In this document: positions 1 through 64,000 of the stretch, one piece after another
Layout of the letters: each line of letters begins with the position of its first letter
Numbering within the stretch: the first letter of the stretch is position 1
Origin: Candidatus Woesebacteria bacterium
GTDB lineage: Bacteria > Patescibacteriota > Microgenomatia > UBA1400 > UBA1396
Direction of reading: 5' to 3'
DNA: 64,000 bases
NCBI GenBank assembly: GCA_963749595.1
Contig: CAVVNJ010000003.1
Span: forward strand, 25,532-89,531
Translations under genes and position numbers: made by a program
Notes under the pieces: model-generated
Databases searched by the model: none
What the model saw: only the letters and a program-made list of their open reading frames with translations
Told to the model about the DNA's origin: nothing

Positions 1-561
1 GCCTTTTATTGTCGCGAGCTGGCGCGAAATCCGCAAGTGGTCTGGATTTCCGAGTTCTCGCCCCAGGTCTGAGGGCGCTCAAATGGCATTTCCCTTTCCG
101 CAACCGGGTGATTGCCGCCTGGCCTAGGGGTGCTGGTGATTGAGGGCGGCCCGCATAGCGGCACGATAATCACCGCCAACGCCGCGATCGAGTTAGACCG
201 AAAAGTAATGGTGCTTTCCGCCTCTGGCTACAACAAAAATACTGAAGTATTGCAGAAGTTTTCCGAGCGATGATGCGGTCCAGATTGTGGTGACGTGGAA
301 AATATTCTCGATTATTTGGAGATTGCCGCATCGCGGGAAGCGCGCGCGTCGGTTCTTCTCAATCTGGCCGAAAACATAAACCGAGAAACATTTTTTTGCG
401 ACAATTACTGGCCACGGTGGCCGTGTCCTGACTCTTCGCTGTAGATTCCTGATTGCATTGACTACGAAACCTGGGAGAATACCCGTTTTGAGCTCGAGGC
501 CCGCGGCGTTATTACGCAGCGTCTGGGTACCTGTGAGCTCGCCGGTATGGTACAGTCTTAG
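1..561 (+). CDS. dprA: DNA-processing protein DprA/Smf, 3' part running off the left edge; frame broken several times
   Basis: Pieces in three + frames read HFPFRNRVIAAW / GVLVIEGGPHSGTIITANAAIELDRKVMVLSASGY / VENILDYLEI / ELEARGVITQRLGTCELAGMVQS*. These resemble the DprA core (FPxRNRII...VvEa..SGslITA..Al..gR.V.a.pG) and its tail. It lies directly upstream of topA. Confidence 0.5.
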
Positions 562-564
562 TTT

Positions 565-2672
565 ATGAACCTCGTAATTGTTGAATCGCCGACCAAAGCC
601 AAGAAATTGTCCCAGTATCTCGGGGCCGATTTTGTGGTGGAGGCTTCGCGCGGCCATGTGCGCGATTTGCCGAAATCCAAATTGGGCGTGGACATTGAGA
701 AGGATTTTGCGCCGACTTATCAACCGATTCGCGGTTCGGGGCCGATTATTAAAAAGTTAGCCGGACTTGGCGAAAAAAGCCGATCATATTTATCTCGCCA
801 CTGACCCGGACCGGGAAGGGGAGGCGATTTCCTGGCATCTGTTGGAGTCCTGGGAAAACAAGAAAGTTGTCCGAGAAGGCGGAGCGCGCCGTATTCCATG
901 AGATTACCAAAGATGCGGTGCTAGCGGCGATCGCCCACCCGCAGAAGCTGAACGTGGATCTTATTGATGCCCAACAGGCGCGCCGTGTTTTAGATCGCTT
1001 GGTGGGTTACAAGATGTCACCGGTGCTCTGGAAGAAGGTCCGCCGCGGTTTGTCAGCCGGCCGGGTACAGTCGGTGGCGTTGCGATTGATCGTGGAGCGC
1101 GAGTTGGAAATCGAGGCCTTCAAACCGGAAGAGTACTGGGAGGTAGACGTTGAACTTTCTGCCGAGAAGGGCAAGTTCCTGGCCAGGGTAGTCGAGCTTG
1201 GTGGCCAGGCTTACGAACCCCACAGCCAAAAAGACGTCGACGGAGTGACTAACTGGGCTAAAGAAGCGGTCTATTCAGTCCGGGACATTGAGAAAAAGCA
1301 ACGTACTCGCCGGGCTTTGTCGCCGTTTACGACCTCGACTTTGCAGCAGGCGGCGGCGAACCGACTGGGCTATAGCGCCCGGCGCACGATGCAGCTGGCG
1401 CAGCAATTGTATGAAGAGGGATTTATTACTTACCACCGTACCGACTCCACCGCGTTGTCTAGTCAGGCAATCAGTATCGCCCGCGACTATATTTCCCGGG
1501 AGTTTGGCGCCAAGTATCTGCCGGAAAAACCGAACCTTTATCGCCACCAAAAGCAAAAATGCCCAGGAAGCTCATGAAGCGATCCGCGCTACCAGCGATC
1601 AATCCGCGGTTGAAGAAAACGGCAAGTTTACCGCGCCGCACGTCAAGCTTTATGATCTGATTTTCCGCCGCTTTATGGCCAGCCAAATGAATGCGGCCGT
1701 TTACGATCAGACTACCATTACCGCCAAGGGTGAAAAAGGACAAAATTCCCTGGCCGCCCGCGTGACCGGATCGGTGATCACCTTCGACGGTTGGATGAAG
1801 CTTTTTCCCGGCGGCGAAGACGTTATTTTGCCGGAAGTGGCGGTCGGGGACAAGCTTGACCTGCTCGATTTATTGACGGCGCAAAAGTTCACCCAGCCGC
1901 CGCCGCGCTTCAACGATGCCTCATTAGTTAAAGAGCTGGAGAAGCGGGGGATCGGCCGACCGAGCACTTACGCCTCGATTATTTCCGTCATTATCGACCG
2001 TAGCTACGTTGAGCGGGTAAACAAAGCCTTTGCACCGACGCCGATCGGACGGACCGTTGATACCTTTTTAGTGAAGAATTTTCCCCGAGATTTTGGATTA
2101 TGACTTTACCGCCCACATGGAAGACGATCTGGACGAGATCGCGCTCGGCCACAAAAAATGGACCAAGGTGTTGGCGGATTTTTACGGACCGTTCGAGAAA
2201 AAGTTGATCGAGGTGGAAAAGACGGCCGAGCGCGCGCCGATTCCGATCGAACCGTTGGACAAGCCCTGTCCCAAGTGCGGCGTTTCCGCAGAAGAATTTG
2301 CCAAATTGGCGGAGCAGCACCAGACTCTGGTCGACCTCTGACCGCCGGCGGAAAAGAGGCTTACCGAGCCGCGAGAACACGAGCAGGGCGAGTTAATTAT
2401 TCGCACCGGTCGTTTCGGCAAGTTCATTTCCTGTACTCGTTATCCCGATTGCGACTTCACCGATAAGTATCCTCGAGACGATCGACATGCCTTGTCCCAA
2501 ATGCGGCGAAGGCGAGGTGGTGGTCAAGCGGACCAAGACCGGCCGGAATTTTTATGGTTGTTCGCGCTATCCGGAATGTGACTTCGCCAGTTGGAGCAAA
2601 CCCGGCGTCAAAAAAGAGAAAATTGGGCGAGCAAGACAGAGGTTGGGGCCGAATGATGTATTCGGACGTTGA
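565..2672 (+). CDS. topA: DNA topoisomerase I, reading frame interrupted at least five times
   Basis: [29 protein letters not shown] (Toprim), [66 protein letters not shown] and C-terminal CPKCG / C.RYP.CDF zinc ribbons. The pieces are spread over ORFs 565-804, 867-1577, 1288-2103, 2093-2341 and 2487-2672. Confidence 0.9.
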
Positions 2673-3209
2673 TTTGCGGGCGGCGATCGAAATGGGCGAG
2701 CTTAGGGTCAAGCCTTTGTGGAGCAACATATCTCCGGCGCGACCATCGATTTGACTTTGCACGACACTTTTTTAGTTTTTCGCAATACCAGCGTGACCCA
2801 TATTGACGTGCGCGAGCCGTTCGACGTTACGGAAAAAGTGAAGGTCAAGGCCAGCGATCAAATCTTTCGTGATTCATCCGGGCGAGTTCGTCTTGGGCAG
2901 TACGGCCGAAATTGTTACCTTGGCGCCGAGCATCAGCGGCATCATTGAGGGCCGTTCCAGCCTGGGCCGGATCGGCCTCATCGTCCACGCGACCGCCTCG
3001 ATGGTCAAACCGGGATTTGCCGGTTATCTGACGCTTGGAGATGACCAACATCAGCAAATTGCCGATTAAGTTATACGCTGGCATGCGCATCGCTCAACTG
3101 GCGATGATGGCGCTGCGAACACCCTCGTCCCAAGCCGTACACTACCGACAATAAGTATCAGAACCAAGACACGCCCAATCCGTCGAAAATCTGGAAGGAC
3201 TTTGAATGA
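2653..3209 (+). CDS. dcd: dCTP deaminase, frameshifted
   Basis: [95 protein letters not shown] and NKYQNQDTPNPSKIWKDFE* lie in shifting frames (ORFs 2554-2754, 2718-2948, 2869-3069 and onward). Confidence 0.8.
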
Positions 3210-3660
3210 ACATGAAGTTTAAGTTATTCGATCCGTCGTTGCCGCCACCGAAATACCAGACCAAGGGTGCGGTGGCTTTTGATTTGGCGGCCCGGGAAGA
3301 AACGATTATTCCGCCCGGAGAAGTCAAGTTGGTACCGCTTAAATATCGCGATCGAGTTGCCTCCGCGATCATTGGGCGCTGCTGGCGGCGCGGTCCTCGC
3401 TGCATAAAAAGGGCTTGATGCTGGCCAACGGGATCGGAGTGGGAGACGCGGATTATTGCGGCGATAACGACGAGTACCGCGCCGCGCTCTACAACCGGAC
3501 GGCATCAGCCGGTAACGGTGGAAAAAGGGGAGCGGGTAGTGCAGATGCTGATCTTGCCCTATGCTCGAGTCGATCTGGAGAGTGGTTGAACATCTGGGCA
3601 ATGCGATCGCGGCGGGTTTGGCAGCTACCGGCCGTTGAAGGTCAGACCTTCCAGAGGTGA
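3206..3660 (+). CDS. dut: dUTP diphosphatase, frameshifted
   Basis: MNMKFKLFDPSLPPPKYQTKGAVAFDLAAREETIIPPGEVKLVP, then in other frames LMLANGIGVGDADYCGDNDEYRAALYN and a ...VEHLGN tail. ATGA overlap with the dcd stop. Confidence 0.75.
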
Positions 3661-3690
3661 GTGCGTCCAAGGTTAGTCCCTCAAATTCCT
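3638..3690 (+). repeat. Gene-end repeat module, copy a: 13-bp palindrome AAGGTCAGACCTT + CCAGAGGTGA + GGTTAGTCCCTCAAATTCC
   Basis: aaggtcagaccttccagaggtga at 3638-3660 and ggttagtccctcaaattcc at 3671-3689. Related copies lie at 28306-28358 and 59991-60057. It supplies the last codons (GQTFQR*) and stop of the dut ORF. Confidence 0.7.
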
Positions 3691-3832
3691 TGCAAAAACT
3701 TCTGGTAAAAAAACTTTTGTCGGATGTGCTCACGCTCTTCACCATTTGTTGTTTTTTGATGTAGTTGACTCTAATTTCTCCAACATTTAGCGATTCGATT
3801 GTGGCAAAACGCAACATCGGTAGTGTATTGGA

Positions 3833-4156
3833 GTGACCAGAAATTACCAGACGTACCCAATCAATATTCACAGCCTGGATTACCTCCGGTATCTGCAGAA
3901 GTTGTTTTATCAGGATCGCCCGGTTCTGGAAGCGCATAATCCAAAATATTGCTGCCTTCTTGGGTTTTTTAATTCCGGCGAGATCGAAGAACTTAATGGG
4001 CATACGTCTGACGGCATGACTTTGGAAAAGTATCGCGAACAGGAGATTGCGGATATCGCCATCTTTGCCCTTGGCATCTTGCGCAAGATAGGGGATTGCC
4101 TCGACAGACAATTGGCTCAAGGATTTTGTCAGCAGAGAGCACTTGAGTTTTTCTGA
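3833..4156 (+). CDS. Hypothetical protein, weak MazG/dCTPase-like nucleotide pyrophosphohydrolase resemblance
   Basis: 107-aa ORF in an AT-richer stretch. EQEIADIAIFALGILRKIG resembles the MazG-type EE.aDv..y.l helix. No other support. Confidence 0.35.
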   Translation: MTRNYQTYPINIHSLDYLRYLQKLFYQDRPVLEAHNPKYCCLLGFFNSGEIEELNGHTSDGMTLEKYREQEIADIAIFALGILRKIGDCLDRQLAQGFCQQRALEFF

Positions 4157-4312
4157 TGGCGGTTGGAATGATCCGATTAAATTCGATCAAGATCGGGAGA
4201 GCAAATACTTGGCACTCAAAACCGGTTAGAAAGCCAAGCTGGTGCTCTAGCCTCTATCGATTTTAAAGGACAAGTCGACGCCAATTCGCTTTTACCTGAA
4301 TTACGCGAAATC

Positions 4313-4612
4313 ATGAGCCAGCATCTAGATCAAATTATGGGTCTGACCTGGAGCTTATTCTCCCTATTAGAAGTAAATCCACATGAGGCAATCATTGAAA
4401 AAGACGGTCGCAACGTCGTCAAATATGACGCTAAAGAATTTCAACACAGTCAACGGGAGAGTTTGCCAAGTTATTGGTACCACTGGACTTTGAAGAGATT
4501 GTCCGGAGAGAAATATCAACGACTCGAGGGTTATGCTTTTGCGAAGAAGAAAATCAATCGTTGGTTTGGGCAGAGAAAACTTAATCAAGAATTTTACGCT
4601 GACTATCGATAA
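4313..4612 (+). CDS. Hypothetical protein (possibly the continuation of the preceding MazG-like gene)
   Basis: 99-aa ORF. LEVNPHEAIIEKDGRNVVKY resembles the C-terminal helix of MazG-like proteins. Weak. Confidence 0.3.
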   Translation: MSQHLDQIMGLTWSLFSLLEVNPHEAIIEKDGRNVVKYDAKEFQHSQRESLPSYWYHWTLKRLSGEKYQRLEGYAFAKKKINRWFGQRKLNQEFYADYR

Positions 4613-4654
4613 GGTTTTGGCATCGGTACAGTGATATAGTTAGAGAGGGGCAAG

Positions 4655-5302
4655 ATGGATCAACGCGACGAAGGACAAGGCTGGCTAATCTCTTTTGAAG
4701 GTGGCGAGGGGGCCGGCAAGACCGTCCAAATCAAACGTCTCCGCGACCGCTTGTTTTCTTGTGGCAAAGAAGTCGTCGCCCTGCGTGAGCCTGGCGGGAC
4801 CGTCATTTCCGAGCAGATCCGCGAGGTCGTTCTGTCCGCCAAAAATATCGGCATCGCTTACACCGCGGAAGTGCTGTTGTTTCAGGCGGCTCGGGCACAG
4901 TTGTATCGCGAGATTGTGCTGCCAAGCTTGAAGTCCGGCAAAGTGGTCCTGATGGATCGTACGCGCGATTCTTCCGTGGTTTACCAGGGCATGGTGCGTG
5001 GTTTTGGGGTCGACTTAATCGAGCAATTAAACGACATTTCCACGGCTAATACTTATCCGGACGTCACATTCTTGTTGGACGTTGCTCCGGAAATTGGCCT
5101 GAAGCGGCGGATTGACGCCGGTGATGCCAATCGGCTGGAAATGGAGAAACTAGATTTTCACGAGCAGGTCCGCCAAGGTTATTTGCAAATAGCGGAGCAG
5201 GATAATCGTGATCGCTGGCAAATTATTGATGCTTCCCGCTCCATTGAAGATATTGAGGAAGATGTCTGGGAGGAAATCCAAGCGCGGGGAGTGTGCGCGT
5301 GA
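4655..5302 (+). CDS. tmk: Thymidylate kinase
   Basis: GWLISFEGGEGAGKTVQIKRL P-loop, REPGGT, and DRTRDSSVVYQG in the position of the DRY motif. Typical length of 215 aa. Confidence 0.9.
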   Translation: MDQRDEGQGWLISFEGGEGAGKTVQIKRLRDRLFSCGKEVVALREPGGTVISEQIREVVLSAKNIGIAYTAEVLLFQAARAQLYREIVLPSLKSGKVVLMDRTRDSSVVYQGMVRGFGVDLIEQLNDISTANTYPDVTFLLDVAPEIGLKRRIDAGDANRLEMEKLDFHEQVRQGYLQIAEQDNRDRWQIIDASRSIEDIEEDVWEEIQARGVCA

Positions 5303-6141
5303 GGCGCGTTGGCGCGCATCTTTCGATTGCCGGGGCGCTGACCAACGCGGTTGATTCGGCCGTAAAAATTGAGGCCAATTGTCTGCAAATTTTTTCCGGT
5401 TCGCCACGGAGCTGGGCGCGCAAGCCGCTGAATCCGACCGAGCTGACTGGCTTCAAAAAATATGCCTATGACCATGACATTCGGCCAATCTTCGTTCACG
5501 CCTTGTACTTAATCAATCTTGGCAGCAGAAATAAAGAACTTGTTCAAAAATCGGTAAATGCACTGATTTATGACCTAAAGTTTGGGCAATATTTCGCTTG
5601 CGCCGGGGTGGTGGTTCATTTGGGCTCCCTCCTGGTAGGCGATTGGCCGGCTAGCAGGGAAAAGATCGCAGTGCTAATTAGGCAAATAATCGACGAAGCC
5701 GGTTCCAACGTGCCGTTGTTGTTAGAAAACTCGGCCGGACAGAAAGGAAAACTTTGTTCCGATTTGGGCGAGATCCGCTGGTTATTGGACGCCGTTGATC
5801 GGCCAACGCTGGGTTGGTGTTACGACGTTTGTCACGGCTGGGCAGCGGGTTATTCGATTGGCGATGATGGCGGTGAGCGAGATTTATTGGCCGAGCTAGA
5901 TCGACTGGAATTGTGGGACACCCTGAAATGTATTCACGCTAATGATTCGCGCGATACTTTTGGCAGCCACCGCGACCGGCACGACAACGTTGGCCGCGGC
6001 AATGTTCCGGCCGAAAGTTTTCAGAAGTTACTGCACCACCCTCGGGCGAAATCGATTTCCCTGATTACCGAAGCACCCGGACTTGATGGCAAGGGTCCGG
6101 ACGCTTTCAACGTGGCCGCCCTCCGGCGCTTTTCCGTTTGA
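5293..6141 (+). CDS. nfo: Endonuclease IV (AP endonuclease, Nfo family)
   Basis: VGAHLSIAG...NCLQIFSGSPRSW, VVHLGS, LLENSAGQKGKL, CYDVCHGWAAGY and HANDSRDTFGSHRDRHDNVGRG match the Nfo metal-binding blocks. Confidence 0.85.
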   Translation: MRVRRVGAHLSIAGALTNAVDSAVKIEANCLQIFSGSPRSWARKPLNPTELTGFKKYAYDHDIRPIFVHALYLINLGSRNKELVQKSVNALIYDLKFGQYFACAGVVVHLGSLLVGDWPASREKIAVLIRQIIDEAGSNVPLLLENSAGQKGKLCSDLGEIRWLLDAVDRPTLGWCYDVCHGWAAGYSIGDDGGERDLLAELDRLELWDTLKCIHANDSRDTFGSHRDRHDNVGRGNVPAESFQKLLHHPRAKSISLITEAPGLDGKGPDAFNVAALRRFSV

Positions 6142-6167
6142 GGATCGGATGGCCGTATAATCGAGCC

Positions 6168-7082
6168 ATGGCGATTCGCTTTGACGGAAAATTGTTTGCC
6201 CAAAATAAACTCGATCGCGTGGCGGAGCGGGTGACTCAGTGGCGGTTACATCACGATCGTCCGCCCAAACTAGTTTCGATCTTCCCTTATGAGGACCATT
6301 CCAGCGTGACCTACACTAAACTCAAGCAGAGAGATGCTGAGTCAGTCGGAATGGTTTATGAGGCTTTGCCATTATCTTTGCGCGCGCCGCGGGGGGACTG
6401 GCTAAAGGCCGTCCACGCCGCGGCGCGCAACCGCAACGTTGACGGATTGCTGGTTCAAAAACCCTCCGCCGAACGTTTTCTGGCGGTCCATGGCGGCCAA
6501 TATGAACAATTTTCCAACTGGTGGTCCGGCATTGCCGAAAGTATTCCGCCTGGCAAGGACGTCGACTGCCTAGCACCACTGTCGCTATTTCGCTTAGAAC
6601 AATTATCTGAACAAATCCGCTCGGGACGCCAGCTGGTTCACGACAATCTCGACGCTTATATTTTTCCCGCCACCGCCCAGGCCGTGATCGACATCGCGCT
6701 CGACCTTAGCTGGAGTCTGGAAGCCCTGCGCCAAAAAAAGGTGGTGGTGATCGGCCGCTCCGTGATTGTCGGAAAACCGGCCAGTTATGGTTTCCACCTA
6801 TTAGGAGTCGACTGTGACTTAATTTCTTCCCAAAGCGATTTGGAAAAAATCCTTCCCGCCGCCGATATTATTGTCTCGGCTTCTGGTCGAGCGAGTTTGG
6901 TGTCGGCTGATTGGGTTAAACCTGGTTCTATCCTAATCGACGTCGGTGCGCCGTTGCCGGAATTCTCGCCCGCCGCCATTGATAGATCGAGCGCCTGGAC
7001 TCCCGTTCCAGGTGGGGTTGGGCCGGTGACGCGCGCTTGTCTGTTAGAAAATCTCTTCAAATTACAAAAACCGGGTATCTGA
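6168..7082 (+). CDS. folD: Methylenetetrahydrofolate dehydrogenase/cyclohydrolase (FolD-like)
   Basis: MAIRFDGKLFAQ..., VVVIGRSVIVGKPAS, IIVSASGRASLVSADWVKPGSILIDVG and TPVPGGVGPVTRACLLENL. Start moved to the ATG at 6168, which has TATAAT at 6156-6161. Confidence 0.8.
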   Translation: MAIRFDGKLFAQNKLDRVAERVTQWRLHHDRPPKLVSIFPYEDHSSVTYTKLKQRDAESVGMVYEALPLSLRAPRGDWLKAVHAAARNRNVDGLLVQKPSAERFLAVHGGQYEQFSNWWSGIAESIPPGKDVDCLAPLSLFRLEQLSEQIRSGRQLVHDNLDAYIFPATAQAVIDIALDLSWSLEALRQKKVVVIGRSVIVGKPASYGFHLLGVDCDLISSQSDLEKILPAADIIVSASGRASLVSADWVKPGSILIDVGAPLPEFSPAAIDRSSAWTPVPGGVGPVTRACLLENLFKLQKPGI

Positions 7083-7115
7083 CATATAATAAGAAAAATC
7101 CTGGGAAAGGGAATT

Positions 7116-7844
7116 ATGGCGAGCGGTCAAGGGTTGAAGTACCATCGGATCCTCTTAAAAATTTCGGGCGAATCGTTAGCCGGCGACAAAGAGAGCGGCC
7201 TCGATCCGAGTTTTATTCAATATATCGCCAAAGAAATTGTCCAAGTGGTGAAGGCGGGAGTGCAGGTGGCGCTAGTGCCCGGTGGTGGCAACTTGATGCG
7301 GGGGGCGGCCGCCAGCGCCGATGGCAAGATGGACCGGGCTACAGCCGACTATATGGGCATGTTGGCCACGGTATTCAACGGCCTGGCGCTGCAAGACGCG
7401 CTGGAGACTTCCGGCCTGGACACGCGACTAATGAGTGCGATTCACATGATGGAGGTCGCCGAGCCGTTTATTCGCCGCCGCGCCATTCGCCACCTGGAAA
7501 AGGGGAGATTGGTAATTTTAGGTGCCGGTACCGGCTTGCCTTACGTGACCACGGATACCGGCGCGGCGTTGCGTGGTCTGGAGTTGAAATGCGACGCCAT
7601 TCTCAAAGCGACCAAAGTCGACGGTGTTTACACCGAGGATCCGGTCAAGAATCCCAAGGCGACATTGCTGAAAGATGTGTCTTTCCGCGAAGCGCTGACC
7701 AACGACAAAATCAAGATTATGGACGACTCAGCGATTGCCTTGTGCCGGGATAGCAATGTCCACATTGTGGTCTTTAACGTTTACACGCCGGGAAATCTGC
7801 TGAAAGTCGTGCGGGGCGAGAAGATCGGGACGATCGTTTCTTAA
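7116..7844 (+). CDS. pyrH: UMP kinase
   Basis: [48 protein letters not shown] and [25 protein letters not shown]. Confidence 0.95.
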
Positions 7845-8476
7845 CGTAAGATCTCGTTCACAATTTGCGGCCAGGTTTTCGCGTGACGGTTGTGCCGCGT
7901 TCTTTCCGTTTTGATTAGGCGCGCCTTAATCTGGGGAAAGTTATATTTTTGGATTAAATTAAACAACAGTTCCGAATCATCAATCATCAGCATGATGACA
8001 TCGTAGTAATGGGCTAGATCCAATAACACATCGATTTTCCATTCGGCGTCAGCGTTGTAGAGACCAGGACTAGCGATGACGGTGCGGTCTGGGAATCCAG
8101 AGGTGACAATCTCATTATGGGTTAGTTGTTCTAAGTGGCTTGGCCGAGCGGTTAAGTAGAGCAGAACATGTGGGGCTAGCGTCTCCAGCGCCTCCCGCGC
8201 TCCGGAAACTGGCCTCATTTCAGTATTAAACTTTCGGTTGAAAATCATTTCTGTCTGTAAAAAATGAAGATCTTCTTTGCCAAAAATGGGCAGGTAAATT
8301 TTATGACCGTGGCGGGAAAAATTAGCAAAGGACGGCAGAGCCTCGGGCGAGACGCCATAAACCTGAATCGCAATTTTATTGAGCTGTTCATAGGAGCGAC
8401 GACGAGAATCAAAGACCGTCTCATCAACGTCAACGGCCAGCTTGATTCCGGTTTGTTCTTTCTGATTAAATTTCAT
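7841..8476 (-). CDS. HAD-superfamily hydrolase-like protein, paralog 1
   Basis: The DxDxT motif ([12 protein letters not shown]) and LYLTARP (motif II Thr) support the call. It is about half identical by eye to the neighbouring gene. Confidence 0.6.
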
Positions 8477-8495
8477 CGGAGTTCACCTGGGTCGA

Positions 8496-9137
8496 TTACC
8501 GAAGCAAGTCTTCAACAATTTCCGGCCAGGTCATGGCATCAGGATGGTTGGGGGTGTTGGGCCCTTTGAACAAACGGGACTTCACCGCGGGAAGGTCAAA
8601 GCTGTGGATGGCGCGATGTAGGGCGAAAGAATTATCAATTATTACCATGGTGGCTTCATGGTGCCAAGCTAAGTCATTAAGTACGCTGATTTTCCAGACG
8701 GGTGGGGGATTAAATTCATTCGGGCTGGCAATAACTGGTCGATTGGGAAAATTATTGCGTTGCAAATCAGCGTGGGTGACATCCCGCAAATGTCTCGGTC
8801 GAGCGGTCAGATAGAATAAAACGTGTGGAGCCAAAGCAGCCATAGCCTCCTGGGCACCCGGAACTGGCTCCATAGTAGCGTTGAATTTCCGACTTTGGAT
8901 CATCTGATCCTGCAGAAAAAAGAAATTTTCTCCAAGGGTAGGTTTGTAAACCTTGGGACCTTGTTGACAAAAAGCGACATAAGAAGGCAAACGTTTGGCT
9001 TCTGCGCCATAGACTTGGGTAGCAATCTTATTTAGCTGTTCCCAAGTGCGGCGGAGACTATTGACCAGAGTTTCGTCAACGTCGACAACCAGCCAGCGGG
9101 GTCCGGTTCCAGTCTCGATCGGTCTCATCTTTTTCAT
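8496..9137 (-). CDS. HAD-superfamily hydrolase-like protein, paralog 2
   Basis: LVVDVDETLVNS and FYLTARP. It is collinear with the 7841-8476 product ([29 protein letters not shown]). Confidence 0.6.
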   Translation of the reverse strand: MKKMRPIETGTGPRWLVVDVDETLVNSLRRTWEQLNKIATQVYGAEAKRLPSYVAFCQQGPKVYKPTLGENFFFLQDQMIQSRKFNATMEPVPGAQEAMAALAPHVLFYLTARPRHLRDVTHADLQRNNFPNRPVIASPNEFNPPPVWKISVLNDLAWHHEATMVIIDNSFALHRAIHSFDLPAVKSRLFKGPNTPNHPDAMTWPEIVEDLLR

Positions 9138-9278
9138 ACCGCGGAATTATAGGATAGTTTGATTTGAGTGTCAAGTGTGATATACTACCGCTCGGTAAAA
9201 ACTTACACCTCGCGGCGCAACCTTGCCGTTAACGGTAAATCGCGGGGGAGGGCCCAAAAGGCAAGAAAAAGGAGCAGT

Positions 9279-9992
9279 ATGGCGGAGAAAACGTCCAAAA
9301 TACTCAGGTTGATTTAAAAGCGTTATTGGAAGCCGGCGTCCATTTCGGACACCAGGCTCAGCGCTGGAATCCCAAGATGCGCCAGTATATTTACGACGCT
9401 CGCGACGGGGTCCATATTTTCGATTTGGTCAAGACGGCAGAGCAGCTGGAGCAGGCCATGAACTTTGCCCGCGAATTGGGCAAGCAGGGCAAAACCCTGG
9501 TTTTTGTCGGTACCAAGCGCCAAGCCGGCGATATCGTCAAAGAAGCCGCCCAATCGGTTGGCGCCATGTACATCACCACCCGTTGGCTCGGTGGTCTGAT
9601 CACCAACTGGGAACAGGTCAGCAAGTCGATCCGCAAGATGAACGACATTAAAAAGGGTTTGGCCGAGGGCAAATATCGACCAGTACACCAAGTACGAACG
9701 CACCCAGCTGCAAAAAACGGCCGATCGTTTGTCTCGCTTTTTTGAAGGCGTCGCTGAATTAAACCGCATTCCGGACGCGATCTTTGTCGTTGACGTTTCC
9801 GAGGAATCGGTGGCAATTAAGGAAGCCAAGACCGTCGGTGTGCCGATTATTGCCGTGGTGGACAGCAACGGCAATCCGGAAGATATTAACTTTGTCATTC
9901 CGGGTAACGACGACGCCGTGTCCTCGATTAAGATCCTGACTGACCTGGTCGCGCAGGCTTACGGTGAGGGCAAGAAATTGGGGAGCAAGTAA
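9279..9992 (+). CDS. rpsB: 30S ribosomal protein S2, frameshifted (at least two breaks)
   Basis: An SD (aaaaaggag) precedes the ATG at 9279. LLEAGVHFGHQAQRWNPKM, VFVGTKRQA, RWLGGLITNW, then in another frame AIFVVDVSEESVAIKEAKTVGVPIIAVVDSNGNPEDINFVIPGNDDA. Confidence 0.9.
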
Positions 9993-9993
9993 T

Positions 9994-10561
9994 ATGGCGG
10001 TCACGATGGATCAAGTCAAGCAACTGCGCGAAGAAACCGGTGCCGGCATCATGGACGCCAAGCACGCGTTGGAAGAAGCCAACGGTGATCTCGATCGGGC
10101 CCGCCAATTGGTGAAAGAACGTGGCTTCACCAAAGCGGAGAAGAAAGCCGATCGCGAGACCAACGAGGGTTTCGTGGGTGTTTACGTCCACACCAACGGT
10201 AAGTTGGCCGCCATGGTGACGTTGCTCTGTGAAACGGATTTCGTGGCCCGTAATGATGAATTCCGCACCCTCGCCAAGGAACTGGCAATGCAGGTGGCCA
10301 GCATGGAACCGGCTAACGTCGAAGAACTTTACGAGCAGGAATACTATCCGCGACGGTCGCAATATTCGCGACATGGTGAAGGGTCTTTCCGGAAAGGTCG
10401 GGGAGAATATTACTGGTCGGCGAGTTTCGTTTGTTGCGGATCTAGGTTCGGTAATATTCTACCGAGGCGGAAATTTTTTCTTCACCCCAATCAAAAGGCT
10501 TGAGAAATTCATGGCCGCGGCGATCAAAGAAGCAGAGCAGGCGGTCGAAGAAGGGCGGTAA
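9994..10561 (+). CDS. tsf: Elongation factor Ts (short form), frameshifted; 3' end uncertain
   Basis: MAVTMDQVKQLREETGAGIMDAKHALEEANGDLDRARQLVKERG (UBA-like N-terminus) and GKLAAMVTLLCETDFVARNDEF. The frame changes near 10340-10400, and the stop is at 10503 or 10561. Confidence 0.8.
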
Positions 10562-10567
10562 ATATGA

Positions 10568-10976
10568 TTTTCACGTTCCGCTTCACGAGTTTGGGGATCT
10601 ATATCCTCCCGGCAATTTGCGCCCGAAATGATCCGTAAATGTTTCGGAGATGTTCCCTTAATGTTCCTCCATTGGTCCTGGTTTGGCCCTGGTTGGTCGA
10701 ATAAGGATCTTTTAGGTACCTTTAGTGTGCCGACTTTAAATCGGGGACTTTATGCGGACCTTTTACGGACCATCAATTTCAGAGATTTCGATCTGGACTC
10801 AAACAGTCCCCAAAAAGTCCCTAGTTTTAAGTTGGCACCGAAATGGCTCAGAAAGAGTCCCTAAATTACCATTCTGGACGTAAACGGTCCCTGAATGTTC
10901 CTCCCAACGGATCTTCCCTGTGCCATTACCCACCCATTTTGGGCGCAAGTTGGCGGGAAGATATATGTTCCCAGCC
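10568..10976. repeat. Intergenic element (~0.4 kb) bounded by terminal inverted repeats, MITE-like, related to the element at 57141-57779
   Basis: The left end 10589-10630 (gtttggggatctatatcctcccggcaatttgcgcccgaaatg) matches the reverse complement of 10935-10976 (ggctgggaacatatatcttcccgccaacttgcgcccaaaatg) at about 80%. The 43 nt at 10568-10610 match 57141-57182 at about 88%. There are internal direct repeats tccct(t/g)aatgttcctcc at 10655 and 10889. Confidence 0.65.
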
Positions 10977-11028
10977 ATAAACTCGACTACAAAATGGGAG
11001 AGATGTTGTTTAAGAGGGTGGAGCAAGT

Positions 11029-11985
11029 TTACTTTTTCGGGGACTTCCGATTTACCCAGGCGACGATGGCCATGATGATGAGCCAGACCCACCAGAATAC
11101 GGGCAGATTTTGTGCTGGGTAGAGCCGATCGATTAAGAGTTGAGCCGTTTCCGCCGGTAGGAGAGCGACCATTCCCAAGGCATAAGTCTTCCCGAACCGC
11201 AAGCGGGTGCCAGCAAAATAAAAGAACGCCTGCGCGACCCAGGAATAAAAAATCAGTCCGATTAATCTGGCGGCCAGCAACCCAACCCAAGAGAAAAGGA
11301 AATGGGAAATAATTAAGGATTGTCCAATGACGGCCAGTATTTTTCTGATTTGATCGTCAAAGTTAGGTAGATCGTTTTTGGTCAGTCGCCAATTTTGGTC
11401 GCCCAGTATTTCAGTGAGGGGGACGGTTGACTCGGCGATCAGGTTCTCACTAGTAATAAATAGCAGGCTGTCATGGGGATTTTCCGGCGGCTGGCGGGTG
11501 TCAAGGCGGAGGAAGTTGGTCGGAAATCCCGGTCGATTCGTCAGCGGAGCGGGGTAGGGGAGAATGATTACTTGTTCCGGATCAAGCTGGAGTTTTCCCG
11601 ATTGATATTCAGCGTTAAGATTTTCCGGCCAATTTTGTTTGATCTTTTCCCAAGATCGTTGCCAGTCATTTTGCCAGGAGGGGAGGGTCCGCCAACCGAA
11701 ATCGACGGTAGTGGCCAAAGAGAAAAGCGCATAAATGACCCACAAGCAAAAGGCAACCAACCAACGGGACAGCTTGAGGGTTTCCGGATAAGCGGCAACG
11801 TCAGATAAAGCCGCCCAGTACAGGCGAATCGGGAAGAATAATCGGGTAAGCAAACGGACATGGCTTTCCCATTGTAACCCGGACGTGTAAAATAGGGGAA
11901 ACGGAGGACCGAAGATGTATCTGGATGATTTTCGCGAGAAAGCCCAAAAAATTATCGAACATCTGAAAGAGGAGCTTCGCGCCAT
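11029..11985 (-). CDS. Polytopic membrane protein of unknown function (true start probably internal, about 11853)
   Basis: 318-aa ORF with several hydrophobic helices (LVAFCLWVIYALFSLA, IISHFLFSWVGLLAARLIGLIFY, VFWWVWLIIMAIVAWV). The annotated 5' end overlaps the divergent frr start, so it is likely over-extended. Confidence 0.6.
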   Translation of the reverse strand: MARSSSFRCSIIFWAFSRKSSRYIFGPPFPLFYTSGLQWESHVRLLTRLFFPIRLYWAALSDVAAYPETLKLSRWLVAFCLWVIYALFSLATTVDFGWRTLPSWQNDWQRSWEKIKQNWPENLNAEYQSGKLQLDPEQVIILPYPAPLTNRPGFPTNFLRLDTRQPPENPHDSLLFITSENLIAESTVPLTEILGDQNWRLTKNDLPNFDDQIRKILAVIGQSLIISHFLFSWVGLLAARLIGLIFYSWVAQAFFYFAGTRLRFGKTYALGMVALLPAETAQLLIDRLYPAQNLPVFWWVWLIIMAIVAWVNRKSPKK

Positions 11986-12472
11986 TCGGACCGGTCGGGC
12001 CCAACCGTCGCTGATTGAAAACTTAAACGTGCTGGTGACCGCTTATGGCGGTGCCTCAATGCAGTTGCGCGAACTGGCCGCGATCGCCGCTCCGGATGCT
12101 TCCTTACTCACGGTGCAGGCCTATGATCCTGGTGTCATTACGGATATTGAGAAAGCCATCCAGATCTCTAACTTGGGTTTGAATCCGGTGGTCGACCAGC
12201 AGTTGATCAGACTGTCTTTGCCGCCCCTGACCGAGGAACGTCGTCAGCAATTGGCCAAGCTGGTCGATCAGAAGATTGAAGAAGCCCACGTGGCAGTTCG
12301 TAATCAACGGTCTGATTCCAAAAAAGACATCGAGGGACAGAAAGACGAAGCCGGGATCAGCGAGGACGATATTTCCCGCGAGCGCGACGAGCTGCAGAAG
12401 ATTGTCGAGGAGTTTAACGTGGTTATCGAACAGATTGGTGAAGATAAAAAAGCGGAACTAAAACAAGTTTAG
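11915..12472 (+). CDS. frr: Ribosome recycling factor
   Basis: LKEELRAIRTGRAQPSLIENLNV..YG, LNPVVDQQLIRLSLPPLTEERRQQL and AVRNQRSDSKKD. Confidence 0.95.
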   Translation: MYLDDFREKAQKIIEHLKEELRAIRTGRAQPSLIENLNVLVTAYGGASMQLRELAAIAAPDASLLTVQAYDPGVITDIEKAIQISNLGLNPVVDQQLIRLSLPPLTEERRQQLAKLVDQKIEEAHVAVRNQRSDSKKDIEGQKDEAGISEDDISRERDELQKIVEEFNVVIEQIGEDKKAELKQV

Positions 12473-12482
12473 GTAAGCAGGC

Positions 12483-13592
12483 ATGATCATTGGCACGATA
12501 CTGTGGTTTTTGCTGATTTTGTCTTTTCTGGTGGTGATCCACGAGCTGGGTCATTTCTTGGCGGCCAAACGAGTCGGCGTTCATGTGCCGGAGTTCGGTT
12601 TGGGCTATCCGCCGCGGTTGCGGCCGCTATTTAAAAAGTGGGGAACGGTTTTCTCTCTTAACGCGATTCCTATTGGCGGGTTTGTGCAGCTCTATGGAGA
12701 CGACGCCGAACAGATGGCGGGGAAAAGCGAGATCGGTATTCCGGAGGAGCAGATGTTTGCCCGAAAAACCCAGGTCGAGCGCCTGTTTATTATTTTGGCC
12801 GGCGTGGTCGTGAATTTTGTTTTTGGAGTTGTGGCTTTCGCTTTGTTGTTTTCCTTTGTTGGTATCCCGACCCCTCGGGGTTTTACTGAGATCACCGAGG
12901 TGACTGAGTCGTCCCCAGCCCAAAAAAATGGGCTCCAAGCTGGTGACCGGGTGATTAGTTTTACTTTTGGCGAGGAGACTGAAATGATTGCTACCTCGCA
13001 ACAGTTAATCGATTTAATCGGGCTTCATCCCGGCGACACGGTCAATCTCACCGTTCAGCGGGCTGAGCAGGAGTTGGATTTTTCCGTCCAGTTGCGGTCC
13101 GAGAAGCCGGAGAAAGACGGTTTATTGGGAGTCGGCTTGAACGATACCGAATTTAAATTTTATCCCTGGTGGCAGATGCCGCTGCGCGGAGCTTGGCAGG
13201 GACTGCAGGACTCGTTGGTTTTGGGCCGCTTGGTATTACTATCGCTCGGCGACATGGTTGGCCGATTGTTGATTCGGGGAGAAATTCCGAAAGATATTAC
13301 CGGTCCGGTGGGTATTGTTGATCAAGCGATTCAGACGGGAATTTTGAAACAGGGGATTACCGGCGCGTTATATTTTGCCGGCCAGTTATCGGTGAATTTA
13401 GCGATCATGAATCTTTTGCCCATTCCGGCTCTGGACGGAGGACGGGCCATTTTTGTACTGCTGGAGCGTATTTTAGGCCGCTCCCGAAGAGTGCGGTGGG
13501 AACAAAAGGCCAATTTAGTTGGCTTTATTTTCCTATTGTCGCTTATACTGTTAGTGACCGCCAAGGACATTATTAATCTTTTCCGGCCCTAA
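12483..13592 (+). CDS. rseP: Site-2 (M50) zinc metalloprotease RseP-like
   Basis: A HELGHFLAAK zinc motif, an internal PDZ-like region, a C-terminal NLLPIPALDGG motif and multiple TM helices. Confidence 0.9.
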   Translation: MIIGTILWFLLILSFLVVIHELGHFLAAKRVGVHVPEFGLGYPPRLRPLFKKWGTVFSLNAIPIGGFVQLYGDDAEQMAGKSEIGIPEEQMFARKTQVERLFIILAGVVVNFVFGVVAFALLFSFVGIPTPRGFTEITEVTESSPAQKNGLQAGDRVISFTFGEETEMIATSQQLIDLIGLHPGDTVNLTVQRAEQELDFSVQLRSEKPEKDGLLGVGLNDTEFKFYPWWQMPLRGAWQGLQDSLVLGRLVLLSLGDMVGRLLIRGEIPKDITGPVGIVDQAIQTGILKQGITGALYFAGQLSVNLAIMNLLPIPALDGGRAIFVLLERILGRSRRVRWEQKANLVGFIFLLSLILLVTAKDIINLFRP

Positions 13593-13593
13593 T

Positions 13594-14490
13594 ATGATTG
13601 ATGTGACGCTTTTTTTCCAAGCCGACCAATGGCGGTGGAGTGGCGCGCCATTAGCGGCGGCCGAGGAATTGTCTTGGGAGAGCGGCCAGTATCCGAATGA
13701 TGAACAATGGGTCCGGATACACCGACCAAAGCAGCCGATCAATCAATTGACCCTGCTGGCGGGTTTCCAAGATCAGGAGCCGTTGGATCGGCAAGTAATG
13801 CGTTTATTCATTTTGCTGGAGGCCGCGCGCCGGGCGGCAGAGTCTATTCATCTCTTTATTCCTTATTTTCCCTACAGTTTGCAGGAGCGTGATGTGCGCG
13901 GGGGGGATGCCGCCGCGGCGCGCGTTATGCTGCGGGCTATCGAATCCCTGGGCGTCGATAAAGTAACGGTGGTGGACATCCATAGTCCGCAGTTTATGGC
14001 CGAGTGGAAGATTCCTACCGTTCAATTAAGTGCCAACCGCTTGTTGGCGGATAAAATCCAAGCAATTTTGCCAAGCGCGAATTTGGCTGTGGTCGCACCG
14101 GACAAAGGAGCGGTGGCGCGAGCCAATTCCCTGGGCGAGTTTCTCCACGCCCCGGTTTATATTTTGAAAAAAGAACGGCACGGACCGGGAGAGGTTGAGC
14201 TTCATGGCGATTTGGCTACTTGTCCGGCCAAGCACCTGCTGCTGGTGGATGACATGATCAATACCGGTGGGACTCTGGCCGGTGCCGCCCGGATCGTGAA
14301 AGAACAGTGCGGCGCCGAAGTTTCAGTGGCGGCTACCCATCCTCTTTGTGCCGGCAAAGCGATTGAGAAGTTGCGCGCTGCCGGGGTTGGGGAGATTTTT
14401 GTAACGAATTCGTATCTTTCCTGGCCGCTGAGACCGGAAGCTAACATTGCCCAGCTCCAGATTGCCGACGTCGGTTTGCTGTCGGTCTAA
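13594..14490 (+). CDS. prs: Ribose-phosphate pyrophosphokinase (PRPP synthetase)
   Basis: IPYFPYSLQERD, VVAPDKGAVARA and the PRPP loop LLLVDDMINTGGTLAGAARIVKE. It has an atypical N-terminal ~50 aa. Confidence 0.85.
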   Translation: MIDVTLFFQADQWRWSGAPLAAAEELSWESGQYPNDEQWVRIHRPKQPINQLTLLAGFQDQEPLDRQVMRLFILLEAARRAAESIHLFIPYFPYSLQERDVRGGDAAAARVMLRAIESLGVDKVTVVDIHSPQFMAEWKIPTVQLSANRLLADKIQAILPSANLAVVAPDKGAVARANSLGEFLHAPVYILKKERHGPGEVELHGDLATCPAKHLLLVDDMINTGGTLAGAARIVKEQCGAEVSVAATHPLCAGKAIEKLRAAGVGEIFVTNSYLSWPLRPEANIAQLQIADVGLLSV

Positions 14491-14898
14491 TTAAAACGGA
14501 TTTGACACTTGAATTTCGGAATATCGCCTCAGATGACGGATGTTATCGGTGGCGATTTCGGTAATGTGATTGGTTATTGCTGTGGCTACCAAATAGGCGT
14601 CGAAAGTTTCCGCTCCGCTGACGCGGTATTTCCCGATTAACTCCAAAGCCAAATCGAGAGTTTCCCAGGTTGGAGAAATGATTTTAGCCTGATCGGTAAT
14701 TTCCCGAATCGCCTTGATGGCTAGTTTTGTGGAGAACGGTTTGGGAAAATTAGGATGGGTAAGAATTCGCAAACTTTCCAAAATGTTTTGTTGGGCGAAG
14801 ATTAGTTTTTTTTGCGATTGAAGAAAGTCCTGGGCCGCTTGGTTCTTAGGTGAATCGCTGTTAAGGGAATAGATCAGAATATTAGAATCGATCAGCAT
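14491..14898 (-). CDS. vapC: PIN-domain toxin VapC
   Basis: MLIDSNILIY (first acidic residue), DAYLVATA and TDNIRHLRR. It is 135 aa and overlaps the upstream antitoxin gene. Confidence 0.85.
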   Translation of the reverse strand: MLIDSNILIYSLNSDSPKNQAAQDFLQSQKKLIFAQQNILESLRILTHPNFPKPFSTKLAIKAIREITDQAKIISPTWETLDLALELIGKYRVSGAETFDAYLVATAITNHITEIATDNIRHLRRYSEIQVSNPF

Positions 14899-15112
14899 AA
14901 ATTTTTTCCCGATCTAGATTATCCAATGGCCGACCAAGACTGCGGCTCTGAAAAACTATTTTTCGCGCCTTTTGGCGGCTACCATTTCTGAGATAATCTT
15001 CTAGTGCCTTACCAAGTAAGTCTTGGAAAGAAATATCTAGCTCCAAAGCTTTAGCGGTAGCCGTTTTCTTTAAAGCTGGATGAAGTCGAACTGTGGTGCG
15101 TAATAATTGCAT
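14882..15112 (-). CDS. vapB: VapB-type antitoxin (ribbon-helix-helix-like)
   Basis: 76-aa ORF overlapping vapC by 17 nt. It starts with a strand-helix pattern, TTVRLHPALKKTATAKALELDISFQDLLGKALEDYL. Confidence 0.7.
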   Translation of the reverse strand: MQLLRTTVRLHPALKKTATAKALELDISFQDLLGKALEDYLRNGSRQKARKIVFQSRSLGRPLDNLDREKIYADRF

Positions 15113-15135
15113 AACTGCAGGTTAGCATATTTATG

Positions 15136-16149
15136 TCAATATGTCAACTTTATCGATTCGATCAGCCGGTATGAATCCGTGATCCGCGTTTGCAGGGCTT
15201 GATCGTTTTCTGCCCGTTCAAGTATTTGCTGCCAAGCTTTTTGGGCTGAGTTGTTACTTCCGGAAAACATCACCATATCGACACCGGCCATAATTGCCGA
15301 AACCGCAAACTCAACCGGATCATACTGCCGACGCACCGCCCGCATCTGGACGTCGTCGGTCAGTAACACGCCGGAGAATTTTAATTCCCGCCGAATAAAG
15401 TCGATTACCTTGGGAGAGATGGGAGCCGGGTAGTCGGGATCAATATTGTCGATCACGATCGGGGAGACCATCAGAACCGGTGCGTGCGCCAGCGCAAGTC
15501 GGAAAATTTCGATTTCTTCATTGGATAGGTTTTTGTGCGGAATCGATTGCTCAACATCACCTGGTAAATCACCATAGGAGGGAAAATGTTTGACTACGGG
15601 CGTCACGCCGCCGGATTGGTAGCCCGCCACCATTGCGGTTCCCAACTCGCCCCAGCGGTCGGTAAAAGCGCGGTTTTTCATTCCGGCGTGACGCCCGTCA
15701 GCCTGATCAACAACCGGCGACAGCACCATCGTAATGCCCAGTTTGCGTAAATGCTCCGCCCGCAATTTAGCGATCGCAAAAGCCTGTTCGGCTGAGTTTA
15801 GTTGCGGCTGGCCCAGTGTAGCAGTCGGATCGGAGAGGACGCGGGAGACGACGCCGCCTTCCTGATCGATCGCAATCCAGGCTAGATGGTTGGTGCTGGC
15901 GCTTAGACTGGCCGTTAATTGTCGCAATTGCTCATCGCTGTCGATATTGTGAGCAAATAACACGTAGTTGTTCCAGGGAGGCGAATCGGGATTTGCCGAG
16001 GTGGTTTTTTCCGGAATACCAACCATAAATAGGGCCGCTACTTGATCGCTGAGCAGTGGCAGCTCAATTTGGGAGGGATTTTGACTCGCCAAAAATCCCG
16101 CTAAAAGATAAATAATGGGCAGTAGTAAAGGGCGGGTTAGGTCGAACAA
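15136..16149 (-). CDS. nagZ: Glycoside hydrolase family 3 N-terminal domain protein (beta-N-acetylhexosaminidase-like)
   Basis: IAIDQEGGVVSRV, KHFPSYGD and VLLTDDVQM, plus an N-terminal hydrophobic anchor. Confidence 0.8.
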   Translation of the reverse strand: MFDLTRPLLLPIIYLLAGFLASQNPSQIELPLLSDQVAALFMVGIPEKTTSANPDSPPWNNYVLFAHNIDSDEQLRQLTASLSASTNHLAWIAIDQEGGVVSRVLSDPTATLGQPQLNSAEQAFAIAKLRAEHLRKLGITMVLSPVVDQADGRHAGMKNRAFTDRWGELGTAMVAGYQSGGVTPVVKHFPSYGDLPGDVEQSIPHKNLSNEEIEIFRLALAHAPVLMVSPIVIDNIDPDYPAPISPKVIDFIRRELKFSGVLLTDDVQMRAVRRQYDPVEFAVSAIMAGVDMVMFSGSNNSAQKAWQQILERAENDQALQTRITDSYRLIESIKLTY

Positions 16150-16171
16150 ATAACAACATCATAGCGGAAAA

Positions 16172-16927
16172 GTGTTATTCTGGTTCGAAATGGTAAAGAA
16201 AAAAAACTTCAAATTTCCAACTAAACGTTGGCTGCAGATAGCGATGCTGTTTTTTCTTTTGGCAATGATCCCAATCGGTGTCTGGTTGGCTCAAAGAGCT
16301 CAAGAAGTAAGAGGGCAAGCCTACGAAAGTACGTCTGGTCTGCCTTCGTCTATTTCGAGTGGGTGTTGCGACAGTGACGGACAATGTCAGGGCTGGTTTG
16401 GACTAGCATCGACTTGTTCGCAAGGTAACGGCGCTTGTGCTTCGGCTAAACAATGTAAGGGCGGGCAAACTCCTTGTGGAGAAACTTGTAAAGCTACGGA
16501 CTGTGGCCGAAAAATTTGCGGCGGAATTATCTCTTGCGACGGCGGTTGTGTCGCAACCCCAGGAAGGTCGACCGGAACTACTGGAAAAGTGAGAAAGAAC
16601 TGTAATGCTAATGGAGTGTGCGAATCACGAAACGGTGAAACGGCGACTACCTGCGCGGAGGATTGTCGACCTGTTTCGGCGGGTAAATCAACTACCGGCG
16701 GTTCGGCCAAGGAAAACCCACTTGTGGAGTGGTGGAACACCAGGATAGTACCTGAATATCTATCCGTCAGAGCCGGGATTTCAGGGATAATTCAGGAGAG
16801 AGAAAAACAGTCGTGTGCTAACGATCTGCTCACTGAACTTTCTCGCGGCGCAAAATATTGTTTGTACTTTACCTGCAATCCGGGCACCAAGCTGTATGAG
16901 TATGCTGGTACGCGGTTATGCAATTAA
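16172..16927 (+). CDS. Secreted/membrane-anchored cysteine-rich protein, unknown function
   Basis: An N-terminal TM helix (WLQIAMLFFLLAMIPIGVWLA) is followed by a region with more than 25 Cys (CCDSDGQCQGW..CSQGNGACASAKQCKGGQTPCGETCKATDCGRKICGG..). Confidence 0.6.
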   Translation: MLFWFEMVKKKNFKFPTKRWLQIAMLFFLLAMIPIGVWLAQRAQEVRGQAYESTSGLPSSISSGCCDSDGQCQGWFGLASTCSQGNGACASAKQCKGGQTPCGETCKATDCGRKICGGIISCDGGCVATPGRSTGTTGKVRKNCNANGVCESRNGETATTCAEDCRPVSAGKSTTGGSAKENPLVEWWNTRIVPEYLSVRAGISGIIQEREKQSCANDLLTELSRGAKYCLYFTCNPGTKLYEYAGTRLCN

Positions 16928-17096
16928 CAATTATGGTAGAATTAATCACAATACCGCGCAGTGTAAACGCTGCCCCAAAAGCTCCCAACTTTTGGCCCTC
17001 CAGGGAGGTGGATGAGGATCGGAAAGATTTTTCTTAACTCATCCGGCAGTCGGCCGTCATCTTCCGACTAAATGAGCTCGAGAGATCGAGAAACGC

Positions 17097-17160
17097 GAGG
17101 TGGTACCACGGCGTGCGCCGTCCTTGCCAACACCGATTGGTGCGGCACGGGCGGTTTTTT
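17097..17160 (+). promoter_or_regulatory. Candidate T-box antiterminator/terminator in the proS leader
   Basis: gAGGTGGTACCACGG at 17097-17111 matches the conserved T-box sequence GGGUGGUACCGCG at 11 of 12 core positions. An imperfect GC-rich hairpin (17116-17153) plus T6 (17155-17160) follows. Then come the SD aaaggag and the proS ATG at 17179. Confidence 0.45.
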
Positions 17161-17178
17161 AATGCCGAAAGGAGCAAT

Positions 17179-18615
17179 ATGGCCGATAAAGCCAAGAATC
17201 AGATTCATAAAAAATCGGAAAATATGTCGGAATGGTATACCGATGTCATTTTGCAGGCTCAGTTGGCGGATTACTCGCCGGTCAAGGGTTGCATGGTAAT
17301 TCGCCCGTATGGTTACGCACTCTGGGAGAATATTCAGCGGGAGCTCGATCCAAAACTCAAGCAACTGGGTTGTCAAAACGCTTATTTTCCTTTGTTTATT
17401 CCCCAGTCTTTTTTGCAGCGGGAAGCCAAGCACGTGGAGGGATTTGCACCGGAATTGGCGGTGGTTACACACGCTGGCGGCAAGCAGCTGGAAGAGCCGT
17501 TGGTGGTTCGTCCGACTTCGGAAACGATCATGTATGAAATGTATGGGAAGTGGATTCAGTCTTACCGCGATCTGCCGTTGTGCCTAAATCAGTGGAACAA
17601 TGTTGTCCGGTGGGAAAAGCGAACCTACTTTTTTCTGCGTACGACAGAGTTTCTTTGGCAGGAGGCGCATACTGTGCATGCCTCGCACCTAGAAGCTCAA
17701 AAAATGGTTTTGGACGCGCTGAACGCTTACGCCGAATTAGCCGAGGATTTTTTGGCCATACCGGTGGTAAAAGGAGTGAAGAGTGATTCGGAAAAATTCG
17801 CCGGTGCTTTTCAGACTACAACCATTGAGGCGATGATGCCGGACGGCAAGGCCCTGCAAAGCGGTACCAGTCACGATTTGGGCCAAAATTTTGCCCAGCC
17901 GTTCAACATCGTTTTTCAGGATAAGGAGGGTCAAAACCAATACGGTTGGCAGACGAGTTTTGGCTTGTCGACGCGAATTATCGGCGGGCTAATTATGACT
18001 CACGGTGATGACCATGGTTTGGTGTTTCCCCCAAGAGTGGCGCCAATCCAAGTAATAATCATGCCGGTGCGGACCGATGATTATCGGTTGGTCGAGTTCG
18101 CTCACGTGCTGGAGTCGCGTTTGCTTAAGCGCGGCATTCGGGCCAAAGTCGACGAGCGGGAAAAGTTGTCACTTGGTTACCGGATCAACGATGCTGAACT
18201 GAAGGGGATTCCATTGCGTTTGGAAATTGGACCCAGGGAATTGGCGGCGGCCGAGGTTCAAATCGGCGTGCGGCATCTGGGCGAAAAACGGACCTTAGCG
18301 GTTGAGCACTTTGAAGAGGGCGCGCAAAAATTGCTCGATTGGATCCAGCAAGACATGTTGGAGCGGGCGCGAAAACGAACCGCGGAGCAAACCCGAGACG
18401 CTCATTCTTGGGCGGAGTTTGAGGAGATTATGAAGACCACACGTGGCTATATTCGCGCCTACTGGGACGAAACGCCAGAAACCGAGGCCAAGATCAAGGA
18501 GCTGACGAAAGCGACGACCCGTTGCGTGCCGTTGGACGAGCCAGAGAGCGCCGGGGTGGATATTTATTCGGGAAAACCGGCTAAGCGGCGCTGGCTCTTT
18601 GCTCAAGCGTACTAA
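17179..18615 (+). CDS. proS: Prolyl-tRNA synthetase (archaeal/eukaryotic-like class IIa type, no INS editing domain)
   Basis: MSEWYTDVILQAQLADYSPVKGCMVIRPYGYALWENIQ, VVRPTSETIMY, NVVRWEKRTYFFLRTTEFLWQEAHT, GKALQSGTSHDLGQNF and the terminal AQAY. Start set at the ATG at 17179, which has an SD. Confidence 0.9.
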   Translation: MADKAKNQIHKKSENMSEWYTDVILQAQLADYSPVKGCMVIRPYGYALWENIQRELDPKLKQLGCQNAYFPLFIPQSFLQREAKHVEGFAPELAVVTHAGGKQLEEPLVVRPTSETIMYEMYGKWIQSYRDLPLCLNQWNNVVRWEKRTYFFLRTTEFLWQEAHTVHASHLEAQKMVLDALNAYAELAEDFLAIPVVKGVKSDSEKFAGAFQTTTIEAMMPDGKALQSGTSHDLGQNFAQPFNIVFQDKEGQNQYGWQTSFGLSTRIIGGLIMTHGDDHGLVFPPRVAPIQVIIMPVRTDDYRLVEFAHVLESRLLKRGIRAKVDEREKLSLGYRINDAELKGIPLRLEIGPRELAAAEVQIGVRHLGEKRTLAVEHFEEGAQKLLDWIQQDMLERARKRTAEQTRDAHSWAEFEEIMKTTRGYIRAYWDETPETEAKIKELTKATTRCVPLDEPESAGVDIYSGKPAKRRWLFAQAY

Positions 18616-18845
18616 TTAACTTTTTGCAGGATCGGATCCTGCAGCCGAGATAAAAAATAATCATTCTCGGCTAGAAAAATTATAGACGCCAGCATGCGTA
18701 TTTTCTTCGGCTATTAATTGGGTGAATGTTTGATACGATAAGCCCAGTTCTAATTCCCGGTGAGGGGACAAGTATCACCGCTCGCAAGAGTTGGTGATAC
18801 TTTGCTGTTACAATCTCAAAATTGCTTTTCCAGGCTAGGTGAATC

Positions 18846-18858
18846 AAGGTCTGACCTT
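18846..18858. promoter_or_regulatory. 13-bp palindrome AAGGTCTGACCTT in the -35 position of the promoter of the DHH gene
   Basis: The same palindrome (central base complemented) occurs at 3638-3650 and 28306-28318, and a variant AAGGTTAAACCTT at 60007-60019. Here it ends 7 nt before TATCAT (18866-18871). Confidence 0.5.
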
Positions 18859-18879
18859 AATCTGGTATCATACACAGGC

Positions 18880-19734
18880 ATGGATCACCCGAATCGAATT
18901 ATTGTTACTCACCGCAGCCCGGACTTAGACGCCATCGGCGCGGTTTGGTTGTTGAAGCGCTTTCTATCGGCTGATTATGCTGACGCAGACGTACTTTTTG
19001 TTCCAGCAGGACAGGTTTTGGCCGCCGAAACCGCCGCCCAATTCGGCGTGCCGCTAACCAAAGTGATCCATGTTGATACTGGAATGGGGGAATACGACCA
19101 CCACCAGCCGGGCCGAGGTGGCAAACGAATCTGTGCCACCAGCTTGGTTTATGATCTGGTCGTCAAAATTCAAAAAGACAAACTTTACGACCGCGCCTTA
19201 CGTTATTTAGTCGAGTACATTACCTCGATCGACCATTTTGAGGAAGCCAGTTGGCCTGCTGCCGATGACCCGCGCTATCAATTAATGGCCCATGGAATTA
19301 TCGCCGGGGCCAAATACTCCGGCCAATATGACGATGACAGTATGACTCGGTTTGGCGGCGAGGTGCTGGATGCGGCGTATTCGGCTTTACGCGCCGATGT
19401 GAAAGCCGACGAAGTAATTCAGACCAAGGGCACGACGATGAAGATCGGCCGCTGGAAAGTGCTGGCCATTGCCAGTTCTAATGGTGAAGTTGAGAAGCGG
19501 GCCCAAAAAGTCGGTTATGATCTGGCGATTAGAAAAGACGAGGGCTTTGGCAGTGTCCGCATCAAGGCCACGCCGGAGTCGGGGATTGATTTGACTCCGG
19601 TTTATGAAGAGATCCTGAAGAAAGATGCAGTTGGCACTTGGTTTTTGCACAATTCCCAACGTATGTTATTGAACGGTTCCAGCAAAAATGAAACGCAGAT
19701 TGCCCAGCCCATTGTCGTTAACCCAGATCGTTGA
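18880..19734 (+). CDS. DHH-family phosphoesterase
   Basis: IIVTHRSPDLDAIGAVWLLKRF (motif I) and GEYDHHQPG (DHH motif). Start moved to the ATG at 18880. Confidence 0.7.
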   Translation: MDHPNRIIVTHRSPDLDAIGAVWLLKRFLSADYADADVLFVPAGQVLAAETAAQFGVPLTKVIHVDTGMGEYDHHQPGRGGKRICATSLVYDLVVKIQKDKLYDRALRYLVEYITSIDHFEEASWPAADDPRYQLMAHGIIAGAKYSGQYDDDSMTRFGGEVLDAAYSALRADVKADEVIQTKGTTMKIGRWKVLAIASSNGEVEKRAQKVGYDLAIRKDEGFGSVRIKATPESGIDLTPVYEEILKKDAVGTWFLHNSQRMLLNGSSKNETQIAQPIVVNPDR

Positions 19735-19790
19735 GATCGTTAAAGAACAACTCTCCTGAGGATCGTCCCCATGTGGTACAATACGCCTCT

Positions 19791-20015
19791 ATGGCAATTA
19801 TCGTTCGTGGCAAAAAAGGCGAAGACAACAACGCGATGATCCGCAAGTTCAAGAAACTGCTGATGATCGACGATATCGTGACCGTAGTTCGTGACCGCCG
19901 CTATCACAAAAACGACGCGACCAAGCGCAAAGAAGCGGCCAAACTTCTGGAGAGCAAGTTGTACAGTGAGAAAAAGCGTCTGCAACGCGGCCGCCGGCCA
20001 ACCAAGTCCCGCTAA
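19791..20015 (+). CDS. rpsU: 30S ribosomal protein S21
   Basis: MAIIVRGKKGEDNNAMIRKFKKL...RRYHKNDATKRKEAAK. It is a basic 74-aa protein. The extended -10 TGGTACAAT lies at 19774-19782. Confidence 0.85.
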   Translation: MAIIVRGKKGEDNNAMIRKFKKLLMIDDIVTVVRDRRYHKNDATKRKEAAKLLESKLYSEKKRLQRGRRPTKSR

Positions 20016-20029
20016 CAACTTTTCTGCCC

Positions 20030-20422
20030 ATGATCGAAGTAACGATCGACAATCCGCTAAATTTTCCCCTTCGCGAAGCCGAAATTGAAGAAGTCATTGC
20101 CCGTATTTTTTTGGTGCACAGCGTGACCGTGGCCAAGGTTGGGATTCACCTGGTCGACGAAGCGGAGATGACGCGACTCAACGAGAATTACAAACATCAC
20201 GTTGGTTCGACCGACGTTTTGACTTTTCCGATGCATGATCCGGAACAGCCGACGCCGACGTTTTTAGAGACTAGTGAAACGCAAGTCGAATACGGCGATA
20301 TTTTCCTCTGTTATCCGGTAATTGAGCAAGAAGCCCAAGACGAAAGCGTGCCGGTCAATGAAAAAATCGCTTTTCTGACCGAGCATGGCGCACTGCATTT
20401 GCTGGGCGTTCACCACGATTAA
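20030..20422 (+). CDS. ybeY: rRNA maturation endoribonuclease YbeY
   Basis: TDVLTFP and the C-terminal zinc motif HGALHLLGVHHD. Confidence 0.9.
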   Translation: MIEVTIDNPLNFPLREAEIEEVIARIFLVHSVTVAKVGIHLVDEAEMTRLNENYKHHVGSTDVLTFPMHDPEQPTPTFLETSETQVEYGDIFLCYPVIEQEAQDESVPVNEKIAFLTEHGALHLLGVHHD

Positions 20423-20455
20423 TTTTTTTGTATACTACCTCCAATTGGAGGGATC

Positions 20456-21112
20456 ATGCGCATGCGGACAGAGTTGCTCGAACAGACTTCGCAGCTGAAA
20501 ACCCAGGGTGAATTTGAGTACGCGGGAAGTTACGAGAGCTATCTTCTCAGTCGTTTGCCGATTGAGGACTTGATACGGTTATTCCGTCTAACCAGCCAAA
20601 GTAAATATGGCTATCACCAAGATTTCCTTCCCAAAGAGTTCTGGGAAGATCTGTCGAGCATGTTTACCCATTGGGATCCGGGCGAATATTTCGGCAAAAA
20701 GTATACTTTTTTTGGTCGGATTTCCGCTTCAACCGAAACGATGCCGGAGTGGCGCGACTTTGCGGCGCGATATGTCGATGTTGAAGGTCGATCGAGAATG
20801 GCAGCGGCAATAACTACTTTAGCGGAAGAATGTCTCAAGATTTCCGGAGAGCCGTCACCGGAGCAACAAAAGATGTTTGTCTTTGTGTTCCAGTTTTTAC
20901 ACTGGGTATGGTTAACTGATGGTGATTCCAGCCCATCACGTCAATTGCAGCAAGCACTGGACGACGGAAAAATCCGAACGATGGGAGATGTTCAGAACGA
21001 GGTTGGTGAGGTATTTGAAAACCCAGAGGTGAGGAAAAGCCCATTGCTAGATTTATTGCAACGCTGTTCGGCGAACAAGAATTTTCGCCGTTATTGTCAG
21101 GACTTGCGGTAG
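20456..21112 (+). CDS. Hypothetical protein
   Basis: 218-aa ORF with an SD (ggaggg) 4 nt upstream. No recognisable motif. Confidence 0.55.
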   Translation: MRMRTELLEQTSQLKTQGEFEYAGSYESYLLSRLPIEDLIRLFRLTSQSKYGYHQDFLPKEFWEDLSSMFTHWDPGEYFGKKYTFFGRISASTETMPEWRDFAARYVDVEGRSRMAAAITTLAEECLKISGEPSPEQQKMFVFVFQFLHWVWLTDGDSSPSRQLQQALDDGKIRTMGDVQNEVGEVFENPEVRKSPLLDLLQRCSANKNFRRYCQDLR

Positions 21113-21114
21113 AT

Positions 21115-22047
21115 TTAATCTTCGGTTTCGTTTGACGCTGACTCCGCGCCGCTGGCTTCCCAATCCTGCAGGGCTTGCACGACGTCGTCAAGGTCACCGG
21201 CCAAGCGCCGGTCCAAATCGTGCCAGGACTGCGGTATGCGGTGGTCGGTGAGGCGATTCTGGGGAAAATTGTAGGTCCGAATCTTTTCCGCGCGTTGCGC
21301 TCGGCCGATGGCCGAGCGCGCCTGGCCCAACTGCGCTTGCCGTTTTTCCTCTTCGAGTTCCCACAACTGGGAACGCAACAAGCTTAGGGCAAACTCCCGG
21401 TTTTGGGCTTGCTGACGTTCTTGCGAGGCGGTCACCACGATGCCGGATGGCACGTGCGTCAGCCGGACCGCGGTGCTGACCTTATTAACGTTCTGGCCGC
21501 CTTTGCCGCCGGCGCGGTAAAACTGCCAATCCAGATCTTCTTCGCGGATTTCGACGTGTTGTTCCGGCACTTCCGGCAACACGGCGACCGAAGCGGTGGA
21601 GGTGTGAATCCGCCCCTGCCTTTCGGTAGCTGGGACGCGTTGAACCCGATGTACGCCGGATTCAAAACGAAAAAGGGGATAAGCTGCTTTTCCTTTAATC
21701 TTGATTACCGTTTCATCAAGCGACTCAACTTCCAAGCCTTTGAGCAGAGCGTAGCGGGTATACATGCCGAGTAAATCTTGCAACCAAATCTTGGCCTCGT
21801 CGCCGCCGGCGCCCGGACGGAACTCCAGAATGCAGCTATTAAAAACCGGGGCGCCGGCGGCGTGCCCCCGTTCAATTTGCCGCAAGGTGTCTTCGACGGT
21901 CTTAACTTCTTGTTCTAAAACGGCTCGCTCTTCGGCGGCGAGGGGAGCTAGCTGTGGATCAGCCGCCACGACTTGCTCCAGCTCGGTCAGCTGATCGGTT
22001 AAACGCGCCAAATGGTCACGTAAATGTTGAGTGGAATCAAACGCCAT
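21115..22047 (-). CDS. prfA: Peptide chain release factor 1
   Basis: RVQRVPATERQGRIHTSTASVAVLPE (the PxT tripeptide of RF1) and GGKGGQNVNKVSTAVRLTHVPSGIVV (GGQ). Confidence 0.85.
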   Translation of the reverse strand: MAFDSTQHLRDHLARLTDQLTELEQVVAADPQLAPLAAEERAVLEQEVKTVEDTLRQIERGHAAGAPVFNSCILEFRPGAGGDEAKIWLQDLLGMYTRYALLKGLEVESLDETVIKIKGKAAYPLFRFESGVHRVQRVPATERQGRIHTSTASVAVLPEVPEQHVEIREEDLDWQFYRAGGKGGQNVNKVSTAVRLTHVPSGIVVTASQERQQAQNREFALSLLRSQLWELEEEKRQAQLGQARSAIGRAQRAEKIRTYNFPQNRLTDHRIPQSWHDLDRRLAGDLDDVVQALQDWEASGAESASNETED

Positions 22048-22077
22048 ACCGGTATTATAGACCCGGTCGGGGAGAAA

Positions 22078-22377
22078 CTAGGCGGCCTTAATGGAGGCGC
22101 GCTGAGCGGTCAAAATATCGCGGAAAGACTGTACGTCGCCAGTCTTTTGCTTCTTGGCTTTTTTGCTGGTAACACCGCTGGCCGCAGCCATCTTCTGGCG
22201 GAAACGGTCCACGCGACCCTGACGGTCAACAAAACGCATTTCGTTGGTGAAGAAAGGGTGACACTTGGAACAAATATCAACGGTGATGCCGTCGAGAACC
22301 GAACCGGTGACAAAAGTGTTGCCACAAGCGCAGGTTACGGTGGAATTATTCCAGGTAGGGTGGATCTTAGTTTTCAT
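22078..22377 (-). CDS. rpmE: 50S ribosomal protein L31
   Basis: MKTKIHPTWNNSTVTCACGNTF...CSKCHPFFT with a basic C-terminal extension. Confidence 0.9.
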   Translation of the reverse strand: MKTKIHPTWNNSTVTCACGNTFVTGSVLDGITVDICSKCHPFFTNEMRFVDRQGRVDRFRQKMAAASGVTSKKAKKQKTGDVQSFRDILTAQRASIKAA

Positions 22378-22444
22378 ATCGAAGCGATATTATATCACGA
22401 TTGGTTGGATCTGGAAGATATGACCTTACTTAGGCGGAGTAAAT

Positions 22445-22753
22445 TTAACGATACCAGATCAACCCAAGAATCCAACCGATGACTGACAAGATAATACCTA
22501 GACCAATACTTACCTTTGCTTGAAAAATATAATTGTTCAAGAAATCACGAGATAAAAATTTATGGCTAACAAGGCGCGCGCCAACAGCCATGATGCTCGC
22601 GATAATGATTCCGCTGACGGGGATAGTGATCAGCGGCCGCAGGTATAGTTGAACTGGGATAAAGGGCTTCGCTCCCGTAAGTGATAATATCCCAATAATG
22701 AATTGGATTACCGAAAGAACAATCGCAGTGATAATTTTTTTCTGGTTCGACAT
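22445..22753 (-). CDS. Small integral membrane protein
   Basis: 102 aa with three clear hydrophobic helices. Confidence 0.55.
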   Translation of the reverse strand: MSNQKKIITAIVLSVIQFIIGILSLTGAKPFIPVQLYLRPLITIPVSGIIIASIMAVGARLVSHKFLSRDFLNNYIFQAKVSIGLGIILSVIGWILGLIWYR

Positions 22754-22834
22754 CTGTGCGTTATTATATTCGATTGGTTAAAAAGTAAAGGGCCCAAGTG
22801 AAACTTGGGCCCTTGATAAAGTGAAAAAGAGTTG

Positions 22835-24184
22835 CTACTGGAAAAACGACTCAAGGAACTCCTGGCCATCAATCCAGCAGTTGGCCAACGAATCCGCCGA
22901 AATCCAGACGGCGGATGCCGCTGCGTCATGCGTTACCGCATAACTTCCTGCCGCCTTGATATACTCCGGCATTGGAGCGTACCCGCAGCTGACTGCCATC
23001 GCCGCAAAAGCGTACGCCTGTTCTGTTGTAATGGGGACAGATGCAAGCTCCGACTCAAAACAATCAGCCAACTCCAACCCACCAATGTCACTCCAGAGCC
23101 GAGCACTCTCGACAGCCACGCAGCTGGGGGACAGATCAAGTTGGGGAGCTGGATTTGGCACGGCGACCGGAGGTGTCGGAGTACTTCCAACCGACGCCGG
23201 AGTTGGCACAACTGGCGCTGGCGTGTTAATGACCGGCGCCTCTGTGGGAACTGATGTCGGCACCGAAGCTGGAGCGGGAACCGGCGTCGTTGTCGGAGTC
23301 GTACCCGTAGACACACTCGCCAACTCCAAATAGACCCACCCGCTTCCCAGCGAGCCAGAAATCAGTCCCCAGCCATCGCGAGTCTCGTACAGTGGGTAGT
23401 AGTCGTACTGCTGTACTACTCCCAGGATTGTTTGGTCGGTGCCAGGAAAAGCCCGGATATTCACACGGCTGGCGTTCATCTGGACGTAATCGCCGCTAGT
23501 AGGAGGCGCGCCGGATCCAGCGTACAACGCCCGATCGGGAAGTGGGGCCGGAGGAGGCACCTTCGGATTCGAACCGCCTGTAACCGGCACCTGTTCTGTC
23601 CGGTTGCCAATTCCACACCCCCAGGCGTAGGCATTGCCAGGATCGTCGGACTGGGCGACGTATTTAAGCCCGAACTGCCAGTCGCAGACCAGCTCGTAAG
23701 TCACGAACCAGCCACCGGAGCAGTACCAGGTGTTGCCAACCACATACGGGCTGCCCGCCTGACCAATCGCCTGGTTACAAAAACCAGCGATGTCCATTGG
23801 CAGGCGCGTCGCTCCACCAGTATTGGCCGGTGAGGCGGCAGTTTCACCCACAGGAGGGGGCGGAGGAGCCGGGGGTTGGGCCGGCTGCTCGAGCGGAATA
23901 CAGCCCCAGCTGTAGGGGTCTTGAGGGTTGGGCGAGTAGGCCGTATAACCGGGTCCGTACTGGGCCGCACAGACTAGGTCATACATAACCATGCTGCCAT
24001 CGGCGCACTTCCAGATTCCTTGTACCGGTGTCGGCTCCCCAGGAATGCCCAAAGTATTGTTGCAGTACCCACCGATACTGATGGGTCCCGGATCCTGAGC
24101 TAGGGCTCTCTGGCTCACAAAATACAAACCGCCAAAGACCAAAACAACGATCACAAACAGTCCAACTACGATCTTGGTATTCAT
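22835..24184 (-). CDS. Secreted protein with duplicated Cys-containing domain, Pro/Thr-rich linkers and an SH3b-like domain
   Basis: It has an N-terminal anchor (IVVGLFVIVVLVFGGLYFV). Two homologous modules are present (GGYCNNTLG...WKCADGSMVMYDLVCAAQYG...YSWGC and AGFCNQAIG...WYCSGGWFVTYELVCDWQFG...YAWGC). The SH3b-like segment is VNIRAFPGTDQTILGVVQQYDYYPLYETRDGWGLI..GWVYLE. Confidence 0.7.
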   Translation of the reverse strand: MNTKIVVGLFVIVVLVFGGLYFVSQRALAQDPGPISIGGYCNNTLGIPGEPTPVQGIWKCADGSMVMYDLVCAAQYGPGYTAYSPNPQDPYSWGCIPLEQPAQPPAPPPPPVGETAASPANTGGATRLPMDIAGFCNQAIGQAGSPYVVGNTWYCSGGWFVTYELVCDWQFGLKYVAQSDDPGNAYAWGCGIGNRTEQVPVTGGSNPKVPPPAPLPDRALYAGSGAPPTSGDYVQMNASRVNIRAFPGTDQTILGVVQQYDYYPLYETRDGWGLISGSLGSGWVYLELASVSTGTTPTTTPVPAPASVPTSVPTEAPVINTPAPVVPTPASVGSTPTPPVAVPNPAPQLDLSPSCVAVESARLWSDIGGLELADCFESELASVPITTEQAYAFAAMAVSCGYAPMPEYIKAAGSYAVTHDAAASAVWISADSLANCWIDGQEFLESFFQ

Positions 24185-24315
24185 GTAGGCTCTCCTTATA
24201 TAGAGCTAAGAACTACCGGACGAGGGACATCACAAAAATTAAACTGGTGAACCAAATACTAAATTGAGTAAGTAAAAACTCTCTTCACTTTTTCACGAGC
24301 GAAAGCCAAAGCCAC

Positions 24316-24340
24316 AAAAACCCACCGCTAGTGGTGGGTA
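24316..24340 (-). terminator. Intrinsic terminator downstream of the 24426-25061 gene
   Basis: On the minus strand: acccacc-actagc-ggtgggt followed by TTTTTG. Confidence 0.65.
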
Positions 24341-24425
24341 GTAACGTCTGGCAAACACCATTTCCAGGTTAAGAAACCTAGAAGCTGCGATTATAGGTTC
24401 ATTTAGGGAAGAAGTCAAGTCATTC

Positions 24426-25061
24426 TTAATAAAACAGCAGGGGATAAACTTTAATCGCCGCCTTGCGAAACTTATCGCCAAACAATTGAGTTGCTTGTTC
24501 GCCGCGGTCGAGTTGATAAGCCGAACCCCCAACCCCCCGATCGTTAGCTTGTAGCGTGCGTTCCAGCGGTTTTTGGTATTTGGCTAGATAGAAGTGGCCG
24601 ATTTCCTGACCGACTAACTGGTAAATTTGAACGCGGGCTTTGAGTTCCTCGATCGAATCCGGTTCCCGAAAAGCCGTTAACCATTCTCGGACGGAGTCAA
24701 GATTAAAGTTAATTTCTGGAAGAACCGTTATTTTTCCTTCTTTCTGGATGAACTTCAACCACGCATCGCCCTTCTTTTCCGTTTGCGCAATCAGCGGTAA
24801 TAAAGGTTGCTCGCTTAAATCCGGAATTAAAAAATGCGCCAACCAGAGCAAAAAACCAATTTCCCTGGCCAATCTTTCCCTGGAAATGATATCGGTTGGC
24901 TCAAGAGATACGCCTAAATTCCTAGTTAACTCCCTCTGAACTTTGTTGGCTGACTGGTCGATGTCAAGGCGATGGGATCGACGTTTTTTAACGATTTCTT
25001 TTTCTTGATGAGAATTAATTTCAAGTCGTAGATTGGCCGATTCGGTTGGTCTTGATCGCAT
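24426..25061 (-). CDS. Hypothetical protein
   Basis: 211-aa ORF with no recognisable motif. Confidence 0.5.
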   Translation of the reverse strand: MRSRPTESANLRLEINSHQEKEIVKKRRSHRLDIDQSANKVQRELTRNLGVSLEPTDIISRERLAREIGFLLWLAHFLIPDLSEQPLLPLIAQTEKKGDAWLKFIQKEGKITVLPEINFNLDSVREWLTAFREPDSIEELKARVQIYQLVGQEIGHFYLAKYQKPLERTLQANDRGVGGSAYQLDRGEQATQLFGDKFRKAAIKVYPLLFY

Positions 25062-25074
25062 GACTTATTCTAAC

Positions 25075-25722
25075 TTAACGCTCCAGCGGAGCCAAAAGGC
25101 GCAATTTAGTGATGGTCCGCACACCGCCACTAACTTCCTGAGCGACAATTAGCACCGATTGGTCGGTTTGAATATCGGTCGATTTGATAGTGGTGCCGGT
25201 GCTGTCCTGAAAAACGGTCTTGGCTGAGATGTTAAAACTTTCACTGGCGTTCGATCCGCGAGCCAGGATGGTTAATTGTTTTTTATTCCACTGGCTGATG
25301 GTGCCGATAAAGACCCGGCGGGTTTCAGAAAAATCAGTTGAGCTGACCAATATTCTTACACCCTCAACCACTACTTCATCGACTGATCGGCCGATGGCCA
25401 CGAGGCCTGAGCCGATACTAAGGTCGGATAACTTAATGGTTTTTTTACCCGAAAGGAAAGATGTATCGTCAGAAACCTGAACGGTTCGTTCGCGGCCGCG
25501 ACTATCCATGAGGGTAAAGGTTTTAGTGGCCACTCGCACCACGTTGCCCAGTACGCCGATGAATTCTTGCTGACCAGGAGCCTTTTCCTGTAGAACTTGC
25601 TCAATGCGCTCGCGGATGAGACGTCGAGTTTCGGCCGAGGAGGTGCCTTCATCTTGGGCCCGAACTACGCCAGGGGTCAATAAGAGGATCAAACAAACAA
25701 ACAAAATCGAGAGTCGTTTCAT
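25075..25722 (-). CDS. Secreted protein, unknown function
   Basis: Signal-peptide-like N-terminus MKRLSILFVCLILLLTPGVVRA. It overlaps the upstream gene by 4 nt. Confidence 0.6.
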   Translation of the reverse strand: MKRLSILFVCLILLLTPGVVRAQDEGTSSAETRRLIRERIEQVLQEKAPGQQEFIGVLGNVVRVATKTFTLMDSRGRERTVQVSDDTSFLSGKKTIKLSDLSIGSGLVAIGRSVDEVVVEGVRILVSSTDFSETRRVFIGTISQWNKKQLTILARGSNASESFNISAKTVFQDSTGTTIKSTDIQTDQSVLIVAQEVSGGVRTITKLRLLAPLER

Positions 25723-26183
25723 TGCGTTCTCCCGCTGGTGGTCGCCGCTGTCGAACCGGAAAGGTCGGCGGTATTATAGACCGCGGTAGCGACGGCAGTC
25801 TCTTGCATGCCTTCTGGAGTGGTGGCGACGATGGTTAATTTGTTCCCGCCCTCGATTAAATCAACGGTCACCGCAAAATCGCCGTCCGCGTCGGCAGTGG
25901 TGAGATATTCGTCGGAGGCGGCCAGGACCACGATGTAGCTATTGGGTAATGATCGTCCAACTACCTGGACCGAGTCTTGATCGGTAAGAAAATCGACGCC
26001 AGGCTGCTTAATTACCAGGCTGGAGGAGGTAGGGGTCGGGGTCGGTTCCTGTTGGCGGCTTTGCTCAATTTCGCTGGGAGTGGAGCTGCGCAACATCGAT
26101 TGGCGCAAGCTGTAAATCAGGTACGTCACGCCCAATCCAGCCAGGATACCCACCACAATCGCTAAAAGTATTTCTTTACGCAT
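25719..26183 (-). CDS. Membrane-anchored protein, unknown function (beta-rich ectodomain)
   Basis: N-terminal TM helix ILLAIVVGILAGLGVTYLIY. It is translationally coupled to the 25075-25722 gene. Confidence 0.6.
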   Translation of the reverse strand: MRKEILLAIVVGILAGLGVTYLIYSLRQSMLRSSTPSEIEQSRQQEPTPTPTSSSLVIKQPGVDFLTDQDSVQVVGRSLPNSYIVVLAASDEYLTTADADGDFAVTVDLIEGGNKLTIVATTPEGMQETAVATAVYNTADLSGSTAATTSGRTQ

Positions 26184-26224
26184 AGGTTTGTCTAGGTCCG
26201 CATTATACGGTATGATGGCGACCT

Positions 26225-26893
26225 ATGGAGATTCATTATTTTGGTCACTCGTGTTTTCGCCTGAAAGGTAAGGAGGGGACTGTGGTCACCGACCCCTTTG
26301 GTGTTCTCGCTGGGTGGAAATTGCCGCCCTTGAAGGCTGACGTTGTGACCGTATCGCACCAGCACGAAGATCACAACAATTTATTGGCGGTAAAGTCGAT
26401 GGGCGAGGGCGAGAAACCTTTTGTTATTGATCAAGCCGGGGAATATGAGGTCCGTGGTATTACGGTTTTTGGCTATCCAACTTGGCATGACGGGCAGCAG
26501 GGGGCGGAGCGTGGGCCCAATTTTGTTTTTTCGATTTTTCTTGATGGGGTTCACATTTTGCACTTAGGGGATTTGGGTCACCGCTTGCCGGAAAGTGTCC
26601 TTGAGGAAATTGGTGAGGTGAATGTTTTACTTTGCCCGGTAGGCGGTGTCTTTACGCTGGATCCACAAGGGGCGCTAGACGTAATTTCGGCTATCGAACC
26701 GGAAGTGGTCATTCCGATGCACTACCGCACACCCTCGCACGGCTCGGAGTTTGCCGACATCGCCACGTTGGACGAGTTCTTGCAGAAATATGGTAAAACC
26801 GCGACTCCCCAGGAAAAATTGGTCATGTCGGCCAAAATCGGGGAAGAGGAAGCGGAAACTCAACTCGTGGTTCTTGAACAGAAAACCGCTTAG
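26225..26893 (+). CDS. Metallo-beta-lactamase-fold hydrolase (UPF0173-like)
   Basis: MEIHYFGHSCFRLKG...VVTDPF and VVTVSHQHEDH. Confidence 0.75.
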   Translation: MEIHYFGHSCFRLKGKEGTVVTDPFGVLAGWKLPPLKADVVTVSHQHEDHNNLLAVKSMGEGEKPFVIDQAGEYEVRGITVFGYPTWHDGQQGAERGPNFVFSIFLDGVHILHLGDLGHRLPESVLEEIGEVNVLLCPVGGVFTLDPQGALDVISAIEPEVVIPMHYRTPSHGSEFADIATLDEFLQKYGKTATPQEKLVMSAKIGEEEAETQLVVLEQKTA

Positions 26894-26990
26894 TACCTTT
26901 TGAGGTTATTGTTTTCACCAGTGGTTTGGTATAAAAGTATCTCAGGCAGGAGTATCGAGTGATTGGTTTGTCAGGTCCGAGGAATAAATT

Positions 26991-28328
26991 ATGTCCGGTT
27001 TAGCGCCGCGTTTGCCCCCGCAGAACACCGAGGCCGAAGAGAGCGTGCTCGGATCATTACTTTTGGACAAGGACGCCATCATTCAGGTGGCTGATATTCT
27101 CCGGGCGGAACACTTTTACTTGCCCGGACACAAAGCAATTTACCAGGCGGCGACCGAACTTTATGAGGCCCGTGAGCCGATCGACTTGGTCACCATCACT
27201 AACCAGTTGCGCAAAAATAAAGCCCTTTCCCAGTCCGGCGGCGGTTCATATTTAACGCGCCTGACCACGGTGGTTCCCACCGCCGCGCACGCCAAACATT
27301 ACGCTCAGATCGTCAAGGGTATGTACACCAAACGCGAGGTGATCGCGATGTCCTCCGAACTGACCGAGAAATCTTTTGACACCGGGGTGGAACCGACAGA
27401 ACTCTTGGACGCGGCTGAGCAGCGGATCTTTACCTTGTCGCGCAGTCACGTGCGCGGCGGCTTCATTCCGATGAAGGATATTCTGGTGGATAGTTTTGAT
27501 CGGATCGAGGAGCTGCATAAAAATCAATCCGGAGTACGGGGCGTGGCCACCGGTTTTAATGATCTGGATAGCATGCTCAGCGGTTTGCAGAAGTCCAACT
27601 TGATTATTCTGGCCGCCCGTCCAGGCATGGGAAAAACCGCCTTATCCCTCAACATCGCTCAAAATGCGGCCGTGCTATTTAAAAAGAAGGTGGCCTTTTT
27701 CTCACTCGAAATGAGCAAGGAAGAGCTAATTGATCGTCTGGTTGTGGCACAAGCTGATATCGACGCCTGGAAACTAAAGACCGGTCGTTTGGGAGAAGAT
27801 GATTTTGCCCGGCTCTCGCACGCGATGGGCGTCCTCTATGAGGCTCAGATCTTCATTGACGACACGCCTGGATTGTCGCTGAACGAACTTCGCACCAAGG
27901 CCCGCCGCCTAATGATGGAGCATGAAATTGATTTATTTATCGTCGATTATTTGCAGCTGGTTCACGGCTATACCAAGGATAATCGGGTCCAAGAAGTGGG
28001 CGAGATTTCCCAGGGTTTGAAAAATATTGCCCGCGAGCTACAGGTGCCGGTATTGTCCCTGGCTCAGCTTTCCCGTGCCGTGGAAAGTCGGGGGACCAAA
28101 GAGCCGCAGCTTTCAGATTTGCGCGAATCGGGTTCTATCGAGCAGGATGCCGACGTAGTCTTGTTTATGTATCGGCCGGATGACGATATTCGCGAACAAA
28201 TGAAGCTGAAAATTGCCAAGCACCGCAATGGCGGGCTGGGGGACATTGATTTGTTCTTCCGGGGCGACCGCATCCGTTTCTACGGCATGGAAACGGCGCG
28301 CCCCAAAGGTCAGACCTTCCAGGCTTGA
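26991..28328 (+). CDS. dnaB: Replicative DNA helicase DnaB
   Basis: PPQNTEAEESVLGSLL, Walker A ARPGMGKTAL, FSLEMSKEEL, FIVDYLQL and LAQLSRAVESR. The last codons (GQTFQA*) come from gene-end repeat copy b. Confidence 0.95.
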   Translation: MSGLAPRLPPQNTEAEESVLGSLLLDKDAIIQVADILRAEHFYLPGHKAIYQAATELYEAREPIDLVTITNQLRKNKALSQSGGGSYLTRLTTVVPTAAHAKHYAQIVKGMYTKREVIAMSSELTEKSFDTGVEPTELLDAAEQRIFTLSRSHVRGGFIPMKDILVDSFDRIEELHKNQSGVRGVATGFNDLDSMLSGLQKSNLIILAARPGMGKTALSLNIAQNAAVLFKKKVAFFSLEMSKEELIDRLVVAQADIDAWKLKTGRLGEDDFARLSHAMGVLYEAQIFIDDTPGLSLNELRTKARRLMMEHEIDLFIVDYLQLVHGYTKDNRVQEVGEISQGLKNIARELQVPVLSLAQLSRAVESRGTKEPQLSDLRESGSIEQDADVVLFMYRPDDDIREQMKLKIAKHRNGGLGDIDLFFRGDRIRFYGMETARPKGQTFQA

Positions 28329-28358
28329 GGGGTACCCAGGGTCAGACCCTAAGTGATG
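28306..28358 (+). repeat. Gene-end repeat module, copy b
   Basis: aaggtcagaccttccaggcttga (28306-28328) plus cagggtcagaccctaagtga (28337-28356). It spans the stop codons of both convergent genes (dnaB and 28349-28591). Confidence 0.7.
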
Positions 28359-28591
28359 GGAACGAAGCCGAACATCAGGTAGATCAATCCACCGCACAGC
28401 ACTAGGAAGAGCATAAATAACCCCAGGTTGGCGCGGAGTTTTTGGCCAACATCTTGTGAGCCGGCGGTATCGGTACTGGCGATAATTACCACTGCCACGG
28501 CAAACCAGATAAAAGCCCGGGCAGCCACCGAGCCAACACTGTTGACGGAAAAAAAATCGCGTAAAGTCGTACCTAGGACGGACAGATCCAT
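28349..28591 (-). CDS. Small membrane protein (two hydrophobic helices)
   Basis: 80-aa ORF with the helices AFIWFAVAVVIIAS and LGLFMLFLVLCGGLIYLMFGFV. Confidence 0.5.
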   Translation of the reverse strand: MDLSVLGTTLRDFFSVNSVGSVAARAFIWFAVAVVIIASTDTAGSQDVGQKLRANLGLFMLFLVLCGGLIYLMFGFVPIT

Positions 28592-28607
28592 ATGCTCACT
28601 ATAACGC

Positions 28608-28693
28608 AGGAATCATTCCTACTCAACCCAACCTCAGGAGGAATCATTCCGGAATGATTCCTCCAGGCATGGGAGTAGGTAGGAATGATTCCT
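28608..28693. promoter_or_regulatory. Four copies of a 13-bp palindrome AGGAAT(C/G)ATTCCT upstream of the tRNA-Leu promoter
   Basis: Copies lie at 28608-28620, 28639-28651, 28650-28662 and 28681-28693. The two central copies form a perfect 28-bp palindrome (28637-28664). TATAAT at 28700-28705 is 12 nt before the tRNA 5' end. Confidence 0.6.
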
Positions 28694-28717
28694 TAGTGGT
28701 ATAATTGGACTGCTCAG

Positions 28718-28803
28718 GCCACGGTGGCGGAATCGGTAGACGCGCGGGACTCAAAATCCCGTTCTGTGCAAGCAGAGTGTGGGTTCAAGTCCCTCCCGTG
28801 GCA
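28718..28803 (+). tRNA. tRNA-Leu (anticodon CAA)
   Basis: The acceptor stem GCCACGG pairs with CCGTGGC, with discriminator A. The D-arm GCGGAATCGGTAGACGC is typical of tRNA-Leu. The anticodon stem-loop is cggga-CTCAAAA-tcccg, and there is a long variable arm and a T-loop TTCAAGT. One T-stem mismatch, and no encoded CCA. Confidence 0.85.
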
Positions 28804-28825
28804 CATTAATTTTCCGGACAAGTGT

Positions 28826-29272
28826 TTACCGCAAAAGCCAAATTACCAACCAGAGAATAATCTGTGGCGTCAGCCCGACGAGAACATTGGGCGTCGAGTG
28901 ATGGAAAGCCTGATGTAAATCATTCAAAGGTTTTAAAAACCACGGTTCTTTCTTAAGAAAATTACGCGGTGCTTCAATAAAATCAGGAATTAAGGCGATT
29001 CCGCCACCAATCCAGGCCAGCCAATTAATGTCGGATCGTCCCAGTTGAAAAAAAAGGTAAAGCAGGGCGGCGGTGATGACGAGTTCGGCCAGTTCCATGA
29101 TGATCGCGTGCGAACGCTTCCGTTTGCCGTTACTAAGACCGGTGCCTACGTCCCAATGGGGGATCCAGTCTTCTAGATAATGACTGGCGAAAATCGCCGG
29201 CACAAACAAAACCGGTTGGGGCATGACTGAGGCCAGAAAAGCGCCGGTCAAGGAGTGGGAAATCGACAACAT
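28826..29272 (-). CDS. Integral membrane protein, weak resemblance to YdjM/PF04307 membrane-bound metal-dependent hydrolases
   Basis: His-rich motifs lie at helix ends (SISHSLTG, ASHYLEDWIPHWD, ALIPDFIEAP, HQAFHHS). The assignment is tentative. Confidence 0.4.
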   Translation of the reverse strand: MLSISHSLTGAFLASVMPQPVLFVPAIFASHYLEDWIPHWDVGTGLSNGKRKRSHAIIMELAELVITAALLYLFFQLGRSDINWLAWIGGGIALIPDFIEAPRNFLKKEPWFLKPLNDLHQAFHHSTPNVLVGLTPQIILWLVIWLLR

Positions 29273-29285
29273 AAGGGCTGTTCCA

Positions 29286-29305
29286 TGTACTAGTATACTA
29301 GTACA
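29286..29305. promoter_or_regulatory. Perfect 20-bp palindrome TGTACTAGTATACTAGTACA in a 42-bp divergent intergenic region
   Basis: It lies between the starts at 29272 (-) and 29315 (+, lgt). A 19/20 copy with conserved flanks lies at 47739-47758. Confidence 0.6.
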
Positions 29306-29314
29306 AGAAAAAGT

Positions 29315-30106
29315 ATGTTTGCTAATTGGTGGTTGATATTAGTTTCCTGGGGACGAATCAGTTTCGGTTGGTTGTTTTTGGTCGTTGGTATCATCGGAGC
29401 CCTGTACTTTTTTTGGCGTAAGGCCGAAACCGAACATTATGACTTGTGGGCCGCTTTCGACTCGGTATTTGTTGCCTCCCTTGGGGGGATTGTCGGGGCC
29501 CGACTCGGTTATATCTTGCTTCATCCGTTGGAATTCGGTGTCTCACCGCTTAAATTGATTAACGTTTTGGCTTATCCCGGACTTTGGCCGGTTACTGGCT
29601 TCGTCGTAACCTTTTATACGCTTTACCGCTTTGCTACCCAGTCAAAAATCGATTGGTGGGAAGTGTGGGATTTCTTCGTTATCGCTGTGACCTGGTATTT
29701 GGGCTGGCATTGGCTCTCCCGGTTCGCTATCGGCGCGGCGGCGGGAACGTCAACTAAATTGCCTTGGGGAATGATGTTTCCTAATCGGTTAGAACCGGCC
29801 CATCCGGTGCAACTGTATGCCGCCGCCGCATACTTAGCCCTGTTTGCTTTTCTCAGCTGGGTGGAAACTCGGTATCGTTTTTTCTTTTGGTATCGCTCTA
29901 AAAAAAGAACCGCCAAGCCCGGATTTTTATTCTGCAGTTTTCTGATCGCCGTCGGAATTTTTCAGTTTGGCTTAAGCTTTGTCCAGCCGACCTTTTTTAT
30001 TTTGCCCGGCGGATTTGAGCTAAACCAAGCACTCGGGGTCTTGATCTTTGTGGCTGGCTGTGCGTTACTGTATCTGCGCTCGGGACGTTCAATCTTTTCC
30101 CGATAA
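29315..30106 (+). CDS. lgt: Prolipoprotein diacylglyceryl transferase
   Basis: GGIVGARLGYILLH, KLPWGMMFP and AHPVQLYAAAAY, with a polytopic membrane profile. The usual GRxGNF block is divergent. Confidence 0.75.
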   Translation: MFANWWLILVSWGRISFGWLFLVVGIIGALYFFWRKAETEHYDLWAAFDSVFVASLGGIVGARLGYILLHPLEFGVSPLKLINVLAYPGLWPVTGFVVTFYTLYRFATQSKIDWWEVWDFFVIAVTWYLGWHWLSRFAIGAAAGTSTKLPWGMMFPNRLEPAHPVQLYAAAAYLALFAFLSWVETRYRFFFWYRSKKRTAKPGFLFCSFLIAVGIFQFGLSFVQPTFFILPGGFELNQALGVLIFVAGCALLYLRSGRSIFSR

Positions 30107-30117
30107 TCAGGAGTGCT

Positions 30118-30465
30118 ATGAGTCATTTGACCGCGGACCAAATTAATCGATTGCAGTCGATACTTGAGGAAAAGTTGACCGGGCTGCATGGCTTCAAGAC
30201 CAGCATGATCGAGGAAAATCCGATCAATAATCCTGATCGGGTCGAAGAGAACGAGGCTGGTGATGATGCCGTTGAGGAGTTTGGGATTCTAAATGCCGAA
30301 ACTCTGGAACAAGCCTCCGGCGACATGATTGATGAAGTTGAGGCGGCGTTGCTGCGGATTAAAGCCGGCACCTACGGCCATGATGAAATAACCGGCGAGC
30401 CGATTCCTTTCGAAAGACTGCTGGTTGTTCCCGAAGCGCGCACCGCCGCCCGCGACATGGCATGA
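30118..30465 (+). CDS. DksA/TraR-family-like protein lacking the zinc-finger cysteines
   Basis: An acidic coiled-coil region is followed by AALLRIKAGTYGHDEITGEPIPFERLLVVPEARTA, which is collinear with G.YG.Ce.CGe.I...RL...P.a..C but without Cys. Confidence 0.45.
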   Translation: MSHLTADQINRLQSILEEKLTGLHGFKTSMIEENPINNPDRVEENEAGDDAVEEFGILNAETLEQASGDMIDEVEAALLRIKAGTYGHDEITGEPIPFERLLVVPEARTAARDMA

Positions 30466-30902
30466 GGATCGTCCTATCCCGACTTCACGCCTGGAGGGAT
30501 CGTCCCGGGATCGTCCTCCTGGTATTGCTCGATCAGGCCAGCAAGCTATTTTTTCCCTATCAAATCAACCCAGGTGTCGCTTTTTCCTTGGGCAGCGGAT
30601 TGCCACCAGTATTGGTAACCTCGATCCTGATCGTCTTGGTCGGAGTTATATTTTGGCTTACCCGCTCGTGGCTAAACGACGGCCTATCTCGATTGGCTCG
30701 GTCATTTTTATTAGCCGGCGCACTTTCCAATCTTATTGATCGATTGTTTTTGGGAGGCGTTCGCGATGTCTGGAAGTTGCCGTTTCTAGGTGTGCAAAAT
30801 AACTTGGCTGACTGGTTGATCGTCATTGGCGCCGCTATATTCGGTTGGCAACAATACCGCACCTGGCGGGAAGTCGAGTCAGAGGATAAAATACCGGCAT
30901 GA
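30462..30902 (+). CDS. lspA: Lipoprotein signal peptidase (signal peptidase II)
   Basis: DQASKLFF, NPGVAFSLG and AGALSNLIDRLFLGGVRDV. The N-terminal codons are built from the GGATCGTCC repeat. Confidence 0.85.
   Translation: MRIVLSRLHAWRDRPGIVLLVLLDQASKLFFPYQINPGVAFSLGSGLPPVLVTSILIVLVGVIFWLTRSWLNDGLSRLARSFLLAGALSNLIDRLFLGGVRDVWKLPFLGVQNNLADWLIVIGAAIFGWQQYRTWREVESEDKIPA
30464..30517 (+). repeat. GGATCGTCC-repeat element, copy A (three direct 11-mers), at the 5' end of lspA
   Basis: The 11-mers are gaggatcgtcct (30464), gggatcgtccc (30496) and gggatcgtcct (30507). About 85% identical over ~47 nt to 31948-31994. Confidence 0.7.
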
Positions 30903-31708
30903 CAATTCTTTTTGAGGACGCTGATTTGTTGGTAATCAATAAAGATGCTGGGGAGGTAGTGAATCGGGCGGAGTCAATTCGCGTGCCAACTTTGCAGGAT
31001 TGGATAGAAGACTATCTTTCCGATGATCCTGTTTGGCAAGCTGGACGCCAACATGAGGAAGAGTTTCGGGACCGTTCGGGATTGGCGCACCGCATTGATA
31101 AAGACACCAGTGGTGTTTTGGTTTTCGCCAAGCATCCGGCAGCAATGCAGGAACTACTGCGACAATTTCGGGAACGTGAAGTTGACAAGACCTATCTGGC
31201 TTTAGTCCATGGGTTCCTGCCGACGAAGCAAGGGGTGGTTCAGGCGGCGATTGCCCGTCACCCGACGCGCCGGGAGCGTTTCACTGTAGTAACTGATGCC
31301 GGTCGGGAGAGCGCCACGGAGTTCAGGGTTAAAGAGGAGTTCGGGCCGATCGCCTTGGAAAAATTGCGCTCGGTTTTGCCGGAGGAGGGGAGGGGAAACG
31401 TTAAAGTCCTCCAGCAAGCGATTACTATCTACAACGGTTTTTCTCTGATTGAGCTTCAGCCGAGAACCGGCCGCACCCATCAAATTCGGGTCCACATGCA
31501 GTTTCTTGGTCATCCGCTGGTTGGTGATTACCGTTACACCGGGCGCCGCCGCTCGCAGGTTGACGCTTTGTGGTGTCCGCGTCAGTTTTTGCACGCCGCT
31601 ACCTTGACTTTGACCCATCCACGAACCAAAGAACGAATCACTTTTACGGCGCCGTTGGCGGAGGATTTGCGACAGGTGCTCACTTTGTTAACTAAATCAC
31701 TCGATTAG
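30899..31708 (+). CDS. rluD: RluA-family 23S rRNA pseudouridine synthase (RluD-like)
   Basis: HRIDKDTSGVLVFAK (catalytic Asp), KTYLALVHG and GRTHQIRVHM. Confidence 0.9.
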   Translation: MTILFEDADLLVINKDAGEVVNRAESIRVPTLQDWIEDYLSDDPVWQAGRQHEEEFRDRSGLAHRIDKDTSGVLVFAKHPAAMQELLRQFREREVDKTYLALVHGFLPTKQGVVQAAIARHPTRRERFTVVTDAGRESATEFRVKEEFGPIALEKLRSVLPEEGRGNVKVLQQAITIYNGFSLIELQPRTGRTHQIRVHMQFLGHPLVGDYRYTGRRRSQVDALWCPRQFLHAATLTLTHPRTKERITFTAPLAEDLRQVLTLLTKSLD

Positions 31709-32833
31709 CATCGCGTCGCCAAAACTGAAAAAACGATATTTTTCTTGGATCGCTTCGTGGTAGGCTTTTCCGATCGAGCTTGTCTGAAAATCGACGAACT
31801 TTTCCCCGGTCTGCGGCCAACTAGTGAAGGCTGAGACTAGCATCAACAAAGTTGATTCCGGTAGGTGGAAGTTGGTAATGAGCGCATCGGCGGCTCGAAA
31901 ACGGTAGGGGGGGTAAACGAACAAACTGGTTTCGCCGCTACCGGCTCGGGATCGTCCTCTGCCTTCCCCACGCCTGGGGGGATCGTCCCGGGACGATCCC
32001 TCTTGAGGTAGCGAAGGCAGAGGACGATCCTCAAAAGTTGATTCCAGAGTTCGGAGAGCAGTGGTGCCTACGGCGACGATTCGTCTGCCAGCCTCGCGAG
32101 CGGTGTTGATTTTCTTCGCCGCGGCGGGGCTAACCTCATACCACTCACTGTGCATCTGGTGTTGTTCGATTTCATTTTCCTTAACCGGCAGAAACGTGCC
32201 TAGGCCCACGTGCAAAGTAATCTCGACTGTCTCGATGCCCGTGGTTTTCAGTTGAGTCAATAGCTCTGGCGTAAAGTGCAGGCCGGCGGTTGGCGCGGCA
32301 GCCGAACCTGGCTCGTGGCCAAAGACGGTTTGGTAGCGTTCCGGATCGCCGACGAATTTTTTGATGTAGGGCGGGGTAGGCAAGGAGCCCAATTTGTCGA
32401 GAGCGGCCAACAACTCGGTTCCGGCCAGCGAAGTTCGGACTCGGCGGGTATAGCCCTCATCAACCAGACATTCGATGACTAGCTGATGATTCTCATTGAT
32501 AAATTCGACCTTTTGGCCAATCTTCAACCCGGGTTTAGTCAGCGCTTCCCAAACCTCTGAATACATTTCTTGTTCAATGCGCTTGGTCAGTAAAATTTCT
32601 ACCTCGCCACCCGTTGGTTTGCGACCGATCAGCCGAACCGGCAAGACGCGGGTGTTATTCAAAACCAGCAAGTCGCCGGGACGCAGCAGGGCGGGGAGAT
32701 CAAAAAAATGGTGGTGGGCAATTTGGCCAGTAGTCCGATCCAGCCTCAACAGCCGGCTGACGTCCCGGCGCGCCAGCGGCGTCTGGGCAATCAAATCGCT
32801 TGGTAGATCGTAGGAAAATCGTGATAGCTTCAC
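31697..32833 (-). CDS. queA: S-adenosylmethionine:tRNA ribosyltransferase-isomerase with an internal ~28-codon palindromic insertion
   Basis: VKLSRFSYDLPSDLIAQTPLARRD (GTG at 32833), HFTPELL and ALITNFHLPESTLLMLVSAF. The low-complexity insert is DRPLPSLPQEGSSRDDPPRRGEGRGRSRAGS. Confidence 0.9.
   Translation of the reverse strand: MKLSRFSYDLPSDLIAQTPLARRDVSRLLRLDRTTGQIAHHHFFDLPALLRPGDLLVLNNTRVLPVRLIGRKPTGGEVEILLTKRIEQEMYSEVWEALTKPGLKIGQKVEFINENHQLVIECLVDEGYTRRVRTSLAGTELLAALDKLGSLPTPPYIKKFVGDPERYQTVFGHEPGSAAAPTAGLHFTPELLTQLKTTGIETVEITLHVGLGTFLPVKENEIEQHQMHSEWYEVSPAAAKKINTAREAGRRIVAVGTTALRTLESTFEDRPLPSLPQEGSSRDDPPRRGEGRGRSRAGSGETSLFVYPPYRFRAADALITNFHLPESTLLMLVSAFTSWPQTGEKFVDFQTSSIGKAYHEAIQEKYRFFSFGDAMLIE
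31948..32031. repeat. GGATCGTCC-repeat element, copy B: nested palindrome inserted in frame in queA
   Basis: The outer 18-bp inverted repeat is ggatcgtcctctgccttc (31949-31966) with gaaggcagaggacgatcc (32013-32030). The inner perfect 22-bp palindrome is gggatcgtcccgggacgatccc (31979-32000). Confidence 0.8.
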
Positions 32834-32876
32834 GGTGGAAGTATAACACTGGCCGCGACTGACGAGGTATCGTATA

Positions 32877-33734
32877 GTGATTGATATGTTGAGATGGGGA
32901 TTAGGAGGCGAGAAGAGCAGAGAACCAACTCCGGCGGAGCGTCGCCAAAAGCGGGAGAAAATCGCCAAATTGATCGCGCAAGAGAGTCGGGGCGACAAGT
33001 TAAAAGCCTTTACCTTACTGGCTGCTCGGCTCCATTACCCCTTAAGTGAACGTCATCTTTTAGCGATCTTATTTTCCTTAAGCGAGCGTCTGGCGTCGCG
33101 AGTTCAGGATTTTTCGATTATCATCAGTGATGAGGCCAGCGGACGAATTCCTAGCCTGATTTTTCAAGAAGTTTTGAATCGAAAACGAAAGCAACTTGAT
33201 CTGTCGCCACTCATGATTTCTTTTTTGCTGGGCGGAAAGGTGAATAAGTTTCAAGCTGAGGCGGTTCACGATTTCGTGACTCACCCCCCAAAGTCTTTGA
33301 CCGACGATCTTAGTCGACCATTAATCGTGACCGAATATATGCACAGCGGCGACAGCATGAAAAATTTCTTGGAAGCATTCTATAAAAATGGAATTCAGCC
33401 GGTGGTGGCAGCGGTGAGTATCGATCGGAGAATAGCGGAGTATCAATCTCTATTCAGCAAAGATGAAGATCTCCAATCTGGGCACAAATCGTTAGAAGAT
33501 GTTCTCCTGATTGGTGATGACGCCAAAACCAGCAAAGCTTATGGAGCGGCCTTCCATGGCAGTCCTGATGTGACCGGTGTCATCCGGAGCAAGTCTGGCA
33601 AAAGTGCCCACCCGGTATTGTTGCGCCAGGCAGAGCCAACGCTCGATAAGGCGGGGGCTCAGGATAAAATTATCCAGTCTCGCGACGAGGCAGCGCTGGT
33701 GGCGGAAGTGTTTGCTAGACTGTTGAAGATATAG
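32877..33734 (+). CDS. PRT-fold (HGPRT-like) array paralog 1
   Basis: TPAERRQKREKIA; IIISDEASGRIPSL; FLLGG; LIVTEYMHSGDSM; VVAAVS; SAHP; EAALVAEVFARLLKI*. The start is GTG at 32877 or ATG at 32886. Confidence 0.8.
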   Translation: MIDMLRWGLGGEKSREPTPAERRQKREKIAKLIAQESRGDKLKAFTLLAARLHYPLSERHLLAILFSLSERLASRVQDFSIIISDEASGRIPSLIFQEVLNRKRKQLDLSPLMISFLLGGKVNKFQAEAVHDFVTHPPKSLTDDLSRPLIVTEYMHSGDSMKNFLEAFYKNGIQPVVAAVSIDRRIAEYQSLFSKDEDLQSGHKSLEDVLLIGDDAKTSKAYGAAFHGSPDVTGVIRSKSGKSAHPVLLRQAEPTLDKAGAQDKIIQSRDEAALVAEVFARLLKI

Positions 33735-33744
33735 GAAGGAATAA

Positions 33745-34578
33745 TTGGCCACAAGATCTCACGACATCCCAACTCCGGCCGAAAGACGTCAGGAACGGGA
33801 AAAAATTGCCCAAAAAATTGTGACCGAGAGTCGGGGTAATCAGCGCAAAGCCCTTAAATTACTGGCGGAACAACTTAGCCCCCCGCTGGGCCATTCTGAA
33901 CTTTTGGTTTCTTTGTTTGCCATGGCTGAGCGCTTGCTGCCGCGTTCCGGGGAATTTGAAATAATTGTCAGCGATGAAACTAGTGGTCGTATTCCCAGTT
34001 TAATTTTTCAAGATATTCTTAATCGCCAACGGTCCAAAATAAATAAGGACCCCTTGGTTATTTCTTTCTTACTTGGTGGCAGAATTAGTAAGGTTCAAGC
34101 TCGGGCGGTCCAGAATTTTGTGGCCATTCCGCCAAAGTCACTGGCCGAAAAGCTTCGCCAACCGTTAATTGTCACTGAATATGTCGACCGCGGCTTAAGT
34201 CTACAAGCCTTTCTAAACACTTTTTACCGACAAGGAATTAGTCCAGTCGTGGCAGCGGTAAGCGTTAGAGAGGACCCAGCATTCTACCGATTTATCTTTG
34301 AAAAAAATCCGAGTCAGCCTTCCGGAAAAAAAACGCTCAACGATTTATTTATCGTCGGCGATTCACTGGAACATGAAGGGGGCTGGGGTGTATTTTTTCG
34401 CGACAATCCACTCGGTAGTGGTGTGGTAAAAGGTGGTAAGGAAAAAAGTCCGCACCCAGCGTCGGTTCTCCAATCGACTGCGACGCTAAATAAAGAAGAA
34501 ATTCGAGCCAAAATAAAAAAGTCTCGCGACGAGGCAGCGCTGGTGGCGGAAGTATTTGCTAGACTTCTAAAATTGTAA
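33745..34578 (+). CDS. PRT-fold (HGPRT-like) array paralog 2
   Basis: TPAERRQEREKIA; IIVSDETSGRIPSL; FLLGG; LIVTEYVDRGLSL; VVAAVS; SPHP; EAALVAEVFARLLKL*. TTG start. Confidence 0.8.
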   Translation: MATRSHDIPTPAERRQEREKIAQKIVTESRGNQRKALKLLAEQLSPPLGHSELLVSLFAMAERLLPRSGEFEIIVSDETSGRIPSLIFQDILNRQRSKINKDPLVISFLLGGRISKVQARAVQNFVAIPPKSLAEKLRQPLIVTEYVDRGLSLQAFLNTFYRQGISPVVAAVSVREDPAFYRFIFEKNPSQPSGKKTLNDLFIVGDSLEHEGGWGVFFRDNPLGSGVVKGGKEKSPHPASVLQSTATLNKEEIRAKIKKSRDEAALVAEVFARLLKL

Positions 34579-34586
34579 GGAGAATA

Positions 34587-35387
34587 ATGCCTAAAACTCG
34601 ACCTATCGACCAATCGACTACAGCTGAAAAGCGCCGGATTAACGCGGAAAAAATCCTACAAATTGGCTCAGGTAATTGGGAGCGGACGCTGACCGAGCTA
34701 AAGACTAGTTTGAACCGACCGGAGTTGAAGAGTACCGGGATATTAGAAACGATGTTCGATCTTTGTGAAAAACTCCGCCCGATAGCAACTGATCTTGATG
34801 TGATCATTAGCGACGAAGCGAGTGGGCGGGTGCCGAGTCTCATTATTAAATCTACTCTTGATGCCTTTAGAGAACAGCAAGGTTTGCCCCCACTTAAAAT
34901 TTTTTTCCTCGTGGGAGGTTATTCTACTTTTGAACAAAAAGATTCTGTCGCCGAGTTTGTTCGCACGCACGCTGTAGAATTCCGCCGGAGCTTGATCGTG
35001 ACCGAAATAATCGAATCGGGCGAAAGTATACGCGAATTTCTCAAACCTTTTTCCCAGAATGGCCTGAAACCGATCGTGGCCAGCGTATCGGTTGCTCGTG
35101 ATCCTAGTACGTATCGTCAGTTGTTCTCCAATAAGCTGATTTATGGAGAGGTTGCTCGTGGTGGAGCCGGGCAGATATTTTACGGACTGGCTGGCCGCCG
35201 GATGGCAGGGATTGTTAAGGGGAGTCGATCGGTGGCCCATCCGGAGAGCTTAAAAGCCAGACTGAATGAGCCGACAATGAAAGCCGAAGCTCAGCGGGGA
35301 ATTCAACTAGCTCGTTCAGACATTGCCTTGATCGGTCAGGTTTACGCTGGCTTGTTAAGCGGAAAAGAAAGGCCAAAAAATGTTTAA
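34587..35387 (+). CDS. PRT-fold (HGPRT-like) array paralog 3
   Basis: TTAEKRRINAEKI; VIISDEASGRVPSL; FLVGG; LIVTEIIESGESI; IVASVS; VAHP; SDIALIGQVYAGLL. An SD aaggag is present. Confidence 0.8.
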   Translation: MPKTRPIDQSTTAEKRRINAEKILQIGSGNWERTLTELKTSLNRPELKSTGILETMFDLCEKLRPIATDLDVIISDEASGRVPSLIIKSTLDAFREQQGLPPLKIFFLVGGYSTFEQKDSVAEFVRTHAVEFRRSLIVTEIIESGESIREFLKPFSQNGLKPIVASVSVARDPSTYRQLFSNKLIYGEVARGGAGQIFYGLAGRRMAGIVKGSRSVAHPESLKARLNEPTMKAEAQRGIQLARSDIALIGQVYAGLLSGKERPKNV

Positions 35388-36165
35388 AAAAACTCGGCCC
35401 GTCGACGTCCAGTCTCCAGCTGATCGTCGACGAAACTTGGCGAAAATCATCACTCAGGGAAAAACTCCCGACGTTGCATTAAGACTAACCGCCGCGAAAG
35501 TACCGGATTCTCTTTTTAACAACCATGAACTTTTACAGGCAATCTATGGTCTTTGCGAAAAACTAGTGCCTCTGGCTAAAGAGATTGAGATAATTGTTGG
35601 CGACGATGCTAGCGGGCGGCTGCCAAGCTTACTGATAAAACACAGCTTGGATGCTGTGCGCCAAAAAATGGGTCTACCGCCTATACCGATTCGCTTTATC
35701 GCTTCGGGGAGGTCAACCGGTGAACAAACCGAGGCTGTTCGTCACTACTTGGAAGAGCATAAGTCTGAACTAGCGTCAGCGGTGATTGTAACCGAGTTTA
35801 TGAGCAGCGGGGAAAGTATGGCTGAGTTGGTAAGAATGTTCAGGGGGCTGGATTTAGAGCCGATCGTCGCGGCGGTGTCAATTGGTGGTGAGCCAGAGTT
35901 TTATCGGGAGAAGATACAGGCAAAAATCATTTATGGTCAGATCGGGCAAGCGGGCCTCGATTTTTACGGCTCTAAGAGTAGGCCATTTTCTGGTGTGAAT
36001 AAAAAAATGGGCGCGCGTGATAGTGCCCACTCCGAACCGACCAAAAAATATGAGGCAAAAACCAAGGAACAGCAAATTGATGTTCAGAGGACAATAAATG
36101 CGGCCCGCGATGATGTGGCTTTGGTGGGTGAGGTTTTCTCCAGGCTGTTGGCGAGGAGAAAATAG
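35380..36165 (+). CDS. PRT-fold (HGPRT-like) array paralog 4
   Basis: SPADRRRNLAKI; IIVGDDASGRLPSL; FIASG; VIVTEFMSSGESM; IVAAVS; DDVALVGEVFSRLL. Confidence 0.8.
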   Translation: MFKKTRPVDVQSPADRRRNLAKIITQGKTPDVALRLTAAKVPDSLFNNHELLQAIYGLCEKLVPLAKEIEIIVGDDASGRLPSLLIKHSLDAVRQKMGLPPIPIRFIASGRSTGEQTEAVRHYLEEHKSELASAVIVTEFMSSGESMAELVRMFRGLDLEPIVAAVSIGGEPEFYREKIQAKIIYGQIGQAGLDFYGSKSRPFSGVNKKMGARDSAHSEPTKKYEAKTKEQQIDVQRTINAARDDVALVGEVFSRLLARRK

Positions 36166-36184
36166 TTATTTACACTGGAGCCAA

Positions 36185-36943
36185 ATGAAATCAAGAACCA
36201 TCGATCAAAAAACTGTATCTGAGATTGTGATGCCTGGGGATAAAGACAAGATTTTGGAGGCTTTGGCCGGGCGCTTAAGAAGCAATTTCCAATCTATCGA
36301 AGTGCTCCAATCTTGTTATGAGCTTTGCGCTCAGTTGGCCCGAGATCCTGGCCGCTATGACACCATCATCAGCGATGATGCTAGTGGGCGATTAGTCAGC
36401 CTATTAGTCAAATCGGTTTTAGATCGAACACGGGAGAGAAAGGGGCTCAAGCCGCTGAATTTACGCTTTGTAGCCGGAGGAATCAACCGTTCCGATCAGA
36501 AAATAGCTATTCGAGAATATCTAGCAAAACATCATTCAGAATTTGGTCGGATCTTGTTAGTAACCGAAATTGTGGATACTGGAGATAGTATGCGCAATTT
36601 GCTACGACTTTTTGCTGATTTCAAATTAAGTCCTGATGTTGCCAGTGTCTCAATTGCAAAATTACCGGATAAATACCATGTCTTATTTTCGAACAAGCTA
36701 ATTTACGGAAGTCTTGGTTACGCTGGAGGCAATCTTTATGGTTTCGATTCCCGTCGGCAAGCGGGGGTAGATAAAAAGAGCACAGCGTCTTCCGCTCATC
36801 CGGCAAGTCTGAGAGCCACCGAGCTTAGGGGAGGCAACCAAAGAGTGGCACAACAAATACAATCAAGTGTTAATCAGACGAGGAAGGAGATCAATCTTAT
36901 CTCAGCTGTTTTTTTGCGCTTAATGGATTCAGAGAGAGTATGA
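36185..36943 (+). CDS. PRT-fold (HGPRT-like) array paralog 5
   Basis: TIISDDASGRLVSL; FVAGG; LLVTEIVDTGDSM (closest to the canonical PRPP loop); VASVS; SAHP. Start moved to the ATG at 36185, which has an SD. Confidence 0.8.
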   Translation: MKSRTIDQKTVSEIVMPGDKDKILEALAGRLRSNFQSIEVLQSCYELCAQLARDPGRYDTIISDDASGRLVSLLVKSVLDRTRERKGLKPLNLRFVAGGINRSDQKIAIREYLAKHHSEFGRILLVTEIVDTGDSMRNLLRLFADFKLSPDVASVSIAKLPDKYHVLFSNKLIYGSLGYAGGNLYGFDSRRQAGVDKKSTASSAHPASLRATELRGGNQRVAQQIQSSVNQTRKEINLISAVFLRLMDSERV

Positions 36944-37728
36944 GCCGTCGGACATCAGACCAATTACTGTCAGAATTTCACCCCTCAAAGGCGGATCAAA
37001 TTCGTCATAGTGCCGCACAAATTATTCAGGAGGTAGATGGAAGCAAAGAACAGACCCTGCTATTGCTAGCCGACCAACTCCATCATCCCTTAAATAGTGA
37101 GGCACTAATCACGGCGTTGTTTTCCTTAAGTGAGCAATTAGTACTTCAAGAAAAGGATTTTCAAATTCTGGTCGGTGATGAATCAAGCGGTCGTTTGCCA
37201 AGCTTACTAGTCAAAAAACTATTCGATTCCGTGCGAAGGAAGAGAAATTCACCCCCAATTCCGTTTATTCCACTGATCGGTGGCGGATTGAGGGGGGAAC
37301 AAAAAGCGGCTTTGGAAGATTATATTGCCCAGAATCGTGGGAAATTGCAGGGTGCTTTGATCGTGACGGAATACATCCAGTCCGGCGAGAGCATGCATGA
37401 TACTTTAAACATTTTTCGTCGGTATGATCTTCATCCCACTGTAGCGGCAATTTCAGCAGCGGCAGAAAGAGGTGCTTATCTGGGCTTGATTCCGAATAAA
37501 TTGGTACTCGGGAAAGATCAATCGAATGTAGGAGTTTATCTATGGAGCAAGGCTCGAGCGGCAGGTGTAGAGAAGCGGACTTCTGCTGGCCCGCACCCGG
37601 TGGCTCTAAAAAACAGAATCAGCGATCCGGATGAGCGACGGGAAATTCAGGAGAATATTAATCAGTCGCGGCGAGATATCGCTCTGATTGCCGAGGTGTT
37701 TGCCCAGCTGTTGGAACGAAAAAAATAG
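36940..37728 (+). CDS. PRT-fold (HGPRT-like) array paralog 6
   Basis: ILVGDESSGRLPSL; LIGGG; LIVTEYIQSGESM; TVAAIS; GPHP; RDIALIAEVFAQLL. ATGA overlap with paralog 5. Confidence 0.8.
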   Translation: MSRRTSDQLLSEFHPSKADQIRHSAAQIIQEVDGSKEQTLLLLADQLHHPLNSEALITALFSLSEQLVLQEKDFQILVGDESSGRLPSLLVKKLFDSVRRKRNSPPIPFIPLIGGGLRGEQKAALEDYIAQNRGKLQGALIVTEYIQSGESMHDTLNIFRRYDLHPTVAAISAAAERGAYLGLIPNKLVLGKDQSNVGVYLWSKARAAGVEKRTSAGPHPVALKNRISDPDERREIQENINQSRRDIALIAEVFAQLLERKK

Positions 37729-37740
37729 TACACTCGGGTT

Positions 37741-38610
37741 ATGAAAAAAATATCTCCTGACCAAATAGATACTATTTTTCAAGAGACCTCAGCTGATACC
37801 GCTGATGAGCGCAATGGAGCGGTTCTACTGAAATTATCTGAACATTTGAAAAGTAATCTTGACACTCCCGAAGTGTTATCAGCGTGCTATGAATTGTGCA
37901 AAAAATTAGCGGCTGATCCGGCAAAATACGATACCATCATCAGCGATGATGCCAGTGGCCGCTTGCCCAGTTTGTTGCTGAAAGAAATCTTAGATCAACT
38001 CCGAATCCGGCAAAATCTACCCCCCCTAAAGATCTGGTTTTTGTCCGCCGGTAGAAATCGATTAGAACAACGCGAGGCGATTGCCAAGTTCATTAATCAG
38101 CATCTTGACGATCTGCACCATGCCCTGATTGTTACCGAAATCGTTGATTCCGGCGAAAGCATGAAGAATTTCTCGCAAATATTCAAAAATTTTAGTTTGC
38201 TTCCTGATATCGCTAGTGTCTCTGCGGTCGTCGATCCCAGCTATTATCAGGGACTTTTTGTTAATCAATTGATTGTGGGTCAACAGGGCAGGGTTGGCGG
38301 GTATCTTCATGGCGAAGCGGCTCGATTCCAAGCAGGAGTGTCCAAGCAAGGCATGCGCCAACCCAGCGCTCATCCGCAATCTCTTCGCGAGGCGGCGCGT
38401 CCTGGGGATCGAGTGGATGTGCAAAGAGAAGTGAATCGTACGCGCCAAGAGATAGGCCTAATTGCTAAAGTATTTCTTAAGCTGTTAGAAATTGAGGAGA
38501 AGGAGGCAGGTGAAAACAAGGGTAGTGGATCAAACAAACAATCAGGAACGACCGGCAACCCAAGCCGAAGAATTGAGGATACAAGCGGAAACTATCATCG
38601 GAGAAAGTGA
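37741..38610 (+). CDS. PRT-fold (HGPRT-like) array paralog 7, with a ~40-aa C-terminal read-through overlapping paralog 8
   Basis: TIISDDASGRLPSL; FLSAG; LIVTEIVDSGESM; IASVS; SAHP; EIGLIAKVFLKLLE. It then continues for about 40 aa instead of stopping. Confidence 0.75.
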   Translation: MKKISPDQIDTIFQETSADTADERNGAVLLKLSEHLKSNLDTPEVLSACYELCKKLAADPAKYDTIISDDASGRLPSLLLKEILDQLRIRQNLPPLKIWFLSAGRNRLEQREAIAKFINQHLDDLHHALIVTEIVDSGESMKNFSQIFKNFSLLPDIASVSAVVDPSYYQGLFVNQLIVGQQGRVGGYLHGEAARFQAGVSKQGMRQPSAHPQSLREAARPGDRVDVQREVNRTRQEIGLIAKVFLKLLEIEEKEAGENKGSGSNKQSGTTGNPSRRIEDTSGNYHRRK

Positions 38611-39295
38611 GGGGGATGTAAAAAAAGCTCTGAAAGAGCTGGCCCAACAAGTCGACTCACCGTTAAATAAACCGGATTTGCTCGAAGCCATGTATTTATT
38701 GTGCGAGAAGCTGATTTCCCGGGTAGAAGAATTCTCGGTAATTATCAGCGACGAATCAAGCGGAAGGCTAGTTAGCTTGTTGGTAAAAAATCTGTTTGAC
38801 CGAAAGCGCTCATCGCCGGTGCCAATTACTTTTTTATTAGGCGGAAGGCTAGATTCGCCGCAGCGCAAGAACGTGATCGATTATCTGCGTCAACATCGAT
38901 CGAAATTGCAAAATGCTTTAATTGTTTCCGAATATCTTGAGTCGGGTGACAGCATGGCCGAGTTTTTGGCGGATTTTCGTTTGCAGAATCTGAAAGCCAA
39001 GGTAGCAGCGGTGTCCGCCATTGGAGTGGGCAATAGATATAGTCGATTATTTCCGGAAGAACTAATTGCCGGCAAGCTTTCTTCATCGGTTGGTATTTGG
39101 TTGCATGATGAATCTCTAGCCACTGGTGTTGACAAAAACTTTGCCGAGGGTCCATTTCCGAATCGGATTAAAGACGAAGACGAAACTTGGTCTCAACAGA
39201 AAAAAATAAGGATGCAGCACTCGGTTAATCAGGCTCGTCGGGACATTGCCTTGATTGCTGAAGTTTTTGCCCAGATGTTTGGACTACCGAGATGA
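38510..39295 (+). CDS. PRT-fold (HGPRT-like) array paralog 8
   Basis: GGAGG-cag-GTG start. VKTRVVDQTNNQERPATQAEELRIQAE; VIISDESSGRLVSL; FLLGG; LIVSEYLESGDSM; VAAVS; RDIALIAEVFAQMF. Confidence 0.8.
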   Translation: MKTRVVDQTNNQERPATQAEELRIQAETIIGESEGDVKKALKELAQQVDSPLNKPDLLEAMYLLCEKLISRVEEFSVIISDESSGRLVSLLVKNLFDRKRSSPVPITFLLGGRLDSPQRKNVIDYLRQHRSKLQNALIVSEYLESGDSMAEFLADFRLQNLKAKVAAVSAIGVGNRYSRLFPEELIAGKLSSSVGIWLHDESLATGVDKNFAEGPFPNRIKDEDETWSQQKKIRMQHSVNQARRDIALIAEVFAQMFGLPR

Positions 39296-39324
39296 TATAA
39301 ACTTGGCTGAGGAGGGGGAGGACA

Positions 39325-40116
39325 GTGAAAACAAGAGTAGTGGATCAGGTAACCAATCAGGAACGATCGGCAACCCGGGCCGAAGAATTGAAAATACAAG
39401 CGGAATCTATCATCGAAAGCAATAAAGGGTTATATAAATCAACCTTGAAGGAGTTGTCCAGACAGGTAAAGTTTCCACTAAATCAACCGGATTTGTTGGA
39501 CCCAATGTATTTGCTGTGCCGGAAGCTAATTCCCCGATCTGAGGAATTTAAGGTGATTGTTAGTGATGAGGGTAGTGGGCGACTGGTTAGTTTATTAGTC
39601 AAGGATCTGTTCGATCGTCGGCGCCTAGCTCCGATACCAATAACTTTTATACTCGGAGGAAGAATGACTCCTTCACAACGGAAGAAGGTGAGTGAACATT
39701 TTGCTCGGCACCGATCGGAATTAGATCACGCCTTAATTGTTTCCGAATATCTTGAATCTGGTAATAGCATGGCCAAATTTCTGGCCGACTTTCGCCAACA
39801 AAATTTGCAGGCAACGGTCGCTACCATCTCGGCTTTGGAATCGAGCGAAGAATATCGCCAATTATTTTCGGAAGAACTTATTGTCGGCCAATTACGTTCG
39901 AGCAGCGGTTTACAGTTGTATCGTGAGCCTGATGCCACTGGTGTTGAGAAGCGCTCTGCCGAAGGTCCGTTTCCAGATCGGATTAAGGATGAGGCCGAGT
40001 CTCTGACTAAGGCTGAAAAAATTAGCATCCAGCGTCCAATCAACCAAGCCCGCCGGGACATCGCTCTCATTGCAGAGGTGTTCGATAGATTATTAAAGAG
40101 CAACGAGGTTTCATGA
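39325..40116 (+). CDS. PRT-fold (HGPRT-like) array paralog 9
   Basis: GTG start after GGAGG. VKTRVVDQVTNQERSATRAEELKIQAE; VIVSDEGSGRLVSL; FILGG; LIVSEYLESGNSM; VATIS; RDIALIAEVFDRLL. It is the closest relative of paralog 8. Confidence 0.8.
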   Translation: MKTRVVDQVTNQERSATRAEELKIQAESIIESNKGLYKSTLKELSRQVKFPLNQPDLLDPMYLLCRKLIPRSEEFKVIVSDEGSGRLVSLLVKDLFDRRRLAPIPITFILGGRMTPSQRKKVSEHFARHRSELDHALIVSEYLESGNSMAKFLADFRQQNLQATVATISALESSEEYRQLFSEELIVGQLRSSSGLQLYREPDATGVEKRSAEGPFPDRIKDEAESLTKAEKISIQRPINQARRDIALIAEVFDRLLKSNEVS

Positions 40117-40907
40117 TGAAGTCACGACCGTTCGATACTCAATCTGATTCTCGTCAGCGTAAGGCTGAGGAAAGAGAGAAAATAGCCTCTGAAATAATCG
40201 ACCTTAACCAGGGAGACCTGGGACGAACTTGGGTTTCGTTAGCCGAAAAAGTTCATTTTCCTTTTGATAGCGAAAAATTGATCAGGGTAATGTTCCAATT
40301 AAGTGCGAAGCTAATTGCGCGCGAGTCGGAGTTTAAGAGGCTGATTAGCGATGAAGCGAGTGGTCGGTTGCCAAGTTTAATAATTAAGGATTTATTTGAC
40401 CGACGGCGGAAAGAGCGGGGGCAGGAAGAGATGCCATTATTATTCTTGTTGGGTGGAAGAATGCCAGATCAGCAGCATAGAGTGGTGCGGGAATACGTTT
40501 TAAAGCATCGGCATGAACTAGCGCAATCGCTGGTGGTTTCAGAATACATCGCTTCTGGTGAAAGCATGGCTTGGTTTTTAGATATTTTCCGGCAATTTGG
40601 TTTGGAGCCAGTGGTCTCCGCGGTTACTTGTCGCTATGGTCAGAAAGACTACAAAGTCCATTTTCCCAATGAGCTAATCGTTGGTGCCGACGATAGTACG
40701 ACCGGCCAGTATCTATGGAGTAAAGGATTAGCAACCGGAGTGGAAAAACCGCCAGAATCGGTGAAAAATCCTCCGCCTTTTCCGGAAGTTCGCAAAAATT
40801 ATCAGTGGTCGACTAGTTCCCGTGAGGCCCAGCAGGCCATATTGCGAGCGAGGGAAGACGTAGCCTTAATTTCGGAAGTATTTGCTCGATTGTTGAATAT
40901 TCAATAA
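40113..40907 (+). CDS. PRT-fold (HGPRT-like) array paralog 10
   Basis: RLISDEASGRLPSL; FLLGG; LVVSEYIASGESM; VVSAVT; EDVALISEVFARLL. ATGA overlap with paralog 9. Confidence 0.8.
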   Translation: MMKSRPFDTQSDSRQRKAEEREKIASEIIDLNQGDLGRTWVSLAEKVHFPFDSEKLIRVMFQLSAKLIARESEFKRLISDEASGRLPSLIIKDLFDRRRKERGQEEMPLLFLLGGRMPDQQHRVVREYVLKHRHELAQSLVVSEYIASGESMAWFLDIFRQFGLEPVVSAVTCRYGQKDYKVHFPNELIVGADDSTTGQYLWSKGLATGVEKPPESVKNPPPFPEVRKNYQWSTSSREAQQAILRAREDVALISEVFARLLNIQ

Positions 40908-40915
40908 GTTGACTT

Positions 40916-41785
40916 ATGCCAGGAAGAATTAATCGATTATCAAACGACGAAGGTGCCAGTGACTCAGCCGAAAAACGTCGCGAGTTAAAAGTACTAGCCG
41001 CCAAGATTCTTGCTGAGGGCGGACAAGATCGCGACCAGACTCTAAAATTGCTTGCCGAGAGTCTGAAGTCGCCACTGAGAGATTTTGGCTTGCTAAAGGC
41101 GCTATATTCATTAAGTCAACAACTATTACCACGATCGAATGATTTCGCAGTGATTGTCAGTGACGAAGCCAGTGGACGAATACCGAGTTTATTAGTTAAA
41201 GAGCTCTTTGATCGAGTGCGATTGAATCGGGGAGAGACCAAAATTCCAATCACTTTTTTGCTAGGTGGGTACACTCTACCTCAACAAAAGGCAAAGGTGG
41301 CAGATTTTGTTGCTGGACACAAAGGGGAGTTGGAACAGGCGCTAATCGTCTCGGAATTTATGATGTCCGGAGAAAGTATGGCAAATACTTTGGAAGATTT
41401 TCACCGACAGGGTTTGGATCCGACGGTAGCGGCAGTATCCACTTGGTACAAAAAGGGTGAATATAAACGTCTTGCTTCAGATAAATTAGTGATTGGGGTT
41501 GACGATGACAATATCGGCGCCACCAGATTGTGGGGGGAAACTACCTCCTCTGGAGTGGTTAAGCTCGAAACCTCGCCTGGGCCGCATCCGGAGTCGACAA
41601 AACTGGTGAAGAAGGGAAATGACCTGCACGATATGTCAGAGATTGACTTCGCGGAACCAGTTCAGAAAGACATCGCTTTGGCTAGGGGAGAGATTTATCT
41701 TGTGGCGGAGGTATTTTTTGGTATGCTAGCCTCGCCTCCCAAACAGTCTTGGCTTCAGCGTTTAAAAAATGGGGGGAAAGAATAA
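40916..41785 (+). CDS. PRT-fold (HGPRT-like) array paralog 11
   Basis: VIVSDEASGRIPSL; FLLGG; LIVSEFMMSGESM; TVAAVS; GPHP; GEIYLVAEVFFGML plus a short tail. Confidence 0.8.
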   Translation: MPGRINRLSNDEGASDSAEKRRELKVLAAKILAEGGQDRDQTLKLLAESLKSPLRDFGLLKALYSLSQQLLPRSNDFAVIVSDEASGRIPSLLVKELFDRVRLNRGETKIPITFLLGGYTLPQQKAKVADFVAGHKGELEQALIVSEFMMSGESMANTLEDFHRQGLDPTVAAVSTWYKKGEYKRLASDKLVIGVDDDNIGATRLWGETTSSGVVKLETSPGPHPESTKLVKKGNDLHDMSEIDFAEPVQKDIALARGEIYLVAEVFFGMLASPPKQSWLQRLKNGGKE

Positions 41786-42580
41786 ATGCAACCGCGAGTT
41801 AATGTATTAAATTTGCGTCAGGAGAAAGACAGCCAGGCTGAGGTTCGTCGGGAGTTGCGTAAGCTGGCTGAGCAAATATTGAAACGGGGAAATGGTGAAA
41901 AACAGAAGACCTTGAAGTTGCTGGAAAAATATCTTGAATACCCGTTTGAAGTCGATGTTCTTAAAGCAATGTTCTCGCTTAGTCAGCAATTAATTTCCCG
42001 GTCCGACAGTTTTGATACGATTATTGGTGACGAAGGCAGTGGTCATTTAATAGCCTTAATGTTAAAGGAGGTCTTTGATCGCGAGCGGGTGAAGCGTGGG
42101 CAGGAGAAAATTCCAATTACTTTTTTGCTGGGTGGCTTGACTACCGATGGCCAGGAAAAAAAAGTTAATGAGTTTGTCGGACAACACCAGGCTCAGCTGA
42201 GTCGTGCACTGATTGTTACGGAATATATCTTGTCCGGGCGAGGCATGGTTAATTTGCTGAAGAGCTTTTCGCACTATGGCCTGACGCCGGTTTTAGCCGC
42301 AGCAACTACCCAATATGAGAAGAAAGACTATGCTGAACTTTTTGGGGTCGAGTTAGTCATTGGTACTGAAGAGAGTGGCGCGGGATTGAATTTATATTCT
42401 AAACCCGCCTTGACTGGGGTACAAAAAAGGCCGGAGAGCCCCGGTCCTCACGCTGAAGCATATAAAAAACTGGTTTCCCAGTTAGGGTTGAAAAAAGAAA
42501 TCCAGAGAGAAGTTAACTTTGGTCGTGACCAGGTTTTTCTGATTGCCGAGGTTTTTTACGGACTACTACAGTCCAAATGA
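41786..42580 (+). CDS. PRT-fold (HGPRT-like) array paralog 12 (most divergent)
   Basis: TIIGDEGSGHLIAL; FLLGG; LIVTEYILSGRGM; VLAAAT; GPHA; DQVFLIAEVFYGLL. It starts immediately after the paralog 11 stop. Confidence 0.8.
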   Translation: MQPRVNVLNLRQEKDSQAEVRRELRKLAEQILKRGNGEKQKTLKLLEKYLEYPFEVDVLKAMFSLSQQLISRSDSFDTIIGDEGSGHLIALMLKEVFDRERVKRGQEKIPITFLLGGLTTDGQEKKVNEFVGQHQAQLSRALIVTEYILSGRGMVNLLKSFSHYGLTPVLAAATTQYEKKDYAELFGVELVIGTEESGAGLNLYSKPALTGVQKRPESPGPHAEAYKKLVSQLGLKKEIQREVNFGRDQVFLIAEVFYGLLQSK

Positions 42581-42614
42581 CCCCAATCGACCTGGTTCCA
42601 GCTATAATGCATCT

Positions 42615-43787
42615 ATGAGTGGGTTTTCTTTTCAGTTGGCGGCCGAACAAGGTCACGCCCGTGCTGGCGTGATGCAGACCGCCCACGGCGATGCGTTGAC
42701 GCCGATGTTCATGCCGGTGGGTACTCAGGCCACCGTAAAATCTTTGAGTACTGAAGACCTTGTAGAGCTGCAACCCCAGGTTGTGCTGGCCAATACTTAT
42801 CATCTTTATTTGCGGCCGGGATACGAGCGAATTGCCCGTTTAGGCGGCTTACACGAGTTTATGCACTATGACCGGCCGATGCTGACCGATAGCGGCGGCT
42901 TTCAGGTTTTCAGCCTGGGGGAACAACTGGCCCAAAAAGGCGAAACCCGTTTGACCAAGGCAAAAATTTCGGAAGAGGGCGTAGAGTTCACCTCGCATTT
43001 GGATGGTTCGCGCCACCAGTTGACACCGGAACTTTCGATCGAGATTCAGCGACATTTAGGGGCCGACATCATCATGGCGTTTGACGAATGTTTGCCGGAT
43101 GAGGCCGGTCGGGAATATACCGAGGACTCGGTTGAGCGGACCTACCGTTGGGCGCAGCGGTGCGCGGCTGTTTGGGATGGTGCGGCGCGGCGGAGTGTGC
43201 CGGGCCACGAGCAGGCCCTGTTTGGCATTATCCAGGGAGCGATGCACGAAGATTTGCGCCGCCGCGCCGCGCAACAAATTTCTTCATTGCCTTTCGACGG
43301 CCTGGCTTTGGGCGGGGAGACGATTGGCTACAATATGTCTGGTACTATCCAGGTTTTAGACTGGCTCAGAGCTGATCTACCGGTCGAAAAACCGCGTTAT
43401 GCCATGGGTTTGGGTCGAGAGCCGGAGAACGTGGTGGAAGCGGTTTTAGCTGGGTATGACCTGTTCGACTGCGTGGCTCCGACGCGTCTGGCCCGCAATG
43501 GCGCGCTGTACCACGGTCGATTATCATTGGCCAATAACCGGCCGGCTTGGCAATCCGAGTTTCCCAAATCCCGTTTGCCGATCGGTAGCGCCAGATTTGC
43601 CGAAGATCAAAGCATCATTCTTGAGGGTTGTGACTGTGAGACCTGCTCACGGGGTTACACTCGTGCGTACCTCCATCATCTTTACCGGACGCAGGAGCTG
43701 GCCTATTATCGCTTGGCTTCATTACATAACGTTAGGGTAATGATCCGCCTAACGGAAGACCTCCGCCATTGGATTTTAGGAAAATAG
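42615..43787 (+). CDS. tgt: tRNA-guanine transglycosylase (queuine/preQ1 tRNA-ribosyltransferase)
   Basis: FMPVGTQATVKSL, LANTYHL, MLTDSGGFQVFSL, MAFDEC and the zinc site CDCETCSRGYTRAYLHHL. Start set at the ATG at 42615, and TATAAT lies at 42603-42608. Confidence 0.92.
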   Translation: MSGFSFQLAAEQGHARAGVMQTAHGDALTPMFMPVGTQATVKSLSTEDLVELQPQVVLANTYHLYLRPGYERIARLGGLHEFMHYDRPMLTDSGGFQVFSLGEQLAQKGETRLTKAKISEEGVEFTSHLDGSRHQLTPELSIEIQRHLGADIIMAFDECLPDEAGREYTEDSVERTYRWAQRCAAVWDGAARRSVPGHEQALFGIIQGAMHEDLRRRAAQQISSLPFDGLALGGETIGYNMSGTIQVLDWLRADLPVEKPRYAMGLGREPENVVEAVLAGYDLFDCVAPTRLARNGALYHGRLSLANNRPAWQSEFPKSRLPIGSARFAEDQSIILEGCDCETCSRGYTRAYLHHLYRTQELAYYRLASLHNVRVMIRLTEDLRHWILGK

Positions 43788-43789
43788 AC

Positions 43790-44746
43790 ATGATTCTGCC
43801 CACTGCCCAAATCCGTCGACGTCAGAAATCAAGTAAATCCTGGCAAGGGGAGCCGGGGATTTTTAAGTATTTCGCCTTGATCTTTATTATTTCTCTTGGA
43901 TTGGCTGGATTCACGTTGTTCATGCAGCGTCATTGGCGTGATCCGGGTCAGAGGGGAGTCTTGATCATTCATGACGGTTTAGATTCGGTTCGCAAGCCGC
44001 TGACTTTGGTCGTTATTGATCCGGAATCCCCGCGGCTGGTAATTTTACCTTTACCCCCTGAGCAATCACTCACCCTGCTGCTTAATTATGGTTCCTATCA
44101 ATCTCAGGCCTTAGTGCGCTTGACCCAGCTGGAAAAATTGCGCTGGGATTTTCTGCTCAGCACCTTGGCGCTACAGTATGGGGTGGCGCTGGATGGAATG
44201 ATCTGGACGAAACTGGACAAAATCGAGTCGCCGGGCGATTTGCGCAGTCTGGCTCTGGGATCGATTTTCCGCCAGAATCCAACGACCCTTGCCTGGTGGG
44301 ATCGCGGCCGACTGCTGGCCGATTTGCAACGTATTCCGGAGCACAAAGTAGATCGATCTTTTCCGACGGATGCGGATGAGGCTGGGCTGGAGCAGTGGGC
44401 GAGCCGCCTGATTCAGGATACCCAGATACGTCACAGCGGCGTGACGGTAGCGATTCAAAACGGTTCTGGTGTTCAGGGCCTGGCGGCTCGCCTCAGCCGG
44501 ATGCTCCGGATCATGGGTTATGACGTGCGGGCTCTGGAGACAGTCGCGGAGGTTAGTACCTCGAAATTAGTTTTTCGTCCGAATTTTGAGGAAAACGTGG
44601 GTGGGCACTGGGCCAGGTTGCGGCTGCAGGCCGTGGCGAGTTTTTTGTCTCCAGAAACCGACGCGCAGCTGCCAGAAAAACTCCGCGCCGATCTAGTAGT
44701 GATCGTAGGGACGGATTTGAAAACTAAATTTAGTCTTCATCAATAG
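43790..44746 (+). CDS. Membrane-anchored LytR/CpsA/Psr-like protein with LytR_C-type C-terminal domain
   Basis: N-terminal TM helix (YFALIFIISLGLAGFTLF). The C-terminal segment GVTVAIQNGSGVQGLAARLSRMLRIMGYDV is typical of LytR_C. Confidence 0.55.
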   Translation: MILPTAQIRRRQKSSKSWQGEPGIFKYFALIFIISLGLAGFTLFMQRHWRDPGQRGVLIIHDGLDSVRKPLTLVVIDPESPRLVILPLPPEQSLTLLLNYGSYQSQALVRLTQLEKLRWDFLLSTLALQYGVALDGMIWTKLDKIESPGDLRSLALGSIFRQNPTTLAWWDRGRLLADLQRIPEHKVDRSFPTDADEAGLEQWASRLIQDTQIRHSGVTVAIQNGSGVQGLAARLSRMLRIMGYDVRALETVAEVSTSKLVFRPNFEENVGGHWARLRLQAVASFLSPETDAQLPEKLRADLVVIVGTDLKTKFSLHQ

Positions 44747-45506
44747 AAGATTCGCCAAAATCACCGTATCGTTCTTCGTTATCGAGGGCCTCATCGATGC
44801 CGGCTGATTCAATCGTACCGGCTTCTTCCGCATCCGATCCGCTATACACCGGAGAATCCTCATCGCGAGACAACTCATGGTCCAGAGTTAAAACGTTCAG
44901 GTTCTCGGTTGGGAAAGAAGTAATGTGCGCTACGGCCTGATCCCGGCTTTGTTCGCGAATAAAGATCGTCACCGTGCTATTTTTTAGGGATTGGATTTTT
45001 GTGGAATATCGATTGCCAGCCTCCAGTAATGGGCGCAAGCGGACCGCCAGATCATCCGGCAGACTGCCAATGTACTTTTGTTCGCAGTGAACGCCAACCC
45101 GACTTTTGGTGGCTTGCAACGCGCAATCGGCGCCGATGCTTAGTACCGCCAATACTTCTTGACCAGCCAGGCGTACCAACTGGACGGACTTGGTTTTTCC
45201 CGGCTCATCAATGAAATCTGAGTGTTTCAGGGCTTTGGGAAGCACGATCGGTTGTTTTTTCGCCAGGACATCCAAATATTTTCGGGCGACCTGATTAGTG
45301 CGGTCACTTTCCAGCACTCGCTCGTAAGTTTTCTTGGCCTCGGCTAATTTTCCGGACTGGAGGTAGGAAAAGCCTAGACGATTGAGGGCGCCGATATTGT
45401 GGGAGTCTTGATCCAGTATCTCAAGGTTGATTTGGCGGGCGTCATTCCAGCGCTCCTCTTGGGCAGCTTTGACGGCGCGGTTTTGCAGGACAAGAAGTGT
45501 GTTCAT
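44730..45506 (-). CDS. TPR-repeat protein with acidic C-terminus
   Basis: TPR-like helices (WNDARQINLEILDQDSHNIGALNRLGFSYLQSGKLAEAKKTYERVLESD). The tail is rich in D/E. Confidence 0.65.
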   Translation of the reverse strand: MNTLLVLQNRAVKAAQEERWNDARQINLEILDQDSHNIGALNRLGFSYLQSGKLAEAKKTYERVLESDRTNQVARKYLDVLAKKQPIVLPKALKHSDFIDEPGKTKSVQLVRLAGQEVLAVLSIGADCALQATKSRVGVHCEQKYIGSLPDDLAVRLRPLLEAGNRYSTKIQSLKNSTVTIFIREQSRDQAVAHITSFPTENLNVLTLDHELSRDEDSPVYSGSDAEEAGTIESAGIDEALDNEERYGDFGESSIDED

Positions 45507-45558
45507 AAGCGTATTCTCAAGATGGTATCATAAACAGGATCGCTAGGAATGCAAGAGT

Positions 45559-46116
45559 ATGTCTGGTCATAGTAAGTGGTCCAACATTAAGAACCGTAAA
45601 GGGGCCCAAGACGCCAAGCGGGCTAAGGACTTTTTTCAGATTGCCAAGCAGATTCGTGTGGCAGTGAAGACGTCGCATAACGGCGACCAGGATACTAATG
45701 CCGCACTTCGTTTGGCGGTCGAGAAATCGCATGAAGTCGGAATGCCCAAGGAAACGGTTCAACGAGCCATCAACCGCGCGCTGGGCCAGGGCGAACATGG
45801 CGAAGCGGTGCAGGAGCTGATTTACGAGGGCTACGGGCCGCAGGGAGCCGGTTTTTTGGTCGTGGCGGTAACCGACAACGTCCAGCGCACGGCCGCAACT
45901 TTAAGATTTTTATTTTCCCGACATGGCGGTTCGCTGGGCGGCCCCGGCTCAGCGATGTTTCTTTTCCGGCGGGAAGGGGACGAGTTTATAACCACCGCCC
46001 CAATAACCTTGTCAGGTGAGCTGGCGGCAGAAGTGTCCGAACTCTATGACGCTTTGCAAGCGGAGGAAGACGTTGAGGAGGTATACACGAACGCTGATTG
46101 GGAAGGAAAAGAGTAA
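45559..46116 (+). CDS. yebC: YebC/PmpR-family transcriptional regulator (short form)
   Basis: MSGHSKWSNIKNRKGAQDAKRAK and YEGYGPQGAGFLVVAVTDN. Confidence 0.85.
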   Translation: MSGHSKWSNIKNRKGAQDAKRAKDFFQIAKQIRVAVKTSHNGDQDTNAALRLAVEKSHEVGMPKETVQRAINRALGQGEHGEAVQELIYEGYGPQGAGFLVVAVTDNVQRTAATLRFLFSRHGGSLGGPGSAMFLFRREGDEFITTAPITLSGELAAEVSELYDALQAEEDVEEVYTNADWEGKE

Positions 46117-46883
46117 TGCGCCGCCGTCAAAAATTCGTTCTGGCTTCCCTGATGTTGTCGGTCAGCTTTGTGGCCGTGCAGTACATTCCCTTGGACTGGC
46201 GCCCACTGGGGTTGCTGGTTTTCGCCTTGCTGGCCTATCTGCTGGCAGCTTGGTCCATGTTTGACAATCTAGATGGGATCGAGTGGCTAACGGTGGTGCC
46301 TTTGCCCGCACTCTACGCTTTATCAGTTTCCGGTTTTTATTTTTTACTGCCGGCGAGCTGGCTGGCGCGGGCGGTGATTATGGGGTTGTTTGGTTTGGGA
46401 ATGTACGCTCTATTTTTGGCCGGAAATATTTTCACGGTCGCTAAGTTTCGTACTATTCAGCTGCTACGAGCTGCTCAGGCCGTGCTGTTTTTCTTTTCCC
46501 TGATCGCGGCGTTATTGGTTTATAACACCGTATTCTCGTTGGGACTCTGGTTCCTCTGGAATGGTTTACTAGTGGGTTTGGCCACCACTTTGTTGTGCTT
46601 TTCCTTCTTTTGGTCGGTCCGACTTGAGGCGCGGTTGAGTAGAGAAGTCTGGTCCTTAACTTTCCGTACGGGGATAATCATTGGTTTTATGGCGATGGTG
46701 CTTTCTTTTTTCCCCTCATCGCTCTGGCCGACTTCGCTATTAATGATGACGGCAATGTATGTTTTGCTCGGGCTGGGGCAGTCGGCCTTGGAACAGCGTT
46801 TATTTACCAATACTGTTCGCGAATATCTGGCGGTACTGATTGGTGTCTCGGTGATGTACTTGTTCCTGTTGCCCTGGAAATAG
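46116..46883 (+). CDS. Polytopic membrane protein, unknown function
   Basis: At least seven hydrophobic helices. TAATG overlap with the yebC stop. Confidence 0.65.
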   Translation: MRRRQKFVLASLMLSVSFVAVQYIPLDWRPLGLLVFALLAYLLAAWSMFDNLDGIEWLTVVPLPALYALSVSGFYFLLPASWLARAVIMGLFGLGMYALFLAGNIFTVAKFRTIQLLRAAQAVLFFFSLIAALLVYNTVFSLGLWFLWNGLLVGLATTLLCFSFFWSVRLEARLSREVWSLTFRTGIIIGFMAMVLSFFPSSLWPTSLLMMTAMYVLLGLGQSALEQRLFTNTVREYLAVLIGVSVMYLFLLPWK

Positions 46884-47026
46884 CCTGGCCACCAGGCAGA
46901 GCCGGGCAGGGGAGTTAGGGGTTGGTAAGCGGAAAGTCGCTCAAGTAATGTAGTTTAGATCCTATAACAATAGAATACGTTTTATTTTCACGCGTGAAAA
47001 AGAGGAGTAACGAAACTTCAAACCAA

Positions 47027-47035
47027 TGTGGATAA
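47027..47035 (-). promoter_or_regulatory. Perfect DnaA-box 9-mer (TTATCCACA on the minus strand)
   Basis: tgtggataa at 47027-47035. Confidence 0.3.
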
Positions 47036-47335
47036 CTTTGCTGATGACCTTTGATATAGTTAGACAGTGGTTGCTAGTCTCTGCCAGGTGAAGCCAGATG
47101 CAAGAATAAATCACGGCCAGTTGGGTGGTAAGGCGGAGAAAACCCGAATACGCACCCTGGAGCCATTGGCAGAGGATCACTGAAGTGCTGAGGAAAGGGT
47201 CAAATTAATGTGCCCAATATCTGAGGGAAGCGATGATGTTAGGGGAAATAACGACCGTCTAGGATCGTAATTTCGGTCGGCTCTGCCCTTTGATGATGTC
47301 ATGTTAGTTCGTTGGTGGGTACAAAATGTGATCCT

Positions 47336-47363
47336 AAGTCGCAAAATGTATATTGTGCGACAT
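47336..47363. other. dif-like recombinase site: 11-bp arm, 6-bp spacer, 11-bp inverted arm
   Basis: AAGTCGCAAAA-TGTATA-TTGTGCGACAT. The arms match each other at 9 of 11 positions. It has the same 11-6-11 layout and the same central TGTATA as E. coli dif (GGTGCGCATAA TGTATA TTATGTTAAAT, quoted from memory). It lies ~820 bp upstream of a Xer-type recombinase gene. Confidence 0.5.
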
Positions 47364-47738
47364 AATAACGATCGGTCGGGTGAGGGGTAAGACGATCGGT
47401 TTTGGCTTCTCCCAAATTGCGTTGAAGTGTTCACCCACCGCTATTGATCGGTAATCTAACCCTCCACTTCCCGACCCCGGAAAAATTTCTTCAATTTTGT
47501 TCAACTGGAGAAAAACCCGAATAATTGATCCGAATTGAGGCGGATTGATAATTTAGAAAGCAGAAAGATAAGGCTATAGTTGTCGCCTTTTGCTGAGAAA
47601 AGCCGTTTTTGGGCTTCACAGCGGGTCAATATCTGGTAGCGACTGTTCTTTTCCCAGGTAAGCACGCGTTGGTCGTAAAAATGATATTCGTACGTTCTGG
47701 AATTTGATCCAGAAAGAAAAACATCCCTCCCATTTTCA

Positions 47739-47758
47739 TGTACTAGTGTACTAGTACA
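47739..47758. promoter_or_regulatory. Second copy (19/20) of the 20-bp palindrome TGTACTAGT(G)TACTAGTACA with conserved flanks
   Basis: 47734-47770 (tttcatgtactagtgtactagtacatagaaaaagatg) is near-identical to 29281-29317 (ttccatgtactagtatactagtacaagaaaaagtatg), including the ATG. Confidence 0.6.
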
Positions 47759-48006
47759 TAGAAAAAGATGAAGCTCCTGAAGATCGTTAGTCGACTTTAT
47801 GGGCGGGTAATATATTCCCGCTGACGCTTTGTACACCGTCAGAATATTGGTGACTGTGTACATAGTGCTGGGGAGATACTGGTAACTCTCAGTAGTCGAG
47901 TTTCTTTGTGAGAATACCTATTACTAGCCTTGGACCCAAAGAGTCCCCAAGATTGAGCTCTTATTGCCGAGCTGACCAAGACGTTATTTTTTTCGTCTAA
48001 TCCCCT

Positions 48007-48060
48007 ATGTCGCACAAGAAAAACTAAGCACTTGACAGCTCTACCCTAAATGTCGCACAA
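48007..48060 (+). repeat. Two direct copies of the dif-like arm ATGTCGCACAA (third degenerate copy at 48169-48179)
   Basis: atgtcgcacaa lies at 48007-48017 and 48050-48060. Both are the exact reverse complement of the right arm of the 47336-47363 site, giving 12-bp inverted repeats ~640-690 bp apart. Confidence 0.6.
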
Positions 48061-48069
48061 TGACGACAG

Positions 48070-48078
48070 TTATCCACA
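48070..48078 (+). promoter_or_regulatory. Perfect DnaA-box 9-mer TTATCCACA
   Basis: ttatccaca at 48070-48078. Confidence 0.3.
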
Positions 48079-48185
48079 CTCCCCTCGCCCCATTTGTTTA
48101 GGCTGGGGGAGTGAGATGACGCTAGTGGTAGTGCCCCTACCCCATTTCTGGCACTAGATTTTGTGGTTGACTCGCACAAAAAGTA

Positions 48186-49190
48186 TTGATAGATCCGCAA
48201 AATCGCCTAAATTCCCCCGCTAGCACTCCAAAGCCTATGCCTGCTAATCTGACTGGTCAAAACCTACGTTCTCAAATTAAAGAATATCTTGAACACATCG
48301 AGGTCGAACGCAACCTCTCGCCCCTGACGGTACGTGACTATTCACTCTATCTCGATCGTTTTGCGACATGGGCCTCGGTCTACGGCATCATGAGCATTAC
48401 CCAATTGGATCTCTATGGGGTTAAAAAATATCGTCTGCATTTAGCCAGGATAAAAAACCATAAGGATCAACCTATTTCGGCTCGTACTCAGGGCTATTAC
48501 ATTATTGCTCTCCGTTCATTTTTGAAGTGGCTGATCAAAATGGACGTGACCGTTTTGCCGCCGGAAAAGATTGACTTGCCAAAGATAGATCCAGGGGCAA
48601 TGCATTTTTTGTCGCCGGAGCAGATGAATCGCTTATTATCTCAACCCGATATTCATTCCATCCAGGGATTACGCGATCGGGCACTGTTGGAAGTTTTATT
48701 TTCCACTGGACTAAGGGTCTCGGAATTAGTTTCGCTGGATCGCGACCAGGTGAATTTGGAACGACGAGAATTTGGCGTGCTGGGCAAAGGTCGCAAGGTA
48801 CGGGTGGTTTTTTTAAGCACTGACGCGGCGGATTGGCTGGAGCGATATATAGAACGCCGTACCGACCCTTGGACGCCGGTTTTTATTCGTCACGCCAAGG
48901 GAATTGATCCCAGTGAAGACGGCGAGAAAATGCGTCTTTCTACCCGCTCCGTGCAGAGAATCGTGGAGACCTATCGAAAAAAAGCTACTATACCAGTTAA
49001 AATTACGCCACATGGCATTCGCCATACTTTTGCCACCGACTTGTTGCGCAATGGTGCCGGCCTGCGTGACGTTCAAGAACTTTTGGGCCACAAAAACTTA
49101 GCGACGACGCAAATTTATACCCATGTGACTAAGCCGGAGTTGCGCCGCGTCCACGAGAAATACCATTCGCACTCTGATAAAGATCAATGA
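48186..49190 (+). CDS. xerC: Tyrosine site-specific recombinase, XerC/XerD family
   Basis: N-terminal SAM-like domain (EYLEHIEVERNLSPLTVRDYSLYLDRF). The catalytic residues lie in RALLEVLFSTGLRVSEL and HGIRHTFATDLLRNGAGLRDVQELLGHKNLATTQIYTHV. The start is TTG at 48186 or ATG at 48237. Confidence 0.9.
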   Translation: MIDPQNRLNSPASTPKPMPANLTGQNLRSQIKEYLEHIEVERNLSPLTVRDYSLYLDRFATWASVYGIMSITQLDLYGVKKYRLHLARIKNHKDQPISARTQGYYIIALRSFLKWLIKMDVTVLPPEKIDLPKIDPGAMHFLSPEQMNRLLSQPDIHSIQGLRDRALLEVLFSTGLRVSELVSLDRDQVNLERREFGVLGKGRKVRVVFLSTDAADWLERYIERRTDPWTPVFIRHAKGIDPSEDGEKMRLSTRSVQRIVETYRKKATIPVKITPHGIRHTFATDLLRNGAGLRDVQELLGHKNLATTQIYTHVTKPELRRVHEKYHSHSDKDQ

Positions 49191-49208
49191 GGTCGCCGCG
49201 ATACCTGA

Positions 49209-49646
49209 CTAGCGGTGGTCCTGGCCATTACCGGAAAATTTAGGACGCTGGCGGGCTGAGCGGGCCACAATTTGCCCTTTTTCCCAATAGAGCAGCTGAC
49301 CGGCATCGGCGGCTTTAACATCCGCATGTTTGGTATTGGGATTGATCGTAACCAGAGCATTATTAATCGGTCGAACGAAACCAATGATCTGCCCTTCAAT
49401 CAGGTGGTCATGCTCGTCAACCGAAACAATGTAATTTGAAGGTAGGATTTCTCCCCGGAAGATTACTTTTTCACCGTCGAGTCGATCAATATCCGCTCGG
49501 TCTAATGGCGCGATCGCCGCCAAGATCTGGCTTTCCGGTCGGAGTACGGAAGCACTGATCTCGGCCTCAGGTTGACGAGGGGGGCGAACGAAATGTTTTT
49601 TTTGCGCCGCGTGGTGATGTCGTTCTTTGCTCGGTTTTTTTCCCAT
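49209..49646 (-). CDS. Hypothetical protein with basic N-terminus
   Basis: 145-aa ORF starting MGKKPSKERHHHAAQKKHFVRPPRQ. No recognisable domain. Confidence 0.5.
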   Translation of the reverse strand: MGKKPSKERHHHAAQKKHFVRPPRQPEAEISASVLRPESQILAAIAPLDRADIDRLDGEKVIFRGEILPSNYIVSVDEHDHLIEGQIIGFVRPINNALVTINPNTKHADVKAADAGQLLYWEKGQIVARSARQRPKFSGNGQDHR

Positions 49647-49668
49647 TCGGGTAATTATAACGGAAATT

Positions 49669-50127
49669 TCAGCGGTGGGTCGGGGAACTTCGCTTGGTTT
49701 GGGCTAGTATGTCAAGGTAGGTCACCCGATCATGGATTTTTTTAACTGATAATTTACTGTCGTAAATCATTTGATGTAAGTCATTCATGCCATGCAAGTT
49801 GTCACCGAACCGACGGGTTGAATGCACGGAGGCATAAAACCCGGTTATTCCCACATAATGTTTGCTAATCGCGCGGCAAAGGTGGGCATAAGGCTCGATG
49901 GTTTCAATCGATGAGGCCGAGTTAAGTATTCGGGAAGCTCGGTGCCACCAGGATAAAATCGCGTCAATTTTGGCTTGTTTATCCTTGAGTTGAGCGAGTT
50001 TTCCGCTCGGGCCCCAGAGATCGTTTAGCTCAATAATCAGTGAAGCAACTTCTTTTTCCAAAGCCGTAGGTTCCTTGGAAAAGAGCTTGTCGCTCTGTTC
50101 AGTGAGAAAAGACCGCAGCCGCTGCAT
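49669..50127 (-). CDS. Hypothetical helical protein, paralog of the 50178-50585 product
   Basis: The shared blocks are LIIELNDLWG..ILSWWHRASRIL versus LIKELNEM..LVDWWSRASKVL. Confidence 0.55.
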   Translation of the reverse strand: MQRLRSFLTEQSDKLFSKEPTALEKEVASLIIELNDLWGPSGKLAQLKDKQAKIDAILSWWHRASRILNSASSIETIEPYAHLCRAISKHYVGITGFYASVHSTRRFGDNLHGMNDLHQMIYDSKLSVKKIHDRVTYLDILAQTKRSSPTHR

Positions 50128-50177
50128 AGGGCCTCCTTAGATGGATCCTAGCATATCGGCAACGATATTATCAGAAA

Positions 50178-50577
50178 TTAGGACTCTTCGGGCTCGGGTT
50201 TGACGAATTTGTGTAATAAACCCTGAATTGATTCCCGACCTCGGCCTTTGGAAAGCATAATTTCCAGTTTTTGGGCCAATTCTCGCTCAGCGTCAGTCCC
50301 CTTGTCTTTATGATGCATGATGTAATAGCTAGAATATTTTGAGATGCGGTCAAAGTTGGCAGCGATGGCGTCGCGTAATTTGCTTTTATGAAATGGATTA
50401 TCCAAGTCTTCTTTAGCCAACACCTTGGAGGCTCGGGACCACCAATCTACCAAGTACTCGGCAGCCATGGGCATCTCGTTCAGCTCTTTGATCAATCGAG
50501 TGGTAGGACTCGAAAAAACCTCTTTCGCTCGATCAATTAAGCCATTTTTTTCGCCCATAGTTGACTCCTTTAGGGAA

Positions 50578-50585
<8 letters not shown>
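50178..50585 (-). CDS. Hypothetical helical protein, paralog of the 49669-50127 product
   Basis: See 49669-50127. Its start overlaps the gyrA stop region. Confidence 0.55.
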
Positions 50586-53374
<2,789 letters not shown>

Positions 53375-53394
53375 AGGCTATAGCCAGAGCAAAG

Positions 53395-53884
53395 TTACTC
53401 CTGACCCTCCTCGAGAACCTTTAGGGCCTCATCATAGCCGAGGAAGTTATTGATTTTGACCCACTTGCCGGGTTCCAGTTCTTTGTAGTGCTCAAAGAAG
53501 TGTTTCATCCGCTGGAGCAAGTGCTTGGGGTACGTCCTCTAAGGTCTGCCAGGCGCCGCAAACAAAGTCGACTTTCTGCAGCGGGACGGCCAAAAGTTTG
53601 TGGTCAATCCCCTCCTCGTCTTCCATCTCCAGCATGCCGATCAGGCGGCACTTAATGTAGGTGTTGGGCGCGAGCGGAACGGAAGTGAAGACTAGGGCAT
53701 CGAGCGCATCGCCGTCTTTGCCTTTGGTGCGTTCGATTAGGCCATAGTTGGCGGGATAGCTCATCATGGTGGGCATCATGCGGTCAACGACGAGGTTCCC
53801 GGATTCTTCATCGATTTCGTACTTGATGTTGGCGCCTTCCGGGATTTCGATGTGGACGAGTAGTTTTTGGGGGTCGATAGACAT
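53395..53884 (-). CDS. ppa: Inorganic pyrophosphatase (family I), one frameshift near 53515
   Basis: MSIDPQKLLVHIEIPEGANIKYEIDEESG, YPANYGLIERTKGKDGDALDALV, and then in another frame KHFFEHYKELEPGKWVKINNFLGYDEALKVLEEGQE*. Confidence 0.85.
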
Positions 53885-53900
53885 GTTTTTTCCTTTCTTT

Positions 53901-55070
53901 TTAGCCGACGGCCTGGCCATCTGAAGACTTGTTATTTTCGACATTAAGGTTTGTTTTGTCAGCACGGTTGGTGACGACACTCTCCAGAGGTTCGACATAT
54001 GGTGGCAAAGGCCGCAGAGGCAAGCTTTTATTTTGGGGATTTGAAACAGAGGTTGGGATGGCGAGCGGCTTAGCGGATTTTGTTGCAGCGGTTTGAGATT
54101 CGGAAAAATGGAATGGGAGGGGCTGGGTTAGGCCGAGGCGGAGCGCGAGGGCCAAGAGAACTAGAGTGCTATCAATAAGAACGTTTTGTTCCAAACTAGA
54201 ACCCTGAACGGTCGAGGGTGGTTTAAGACCCATTCTTCTGGCCAACGAGGTGAGTTGCGCCGCATTTCGGTTCTCTTGTAAAGCTTTAAACCAGCGAGAA
54301 GCTTCTCCTTGTGAAGAAAACATTTCGGTATAGAAAAGATAAGGATCTACAAAATCGTCTGAATCATCGGTTTGGTTGGCTTTGGCCTGATAGCAGAGCT
54401 CGAGTAGTCCAAGGTCAACGCCTCTTTGCTGGATGATCATGAAATAAGATTGGCGCGAATCGACTTTAGCGTAACCGGTAGTTTTAGCTATATCTTCTAA
54501 TTCTTCCGCTGACGCTTTATCACCAATGGCGGTTTTTCTTTTCAATCTGCCAATATGCTGAATTTCTTCAACAAGTTCCTCAAGCCGTGCTTTTGCTTTT
54601 TCATCACCTTTTTGAGCGGTCGGAAGTAGCTGAACATACTCCTGTCTTTGCCGGTCTTCAACATGGCCAGCGCCGACAGGTAGGCTAAGATTGCGGATTT
54701 CGTTGATTGTAGTATTGATCGCGTTGGCAACGGTTCGGTTGTTTGGGCTATTAAATTCAACAATGATTGTTTGAATATCCGTATTGATTAATCCCGCTAG
54801 AGTGTCTGGGTCTTCAGAGCGGTTGGTGAGATGATCAATAAAAGGAATTCCTTTTTCTTCCATGACTTGGTCGAGAGTCATTCGATCAGCTTCCATTGCC
54901 TGGTCCCAGGAGCGGGTAGCTGGATCAAGTTCGACAATCTCTTTTTGCTCCAAGTCAGTCGGAACTTTTTCTTGGACATCTTGAGGTGCAGAAACGATTT
55001 CTTCCACTTCACTTTTAGGAACACGTTCGAATATTTTTTTTATTGCCTCGGTTGGTCGGAATCTTGCCAT
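53901..55070 (-). CDS. Hypothetical protein (389 aa) inserted between gyrB and ppa-gyrA
   Basis: Long intact ORF in a lower-GC stretch with no recognisable motif. Confidence 0.55.
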   Translation of the reverse strand: MARFRPTEAIKKIFERVPKSEVEEIVSAPQDVQEKVPTDLEQKEIVELDPATRSWDQAMEADRMTLDQVMEEKGIPFIDHLTNRSEDPDTLAGLINTDIQTIIVEFNSPNNRTVANAINTTINEIRNLSLPVGAGHVEDRQRQEYVQLLPTAQKGDEKAKARLEELVEEIQHIGRLKRKTAIGDKASAEELEDIAKTTGYAKVDSRQSYFMIIQQRGVDLGLLELCYQAKANQTDDSDDFVDPYLFYTEMFSSQGEASRWFKALQENRNAAQLTSLARRMGLKPPSTVQGSSLEQNVLIDSTLVLLALALRLGLTQPLPFHFSESQTAATKSAKPLAIPTSVSNPQNKSLPLRPLPPYVEPLESVVTNRADKTNLNVENNKSSDGQAVG

Positions 55071-55078
55071 AATTTTCC

Positions 55079-57127
<2,049 letters not shown>

Positions 57128-57140
57128 CTACGTTGTCGGT

Positions 57141-57779
57141 TTTTCACGAATGGCTTCACGAGTTTGGGATCTATACCCTCCCAGTGTTTTGCCTCCTAAA
57201 TTACCCCCGAAAGTGACCCCAGATAGGTTAGTTTTAGGAGCAGTTTGTGGTTACTCTAGGGACTTTTGGGCAGATGGGGTCTACCAGCGGTCCATCTGTG
57301 GCCATGGCGGGCAAATAAGGGTCAAGAATGGGCGAGTGGATCCGCCGATAAACTGCTATCGGTTAGTATTGGGTAAGAATCGAAGTGTATAAACAGACTC
57401 ATGGCTGATACTCGAGTTCGATTAACCTTAGGACCAACTACTTACCGATTATTGAAAGATCGAGCCAAGTTATTAGAATTAACCGTACCTAATTTTATTC
57501 GTTATTTGATTTATCAGGAGCTTGGCCAAGCTGGAGCGCTACCTAAATCGACACCGGCTAGAAAAGAGCATGCCGATAGTATCTTTGGTTTTTAACTAGT
57601 CGATCGGTCCCCAAATTACCCTCTGTTTGCCCGGATGGACTGAAACTAACCCAGTAATGGACCCCTATTGCCCGCAAGGTCTGAATTAGGGCATGTTTAG
57701 GGTCACCCTTGGGAGCAATTTGAGGTCTCCCTAGGGGACAGTTTGGGAGGCAAAAGTGCGGGGAGATATAGATCCCAAC
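57141..57779. repeat. ~0.64-kb element bounded by ~35-bp terminal inverted repeats and carrying an RHH gene; related to the 10568-10976 element
   Basis: The left repeat 57162-57196 is gtttgggatctataccctcccagtgttttgcctcc. The reverse complement of the right repeat 57746-57779 is gttgggatctatatctccccgcacttttgcctcc. The 43-nt left flank is shared with 10568-10610, and there are internal TCCCYAAATTACC and GGTC-NN-CCC words. Confidence 0.65.
57401..57595 (+). CDS. Ribbon-helix-helix (CopG/Arc/MetJ-like) DNA-binding protein
   Basis: TRVRLTLGPTTYRLLKDRAKLLELTVPNFIRYLIYQEL follows the strand-helix-helix pattern. It is 64 aa, with no SD and TATAAA 7 nt upstream of the ATG. Confidence 0.6.
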   Translation: MADTRVRLTLGPTTYRLLKDRAKLLELTVPNFIRYLIYQELGQAGALPKSTPARKEHADSIFGF

Positions 57780-57834
57780 GCTTTCTTTCAGAGCGCGGAA
57801 GCGAGACCAACTACTCTGTAATATACTGAAGCCA

Positions 57835-59979
57835 ATGGCTGCGATACCGACTGTTACTCTGGAACTGCGGACCCCCCGCTCGGCTGAACAGACGGCGGAG
57901 GCAATGATCCAATTCTTTACCGCTCTCCCCTCCCCGCCCCGCGGCGTGATGGGTTTTTGGCGCCAGGCTCCGGCGATTACTTTGGAGTTTTTGAACCAGG
58001 GGCAAATGACCTACTGTTTGGCTTCCGTCCCGGTCAACTTATCCGACTATTTGCAAAGTCAGTTGGCAGCCGCCTATCCCGAGATTTTAATAAAACCCTT
58101 AGCCCACAACCCGCTGGAAGAATTTCGCGAATCAAAACCCAAAGACGGTGGTGAGTTAAAATTTTCGGCCGCGAGTTATTTCCCCTTGCGCACTTTTCGC
58201 GATTATAAGGAATCCGACCCGTTGGCTTCGGTGCTGTCGGCACTGTCAAAACTAAGCGAGGGCGAGACGGCAATGATTCAGTTGACGATCCGCAAAACGA
58301 GGGAGCGTTGGAAGCAAACCGCCCATTCTGCCCGCCAAAATTCCCCAGCCGGCTCCTCTGCTCTGGGTTTGCCGCACCAGGAGATAATCAACCGCAAGCT
58401 CGGTCAGACTTCCCTGGCCTTTCGCCTGCGGTTGCTCGTCCAAGCCGCCGACCAAGCGCGGGCGAAACAAATTACCGAGTCGTTGGCCACCGCCTATGGC
58501 GCCTTTCAATCAGAAACGAACAGCTTGATTTTCCGTCGCCCGCGCTTGCGCCGGGAAAAATTTCTCAGTGAGATTGTAGAACGACGCATTGGTCGGGCCA
58601 CCAATCACTTGTCTCTGGACGAAGCGGCCTCGCTTTTCCACTTGCCCAATAAGACCCTCTCCCCGATTAAAAATATTGCTTGGGGTAAAAATCTCCTCGG
58701 TGAGCCGCCGGAAAATTTGCCCACCTTCACCCAGACTAGCGAGTCGGAACGCCAACACCTGAATCTATTTTCCAAAGTCGAGTTTAAGAATCAGGAACAA
58801 ATCTTTGGCTTGAAGCGCACCGACCGGGCGCGTCACACCTACATTGTTGGTAAAAGCGGTACCGGTAAGTCGACTCTCTTGGCGAATATGATCATTAACG
58901 ATTTGAAACACAACGAGGGCTTGGCCGTAGTTGACCCACATGGCGACTTGATCGAAACGATACTCGACTATATTCCGAAACACCGTATTAATGACGTGAT
59001 TGTTTTTGATCCGGCCGATCCGCACGCCGTGGTTAAGCTGAATTTGTTTGAAGGCGGTTCGGAAGTTTATCGCGAGCTGGTAGCGTCCGGAATTGTGGCA
59101 ATTTTTCAAAAGATGTATGCCAAATCCTGGGGACCGCGCTTGGAGTATATTTTGCGCAACACGTTGCTGACGTTGTTAGACCGGCAAGCCAAGTTGGAGG
59201 ACGTGTTGCGCTTGCTCACCGATGAGCGATACCGGGAAAAGGTGGTGAGCGAGATGGACGATCAAGTTTTGAAAAACTTTTGGTTGGCTGAGTTTAACCA
59301 GATGCAGCCAAAACTGCGGACCGAATCGATTTCGCCGATTCTCAACAAGGTAGGTCAATTCGTCACCTCGCCGCTGATTCGCAACGTGGTGAATACGACC
59401 ACTAGCTCGTTTGACATCGAGGAAATCATGAATCAGGGCAAGATCTTGTTGGTTAACGTTTCTCAAGGCAAGCTGGGTGAGGATAACGCGGCGCTGCTGG
59501 GAGCAATGATTATTACCAAGATCCAGCTGGCGGCGATGAATCGCGTTTATCTGCCGGAAGAGCAGCGCCGCGACTTCTACCTTTACATTGACGAGTTTCA
59601 GAATTTTGCTACCACCTCGTTTATCAAAATCTTGTCGGAAGCGCGTAAGTACCGGCTGAATCTGATTTTGGCCAACCAGTACATTGCCCAGATACCGGAG
59701 GAAGTGCGGGCGGCCATTTTCGGCAACGCTGGCAACCTAATCAGTTTCATCGTTGGGGCGGATGACGCGACGCATTTGCAAAAAGAGTTTAACGGCAAAT
59801 ATACCCAAGAGGATCTGGTGTCTCTGGGACGCTACCAAATTATTTGTAAGTTGTTGATTGATGGTCAGGTTTCCCAGCCTTTTCCGGCCACGACGCTGCC
59901 CTTGGCCGGCTCAACTAACCAGAATCGGGAGAAAGTACTCCAAGTTTCCCGCGAGCGTTATGCCCGCAAGCGCACCTGA
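57835..59979 (+). CDS. TraD/TraG/VirD4-like (type IV coupling protein-like, FtsK/HerA superfamily) ATPase without TM segments
   Basis: Walker A is VGKSGTGKSTLL, followed by VVDPHGD. Walker B is FYLYIDEFQNF. The TraG-D_C-like region is YRLNLILANQYIAQIPEEVRAAIFGNAGNLISFIVGADDATHL. The N-terminal ~320 aa are of unknown fold. Confidence 0.7.
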   Translation: MAAIPTVTLELRTPRSAEQTAEAMIQFFTALPSPPRGVMGFWRQAPAITLEFLNQGQMTYCLASVPVNLSDYLQSQLAAAYPEILIKPLAHNPLEEFRESKPKDGGELKFSAASYFPLRTFRDYKESDPLASVLSALSKLSEGETAMIQLTIRKTRERWKQTAHSARQNSPAGSSALGLPHQEIINRKLGQTSLAFRLRLLVQAADQARAKQITESLATAYGAFQSETNSLIFRRPRLRREKFLSEIVERRIGRATNHLSLDEAASLFHLPNKTLSPIKNIAWGKNLLGEPPENLPTFTQTSESERQHLNLFSKVEFKNQEQIFGLKRTDRARHTYIVGKSGTGKSTLLANMIINDLKHNEGLAVVDPHGDLIETILDYIPKHRINDVIVFDPADPHAVVKLNLFEGGSEVYRELVASGIVAIFQKMYAKSWGPRLEYILRNTLLTLLDRQAKLEDVLRLLTDERYREKVVSEMDDQVLKNFWLAEFNQMQPKLRTESISPILNKVGQFVTSPLIRNVVNTTTSSFDIEEIMNQGKILLVNVSQGKLGEDNAALLGAMIITKIQLAAMNRVYLPEEQRRDFYLYIDEFQNFATTSFIKILSEARKYRLNLILANQYIAQIPEEVRAAIFGNAGNLISFIVGADDATHLQKEFNGKYTQEDLVSLGRYQIICKLLIDGQVSQPFPATTLPLAGSTNQNREKVLQVSRERYARKRT

Positions 59980-59990
59980 ACGGCGCCCGC

Positions 59991-60057
59991 CCAAGGTTCC
60001 CTGGCTAAGGTTAAACCTTCCAGAGGTGAAAAATACCTCGGTTAATCCCTAAGAACG
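59991..60057 (+). repeat. Gene-end repeat module, copy c
   Basis: ccaaggttccctgg + ctaaggttaaaccttccagaggtga (60005-60029) + ctcggttaatccctaagaacg (60037-60057), directly after the ATPase stop. Confidence 0.7.
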
Positions 60058-60061
60058 TTTT

Positions 60062-60085
60062 CGGCCGGGGCTTGCGCCCCGGCCG
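60062..60085. terminator. GC-rich hairpin between convergent genes (non-canonical: no 3' U-tract on either strand)
   Basis: cggccggggc-ttgc-gccccggccg forms a 10-bp perfect stem. Confidence 0.45.
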
Positions 60086-60100
60086 GTTGAAAAGTTGGAA

Positions 60101-60391
60101 CTACTTCGGCTTGTTCGGGATTGAACCCGACAAGCCATTCTGGCCGCTCCGGCCTCCCTCGACTGCGGTTTCCCGCGTTTCAGGGGTAGCGCTGATTTCC
60201 GGCAGGTCTTTCGACTCGCCAGTCACCTGCGCAGGCGGCTCAGGGACGCGTTCGATGGCCGGCTGATCCAGCGTGGGCTGGTCGGCCACCGGGGCGTCAC
60301 TGACGAACGAATCGATCACGGCGCGGGCCACGACCACCAGGGTGATCAGGACAACGACGATGCAAACGATGCGTACGATCTTGCGGTTCAT
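60101..60391 (-). CDS. Small membrane-anchored protein with Pro/Glu-rich tail
   Basis: MNRKIVRIVCIVVVLITLVVVARAV forms a TM anchor. SD aggag precedes the ATG at 60391. Confidence 0.55.
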   Translation of the reverse strand: MNRKIVRIVCIVVVLITLVVVARAVIDSFVSDAPVADQPTLDQPAIERVPEPPAQVTGESKDLPEISATPETRETAVEGGRSGQNGLSGSIPNKPK

Positions 60392-60624
60392 GGAATTTCT
60401 CCTGATAGTTATCATTACGATAGTTTCAAAACCTCTCACGAGGCTTTCAGTAGGTTGTCGCCCACTGAGAGCCCCGCGAATGTTTCGGACAGGAGCTGTA
60501 TTGTTCCAACTTGTTCAAGTTCGAGACCAGCTAACAAGGACGGGGCCGCAGTGGCCGAGCATTATTGGCAAGCCTCCTCTGTCTGCCAGTGGCAGTCAAA
60601 GTAAGCGTAATTATAGGATCATTA

Positions 60625-61302
60625 TTATGGGTTGTCAAGGACCAGCCTGGTCAGGCAGAGAGCCGGGGTTACATTAGCCTGCAGTCCTTCGAGTGCTACC
60701 AGGGCATTCTGCCTCAGTCGAATCCCCCACTTCGTGCCCGGAATGGGTTCCCGCAGGGCCTCAGCGAGGAGTGGCTTAAGGTTTTCCCGGTCTTTGGGCA
60801 AACTCTCGATAGAGCGAAGACGGGCCGTCAAATCTTCCGCCTTGGCCAGTTCCAAAAACCAGCTGTGTTGGGTAGTCTTTAATTCACCGGGCAAACTCTG
60901 CACCAGGCAGCGGGAGCGAATGGTTTCTGGTAAGCTGCCGGCCGAGCGGGCCAACAAAACCAGTTTGACCTTTTCCGGCGGTTCTTCCAAAAGTTTTAGC
61001 AACGATTGTTGGGCCGGCAGCGACAGGCTATCGGCTGGGGCAATTAGTATCAACCGCTCTCGGCCGGTTAGTGATCTCGTCGATAGGAGGGAAAACAGAT
61101 TGCGAATTTGCTCAATGGCAATCGCGGTCTTCTCATCTTCCGGCTGAATCACTAAGACGTCCGGATCGGTTTCCACCGAACGGCCAAAAAAGTTGGCTGC
61201 CTCCCCTGTTCTAGTCAGTGGTTGATCGGCGACCAATATCCACGACTGAAATTCGCCCAGCGAGCTAGTTCCGGAATCATCTTTTTGGACATAACCAGTC
61301 AT
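60625..61302 (-). CDS. holB: DNA polymerase III delta-prime-like subunit (no P-loop)
   Basis: PAQQSLLKLLEEPPEKVKLVLL and LPETIRSRC. Confidence 0.7.
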   Translation of the reverse strand: MTGYVQKDDSGTSSLGEFQSWILVADQPLTRTGEAANFFGRSVETDPDVLVIQPEDEKTAIAIEQIRNLFSLLSTRSLTGRERLILIAPADSLSLPAQQSLLKLLEEPPEKVKLVLLARSAGSLPETIRSRCLVQSLPGELKTTQHSWFLELAKAEDLTARLRSIESLPKDRENLKPLLAEALREPIPGTKWGIRLRQNALVALEGLQANVTPALCLTRLVLDNP

Positions 61303-62390
61303 TACTTTCCCGCTTTTTGCAGTTCGTCCTTGAAAAAGTCGACCGTCGGAATCGGGGTAGGGTCAATGCTTTCCAACATTGCCAGGTAGAAATTGACGTA
61401 CGCCCCGAAAGTAATCACCTCAAATACCTGTTCCAGACGACTCTCCCCCTCCAAGCGGATGGGCATCACCTCAGCTCCGGCATCCTCGATTACCGTTTGG
61501 GTAATCGGAATCCGTTTTTGAGTGCGCGGGTGGTAAAGGTTGGAGTTAAAGACCAGGAAGTAAAGCCAGGTATCCAGTTCTTCCGGAAACCTGAGGCCTT
61601 CCATCAGATGGTGATTGAGCTCTGGTACGACCCGATATTCGGCGTAGCTCTTGGCGTTTTCGTTGAGCTGGTTCTGGAAAACATGCAGCGCTCCCTCAAG
61701 ATGTTCGGCGCCAATCAGCACCGGAATGCGGCGAATAATCTGGAAAGCCGCCTGTTTAGCTTGGTTTTTTTCTTGTTCTACGTCAACGTCGATTTCCTTG
61801 GCCGTGCGCCGGATGGCCGCCACGATACCGTTAATTTCTGCGTCGGTTAACTTTAATAAGCCAGCCTTGGTCAGGAGCGCAATGATGCCGAAAACCGAGT
61901 AACCAATAGCCATGCGTGGCTGGTTAGAAGGGTTGTACTGCGCCACAATCTGGTAATAACTCGCCCCTTCTTTTTTCAGGAAGTCGAGCAGCGCCCCACC
62001 GGTAGTGATGCCCAGAATTTGAGCGCCGCGTTTTTTGGCTTCTTCACTGGCCGCCAGGGTTTCCTCGGTGGAACCGGAATAGCTGGACAGGATTACCAGC
62101 GAATTTTCATTCACGTAGCCGGGTAAGGTGTAGTCATTGACGACCTCGATCGGTACCGGCAACTCAGCTTTCAAGGCGCGCTTAATCACGTCCGGACCCA
62201 GGGCGGACCCGCCCATGCCGGAACAGACGATGTTCCGCACGCGACCGGCGTCAATCTTGACGTCGATTTTCTGCACCTGGTCCCAGGCGTCCTCAACCTG
62301 GTTGGCCAGGGCTTGAACGGAACCTAAAACGTTGCTACGATCGAGTTTTTTAATTTCGTCTAGGTTGTCAAGAAAAGATTGGTTAGACAT
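61302..62390 (-). CDS. pgi: SIS-domain bifunctional phosphoglucose/phosphomannose isomerase-like protein
   Basis: CSGMGGSALGPDVIK, VILSSYSGSTEETL and two SIS-like halves. The start ATG at 62390 abuts the upstream stop. Confidence 0.7.
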   Translation of the reverse strand: MSNQSFLDNLDEIKKLDRSNVLGSVQALANQVEDAWDQVQKIDVKIDAGRVRNIVCSGMGGSALGPDVIKRALKAELPVPIEVVNDYTLPGYVNENSLVILSSYSGSTEETLAASEEAKKRGAQILGITTGGALLDFLKKEGASYYQIVAQYNPSNQPRMAIGYSVFGIIALLTKAGLLKLTDAEINGIVAAIRRTAKEIDVDVEQEKNQAKQAAFQIIRRIPVLIGAEHLEGALHVFQNQLNENAKSYAEYRVVPELNHHLMEGLRFPEELDTWLYFLVFNSNLYHPRTQKRIPITQTVIEDAGAEVMPIRLEGESRLEQVFEVITFGAYVNFYLAMLESIDPTPIPTVDFFKDELQKAGK

Positions 62391-62391
62391 A

Positions 62392-63771
62392 TTATTCAAA
62401 GCTCCTCTTGCCGCCGCGACTTTCAATGAACGCGACTAGTTCCTGTAGATGTTGATCCAGGATCGTTTGGCTGTTAGCCTCCACGTTCAGACGAAGAACC
62501 GGTTGGGTGTTCGATGGGCGAACATTGCACCACCAGTCGGAAAACCAAACCGTCACCCCATCTAGCCAGTCAACAGATTGAGCCTTAGCTTGGTATTGCT
62601 GCTCGATAGCCTTCATAATTCCGTCTTTATCTTCAACCGCGAAGTTAATTTCCGGGCTAGAGGGATAAAGGTCAAACTCCGCGACCACCTCCGACATTTT
62701 TTTGCCTGTTTGCGAGACATACTCCAGGGCAAAAAGGAAAGCGACCAATCCGCTGTCAGTCCCAAAGAAATCGCGGAAAAAGTAATGGCCAGAATGTTCT
62801 CCGGCAAAAACGGCGTTCAGTTCGCGCATTTTGCGCTTGATCGGCGAATGTCCAACGCGAACACGAACGGCTTTGCCGCCGCCATTTTCAATTACTTCCG
62901 GCACTACCCGTCCACAGATGGCGTTATACAAAAGGGTTGCGCCGGGATTTTTCTTGAGAATTTGTTTGGCAACCATGGCAGTGGTAATGGTGCCGGAAAT
63001 GAAATTACCCATCTCGTCCATCAAAAACATGCGATCACCGTCGCCGTCGAAGAGACCTCCGAGATCATATTTGCCCGGACTTTGTTTTAGTCTTTCACGC
63101 GCCATTTTTTGTCCGTCCTCGATGAGAGGATTAGCCAAGTGATTGGGAAAGTTGCCATCCAACTCAAAGAACATCGGATCGACTTTGATCGGCAAATGTT
63201 TTTGGACCAGCTGAATAATCAGCCCTCCCATACCGTTGCCAGCATCGACCAAGACGCTCAGTGGTTTTATCGTCGCTATGTCGATCAGTGAAACGGCATA
63301 AGCGACAAATTTTTCCATGACATCAGGAATTTTAGTGAGGGTACCAGGTTGCGCGGCGGGGGCAAAGATTTGCTCCGATAAGACGACATCGCGCAGGGGG
63401 TAAATGCCGCTCTCCCCGTCCATGGCCTCCCCACCGCGCAAAGTAACTTTTAATCCGTTATAGCGCGGTGGATTATGGCTGGCGGTAATCTGGATAACGT
63501 AATCGACGTCGTAAGTGCCGGACGCGAAATAGGAGGCGTCAGTGGAAATTAGGCCTAGATCAACCACGTTTGCGCCCATCTTCAGTAGCTCTTCGATGAT
63601 CGCCTGACTAAGTAGTTCACCGCTGACCCGCATGTCATGACCAACGCCGACGGTCTTAGGCTGAAACTTGTAAGCGAAGGCTTGAGCAATACGCCGCACC
63701 CCCTCCTCGTCCAGTTCCTCCCCGATTTCGGCCCGGATGTCATACTCCTTGAAGATTTTGGGATTAATCAT
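62392..63771 (-). CDS. Phosphomannomutase/phosphoglucomutase
   Basis: IFKEYDIRA, the active-site loop ITASHNPPRYNGLKV, FDGDGDRMF and GEHSGHYFF. SD ggagggg precedes the ATG at 63771. Confidence 0.9.
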   Translation of the reverse strand: MINPKIFKEYDIRAEIGEELDEEGVRRIAQAFAYKFQPKTVGVGHDMRVSGELLSQAIIEELLKMGANVVDLGLISTDASYFASGTYDVDYVIQITASHNPPRYNGLKVTLRGGEAMDGESGIYPLRDVVLSEQIFAPAAQPGTLTKIPDVMEKFVAYAVSLIDIATIKPLSVLVDAGNGMGGLIIQLVQKHLPIKVDPMFFELDGNFPNHLANPLIEDGQKMARERLKQSPGKYDLGGLFDGDGDRMFLMDEMGNFISGTITTAMVAKQILKKNPGATLLYNAICGRVVPEVIENGGGKAVRVRVGHSPIKRKMRELNAVFAGEHSGHYFFRDFFGTDSGLVAFLFALEYVSQTGKKMSEVVAEFDLYPSSPEINFAVEDKDGIMKAIEQQYQAKAQSVDWLDGVTVWFSDWWCNVRPSNTQPVLRLNVEANSQTILDQHLQELVAFIESRGGKRSFE

Positions 63772-63793
63772 GTGTTCCCCTCCGTGAGTGGAG

Positions 63794-64000
63794 CTAATCG
63801 TAAAGACTGGCCAGCAGAATGTCAAATTGCTGAGACCAGGTCAGGCGCGTCTTGCCTGATTTTATCTCCAACTCCAGTTCAAATAAACCACGGATAAATC
63901 GCTGCATTTCCGCGAGCGTCCAAGCCGCCGATTGCTTTTTCCACTTGGGAATTTGGAACGGAGCTCCGCCTGGAGTGATACCGGCTTTAGTTTGTAATAA
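63794..64000 (-). CDS. 3' end of a gene running off the right edge (possibly DNA polymerase III delta, holA)
   Basis: The open frame reads ...AWTLAEMQRFIRGLFELELEIKSGKTRLTWSQQFDILLASLYD*. The function guess is weak. Confidence 0.3.
   Translation of the reverse strand, partial: LLQTKAGITPGGAPFQIPKWKKQSAAWTLAEMQRFIRGLFELELEIKSGKTRLTWSQQFDILLASLYD

Follow-up and report, generated by a model that had tools for sequence, protein, structure and literature searches.

Miniature palindrome–spacer–palindrome repeats at gene boundaries in a Patescibacteria genome

The described systems that come closest to the sequences considered here are families of short palindromic repeats: the REP, BIME and REPIN elements of Enterobacteria and Pseudomonas, the Rickettsia palindromic elements (RPE), and the NIME (RS segments between dRS3 repeats) and Correia elements of Neisseria, in which short palindromic repeats of the ATTCCC-N8-GGGAAT type and conserved segments make up intergenic mosaics. 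Elements of the NIME/Correia kind alter gene ends and are a potential source of promoters, stops or processing sites. In the compact genomes of fungal mitochondria, mobile GC clusters and double-hairpin elements are palindromic insertions of 30–50 bp, sometimes in coding sequence. Genomes of the CPR/Patescibacteria are regarded as streamlined and repeat-poor. The genome analyzed here, that of an ultra-small bacterium not yet in culture, belongs to this group and is ~93% coding, and a single 64-kb stretch of it (the window, which is all of the genome that the family census covers) contains nine units of one palindrome–spacer–palindrome type, of which a first-pass annotation had seen only a part. 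The units probably represent a family of miniature interspersed repeats, non-autonomous and specific to the lineage, resembling REP, BIME and RPE, a reading to which we assign a probability of roughly 0.6.

Architecture and census of the units

Three look-alike modules that the first-pass annotation had described as sharing one layout are real. They are co-oriented, ~49 nt long each, and lie at 3638–3686, 28306–28354 and 60007–60055 (units A, B and C); a repeat search groups them as one 44-nt family with 68–75% identity. The 13-nt palindrome AAGGTYNRACCTT occurs four times in the window, at 3638, 18846, 28306 and 60007, against 0.02 occurrences expected from shuffles, and AAGGTYARACCTTCCAG and GGTYARWCCCTMA are each found three times in the window, on the + strand, where they had originally been placed. 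The boundaries first proposed hold for A and B but not for C, whose module proper is 60007–60055; the 16 nt ahead of it, 59991–60006 (CCAAGGTTCCCTGGCT), are an additional partial repeat outside the module. The layout itself also required correction: in each module the second motif repeats the first 9-mer in direct orientation, the pairs being GGTCAGACC/GGTTAGTCC in A, GGTCAGACC/GGTCAGACC in B and GGTTAAACC/GGTTAATCC in C.

Each module can be written as a unit P–I–P, where P is a 9–11-nt near-palindrome of the form GG-N5-7-CC, I denotes the ~22-nt spacer, conserved in its 5' half (core YYCCWGRSNTGR), and the same P recurs as a direct repeat 31–32 nt downstream. The palindromes are perfect over 11–13 bp, with one compensatory double change, GGTC-A-GACC to GGTT-A-AACC. 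At their non-palindromic centres the left and right copies (P_L and P_R) match as direct repeats and not as reverse complements (CGA/CGA, G/G, A/A), which excludes an RNA stem as the cause of their identity.

Five of the nine units are built on other palindromes, GGACGATCC or GGAATGATTCC, and four of these five form two head-to-head hairpin doublets of ~85 nt, so that units occur either singly or as inverted pairs. GGACGATCC is present nine times in the window and GGTCWGACC five times, with ~0.5 expected for each. An unbiased scan of the window for direct repeats, exact over 9 nt or more and placed 28–35 nt apart, returned seven cases, six of which are family units, all with a spacing of 31–32 nt, all of the GG..CC form and all followed by a CCWG core; the same scan gave 14 nine-mer hits, compared with ~2 in shuffles. 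One layout with a constant 31–32-nt spacing is shared by three unrelated palindromes. Profile searches detected no statistical link between the subfamily comprising A, B, C and a fourth unit, E, and the other five units, and the connection between subfamilies is therefore argued from the identical geometry and an 11–14-nt core.

Gene boundaries and empty sites in related genomes

Seven of the eight loci are at gene boundaries, even though intergenic DNA makes up only ~7% of the window; the units lie almost exclusively there or in-frame within genes, and stop triplets at unit edges or within I (TGA-P, P-CTAAG, TGA in I) serve the adjacent genes. Comparison with related genomes shows the units to be insertions.

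The effect on a protein end is clearest for unit B (28306–28354, + strand), with P_L GGTCAGACC at 28308–28316, I TTCCAGGCTTGAGGGGTACCCAG at 28317–28339 and P_R GGTCAGACC at 28340–28348. The dnaB reading frame continues across P_L and ends within I, at TGA 28326–28328, and a convergent gene for an 80-aa membrane protein ends in a TAG, the complement of 28349–28351, that abuts P_R. The proposal that the module supplies the dnaB stop and the last residues of the protein was borne out: DnaB ends in ...ARPKGQTFQA, its closest orthologues in ...ARPS and ...PASQT, and the insertion at the dnaB stop adds FQA and the TGA. In the relative L002/L003 the convergent stops overlap at this position, with just one GTCAGACC, and the ~33-nt insert is missing. 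The FQA-TGA tail would be a by-product of insertion and not a designed function.

A corresponding claim for Dut, that unit A provides a GQTFQ tail and stop, fails because dut is frameshifted and the conserved end of the gene is reached before the module begins. Frameshifts, from assembly error or pseudogene formation, also affect topA, gyrA and the DHH-family gene. Frame reconstruction of dut revealed at least five frameshifts, the frame of the proposed tail is not that of Dut, and the conserved end GGFGS-TGR matches the orthologue ends GGFGSTGRD, GGFGSTG or GGFGSTN. Unit A (3638–3686, + strand; P_L GGTCAGACC at 3640–3648, I TTCCAGAGGTGAGTGCGTCCAA at 3649–3670, P_R GGTTAGTCC at 3671–3679) lies directly 3' of the inferred original dut stop, TGA 3636–3638, and its outer flanks are complementary (TTGA...TCAA). 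In the relative L022 the empty site at the dut end consists of the stop TAA, TAAC and the conserved GCAAAAAC, without P, whereas relatives already have a P-like sequence where the dnaB and virD4 units lie; the sites thus give mixed evidence as to whether P comes along with the unit or is copied from the target.

Unit C (60007–60055, + strand; P_L GGTTAAACC at 60009–60017, I TTCCAGAGGTGAAAAATACCTC at 60018–60039, P_R GGTTAATCC at 60040–60048) is located between the stop of a virD4-like gene (59977–59979) and a G+C-rich hairpin (60064–60085). In the nearest relative, L018, the end of the virD4-like gene is an empty site with only the stop, 5 nt and the terminator hairpin; by this comparison the hairpin at 60064–60085 is the ancestral terminator-like element, separate from unit C. 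In L019 the palindromic element at this gene end is a different one. A selenocysteine or other recoding signal was considered for unit C and rejected, its TGA being out of frame with virD4.

The palindrome at 18846, which had been taken for a bare copy, is preceded by the spacer core TTCCAGGCTAGGTGA (18828–18847) and belongs to unit E (18828–18858, + strand; nhmmer E = 3e-4), which lacks the left P and consists of I TTCCAGGCTAGGTGAATCAA at 18828–18847 and P GGTCTGACC at 18848–18856. It ends 9 nt short of the -10 hexamer in the extended -10 promoter TGGTATCAT (18863–18871) of a DHH-family gene with its ATG at 18880; this promoter is kept in L002, without the palindrome. At the other end of the DHH-family gene, a solitary P on the + strand (19757–19771, TGA-GGATCGTCC-CCA) contributes the TGA that serves as the frame-corrected stop and is immediately followed by the S21 promoter TGTGGTACAAT; L001 and L002 have no P here, and their stop overlaps the -10 region. 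Another copy of GGATCGTCC, at 29033, was taken as a chance occurrence, as it is part of a conserved codon stretch with no insertion. A possible decayed unit on the - strand (22411–22427, AAGGTCATATCTTCCAG), with two mismatches to the 17-mer and not significant by itself, is placed between the stop of a small gene and the L31 promoter TGATATAAT.

The first inverted doublet (28608–28693, with 28608–28650 on the - strand and 28651–28693 on the + strand; P = GGAATGATTCC) makes up a hairpin-forming palindrome of 86 nt. It separates the membrane gene start from the tRNA-Leu promoter TGGTATAAT (28697–28705) and is missing from the matching intergenic region in L001 and L002. Unit U9 (30463–30519, - strand; I = CTCCAGGCGTGAAGTCGGGATA, with three copies of P = GGACGATCC) spans the junction between a dksA-like ORF, for which its edge TGA (30463–30465) is the stop, and lspA, whose first 19 residues are encoded by U9 read on the + strand. 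This sequence is absent from the junction in relatives, whose LspA is ~5 residues shorter from the N-terminus to the conserved DQ..K motif. The second doublet (31949–32033, with 31949–31989 on the - strand and 31990–32030 on the + strand; P = GGACGATCC) lies in-frame in queA, and the encoded QueA aligns with its orthologues end-to-end except for the 22-aa insert that the doublet specifies.

Relatives carry short palindromic elements of their own; these use near-identical P motifs and lie either at gene ends or in-frame. In L002 an element at 14627–14671 has three GGGTCWGACCC motifs (GGGTCTGACCC twice and GGGTCAGACCC once), and L019 has elements at 12172–12217 and 14500–14547 (GGGTCGATCCC-GGGATAATCCC), the second of these falling within the N-terminus of holB. 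When GTDB genomes, JGI metagenomes and IMG/VR were scanned for exact matches to the module pattern, no copies came up; there were at most single-half chance matches in which the second repeat was missing.

Origin of the units and competing explanations

Part of the original interpretation stands, namely the dispersed repeat at gene ends, the dnaB stop and the absence of a terminator, and part does not (the Dut tail and the single operator). The conservation of the spacer, the in-frame copies in queA and lspA and the empty sites in the nearest relative are the behaviour of inserted repeat DNA, and the elements are most likely selfish DNA rather than the binding site of a regulator. Copies would spread by DNA-level copying that duplicates or carries the short palindrome, for which hairpin- or single-strand-directed insertion and microhomology template switching, with a putative trans-acting enzyme, are candidate routes; in a ~93%-coding genome, selection would retain only those copies that leave neighbouring reading frames intact. 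Among ~50 scanned ORFs of the window there was no transposase, RAYT, IS110 or Cas1-like gene, and no match to Y1_Tnp, Nop-domain or DEDD transposase profiles.

The idea preferred in the first-pass annotation, a site for one dimeric protein, is difficult to reconcile with three palindromes, a conserved spacer, in-frame copies and empty sites. In its more general form, with the palindromes as operators for dimeric DNA-binding proteins and two sites three helical turns apart bound cooperatively to regulate the neighbouring genes, it accommodates the perfect 11–13-bp palindromes and their compensatory double change, the constant centre-to-centre spacing of 31–32 bp, and the three P's that end 7–9 nt upstream of conserved extended -10 hexamers (DHH, 18848–18856; S21, 19760–19768; tRNA-Leu, 28682–28692). 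These three are drawn from ~11 P-bearing positions, the rest being at 3' ends or intragenic. Against such operators, the majority of copies are found at 3' ends, in queA or at the coding start of lspA. Three unrelated palindromes with a common layout would demand three specificities within a minimal genome, and conservation extends to non-palindromic spacer DNA. In relatives the orthologous promoters work without palindromes, and duplication, not binding, explains why P_L and P_R are identical at the central bases that define orientation; we consider regulation through such operators improbable. TTCCAG was also tried as a -35 element and rejected, since it matches TTGACA at only 2/6 positions and its spacing to the -10 elements in relatives is inconsistent; TTCCAGG is in any case common in the window (12 occurrences, ~8 expected).

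Some REP and Correia elements have been shown to act at the RNA level, and the units could by analogy stabilise 3' ends, offer RNase processing sites or take the place of terminators for upstream genes. Such a role would suit the transcribed gene-boundary positions occupied by the family, the sense orientation of A, B and C at the 3' ends of + strand genes, and the very stable hairpins of the doublets (DNA fold -29.9 kcal/mol, z = -9.0, for 28608–28693; -32.5 kcal/mol, z = -6.0, for 31949–32033). Against it, single units, the three modules among them, do not surpass shuffles in folding, whether as RNA or as DNA (z from -1.8 to +0.6), P_L and P_R repeat each other directly and are not complementary, U9 is antisense to its genes, unit E and the 28608 doublet are upstream of genes, and no Rfam family matched the units at either the gathering or a permissive threshold. 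We regard an RNA-level function as quite improbable. In agreement with the earlier judgement, the modules are not intrinsic terminators: the singlets fold like shuffles and have no U-tract, and the G+C-rich hairpin followed by a U-tract that defines such a terminator is not found in the units. An origin as guide-RNA-like modules of an RNA-guided system, of the TIGR-Tas or IS110 bridge-RNA type, would be consistent with 9–11-nt variable segments that have conserved sequence on either side, and TIGR systems have been reported from parasitic bacteria and phages (PMC12045711). TIGR arrays, however, consist of tandem 36-nt units with two different, non-covarying spacers and 8–12-nt repeats bounded by UG...CCA, adjacent to a Nop-domain tas gene (PMC12045711); the units of the present family are dispersed, with two identical 9-mers and a 22-nt spacer, and the scanned window ORFs contain neither a Nop-domain gene nor a DEDD transposase gene. 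A TIGR array was rejected on these grounds, and a guide-RNA origin in general appears far-fetched. A tRNA-fragment att site was likewise rejected, inspection by eye having shown no convincing T-arm similarity.

An unlikely but more far-reaching version of the insertion scenario takes the ~22-nt spacer core itself as minimal mobile DNA that would integrate into GG-N5-CC palindromes and duplicate the 9-bp target. The outcome would be repeat–spacer–repeat, as in off-target integration of CRISPR spacers or in hairpin-targeted single-strand insertion, and a new P–I–P subfamily would be created at each landing site. This would account for P_L and P_R being equal within a unit yet different between subfamilies, for the single P in relatives at the dnaB and virD4 sites, and for the complementary outer flanks of unit A. 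If true, it would describe an unusually small self-propagating element, with a putative integrase, in a minimal-genome bacterium.

Under the preferred reading of the units as a miniature repeat family, repeats of 45–85 nt that alter gene termini (dnaB, lspA, dut) and sit within queA would mean that selfish DNA still shapes CPR genomes and protein ends. C- and N-terminal extensions in this lineage can derive from repeats, of which annotators should be aware, and the units are potential markers for strain typing. The direct-repeat architecture would be of wider interest if it reflects a new insertion mechanism.

Comparison with known repeat families

MITEs have terminal inverted repeats (TIRs) and a target-site duplication of constant length. 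Here direct 9–11-nt repeats flank the spacer but recur between loci, the empty dut site has no P, conservation does not reach the spacer's 3' end, and an 18-bp TIR is found in the doublets only. The units share with NIME and Correia elements the combination of short palindromes with conserved segments and the effect on gene ends; dRS3, however, is a 20-bp integration site for phages and IS elements, and Correia elements have 26-bp TIRs with a TA duplication, neither of which is seen here. The GC clusters and double-hairpin elements of fungal mitochondria, although similar to the units in size, palindromic nature and compact genomic context, differ in host and sequence and lack the direct-repeat architecture.

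The palindromes of REP and REPIN elements measure 20–40 bp, compared with 9–13 bp here, and form stable hairpins, which the single units do not. The P's of the present family are direct repeats at a fixed 31–32 nt, without the GTAG/CTAC head motif and without sequence similarity to REP; its copies enter coding sequence. REP families have a cognate gene for RAYT, a Y1 HUH transposase, with REPs on its flanks; no RAYT was seen among the ~50 scanned ORFs of the window. RPE are 100–150 bp long, against ~45 or 85 nt here, and are confined to Rickettsiales, and a direct-repeat P–I–P organization has not been described for them. The family nevertheless resembles RPE in being composed of palindromic, selfish repeats in a reduced genome, inserted in-frame in otherwise intact ORFs (22 aa in QueA, with the ends of LspA and DnaB affected). 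With REP, BIME and REPIN it shares short imperfect palindromes of several subfamilies, mosaics with conserved non-palindromic motifs, a mainly extragenic location concentrated at gene ends, the occurrence of both singlets and hairpin-forming inverted doublets, and a palindrome repertoire common to related species.

Architecture of the repeat units

The three modules of shared layout recognized in the first-pass annotation are real: the window has 4 matches to the 13-nt palindrome, with 0.02 expected, longer patterns for the left and right parts of the module are confined to the three sites, with every match on the plus strand, and a repeat search of the window recovered all three as one family of 68–75% identity. 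These are unit A at the end of dut (3638–3686, plus strand; TGAAGGTCAGACC TTCCAGAGGTGAGTGCGTCCAA GGTTAGTCC CTCAAA), unit B at the end of dnaB (28306–28354, plus strand; AAAGGTCAGACC TTCCAGGCTTGAGGGGTACCCAG GGTCAGACC CTAAG) and unit C at the end of a virD4-like gene (60007–60055, plus strand; CTAAGGTTAAACC TTCCAGAGGTGAAAAATACCTC GGTTAATCC CTAAG). The right-hand motif is no separate kind of site: it repeats the left 9-mer in direct orientation, 31–32 nt downstream. Each unit thus reads P-I-P, where P is a short GG..CC near-palindrome and I a spacer of ~22 nt whose 3' part varies and whose 5' core is conserved and of two types, CCWGAGGTKR and CCAGGCNTGR. The supposedly bare palindrome at 18846, upstream of a DHH-family gene, is preceded by the spacer TTCCAGGCTAGGTGAATCAA and is therefore an I-P unit (18828–18858).

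The whole-window repeat search yielded further palindromic elements at 28608–28693, 30463–30519 (minus strand) and 31949–32033, the first and last being doublets of two units head-to-head. Set in one orientation, they have the layout of A–C with different palindromes (GGAATGATTCC / TCCAGGCATGGGAGTAGGTA / GGAATGATTCC, GGACGATCC / CTCCAGGCGTGAAGTCGGGATA / GGACGATCC and GGACGATCC / CCCCAGGCGTGGGGAAGGCAGA / GGACGATCC). A profile of the nine units recovers all nine, and no others, from the window and has no match across about 130 kb of related loci; profiles of a single subfamily did not retrieve the other, so that sequence statistics do not tie the subfamilies together. A scan of the whole window that made no prior assumptions, for exact direct repeats 28–35 nt apart and 9 nt or longer, returned seven cases, six of them P-I-P units (B included) and all six with a spacing of 31–32 nt; 14 nine-mers were counted against about 2 in shuffles. 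GGACGATCC occurs nine times and GGTCWGACC five times in the window, with about 0.5 expected for each. The left and right P are direct repeats inside each unit, non-palindromic centre included (CGA/CGA, G/G, A/A), so that their identity stems from duplication and not from base-pairing.

The window holds repeats of other kinds as well. A near-identical 20-bp perfect palindrome at 29286–29305, just upstream of the lgt start, and at 47739–47758 (TGTACTAGTATACTAGTACA and TGTACTAGTGTACTAGTACA) lies inside a 37-nt repeat with an ATG at its end, and looks like an operator for some regulator. A tandem array at 32877–42580 comprises about eleven paralogous genes (260–290 aa, period about 790–870 nt), with no Pfam assignment for the one member scanned.

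Occupied and empty sites

Syntenic DNA of relatives was obtained by protein look-ups, the closest relatives of DnaB and the VirD4-like protein being Patescibacteria metagenome bins (Woesebacteria/Pacebacteria-type). Judged by this comparison, the units are insertions. At the dut end, about 52 nt, unit A first, extend from the stop to GCAAAAAC, while the site in the nearest relative (JGI Ga0395806) is empty, ACCGGC-TAA-TAAC-GCAAAAACTGCTGG. Another relative, L021, may keep a decayed core, TCCAGATGTAGTG, at the orthologous position downstream of dut (its 2547–2590); the sequence there, TCTCCAGATGTAGTG, resembles the type-1 spacer core and may be a decayed copy of the unit, in which case the insertion of A would predate the split from that relative. 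At the virD4 end, the stop and a hairpin are about 85 nt apart, with unit C in between, as against stop, 5 nt and terminator hairpin in the same relative that is empty at dut. The dnaB end has about 33 nt extra: the TAG of the convergent membrane gene is kept by the second GGTCAGACC, and dnaB stops at a TGA inside I, whereas in L002 and L003 the two convergent stops overlap (CAG TCA GAC C TAA GT). The 86-nt doublet upstream of tRNA-Leu (28608–28693) is absent from L001 and L002. A 57-nt element at the dksA-like/lspA junction, also absent in relatives, supplies the TGA of the dksA-like gene and, read on the plus strand, a new 19-residue LspA N-terminus. A solitary TGA-GGATCGTCC lies between the DHH gene stop and the S21 promoter, which overlap in relatives, and the doublet within queA (31949–32033) adds 22 residues in-frame to an otherwise fully alignable QueA, with no such insert in relatives. 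Seven of the eight loci lie at gene boundaries, though intergenic DNA makes up just about 7% of the window.

Stop triplets stand at element edges (TGA-GGATCGTCC twice, TGA-AGGTCAGACC), the P-CTAAG edge provides TAA and, on the opposite strand, TAG, and a further TGA lies within I; a gene with a displaced stop therefore ends within a few codons, as at dnaB. The proposal that the module supplies the DnaB tail and stop is borne out, the window having ...ARPKGQT-FQA-TGA against ...ARPS in an 89% and ...PASQT in an 83% orthologue, and a DnaB identical through the tail KGQTFQA is also present in the public record. The same proposal for Dut (GQTFQ plus TGA) fails, because the GQTFQR-TGA frame is not that of Dut: its C-terminal motif is spread over two frames (DRGGFGS / TGR-TGA) and orthologues end in GGFGSTGRD, GGFGSTG or GGFGSTN, which places the original stop at TGA 3636–3638, abutting unit A, and leaves the Dut tail not module-derived.

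Several essential genes here are broken by frameshifts: topA, dcd and dut (860–3640, multiple shifts), gyrA, which forms three ORFs (50578–53106), and the DHH-family gene near its end (about 19690–19760, ~20 last residues lost). These probably reflect local indel errors in parts of the assembly, not genuine pseudogenes, and bear on how dut is read. An unusually long gap of 776 nt (57059–57834), with 61-nt inverted repeats (57164–57224 and 57718–57778), separates gyrB from the virD4-like gene; the same position in L019 has four small ORFs.

Alternative roles and copying of the units

The first-pass annotation preferred a binding site for a dimeric protein. Three P's do precede conserved extended -10 promoters by 7–9 nt, but a single operator is unlikely, as one layout accommodates three unrelated palindromes, the spacer DNA is conserved too, and the majority of copies occupy 3' ends or coding sequence; P's near promoters might nonetheless exert incidental or co-opted regulation. 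An RNA-level role of single units is not supported, and Rfam gave no match. TIGR arrays, considered since they are known from parasitic bacteria (PMC12045711), fail in every defining feature.

The extended -10 promoters themselves (TGnTAnnAT; 18863–18871, 19772–19782, 28697–28705 and, on the minus strand, 22389–22397) stand without a recognisable -35, just 8–14 nt from a start codon or tRNA 5' end, which suggests a lineage with very short leaders or leaderless mRNAs. On the minus strand at 14491–15112, a PIN-domain gene (14491–14898) overlapping a 76-aa upstream ORF (14882–15112) is likely a VapBC-type toxin-antitoxin pair.

In their pattern the units match selfish interspersed repeats of the REP/BIME/REPIN or RPE kind: the copies are many and diverged and fall into subfamilies, singlets stand beside hairpin doublets, relatives differ in presence or absence, and the units are restricted to sites with surviving reading frames, with in-frame intrusions as well. 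Evidence is mixed as to whether the palindrome moves together with the unit. The lack of P at the empty dut site and flanks common to several loci (AA-P-TT, TGA-P) suggest that it is carried along with the unit; the presence in relatives of just one P-like sequence at the dnaB and virD4 sites, the identity of both P's within a unit despite differences among subfamilies, and the complementary outer flanks of A suggest that I inserted into a palindrome already in place, duplicating 9 bp. Copying could proceed by hairpin/single-strand-directed insertion or by microhomology template switching; the window ORFs scanned include no transposase-like gene, the sole recombinase being a housekeeping-type Xer protein (48186–49190).

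Kinship with other palindromic repeats

P motifs near-identical to those of the window occur in relatives (GGGTCWGACCC, GGGWCGATCCC, GGWTAATCCC), whose own short palindromic elements are made of similar GGG-N5-CCC motifs. In L002, three GGGTCWGACCC (GGGTCTGACCC twice, GGGTCAGACCC once) form a 45-nt palindrome between convergent genes (14627–14671); L019 has two copies of CCAAGYGGGTCGATCCCGGGATAATCCCTCTYGG (12172–12217 and 14500–14547), of which one follows virD4, at the orthologue of the unit C site, and the other sits in-frame within the N-terminus of holB. Spacer I was found in the window but in none of the loci of relatives. The clade thus shares a small set of palindromes, with a P-I-P expansion in the window genome.

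Exact patterns gave no further copies in GTDB genomes, JGI metagenomes or IMG/VR, and we found no earlier description of such elements in Patescibacteria in the literature. The finding corrects the functional reading of the modules and presents a minimal genome whose protein termini are remodelled by repeats. The elements belong to a known class, the miniature palindromic repeats, within which their fixed-spacing direct-repeat architecture is unusual and their size very small.

Follow-up and report, generated by a model that had tools for sequence, protein, structure and literature searches.

A palindromic element translated in frame within queA is probably a copy of an interspersed repeat family in a Candidatus Woesebacteria genome

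Results

The queA and lspA loci

The stretch of DNA analyzed (hereafter the window, 64 kb) contains an intact queA gene and an lspA gene, both of which include a copy of the same repeat, together with further copies at gene ends and adjacent to promoters (Table 1). The queA start codon is a GTG 6 nt past TGTTATACT, and its transcript looks leaderless from the sequence; the lspA ATG overlaps the TGA of an upstream dksA/traR-like gene (ATGA).

Table 1. Features of the window that carry, or lie next to, copies of the repeat
Feature	Positions	Strand	Description
dUTPase-like gene 3'-end unit	3638..3681	plus	single; boxes AAGGTCAGACCTT, AAGGTTAGTCCCT
Solo box AAGGTCTGACCTT	18846..18858	plus	4 nt upstream of TGGTATCAT
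Solo box TGAGGATCGTCC	19758..19770	plus	between upstream gene's stop codon and rpsU extended -10
dnaB 3'-end unit	28306..28350	plus	single; boxes AAGGTCAGACCTT, AGGGTCAGACCCT
tRNA-Leu element	28608..28693		head-to-head dimer; 86 nt; GGAATCATTCC boxes
tRNA-Leu(CAA)	28718..28804	plus	downstream of 86-nt element
lspA CDS	30462..30902	plus	146 aa; exact protein P0122 in public collections
lspA unit	30466..30516	plus	single, with extra tandem box; codons 2-18 of lspA
queA CDS	31697..32833	minus	378 aa; intact; 100% identical to database protein P0001
queA element	31949..32030		head-to-head dimer; 82 nt; inside queA
Unit downstream of TraG/VirD4-like ATPase gene	60007..60050	plus	single; boxes AAGGTTAAACCTT, GGTTAATCC

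An earlier, sequence-only reading of this DNA described an 84-nt nested palindrome inside queA. The palindrome stands, but its size is 82 nt, both of the added end bases being non-complementary. It consists of two 41-nt arms with four boxes (31949-57 and 31980-88, then, inverted, 31991-99 and 32022-30), and every one of the 7 mismatches between the arms falls at arm positions 19-30. The outer 18-bp inverted repeat (GGATCGTCCTCTGCCTTC and its complement) and the inner 22-bp palindrome (GGGATCGTCCCGGGACGATCCC, 31979-32000) are both perfect, as that reading had stated. The left spacer carries a core of the type termed alpha (CCCACGCCTGG) and the right spacer, read on the minus strand, one of the type termed beta (CTACCTCAAGAG). 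The RNA and DNA hairpin predictions that the same reading had called for gave -65 kcal/mol (z = -7.4) and -32.5 kcal/mol (z = -5.9), respectively, for the whole element; half-units, folded as RNA or DNA, do no better than shuffles (z -0.1 to -1.7).

The element is encoded as QueA residues ~268-295, and the peptide previously quoted for it, together with its in-frame reading, is correct. The in-frame insertion had been put at about 28 codons; compared with the closest orthologs, the net gain is 22 codons (the 82-nt element is itself not a multiple of three). An alignment of QueA orthologs had been proposed as a check on a loop insertion, and since the segment is absent from all 24 of those aligned (QueA proteins of related genomes being 58-70% identical), a lineage-specific insertion, rather than ancestral QueA sequence, is supported. 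The invariant QueA residues of this alignment are all kept, and QueA homologs in the PDB align on either side of the insert. An AlphaFold model of QueA has a mean pLDDT of 87, with values below 50 only at residues 271-291; the insert is a loop predicted to be disordered, and it is probably neutral for the protein. Open frames number 3 of 6 in the GC-rich queA copy versus 2 of 6 in the tRNA-Leu copy, and nothing suggests that the element is adapted for coding.

The segment said to open lspA at 30464-30517 with about 85% identity is indeed present in the first 18 codons, the identity being 84% between 30466-30510 and 31949-31993 of the queA element. The lspA unit comprises, in order, a box, a 22-nt spacer with an alpha core (CACGCCTGGAG), a box, CG, and a further box; its three direct boxes, also noticed earlier, are all GGATCGTCC (at 30466, 30497 and 30508). 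The solo copy reported upstream of the rpsU -10 was likewise found, with GGATCGTCC at 19760-19768, 5 nt upstream of the extended -10 TGGTACAAT.

Architecture of the repeat family

A repeat family with at least eight related copies is present in the window. It comprises eight units there, and an nhmmer profile made from the units gives exactly eight matches, with E values from 8e-9 (the lspA unit, the best match) to 5e-6, and none besides. The family had been defined by the motif RGGATCGTCCY; that it is dispersed holds, but it is wider than this motif, the same architecture occurring with GGAATCATTCC, GGTCAGACC and GGTTAAACC boxes. Single units occur in lspA, and three genes each have one at their 3' end (at 3638, 28306 and 60007, with GGTCAGACC or GGTTAAACC boxes and the same architecture as the queA element), and head-to-head dimers are represented by the queA element and the 86-nt tRNA-Leu element.

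A unit, of ~40 nt, is made up of two direct copies of a dyad-symmetric box, 31-32 nt apart. The box is 9-13 nt long with a core GG-N5-7-CC, often extended to AAGG...CCTT or GAGG...CCTC; the spacer between the boxes ends in CCTGGR or CCTCTGGR, and its 3' part is a conserved tag, with an alpha form, CA(C/T)GCCTGG, and a beta form, ACCTC(A/T)(A/G)G. In the window the boxes are of three types and the spacer cores of two. One alpha and one beta unit arranged head to head give an 82-86-nt hairpin-forming element, and both dimers have one core of each type and the same alpha/beta asymmetry, with differing boxes; in the 86-nt element the beta core is in the left arm and the alpha core in the right.

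Mismatches between dimer arms are confined to the spacer cores (P ≤ 1e-3 and 1e-4). Dyad pairing within boxes is kept in 93% of cells versus 81% in shuffles, with 19 double changes versus 6.8, values that none of 500 shuffles reaches in either case, the covariation count being biased in that the boxes were partly found by palindrome search. The window contains 9 copies of GGATCGTCC, where 0.43 would be expected and none of 100 shuffled sequences has as many. Of these, 7 fall within the queA and lspA elements; the copy at 29033 was rejected as an element, since it is part of an ordinary coding region (codons G-R-S-D) that aligns with orthologs without any indel. With Rfam covariance models only tRNA-Leu passes a family's gathering score, the elements scoring at chance level, e.g. 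22.7 bits for mir-3121 versus a threshold of 108.

Two divergent promoters point away from the 86-nt element, which fits exactly between their -10 boxes; that of tRNA-Leu reads TGGTATAAT and that of a membrane-protein gene on the minus strand reads TATAGT. The unit at 28306 provides the final six codons of dnaB as well as its stop codon, and the unit at 60007 lies 28 nt past the stop codon of the ATPase gene. In the window and its relatives together, six box copies lie 4-8 nt upstream of -10 hexamers: one each at rpsU and the gene near 18880, one on either flank of the tRNA-Leu element, and one each at tRNA-Leu of the relative L121 and rluD of the relative L128. This placement could reflect a promoter-related function rather than neutral tolerance. 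The proposal that the tag is the -35 element of a portable promoter was rejected, as hexamers at the -35 position are not conserved.

Occurrence in relatives and in wider sequence collections

Homologous elements are patchy among related genomes and are at non-orthologous sites. The relative L130 has an 81-nt element (15917-15997) with GGTTAAACC boxes and CACCTCTGGGA ends, the ends being homologous to the window unit at 60007; L121 has elements at 11096-11142 and 4885-4974, and L128 has two box-plus-tag sites. No elements were found in L123, L127 or L129. (The pairs L121/L122 and L123/L124 are identical across their overlap.) At sites orthologous to those of the window, L131 has no element at the divergent -10 site by tRNA-Leu, the rpsU promoter of L132 is missing ~14 nt where the window has the solo box, and at the end of dnaB the box-spacer-box of the window is matched by a lone box in L121 and by no box in L123, L131 and L132.

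Searching genome contigs for GGATCGTCC-N20-24-GGATCGTCC gave at least 120 loci, the inspected matches being chance occurrences in GC-rich genomes or tandem coding repeats; the spacer is absent from all of the at least 120 loci listed, which do not include the source genome. A longer element pattern had two matches in metagenome contigs, both due to chance, and scans of viral contigs gave no match. The six-frame peptides of the element, concatenated, also gave no match in a search that missed QueA itself, probably because of composition filtering.

Discussion

Comparison with known repeats

The family has much in common with the REP/BIME/REPIN repeats, in which short units likewise have a conserved unpaired tag beside a small hairpin and are often paired head to head, forming larger hairpins (two dimers in the window). 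Further shared features are a location near gene 3' ends, sometimes supplying the stop codon (here three single units at, or at most 28 nt from, gene ends), occasional in-frame copies encoding 20-30 residues, and no target-site duplication. Di Nocera et al. (2013, PMC3733652) describe intragenic REP dimers encoding 20-30 residues in several phyla, and REPs whose sequence provides a stop codon are also documented there. By definition, a REP is an imperfect palindrome of 20-40 bp, its stem being 8-9 bp and its loop 4-5 nt long, with GTAG or CGTC left unpaired at one end (PMC3733652). By contrast, a terminal GTAG or CGTC tag is absent from the aligned units here, CGTC occurring only inside one subfamily's box. 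Each unit has two hairpin boxes, directly repeated at a distance of ~31 nt, whose 4-7 bp stems make them far shorter than the REP hairpin, and it is the box that varies between subfamilies, the tag being conserved. The host also differs (CPR/Patescibacteria), and no transposase, RAYT or IS200-like gene is found among the ~40 window ORFs scanned versus Pfam.

The comparison with the palindromic RPEs of Rickettsia, made in the sequence-only reading, is fair as an analogy, because the queA segment is lineage-specific, belongs to a dispersed repeat family and is read in frame; such in-frame repeats are, however, not peculiar to Rickettsia, given the intragenic REP dimers of several phyla. RPEs occur in frame in housekeeping genes at fold-compatible positions, as well as in intergenic copies, and, as with RPEs, the in-frame insertions here are at tolerated sites, i.e. 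the queA loop (pLDDT <50, with the rest of the model confident) and also the lspA N terminus. RPEs (Ogata et al. 2000, 2002, as cited in PMC10969869) have a size of ~100-150 bp, and the peptide they encode is conserved across many genes; compared by description, the family here differs in having one internal and one N-terminal coding copy in 64 kb, in different frames, and in belonging to another phylum.

Bacterial MITEs (Correia/NEMIS, ERIC, RUP, BOX and others) resemble the family in their inverted repeats at the termini, small size and dispersed copies, all of which are seen here, and also in their promoter effects and occasional in-frame fusions, the latter noted in reviews (PMC10969869). 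Unlike MITEs, the family has a modular four-box architecture and no target-site duplications, no direct repeat outside the boxes being shared by the sequences that flank the queA and tRNA-Leu elements and the single units, and no parent insertion sequence with matching ends is present in the 64-kb window. The dimers also recall integron attC sites, in structural analogy only, in their nested imperfect palindromes, four boxes and conserved arm asymmetry; the R''/R' cores of attC (RYYYAAC / GTTRRRY) are, however, absent, the element ends being GGATCGTCC, GGAATCATTCC or GGTCAGACC, and there is no integron integrase or cassette context.

Origin of the queA palindrome

Overall, the queA palindrome is probably (at a probability of about 0.6) a copy of a lineage-specific, REP/BIME/REPIN- or MITE-like family of interspersed palindromic repeats. 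The queA copy is a new local example of a known habit, i.e. of small selfish palindromic repeats landing inside genes. In the absence of target-site duplications and of a GTAG or CGTC tag, no known mobilization route is supported. The idea that the boxes are themselves a target-site duplication around a 22-nt insert was discarded as a general explanation, both because the lspA, queA and rpsU copies share the 12-mer TGAGGATCGTCC and because each dimer has its outer boxes in inverted rather than direct orientation.

That the copies arose without any mobility, through quasi-palindrome conversion and tandem box duplication as replication switched templates or slipped locally at short palindromes already present, with the lspA/queA likeness reflecting one local copying event, is unlikely, even though several observations are as this predicts. 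A box-like GGATGGATCCGTC is already present at the insertion point in the closest QueA ortholog, GGGATCGACC lies close to the lspA start in L123, the L121 dnaB end has one box where the window has two, tandem box-CG-box duplications exist, the window has no target-site duplications and no transposase among the ORFs scanned, and only 1.4 kb separates the queA copy from the lspA copy, a distance that also fits local copying. The alpha and beta cores, however, recur with different boxes 25-56 kb apart and in other genomes, so copying between distant loci is required; moreover, both dimers are alpha/beta combinations, not self-templated perfect inversions.

The boxes might instead be sites for a dimeric DNA-binding protein, arrays of them acting as regulatory operators or nucleoid-organizing sites, in which case the queA and lspA copies would be incidental or intragenic regulators. 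The spacing of the four boxes (31, 11 and 31 nt, i.e. roughly on one helix face), their presence in spacers just upstream of -10 hexamers at six sites, the retention of dyad symmetry through compensatory changes, and perfect box conservation alongside diverged spacers are all consistent with such a role. It is nevertheless quite unlikely, since there are at least three box sequences in one small genome and orthologous promoters of relatives have a different box or none, so that one regulator cannot explain the boxes; the orthologous tRNA-Leu (L131) and rpsU (L132) promoters work box-free, and an operator role is not obvious for the unit in a protein loop or for the three at the 3' ends of genes. 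An assembly or sequencing artifact (e.g. a fold-back chimera) in this metagenome-assembled genome is extremely improbable. Several genes of the window (gyrA, dut and the topA region) look frameshifted, which suggests error-prone assembly, and the window proteins that were checked are all singletons in public collections; against this, the arm imperfections are patterned, the queA frame is preserved, the element at 28608 has the same architecture with different boxes, and other species, assembled independently, have homologous elements. The queA frame is also open across the region in a separate, independent Logan assembly of run ERR12037366 (2.2-kb contig, compared at the protein level), in which the lspA and rluD proteins are identical.

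Under the preferred interpretation, of an interspersed repeat family, copies would have spread at the DNA level to new sites without target duplication, and could have done so through a trans-acting, structure-specific enzyme encoded elsewhere in the genome or through replication template-switching at box-like microhomologies. Copies would survive only where tolerated in a very compact genome, likely at gene 3' ends, in promoter spacers just upstream of the -10 and in disordered parts of proteins. The queA copy may thus have landed in a variable surface loop and would simply be translated, giving a net 22 disordered residues, and that in lspA would have replaced N-terminal codons. Through its 41-bp stem in RNA, the element could make queA mRNA a target of double-strand-specific RNases, and the promoter-adjacent copies could alter promoter spacers. 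No benefit of the element to the host is apparent.

A more speculative proposal, which is also judged quite improbable, is that the elements are an undescribed class of structured DNA repeat in CPR bacteria, in which the boxes would serve as exchangeable handles for recombination or template switching, the element itself being the conserved alpha/beta tags. It is prompted by the four boxes of a dimer changing in concert between subfamilies with the asymmetric cores kept, and by insertions occupying pre-existing box-like sequences. If correct, it would imply transposase-free spread by microhomology/hairpins, or a new system with a structure-specific recombinase, and ultra-small genomes would have their promoters and protein loops routinely remodeled.

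The genomes of CPR/Patescibacteria, which are small and densely packed, are known for odd insertions in conserved genes, the origin of which has, to our knowledge, rarely been traced. The queA insertion is traceable to a concrete DNA repeat family that is also present in promoter spacers and at gene ends. Were the family abundant genome-wide, it would be a mechanistic source of both protein-loop insertions and promoter turnover in these lineages, and it would add an unusual REP/MITE-like architecture, in which four short hairpin boxes are combined with two conserved tags and the target is not duplicated. With respect to the second solo box (AAGGTCTGACCTT), the gene starting near 18880, downstream of TGGTATCAT, looks to have a leaderless start, as judged from the DNA.

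Architecture of the repeat family

Searching the window both for repeats in general and for spaced direct ones revealed a family of DNA repeats that have been copied between loci and the boxes of which are under constraint. All eight units, in one orientation, have a common layout, i.e. a short dyad-symmetric box, ~11 variable nt, a conserved tag (...CCTGGR or ...CCTCTGGR), and a second, direct copy of the box; a profile made from the units recovers exactly these eight in the window and nothing else (E 8e-9 to 5e-6). The tag has an alpha form, CA(C/T)GCCTGG (lspA, queA left arm, tRNA-Leu element right arm, and unit 28306), and a beta form, ACCTC(A/T)(A/G)G (queA right arm, tRNA-Leu element left arm, and units 3638 and 60007).

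The two full palindromes are head-to-head dimers, each combining one alpha arm with one beta arm; this accounts for the concentration of their mismatches within the spacer cores (P <= 1e-3 and 1e-4), all boxes being perfect. In the queA palindrome, which an earlier sequence-only reading described essentially correctly, albeit with a slightly different span, the outer 18 bp pair perfectly, as do the inner 22 bp (GGGATCGTCCCGGGACGATCCC), and all 7 mismatches lie at arm positions 19-30. With this shared make-up, the queA and tRNA-Leu dimers are homologous from end to end, although none of the four boxes is the same in both. In a set of 22 boxes, taken from the window and from relatives and partly gathered by palindrome searching so that the symmetry count is biased, changes on both sides leave the dyad symmetry intact, with pairing in 93% of cells (81% in shuffles) and 19 double changes (6.8 in shuffles), values that 0/500 shuffles reach in either case.

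The motif GGATCGTCC occurs 9 times in the window compared with 0.43 expected, i.e. four times in the queA element, three times, as direct copies, at the lspA start, once upstream of rpsU, and once at 29033; the lspA boxes and the solo rpsU copy proposed from sequence alone were thus both found. The lspA, rpsU, and queA copies have a common start, TGAGGATCGTCC. At 29033 the motif codes for G-R-S-D within a conserved protein of 148 aa; since there is no indel relative to seven orthologues, this copy is best taken as a chance occurrence. The queA element is predicted to form a strong hairpin, both as RNA (~ -65 kcal/mol, z ~ -7) and as DNA (-32.5 kcal/mol, z -5.9); in the same computation neither the RNA nor the DNA of a single unit folds significantly by itself.

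Repeat elements and associated features
Feature	Position	Strand	Description
queA (QueA, PF02547)	31697-32833	minus	ORF, 378 aa
queA element	31949-32030		nested palindrome, 82 nt, arms 41 nt
tRNA-Leu element	28608-28693		86-nt nested palindrome, GGAATCATTCC boxes
Single unit	3638-3681		GGTCAGACC or GGTTAAACC boxes
Single unit	28306-28350		GGTCAGACC or GGTTAAACC boxes
Single unit	60007-60050		GGTCAGACC or GGTTAAACC boxes
Palindrome in related locus L130	15917-15997		81 nt, four GGTTAAACC boxes
Leaderless-looking genes, extended -10	18863, 19774, 28697, 32848(-), 22397(-)		in the window

Effect of the insertion on QueA

The queA copy is an in-frame insertion, as first proposed, and is found in none of the QueA orthologues aligned. 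The window protein is identical to a 378-aa database protein recorded once (on a 188,675-nt NCBI/ENA contig). In a 25-sequence alignment it keeps all invariant residues and has additional residues between the GTTxxRTLES helix and the ETSLF strand, the net gain over the orthologues being 22 rather than the ~28 codons initially estimated. The PDB QueA structures 1YY3, 1VKY, and 1WDI align on both flanks of the insert, and in an AlphaFold model of the window protein (mean pLDDT 87) only residues 271-291, the insert core, fall below 50. The insert is thus a probably disordered loop, specific to this lineage, within an enzyme that is normal in other respects. The loop tolerates insertions, given that an unrelated one is present there in another orthologue, P0009. 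The element is 82 nt long and adds a net 66 nt, from which it follows that selection on the outcome, and not a property of the element, accounts for the in-frame state; the few open frames (3/6 in the queA copy, 2/6 in the tRNA-Leu copy) give no sign of coding adaptation.

Genomic locations and related genomes

The single units at 3638, 28306, and 60007 each sit at the 3' end of a gene, that at 28306 supplying the last six dnaB codons and the stop. The lspA unit, which starts immediately behind the ATGA where the upstream gene overlaps, codes for residues 2-18; since LspA N-termini are highly variable among relatives (13-35 residues ahead of the DQ motif), replacement of the N-terminal codons by the unit is plausible. 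The tRNA-Leu dimer lies precisely in the interval that separates the -10 hexamers of two divergent promoters, both leaderless-looking, and solo boxes at rpsU and at a gene starting near 18880 are 4-8 nt upstream of -10 hexamers, an arrangement also present, with different box sequences, at tRNA-Leu in related locus L121 and rluD in L128. Many window genes appear leaderless, with an extended -10 (TGnTAnnAT) 6-8 nt before the start codon and without a Shine-Dalgarno sequence. Just after proS there is a perfect 19-nt palindrome (18625-18643, TGCAGGATCGGATCCTGCA), the core of which, GATCGGATC, matches the L121 box type; a second hairpin comes after it.

The nearest relatives, with QueA <= 70% and DnaB <= 89% identical, are uncultured Woesebacteria-like CPR bacteria, and six related genomes keep the order dnaB, tRNA-Leu, 148-aa gene, lgt, dksA-like, lspA, rluD, queA (opposite strand), tgt. 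The window elements are absent from the orthologous sites in relatives. The tRNA-Leu divergent promoters of L131 have no element, their two -10 boxes being ~12 nt apart, the L132 rpsU promoter has no box, and the dnaB end has a single box in L121, compared with box-spacer-box in the window. Elements occur elsewhere, including the L130 palindrome, the ends of which (CACCTCTGGGA and TCCCAGAGGTG) are homologous to unit 60007, in L121 a three-box GGGTCAGACCC element located between queA and rluD as well as a 90-nt palindrome with GAGATCCGATCTC at its ends, and in L128 two tag-plus-box sites within 4 kb, one at a contig end; none were seen in L123, L127, or L129. This patchy, non-orthologous distribution is the pattern that expanding repeats would produce. 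In L132, the region orthologous to that upstream of the promoter at window 18846, the site of a solo box, has a GC-rich perfect hairpin (5143-5180, CTGGTACGCGGCGGCG...CGCCGCCGCGTACCAG).

Relationship to known repeats and possible mechanism

Among known classes the REP/BIME/REPIN group comes closest, which includes head-to-head dimers, locations at gene 3' ends, sometimes donated stop codons, and, in several phyla, intragenic dimers encoding 20-30 residues (PMC3733652); rickettsial RPEs are the classic in-frame case (PMC10969869). The window family resembles REPs in its head-to-head dimers, 3'-end locations, and the stop codon supplied to dnaB. By contrast, it departs from REPs in the defining tag, neither GTAG nor CGTC being present in the aligned units, and in the stem, and from MITEs in that there are no target-site duplications at queA, tRNA-Leu, or the single units. 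We therefore treat it as a variant of the REP/MITE general kind, outside any named family. The elements have no Rfam match, and in the full-text library searched, for which alone this holds, repeats of this sort were not found described for CPR bacteria.

How the repeats move we infer as follows. At the insertion point the sequence in the closest QueA orthologue is GGATGGATCCGTC, a hint that copies enter at box-like sequences, either via a structure-specific enzyme or by template switching at microhomology. Among ~40 window ORFs scanned there is no transposase, and the sole recombinase is a XerC/D-like gene also present in relatives. Purely local palindrome formation does not explain the alpha and beta tags common to sites tens of kilobases apart and to other genomes. 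The proximity of copies to promoters suggests that the boxes may be regulatory operators, a proposal that loses weight because one genome has several box sequences and because there are orthologous promoters without boxes. Apparent frameshifts in the window gyrA, dut, and topA region could imply that the queA palindrome is an assembly artefact; this is unlikely, given the patterned arm imperfections, the preserved queA frame, the second dimer, and homologues in independent assemblies.

Other features of the window

The essential genes gyrA (50578-53230), dut (3206-3660), and those of the topA region (1288-3200) are split into several overlapping ORFs in different frames, suggesting assembly indel errors or pseudogenes. 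Between queA and tgt is a tandem array (32877-42580) of ~11 paralogous genes (260-290 aa) sharing motifs such as SDE.SGR.PSL, the one member scanned having no Pfam match; since queA and tgt are adjacent or one gene apart in all relatives examined, the array is a lineage-specific expansion. Two copies of a palindromic motif, TTCCATGTACTAGTATACTAGTACA (29281-29317 and 47734-47770, 81-90% identical), lie directly upstream of the ATG starts of lgt and another gene, and look like a shared operator. Lying between gyrB and the gene for a TraG/VirD4-like ATPase, a ~630-bp segment (57148-57780) has imperfect inverted repeats of ~61 nt (GCTTCACGAGTTTGGGGATCTATATCCTCCC...) at its boundaries, contains a small ORF (57402-57595), and may be a separate mobile element; one of its ends is repeated as a partial copy at 10575-10634.

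Follow-up and report, generated by a model that had tools for sequence, protein, structure and literature searches.

What does a 28-bp palindrome with the look of a dif site do in a long non-coding gap upstream of a Xer-type recombinase gene, and why do further copies of one of its arms lie between it and that gene? The DNA that raises this question is a 64-kb window (the whole stretch analysed) from Candidatus Woesebacteria bacterium, one of the Patescibacteriota. Xer/dif is among the most widespread housekeeping recombination systems, and the Patescibacteria are a very large, mostly uncultured branch of organisms with tiny genomes; a full-text literature search over a limited collection of papers found no account of Xer/dif in them. 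A first-pass annotation of the window had left three readings side by side: a dif-type site served by a single Xer whose half-sites are autoregulatory, the attachment site of an integrated element, or an invertible segment. We propose that the 28-bp element is probably this organism's dif-type core site for the adjacent Xer, and that the half-sites on the xer promoter probably serve autoregulation.

Inspection of the letters bears out the Xer-site architecture and the E. coli dif hexamer that had been annotated at 47336-47363. The site agrees with E. coli dif at 19/28 positions, the entire central hexamer included, and its two arms are identical to each other at 9/11 positions, as expected for one recombinase. 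The 11-mer ATGTCGCACAA occurs exactly at 47353 (minus strand), 48007 (plus) and 48050 (plus), with no others in 64 kb. Chance alone would give about 0.03 exact copies in 128 kb, both strands counted (128000/4^11), so that three within 700 bp go far beyond it. With one mismatch allowed the window holds four arm matches, a less impressive figure, as 3/100 shuffles also reach four. Both promoter-side copies are present as annotated, and they are indeed inverted with respect to the right arm, hence direct with respect to the left. A third, degenerate copy had been placed at 48169; it does exist, with eight contiguous matches (TCGCACAA), but is conserved in no relative and is best treated as a chance match outside the system. 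The annotation overlooked a one-mismatch copy inside xer, which is found at the matching position in L001 and L004 and is missing in L003. Coordinates are collected in Table 1.

Table 1. Features of the xer upstream region in the window, and dif-like palindromes upstream of xer in distant Patescibacteria.
Feature	Position	Strand	Sequence	Remarks
Perfect 16-bp palindrome	46985..47000	.	TTTTCACGCGTGAAAA	Left end of conserved non-coding module
DnaA box	47027..47035	-	TGTGGATAA (+ strand letters)	~310 bp left of core site
Motif, left copy	47139..47149	+	AAAACCCGAAT	~200 bp left of core site
Proposed 28-bp dif-type Xer core site	47336..47363	.		11-6-11; from sequence and conservation
Core site, left arm	47336-47346		AAGTCGCAAAA	
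Core site, centre	47347-47352		TGTATA	
Core site, right arm	47353-47363		TTGTGCGACAT	
Motif, right copy	47512..47522	+	AAAACCCGAAT	174 bp right of core site
Half-site 1	48007..48017	+	ATGTCGCACAA	Exact; 14 nt 5' of -35 hexamer
-35 hexamer of predicted xer promoter	48032..48037	+	TTGACA	Consensus match
Half-site 2	48050..48061	+	ATGTCGCACAA (48050-48060) + T	Exact copy
Predicted -10	48056-48061	+	CACAAT	Last six bases of half-site 2 + T
DnaA-box-like sequence	48068..48078	+	AGTTATCCACA	~+1 of predicted xer promoter
Degenerate third arm copy	48169..48179	+	GACTCGCACAA	3 mismatches; absent from L001, L003, L004
xer, XerC/XerD-like tyrosine recombinase	48237..49190	+		317 aa; protein on record P0001
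One-mismatch arm copy inside xer	48359..48369	-	TTTTGCGACAT (+ strand letters)	Codons R-F-A-T-W
dif-like palindrome, WWE3 L050	-173 from xer			
dif-like palindrome, Kuenenbacteria L032	-152 from xer			
dif-like palindrome, L053	-66 from xer			
dif-like palindrome, Nealsonbacteria L049	-63 from xer			

The recombinase start had been set at a TTG at 48186; it is almost certainly the ATG at 48237, where both the recorded 317-aa product and the homologue alignments begin. The protein matches Phage_integrase (PF00589, 9.5e-44) and carries a SAM-like N-domain, its nearest solved structure is E. coli XerD (1A0P, 1e-38), and R160, K184, H259, R262, H285 and Y294, the catalytic residues, are invariant in an alignment of 17 homologues. 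Judged by these features, Xer is an intact XerC/XerD-type tyrosine recombinase. Its NCBIfam scores of 241 bits for XerC and 239 bits for XerD both stay under the equivalog cut-offs, and it fails the XerS model NF003462 (122 bits vs 267) and, less widely, the XerA equivalog NF040815 (206.9 bits vs 220). An integron identity (IntI/attI) was considered and rejected, the integron-integrase model TIGR02249 scoring 110 bits, far under its cut-off of 265. We speak provisionally of a single recombinase on account of the arm symmetry and of the window itself, where one xer lies near the site. No ftsK gene was found within the 64-kb window; the product of 57835-59979, an ATPase of 714 aa, is a TraD/VirD4-like coupling protein.

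The comparison with relatives draws on metagenome assemblies throughout and on genomes that are not independent samples. The order tgt-lytR-TPR-yebC-DUF5656-[gap]-xer-...-gyrA-ppa-gyrB is kept in 12 genomes, and relatives whose Xer is 50-81% identical to that of the window keep it together with exactly one site in a gap of 1.3-2.1 kb 5' of xer. The site is upstream of the gene in all 12, at a distance of 385-1215 bp. Five of these relatives (L001, L003, L004, L005 and L009), with Xer 65-81% identical and surrounding non-coding DNA about 60% identical and rich in indels, preserve 26-27 bp of the site without change between diverged flanks. The gap, ~1.3 kb in the window, is exceptionally long for a small genome, and its length is itself conserved. 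One full copy of the site is present in the 64-kb window and one in each related locus of 13-21 kb; no credible second full site was found in the window or in any relative with three mismatches tolerated over 18 arm positions, and an apparent second site at 12301 of L013, inside gyrA, was judged to be chance. More distant Patescibacteria have different dif-like palindromes directly 5' of their own xer (Table 1). Contig ends lie within 300 bp of the site in 9/14 cases (3.2 expected) and in 6/20 (1.9 expected), an excess of the kind that alternative junctions at an active site would produce in assemblies. Two contigs of Ga0265293 break at the site, and in the 1,076,735-bp contig k119_32747 of a relative (ENA ERZ27297427) it is located near 993.7 kb.

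A search for copies elsewhere, as the first-pass annotation had advised, was productive. The exact 26-mer is present in 19 metagenome contigs of several contexts, among them other chromosomes in which it is remote from any xer (L092/L095, L101, L108) and four tailed-phage contigs with terminase, portal and head genes (L097/L104, L099, L102, L109). Both arms also occur, once each and around varying centres, in 60 IMG/VR viral contigs. The retention of the site in relatives and its presence in many phages argue that it is real, and the recurrence of the 26-mer core in unrelated chromosomes and tailed phages shows that some machine acts on it in trans, the most plausible candidate being the single XerD-like recombinase encoded next to it. 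A gene detectably similar to the window Xer was found in 1/60 viral loci, a count made over the retrieved stretch that distant phage integrases would escape; it is consistent with use of the host enzyme, and the many phage contigs with a matching site suggest that the site probably serves mobile elements too. No yebC, DUF5656, tgt, gyrA or gyrB that would mark a host-phage junction lies beside the site in any viral locus. The loci examined showed neither an integrated element nor an excision junction, and no product of dimer resolution. Without an integrated copy among them, plasmid-like multimer resolution is an equally good reading of the phage sites. A hint of a hairpin from covariation at the outer positions of phage sites was set aside on inspection, as each arm has a Y/R preference of its own that explains the covariation.

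The promoter of xer is where the remaining exact arm copies lie. The top promoter-like match in the region, a consensus prediction, is TTGACA-18-CACAAT (10/12), and six genomes conserve the succession of half-site, -35 hexamer (TTGACA or TTGACC) and half-site over the -10; four of them besides the window keep the DnaA box at +1. Half-site 1 is in place in L001, L003, L005, L098 and L106, 37-43 bp from half-site 2; a second arm 6 bp away was sought on either side of it and none was recognisable. A half-site at or near the xer promoter is present in 10/12 related genomes, the number varying among relatives, and L007 and L011 have none there within two mismatches. Over 220 kb of related chromosomal loci, 21/23 half-site matches fall within 1.5 kb of the core site. 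This conserved layout of half-sites and promoter suggests that xer is autoregulated. A hairpin in the xer leader (48077-48113) is kept, by eye, in L001 and L003 with its register shifted.

Perfect TTWTCCACA is found just twice in the 64-kb window, at 47027 and within the +1 box, and the AGTTWTCCACA form of the latter is conserved in L001, L003, L098 and L106. Nearly every relative examined has the left-hand counterpart, TGTGGAWAA, 135-410 bp to the left of the site. DnaA boxes are ~4-fold enriched 5' of xer across 54 Patescibacteria loci, in 59 phage-like loci they are ~3-4-fold enriched up to 1 kb from the site, and in L100 the site is embedded in a DnaA-box cluster.

Other elements share the gap. 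The left copy of AAAACCCGAAT belongs to a 12-bp exact direct repeat with 47512; most relatives examined have it 176-242 bp to the left of the site, and L014 lacks it there. The palindrome TTTTCACGCGTGAAAA is kept in L003, L004 and, with one change, L001. A structured RNA in the left module (46950-47330) was considered and rejected, with fold z-scores of -0.67 and +0.10 and conserved motifs that change order between genomes. At gathering thresholds Rfam reports a tRNA-Leu at 28718 alone in the whole window, a permissive Rfam scan of 46700-48300 gave chance-level matches only (E about 2-5), and ARAGORN found no tmRNA.

In Proteobacteria and Firmicutes dif falls within ~1.4% of genome length of the skew switch (1 sigma), with outliers below 3% (PMC3025954). 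The first-pass annotation had looked to the skew for a terminus here, and the skew does not supply one: on the plus strand, with genes on both strands, GC3 skew is +0.12 on either side of the site from -47 to +16 kb. The sign does not change across the site, which therefore does not coincide with a skew switch within that range, and the canonical terminus position of dif is not seen at the window site. As 16 kb is 1.6% of a ~1 Mb genome, a switch 16-30 kb to the right of the site would still fall in the outlier range of PMC3025954. Skew is likewise without a flip in L005, L007, L010, L011 and L014 and in the xer-less L092/L095. Gene orientation, unlike skew, converges at the site, and at the palindrome of Nealsonbacteria L049 gene orientation and GC3 skew both flip in a terminus-like manner. 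Of the annotation's readings the dif one fits best, the site being conserved, single in each locus, dif-like, linked to xer throughout a deep lineage and accompanied by promoter half-sites; its placement at the terminus is not supported.

Based on these observations, we propose that two monomers of the adjacent XerD-like recombinase would bind the two near-identical 11-bp arms, that two such sites would synapse, and that strands would be exchanged across the 6-bp TGTATA centre. In every copy the arms differ by an A at left-arm position 9 and a C at its right-arm counterpart. In other single-recombinase Xer systems arm asymmetry is believed to decide which strands are exchanged first, and by analogy this difference probably fixes the order here. 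The cellular job of the reaction is likely the unlinking of chromosome dimers, and phages and other replicons that bear the site would probably rely on the recombinase of the host to integrate or to resolve multimers of their own. The extra exact arm copies would act as single Xer-binding half-sites and not as recombination partners. With one of them 5' of the -35 and the other over the -10, they would bracket the promoter, and surplus Xer would therefore shut off its own transcription; the DnaA box at about +1 would add DnaA control of xer. On this reading, whose recombination and regulation steps are drawn from sequence, the system is a variation on the single-recombinase Xer/dif module.

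It is also conceivable, though we consider it rather doubtful, that Patescibacteria at large possess a self-contained, single-recombinase module that works off the skew-defined terminus, is wired to DnaA and is exploited on a large scale by tailed phages with exact copies of the site. Working away from the terminus would probably mean that no FtsK-guided positional rule applies. The wiring to DnaA would show in the box that is found with the site and the xer promoter in distant classes, and in the clustering of such boxes by phage sites. In its extreme form, with origin and terminus functions juxtaposed at the gap, this proposal is unlikely.

Two of the alternatives were already contained in the first-pass annotation. 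The site might be the att boundary of an integrated mobile element that imported xer together with three small genes at 49209-50585. Those genes have no homologue in that slot in any relative, indeed none in any fetched locus and no Pfam or NCBIfam matches; the xer-gyrA interval is a hypervariable slot, and phages carry the same site. But xer belongs to the syntenic core: the gene order around it is conserved in at least 12 genomes, with identity as low as 50%, and gyrA follows it directly in L013 and L098; a single full site, and no flanking pair, is present in the window and in each relative; and the variable genes are on the opposite side of xer from the site. Import by such an element is very improbable, and the reading is already largely refuted. 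An inverton at 47364-48006, flipped by the adjacent recombinase to control expression, was suggested by perfect 12-bp inverted repeats (47353-47364/48006-48017 and 47352-47363/48050-48061), and both the adjoining tyrosine recombinase gene and weak NCBIfam matches of its product to tyrosine-type invertases could be taken to agree. Those matches reach 34-44 bits against cut-offs of ~220, however. Tyrosine recombinases act on two-armed sites, and the right-hand repeats are lone arms without a second arm or a matching centre; they lie on the xer promoter itself and not at the edge of a movable one. The segment has one orientation in all assemblies: AAAACCCGAAT, a marker inside the segment, keeps its strand and its place at +170 to +177 in 7/7 genomes that have it (the window, L001, L003, L004, L005, L009 and L098), and the paired independent assemblies L001/L002, L005/L006 and L007/L008 are colinear. 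The full site is, moreover, retained where promoter half-sites are single or absent. We find an inversion switch scarcely credible.

Two further explanations were weighed. The palindrome and half-sites could be ordinary transcription-factor operators, bound for example by the upstream YebC-family protein, whose gene lies two genes upstream, and the likeness to dif would then be coincidental. That half-sites lie on a promoter fits, as do further conserved short motifs in the gap that resemble protein-binding sites and are shuffled in order between genomes. A local operator would not travel, however, and the identical 26-mer appears in phages and in chromosomal contexts without xer or yebC nearby, which favours a recombination site, whereas the gap's other conserved motifs do not travel with it. 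The 11-6-11 layout, the fixed arms around a variable centre in phages and the differing palindromes 5' of xer in distant relatives are hallmarks of recombination sites as well, and we regard operators as improbable. The long, length-conserved gap might instead be a replication origin with the palindrome as one of its elements: it contains the only two perfect DnaA boxes of the 64 kb, both conserved, it is near gyrA and gyrB, and the DnaA-box enrichments and the L100 cluster described above point the same way. Against an origin stand the lack of a skew flip of either sign, the presence of just two boxes, ~1 kb apart and one of them at the xer transcription start, the absence of dnaA and dnaN from the window, genes that converge on the gap instead of diverging, and the box-site-xer trio of L049, which sits at a terminus-type flip. 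An oriC at the gap was rejected on these points and is highly unlikely.

Should the dif-type site and its autoregulated Xer be confirmed, the dif sequence of the phylum and its cognate enzyme would have been identified, along with a conserved case of a Xer that seems to keep its own promoter in check by means of half-sites, a DnaA box lying where transcription starts. The locus would also allow one to ask whether bacteria with minimal genomes need dimer resolution to take place at the terminus. Host assignment of Patescibacteria phages is otherwise hard, and the 24-28 bp tag GTCGCAAAA-N6-TTGTGCGAC would tie dozens of tailed-phage contigs to Patescibacteria hosts. Were the broader and more doubtful proposal to hold, a class of Xer-dependent tailed phages would follow.

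Among known systems, TnpI/IRS of Tn4430 and Tn5401 also places a two-armed core site before a recombinase gene and adds direct-repeat recombinase-binding motifs, whose overlap with the promoter makes the gene autoregulated and the reaction controlled. Those motifs lie within ~120 bp of the core on a transposon, unlike the half-sites described here, which are chromosomal, 0.33-0.87 kb from the core and without a transposase. Archaeal XerA/dif has one recombinase, as the window apparently does, and likewise a 28-bp site whose arms are similar. The top PDB matches to the window Xer include XerA structures, and it scores just under the XerA cut-off; the window lineage is bacterial, however, and its site is linked to the gene. 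In Sulfolobus, XerA/dif is reportedly not bound strictly to the termination zone. The XerCD/dif system of E. coli and most bacteria shares the 28-bp 11-6-11 layout and the TGTATA centre, and Xer is nearest XerD/XerC. The near-identical arms of the window site nevertheless suggest one recombinase in place of a XerC/XerD pair, Xer is under both equivalog cut-offs, and the site is gene-linked and off the skew switch within -47/+16 kb.

XerS/difSL of streptococci and lactococci is a single module in which one recombinase is genetically linked to its site (PMC5357621). The window shares the apparently single recombinase and a linked site 5' of its gene, but difSL has 31 bp and an 11-bp centre against 28 bp and 6 bp here, and the window differs further in the distance between site and gene (0.4-1.2 kb across relatives) and in its separate promoter half-sites. 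Dimer resolution by a single recombinase is likewise the theme of XerH/difH in Helicobacter and Campylobacter and of XerL/dif in Legionellales. No close relationship by sequence was detected, with no XerH structure among the PDB matches to Xer at 1e-10, and the site sequences differ. According to PMC9765430, Legionella dif is close to the replication terminus and XerL/dif was recognised through a mobile element carrying a dif mimic, which parallels the phage-borne site copies seen here. The IMEX, among them CTXphi, VGJphi, TLCphi and LME-1, are mobile elements with a dif-like site that exploit the Xer enzyme of their host (PMC5357621, PMC9765430). Most site-bearing phage contigs resemble them in having no detectable Xer-like gene in the retrieved stretch, but the known examples in these papers are mostly filamentous phages and small elements, whereas those that carry the patescibacterial site are tailed phages.

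The element upstream of xer, the tyrosine recombinase gene at 48237..49190, is most likely this lineage's dif-type Xer site, accompanied by autoregulatory half-sites on the xer promoter and also carried by tailed phages. Our confidence that it is an Xer target site is fairly high; in dimer resolution as its function it is moderate. The 28-bp, 11-6-11 site with the centre of E. coli dif described in the first-pass annotation is confirmed: 19 of its 28 positions, including the entire centre, are identical to E. coli dif, and its left and right arms agree at 9 of 11 positions. The two arm copies reported downstream are exact as well, and because about 0.03 exact copies of this 11-mer would be expected by chance, three within 700 bp are not a chance occurrence. 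A degenerate third copy, placed at 48169, is discounted: a four-way alignment shows no conservation of it in the gap, the 1.3-kb stretch without a convincing gene that separates a DUF5656 membrane protein (46098-46883) from the recombinase and holds the site.

Coordinates and sequences of the site, its arm copies, the conserved gap motifs and the dif-like palindromes of distant Patescibacteria
Feature	Position	Sequence	Remark
Full site	47336-47363	AAGTCGCAAAA-TGTATA-TTGTGCGACAT	read directly
Exact copies of arm 11-mer	47353(-), 48007(+), 48050(+)	ATGTCGCACAA	no further exact copy in 64 kb; 48007 and 48050 are half-sites 1 and 2
One-mismatch arm copy	48359	-	inside recombinase gene, minus strand
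Conserved gap motif		TTTTCACGCGTGAAAA	
Conserved gap motif		TTGATATAGTTAG	
Conserved gap motif		TGCAAGAATAAAT	
Conserved gap motif	~200 bp left of site, 170-177 bp right	AAAACCCGAAT	two direct copies
WWE3 (L050)		GCGTCGTTAAA-CATACA-TTTAACGACAA	immediately upstream of xer
Kuenenbacteria (L032)		ATGTCGTATAA-TATAAG-TTAAACGACTA	immediately upstream of xer
L053		AGTTCGCATAA-TGTAGA-TTAACCGAACT	immediately upstream of xer
Nealsonbacteria (L049)		ACTTCGCACAA-TGTAGG-TAAAGCGACAC	immediately upstream of xer

The recombinase on record begins at ATG 48237, not at the TTG at 48186 first taken as its start, and is 317 aa long. It carries both Xer domains, scores 241 bits with the XerC model and 239 bits with the XerD model (each under its cut-off), and has E. 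coli XerD as its closest solved structure, with archaeal XerA next. Its six catalytic residues are unchanged across 17 homologues. Homologues of the recombinase are labelled Woesebacteria or Patescibacteria by their sources. Relatives at Xer identities from 81% to 50% (L001-L014, L098 and L106, including Candidatus Woesebacteria GW2011_GWB1_39_10) share the gene order tgt-lytR-TPR(-)-yebC-DUF5656, a long gap, then xer-(small genes)-gyrA(-)-ppa-gyrB; the gap, 1.3-2.1 kb, is conserved among them and unusual given such compact genomes. Related loci hold exactly one copy of the site each, 385-1215 bp upstream of xer, and in the four-way alignment (mean column identity 60%, many indels) it is the longest invariant block of the gap, with 26-27 bp identical. 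In L007, L011, L012 and L014 the arms are the same and the asymmetric features (A/C at arm position 9; centre) are reversed relative to xer, despite unchanged orientation of the flanking motifs, so that the orientation of the site with respect to neighbouring genes is unconstrained. This is the expectation for a recombination site, not for a directional regulatory element. The finding is real, conserved and beyond chance, and distant Patescibacteria have different dif-like palindromes directly upstream of their own xer.

Three minus-strand genes at 49209-50585 (145, 152 and 135 aa, without family matches) have a same-slot homologue in no relative, even at 81% Xer identity, and 0-3 unrelated small genes separate xer from gyrA, depending on the genome; since the three are unique to the window genome, the stretch from xer to gyrA amounts to a hypervariable slot. 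A WW.RAS motif, noticed by eye, is common to the 152- and 135-aa proteins, which may be paralogous. The adjoining gyrA (50578-53106, minus strand) consists of three overlapping or adjacent ORFs (52771-53106, 51836-52735 and 50578-52056), in relatives one gene of 842-975 aa, and the split may reflect assembly-error frameshifts or a pseudogene. A TraD/VirD4-like coupling ATPase of 714 aa between gyrB and holB (57835-59979) is confined to the window genome, the same position being empty of it in L005, L009 and L010. Twelve consecutive plus-strand paralogues of 261-289 aa (32877-42580; best pairwise identities 40-64%) occupy a stretch with a GC of 0.45-0.47, below its surroundings; three members tested gave no Pfam match.

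A search for further copies, as the first-pass annotation had advised, recovered the invariant 26-bp core of the site on 19 JGI metagenome contigs, one copy per contig, and the arm pattern GTCGCAAAA-N6-TTGTGCGAC on 60 viral contigs in IMG/VR (L110-L169), once each, one of these having an additional weaker match 67 bp from its site. Of the 19, five place the site in the DUF5656-xer context. Others come from unrelated low-GC stretches of chromosome that lack xer (L092/L094/L095; also L101 and L108), the site of L092/L094/L095 being flanked by a cell-wall/gltX block on one side and, on the other, by a block of putative mreB, murA and holB (by N-terminal sequences), or are tailed-phage contigs (L097/L104, L099, L102 and L109) encoding, according to PHROGs, a large terminase subunit, a portal and a major head protein. 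The viral sites have fixed arms and variable centres (TACATA 9, TGTATA 6, TGTAGA 5, others), and only one of the 60 contigs encodes, within the retrieved stretch, a gene detectably similar to this Xer. Because the arms are kept across phages and hosts of 31-61% GC while the centre varies, the site behaves as one recognised by a conserved recombinase acting in trans. The same reasoning uncovered XerL/dif in Legionella, starting from the dif mimic of a mobile element (PMC9765430).

The metagenome phage contigs with the site are L097/L104/L091, L099, L102 and L109, and in L099 and L097/L104 the site is placed where genes diverge. Within 4.5 kb, L104 carries three directly oriented dif-like sites (73, 2557 and 4549; centres TGTATA, CTTACA and GCAACG), which may bound cassette-like modules. 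Contig ends fall within 300 bp of the site in 9 of 14 metagenome cases (3.2 expected) and 6 of 20 viral ones (1.9 expected). Alternative junctions in natural populations would produce such an excess, and so could strain variation. Contigs ending near the site include L103 and L105 (both Ga0265293), L102, L104, L101 and L091, and in one sample the chromosome is broken into two contigs overlapping at the site. L009 and L010 carry at 4175-4190 a half dif, ATGTCGCACAATATAT (the right arm and most of the centre), between tgt and an extra Gmad2-domain gene; as that gene is missing from the same position in other relatives, the half dif may be the scar of an Xer-related insertion.

Neither downstream arm copy is paired with another arm at 6 bp distance, to the left or to the right, and both are therefore half-sites. 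Six genomes share a layout in which half-site 1 is followed after 9-14 nt by TTGACA (TTGACC in L005) and, 12 nt further, by half-site 2, whose final six bases (CACAAT or CAGAAT) are spaced 18 nt from the -35; except in L005, a DnaA box, AGTTWTCCACA, lies 5-6 nt past half-site 2, roughly at the transcription start. In 10 of 12 genomes (not L007 or L011) a half-site lies on the xer promoter or close to it. Across 220 kb of related chromosomal loci, 23 half-sites were matched, 21 of them no more than 1.5 kb from the core site. In lineages with only 63-173 bp between the full site and xer, the promoter region contains the site itself. From this arrangement we propose, with moderate confidence, that xer is autoregulated through these predicted promoter half-sites: Xer bound there would occlude the -35/-10 region and limit its own synthesis, and DnaA would supply a second input. 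In L049, a TATAAT hexamer lies 5 nt past the right arm of the site. The predicted xer leader holds two hairpins, 48077-48113 and 48122-48156 (CACTCCCCTCGCC/GGCTGGGGGAGTG, then CTAGTG...CACTAG with ATTTTGTGG after it), which could be an attenuator or a small transcript; the first is retained in L001 and L003 with its register shifted.

An ordinary operator is contradicted by the occurrence of the site in phage and xer-less contexts. The locus had also been read as an integrated element comprising xer and the three small genes, with the site as its attachment site. This reading is not supported, since xer is a core, syntenic gene, only one full site is present, xer and gyrA have no gene between them in L013 and L098, and the apparent second site of L013 falls inside gyrA. 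Nor do we retain the proposed inverton between the full site and the half-sites: its right-hand repeats are half-sites, orientation is the same in every assembly examined, and the full site is kept among relatives though the half-sites vary. The question of whether the gap is oriC is raised by the window's only two perfect DnaA boxes, both in the gap (47027-47035 and 48070-48078) and conserved, and by box enrichment: 54 Patescibacteria loci show about a 4-fold excess upstream of xer (p ~3e-5; loci not independent), and 59 phage-like loci a 3-4-fold excess inside 1 kb of the site (p ~9e-7). However, a skew flip and a box cluster are absent, as is dnaA from the window, and the genes are convergent; we read the boxes as regulatory or architectural.

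A chromosomal dif beside a single Xer gene, as first suggested, fits best with respect to the dif-type site and the promoter half-sites; terminus placement is not supported within the window, the skew keeping its sign from -47 to +16 kb of the site. GC3 skew on the plus strand is +0.116 for plus-strand and +0.119 for minus-strand genes left of the site and +0.127 for minus-strand genes right of it; near-equal values in both orientations indicate that skew tracks the strand, not transcription direction. A sign change is likewise absent from L005, L007, L010, L011, L014 and the xer-less L092/L095, and in all of these, as in the window, gene orientation converges on the site. With genes converging and the skew sign constant, the skew-defined lagging strand carries all of gyrA, gyrB, ppa, holB, pgi and pgm. 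In the complete Nealsonbacteria genome (L049), skew and gene orientation both reverse at the xer/dif-like locus. The distance of dif from the skew shift in Proteobacteria and Firmicutes is 0-1.39% of genome length (1 sigma), with outliers below 3% (PMC3025954); for a genome of ~1 Mb, a switch 16-30 kb right of the site would remain in this range. The missing skew switch and the DnaA-box association are left unexplained by the dif-type reading.

DnaA boxes also occur beside the xer/dif-like site in distant Patescibacteria classes (L032 ~9818, L049 9662, L058 -38, L060 -113). In L100 (1308 bp), box arrays (GAATTATCCACAGGTTATCCACAAGTTATACACA and others) flank the exact site on both sides and the final ~300 bp are tRNA-like by eye; the contig resembles the origin region of a phage or plasmid beside an Xer site. 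The four conserved gap motifs, whose order varies among genomes, were not found beside the site in phages or other chromosomes, and their region shows neither excess RNA folding stability nor an Rfam match; the motifs resemble protein-binding sites peculiar to the gap of this lineage. A near-perfect palindrome of GTAC repeats, CATGTACTAGTGTACTAGTACATAG (47736-47760), lies in the variable part of the gap and lacks conservation among relatives; it is also where a same-species Logan contig terminates. L009 has about five tandem copies of a ~40-bp unit (…ttttatcttaggcggcgtttggtg.acgcctttc…) at 8860-9040, between DUF5656 and the conserved gap motifs.

Full-text searching of the available literature returned no account of Xer/dif for Patescibacteria or the Candidate Phyla Radiation, which leaves absence unproven. 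The locus functions like the single-recombinase Xer modules XerS/difSL, XerH/difH, XerL/dif and archaeal XerA/dif, the first of these being 'immediately adjacent ... acting as a single module' (PMC5357621). By sequence, however, it belongs to none of them: this Xer falls under the XerS, XerA, XerC and XerD model cut-offs, and the site has the classical 28-bp form, whereas difSL has 31 bp. Its arrangement of a core and accessory half-sites on a promoter is reminiscent of TnpI/IRS of Tn4430 and Tn5401. The locus is a variation on the known Xer/dif theme, combining the lineage's probable dif-type site, promoter half-sites and carriage by many tailed phages.
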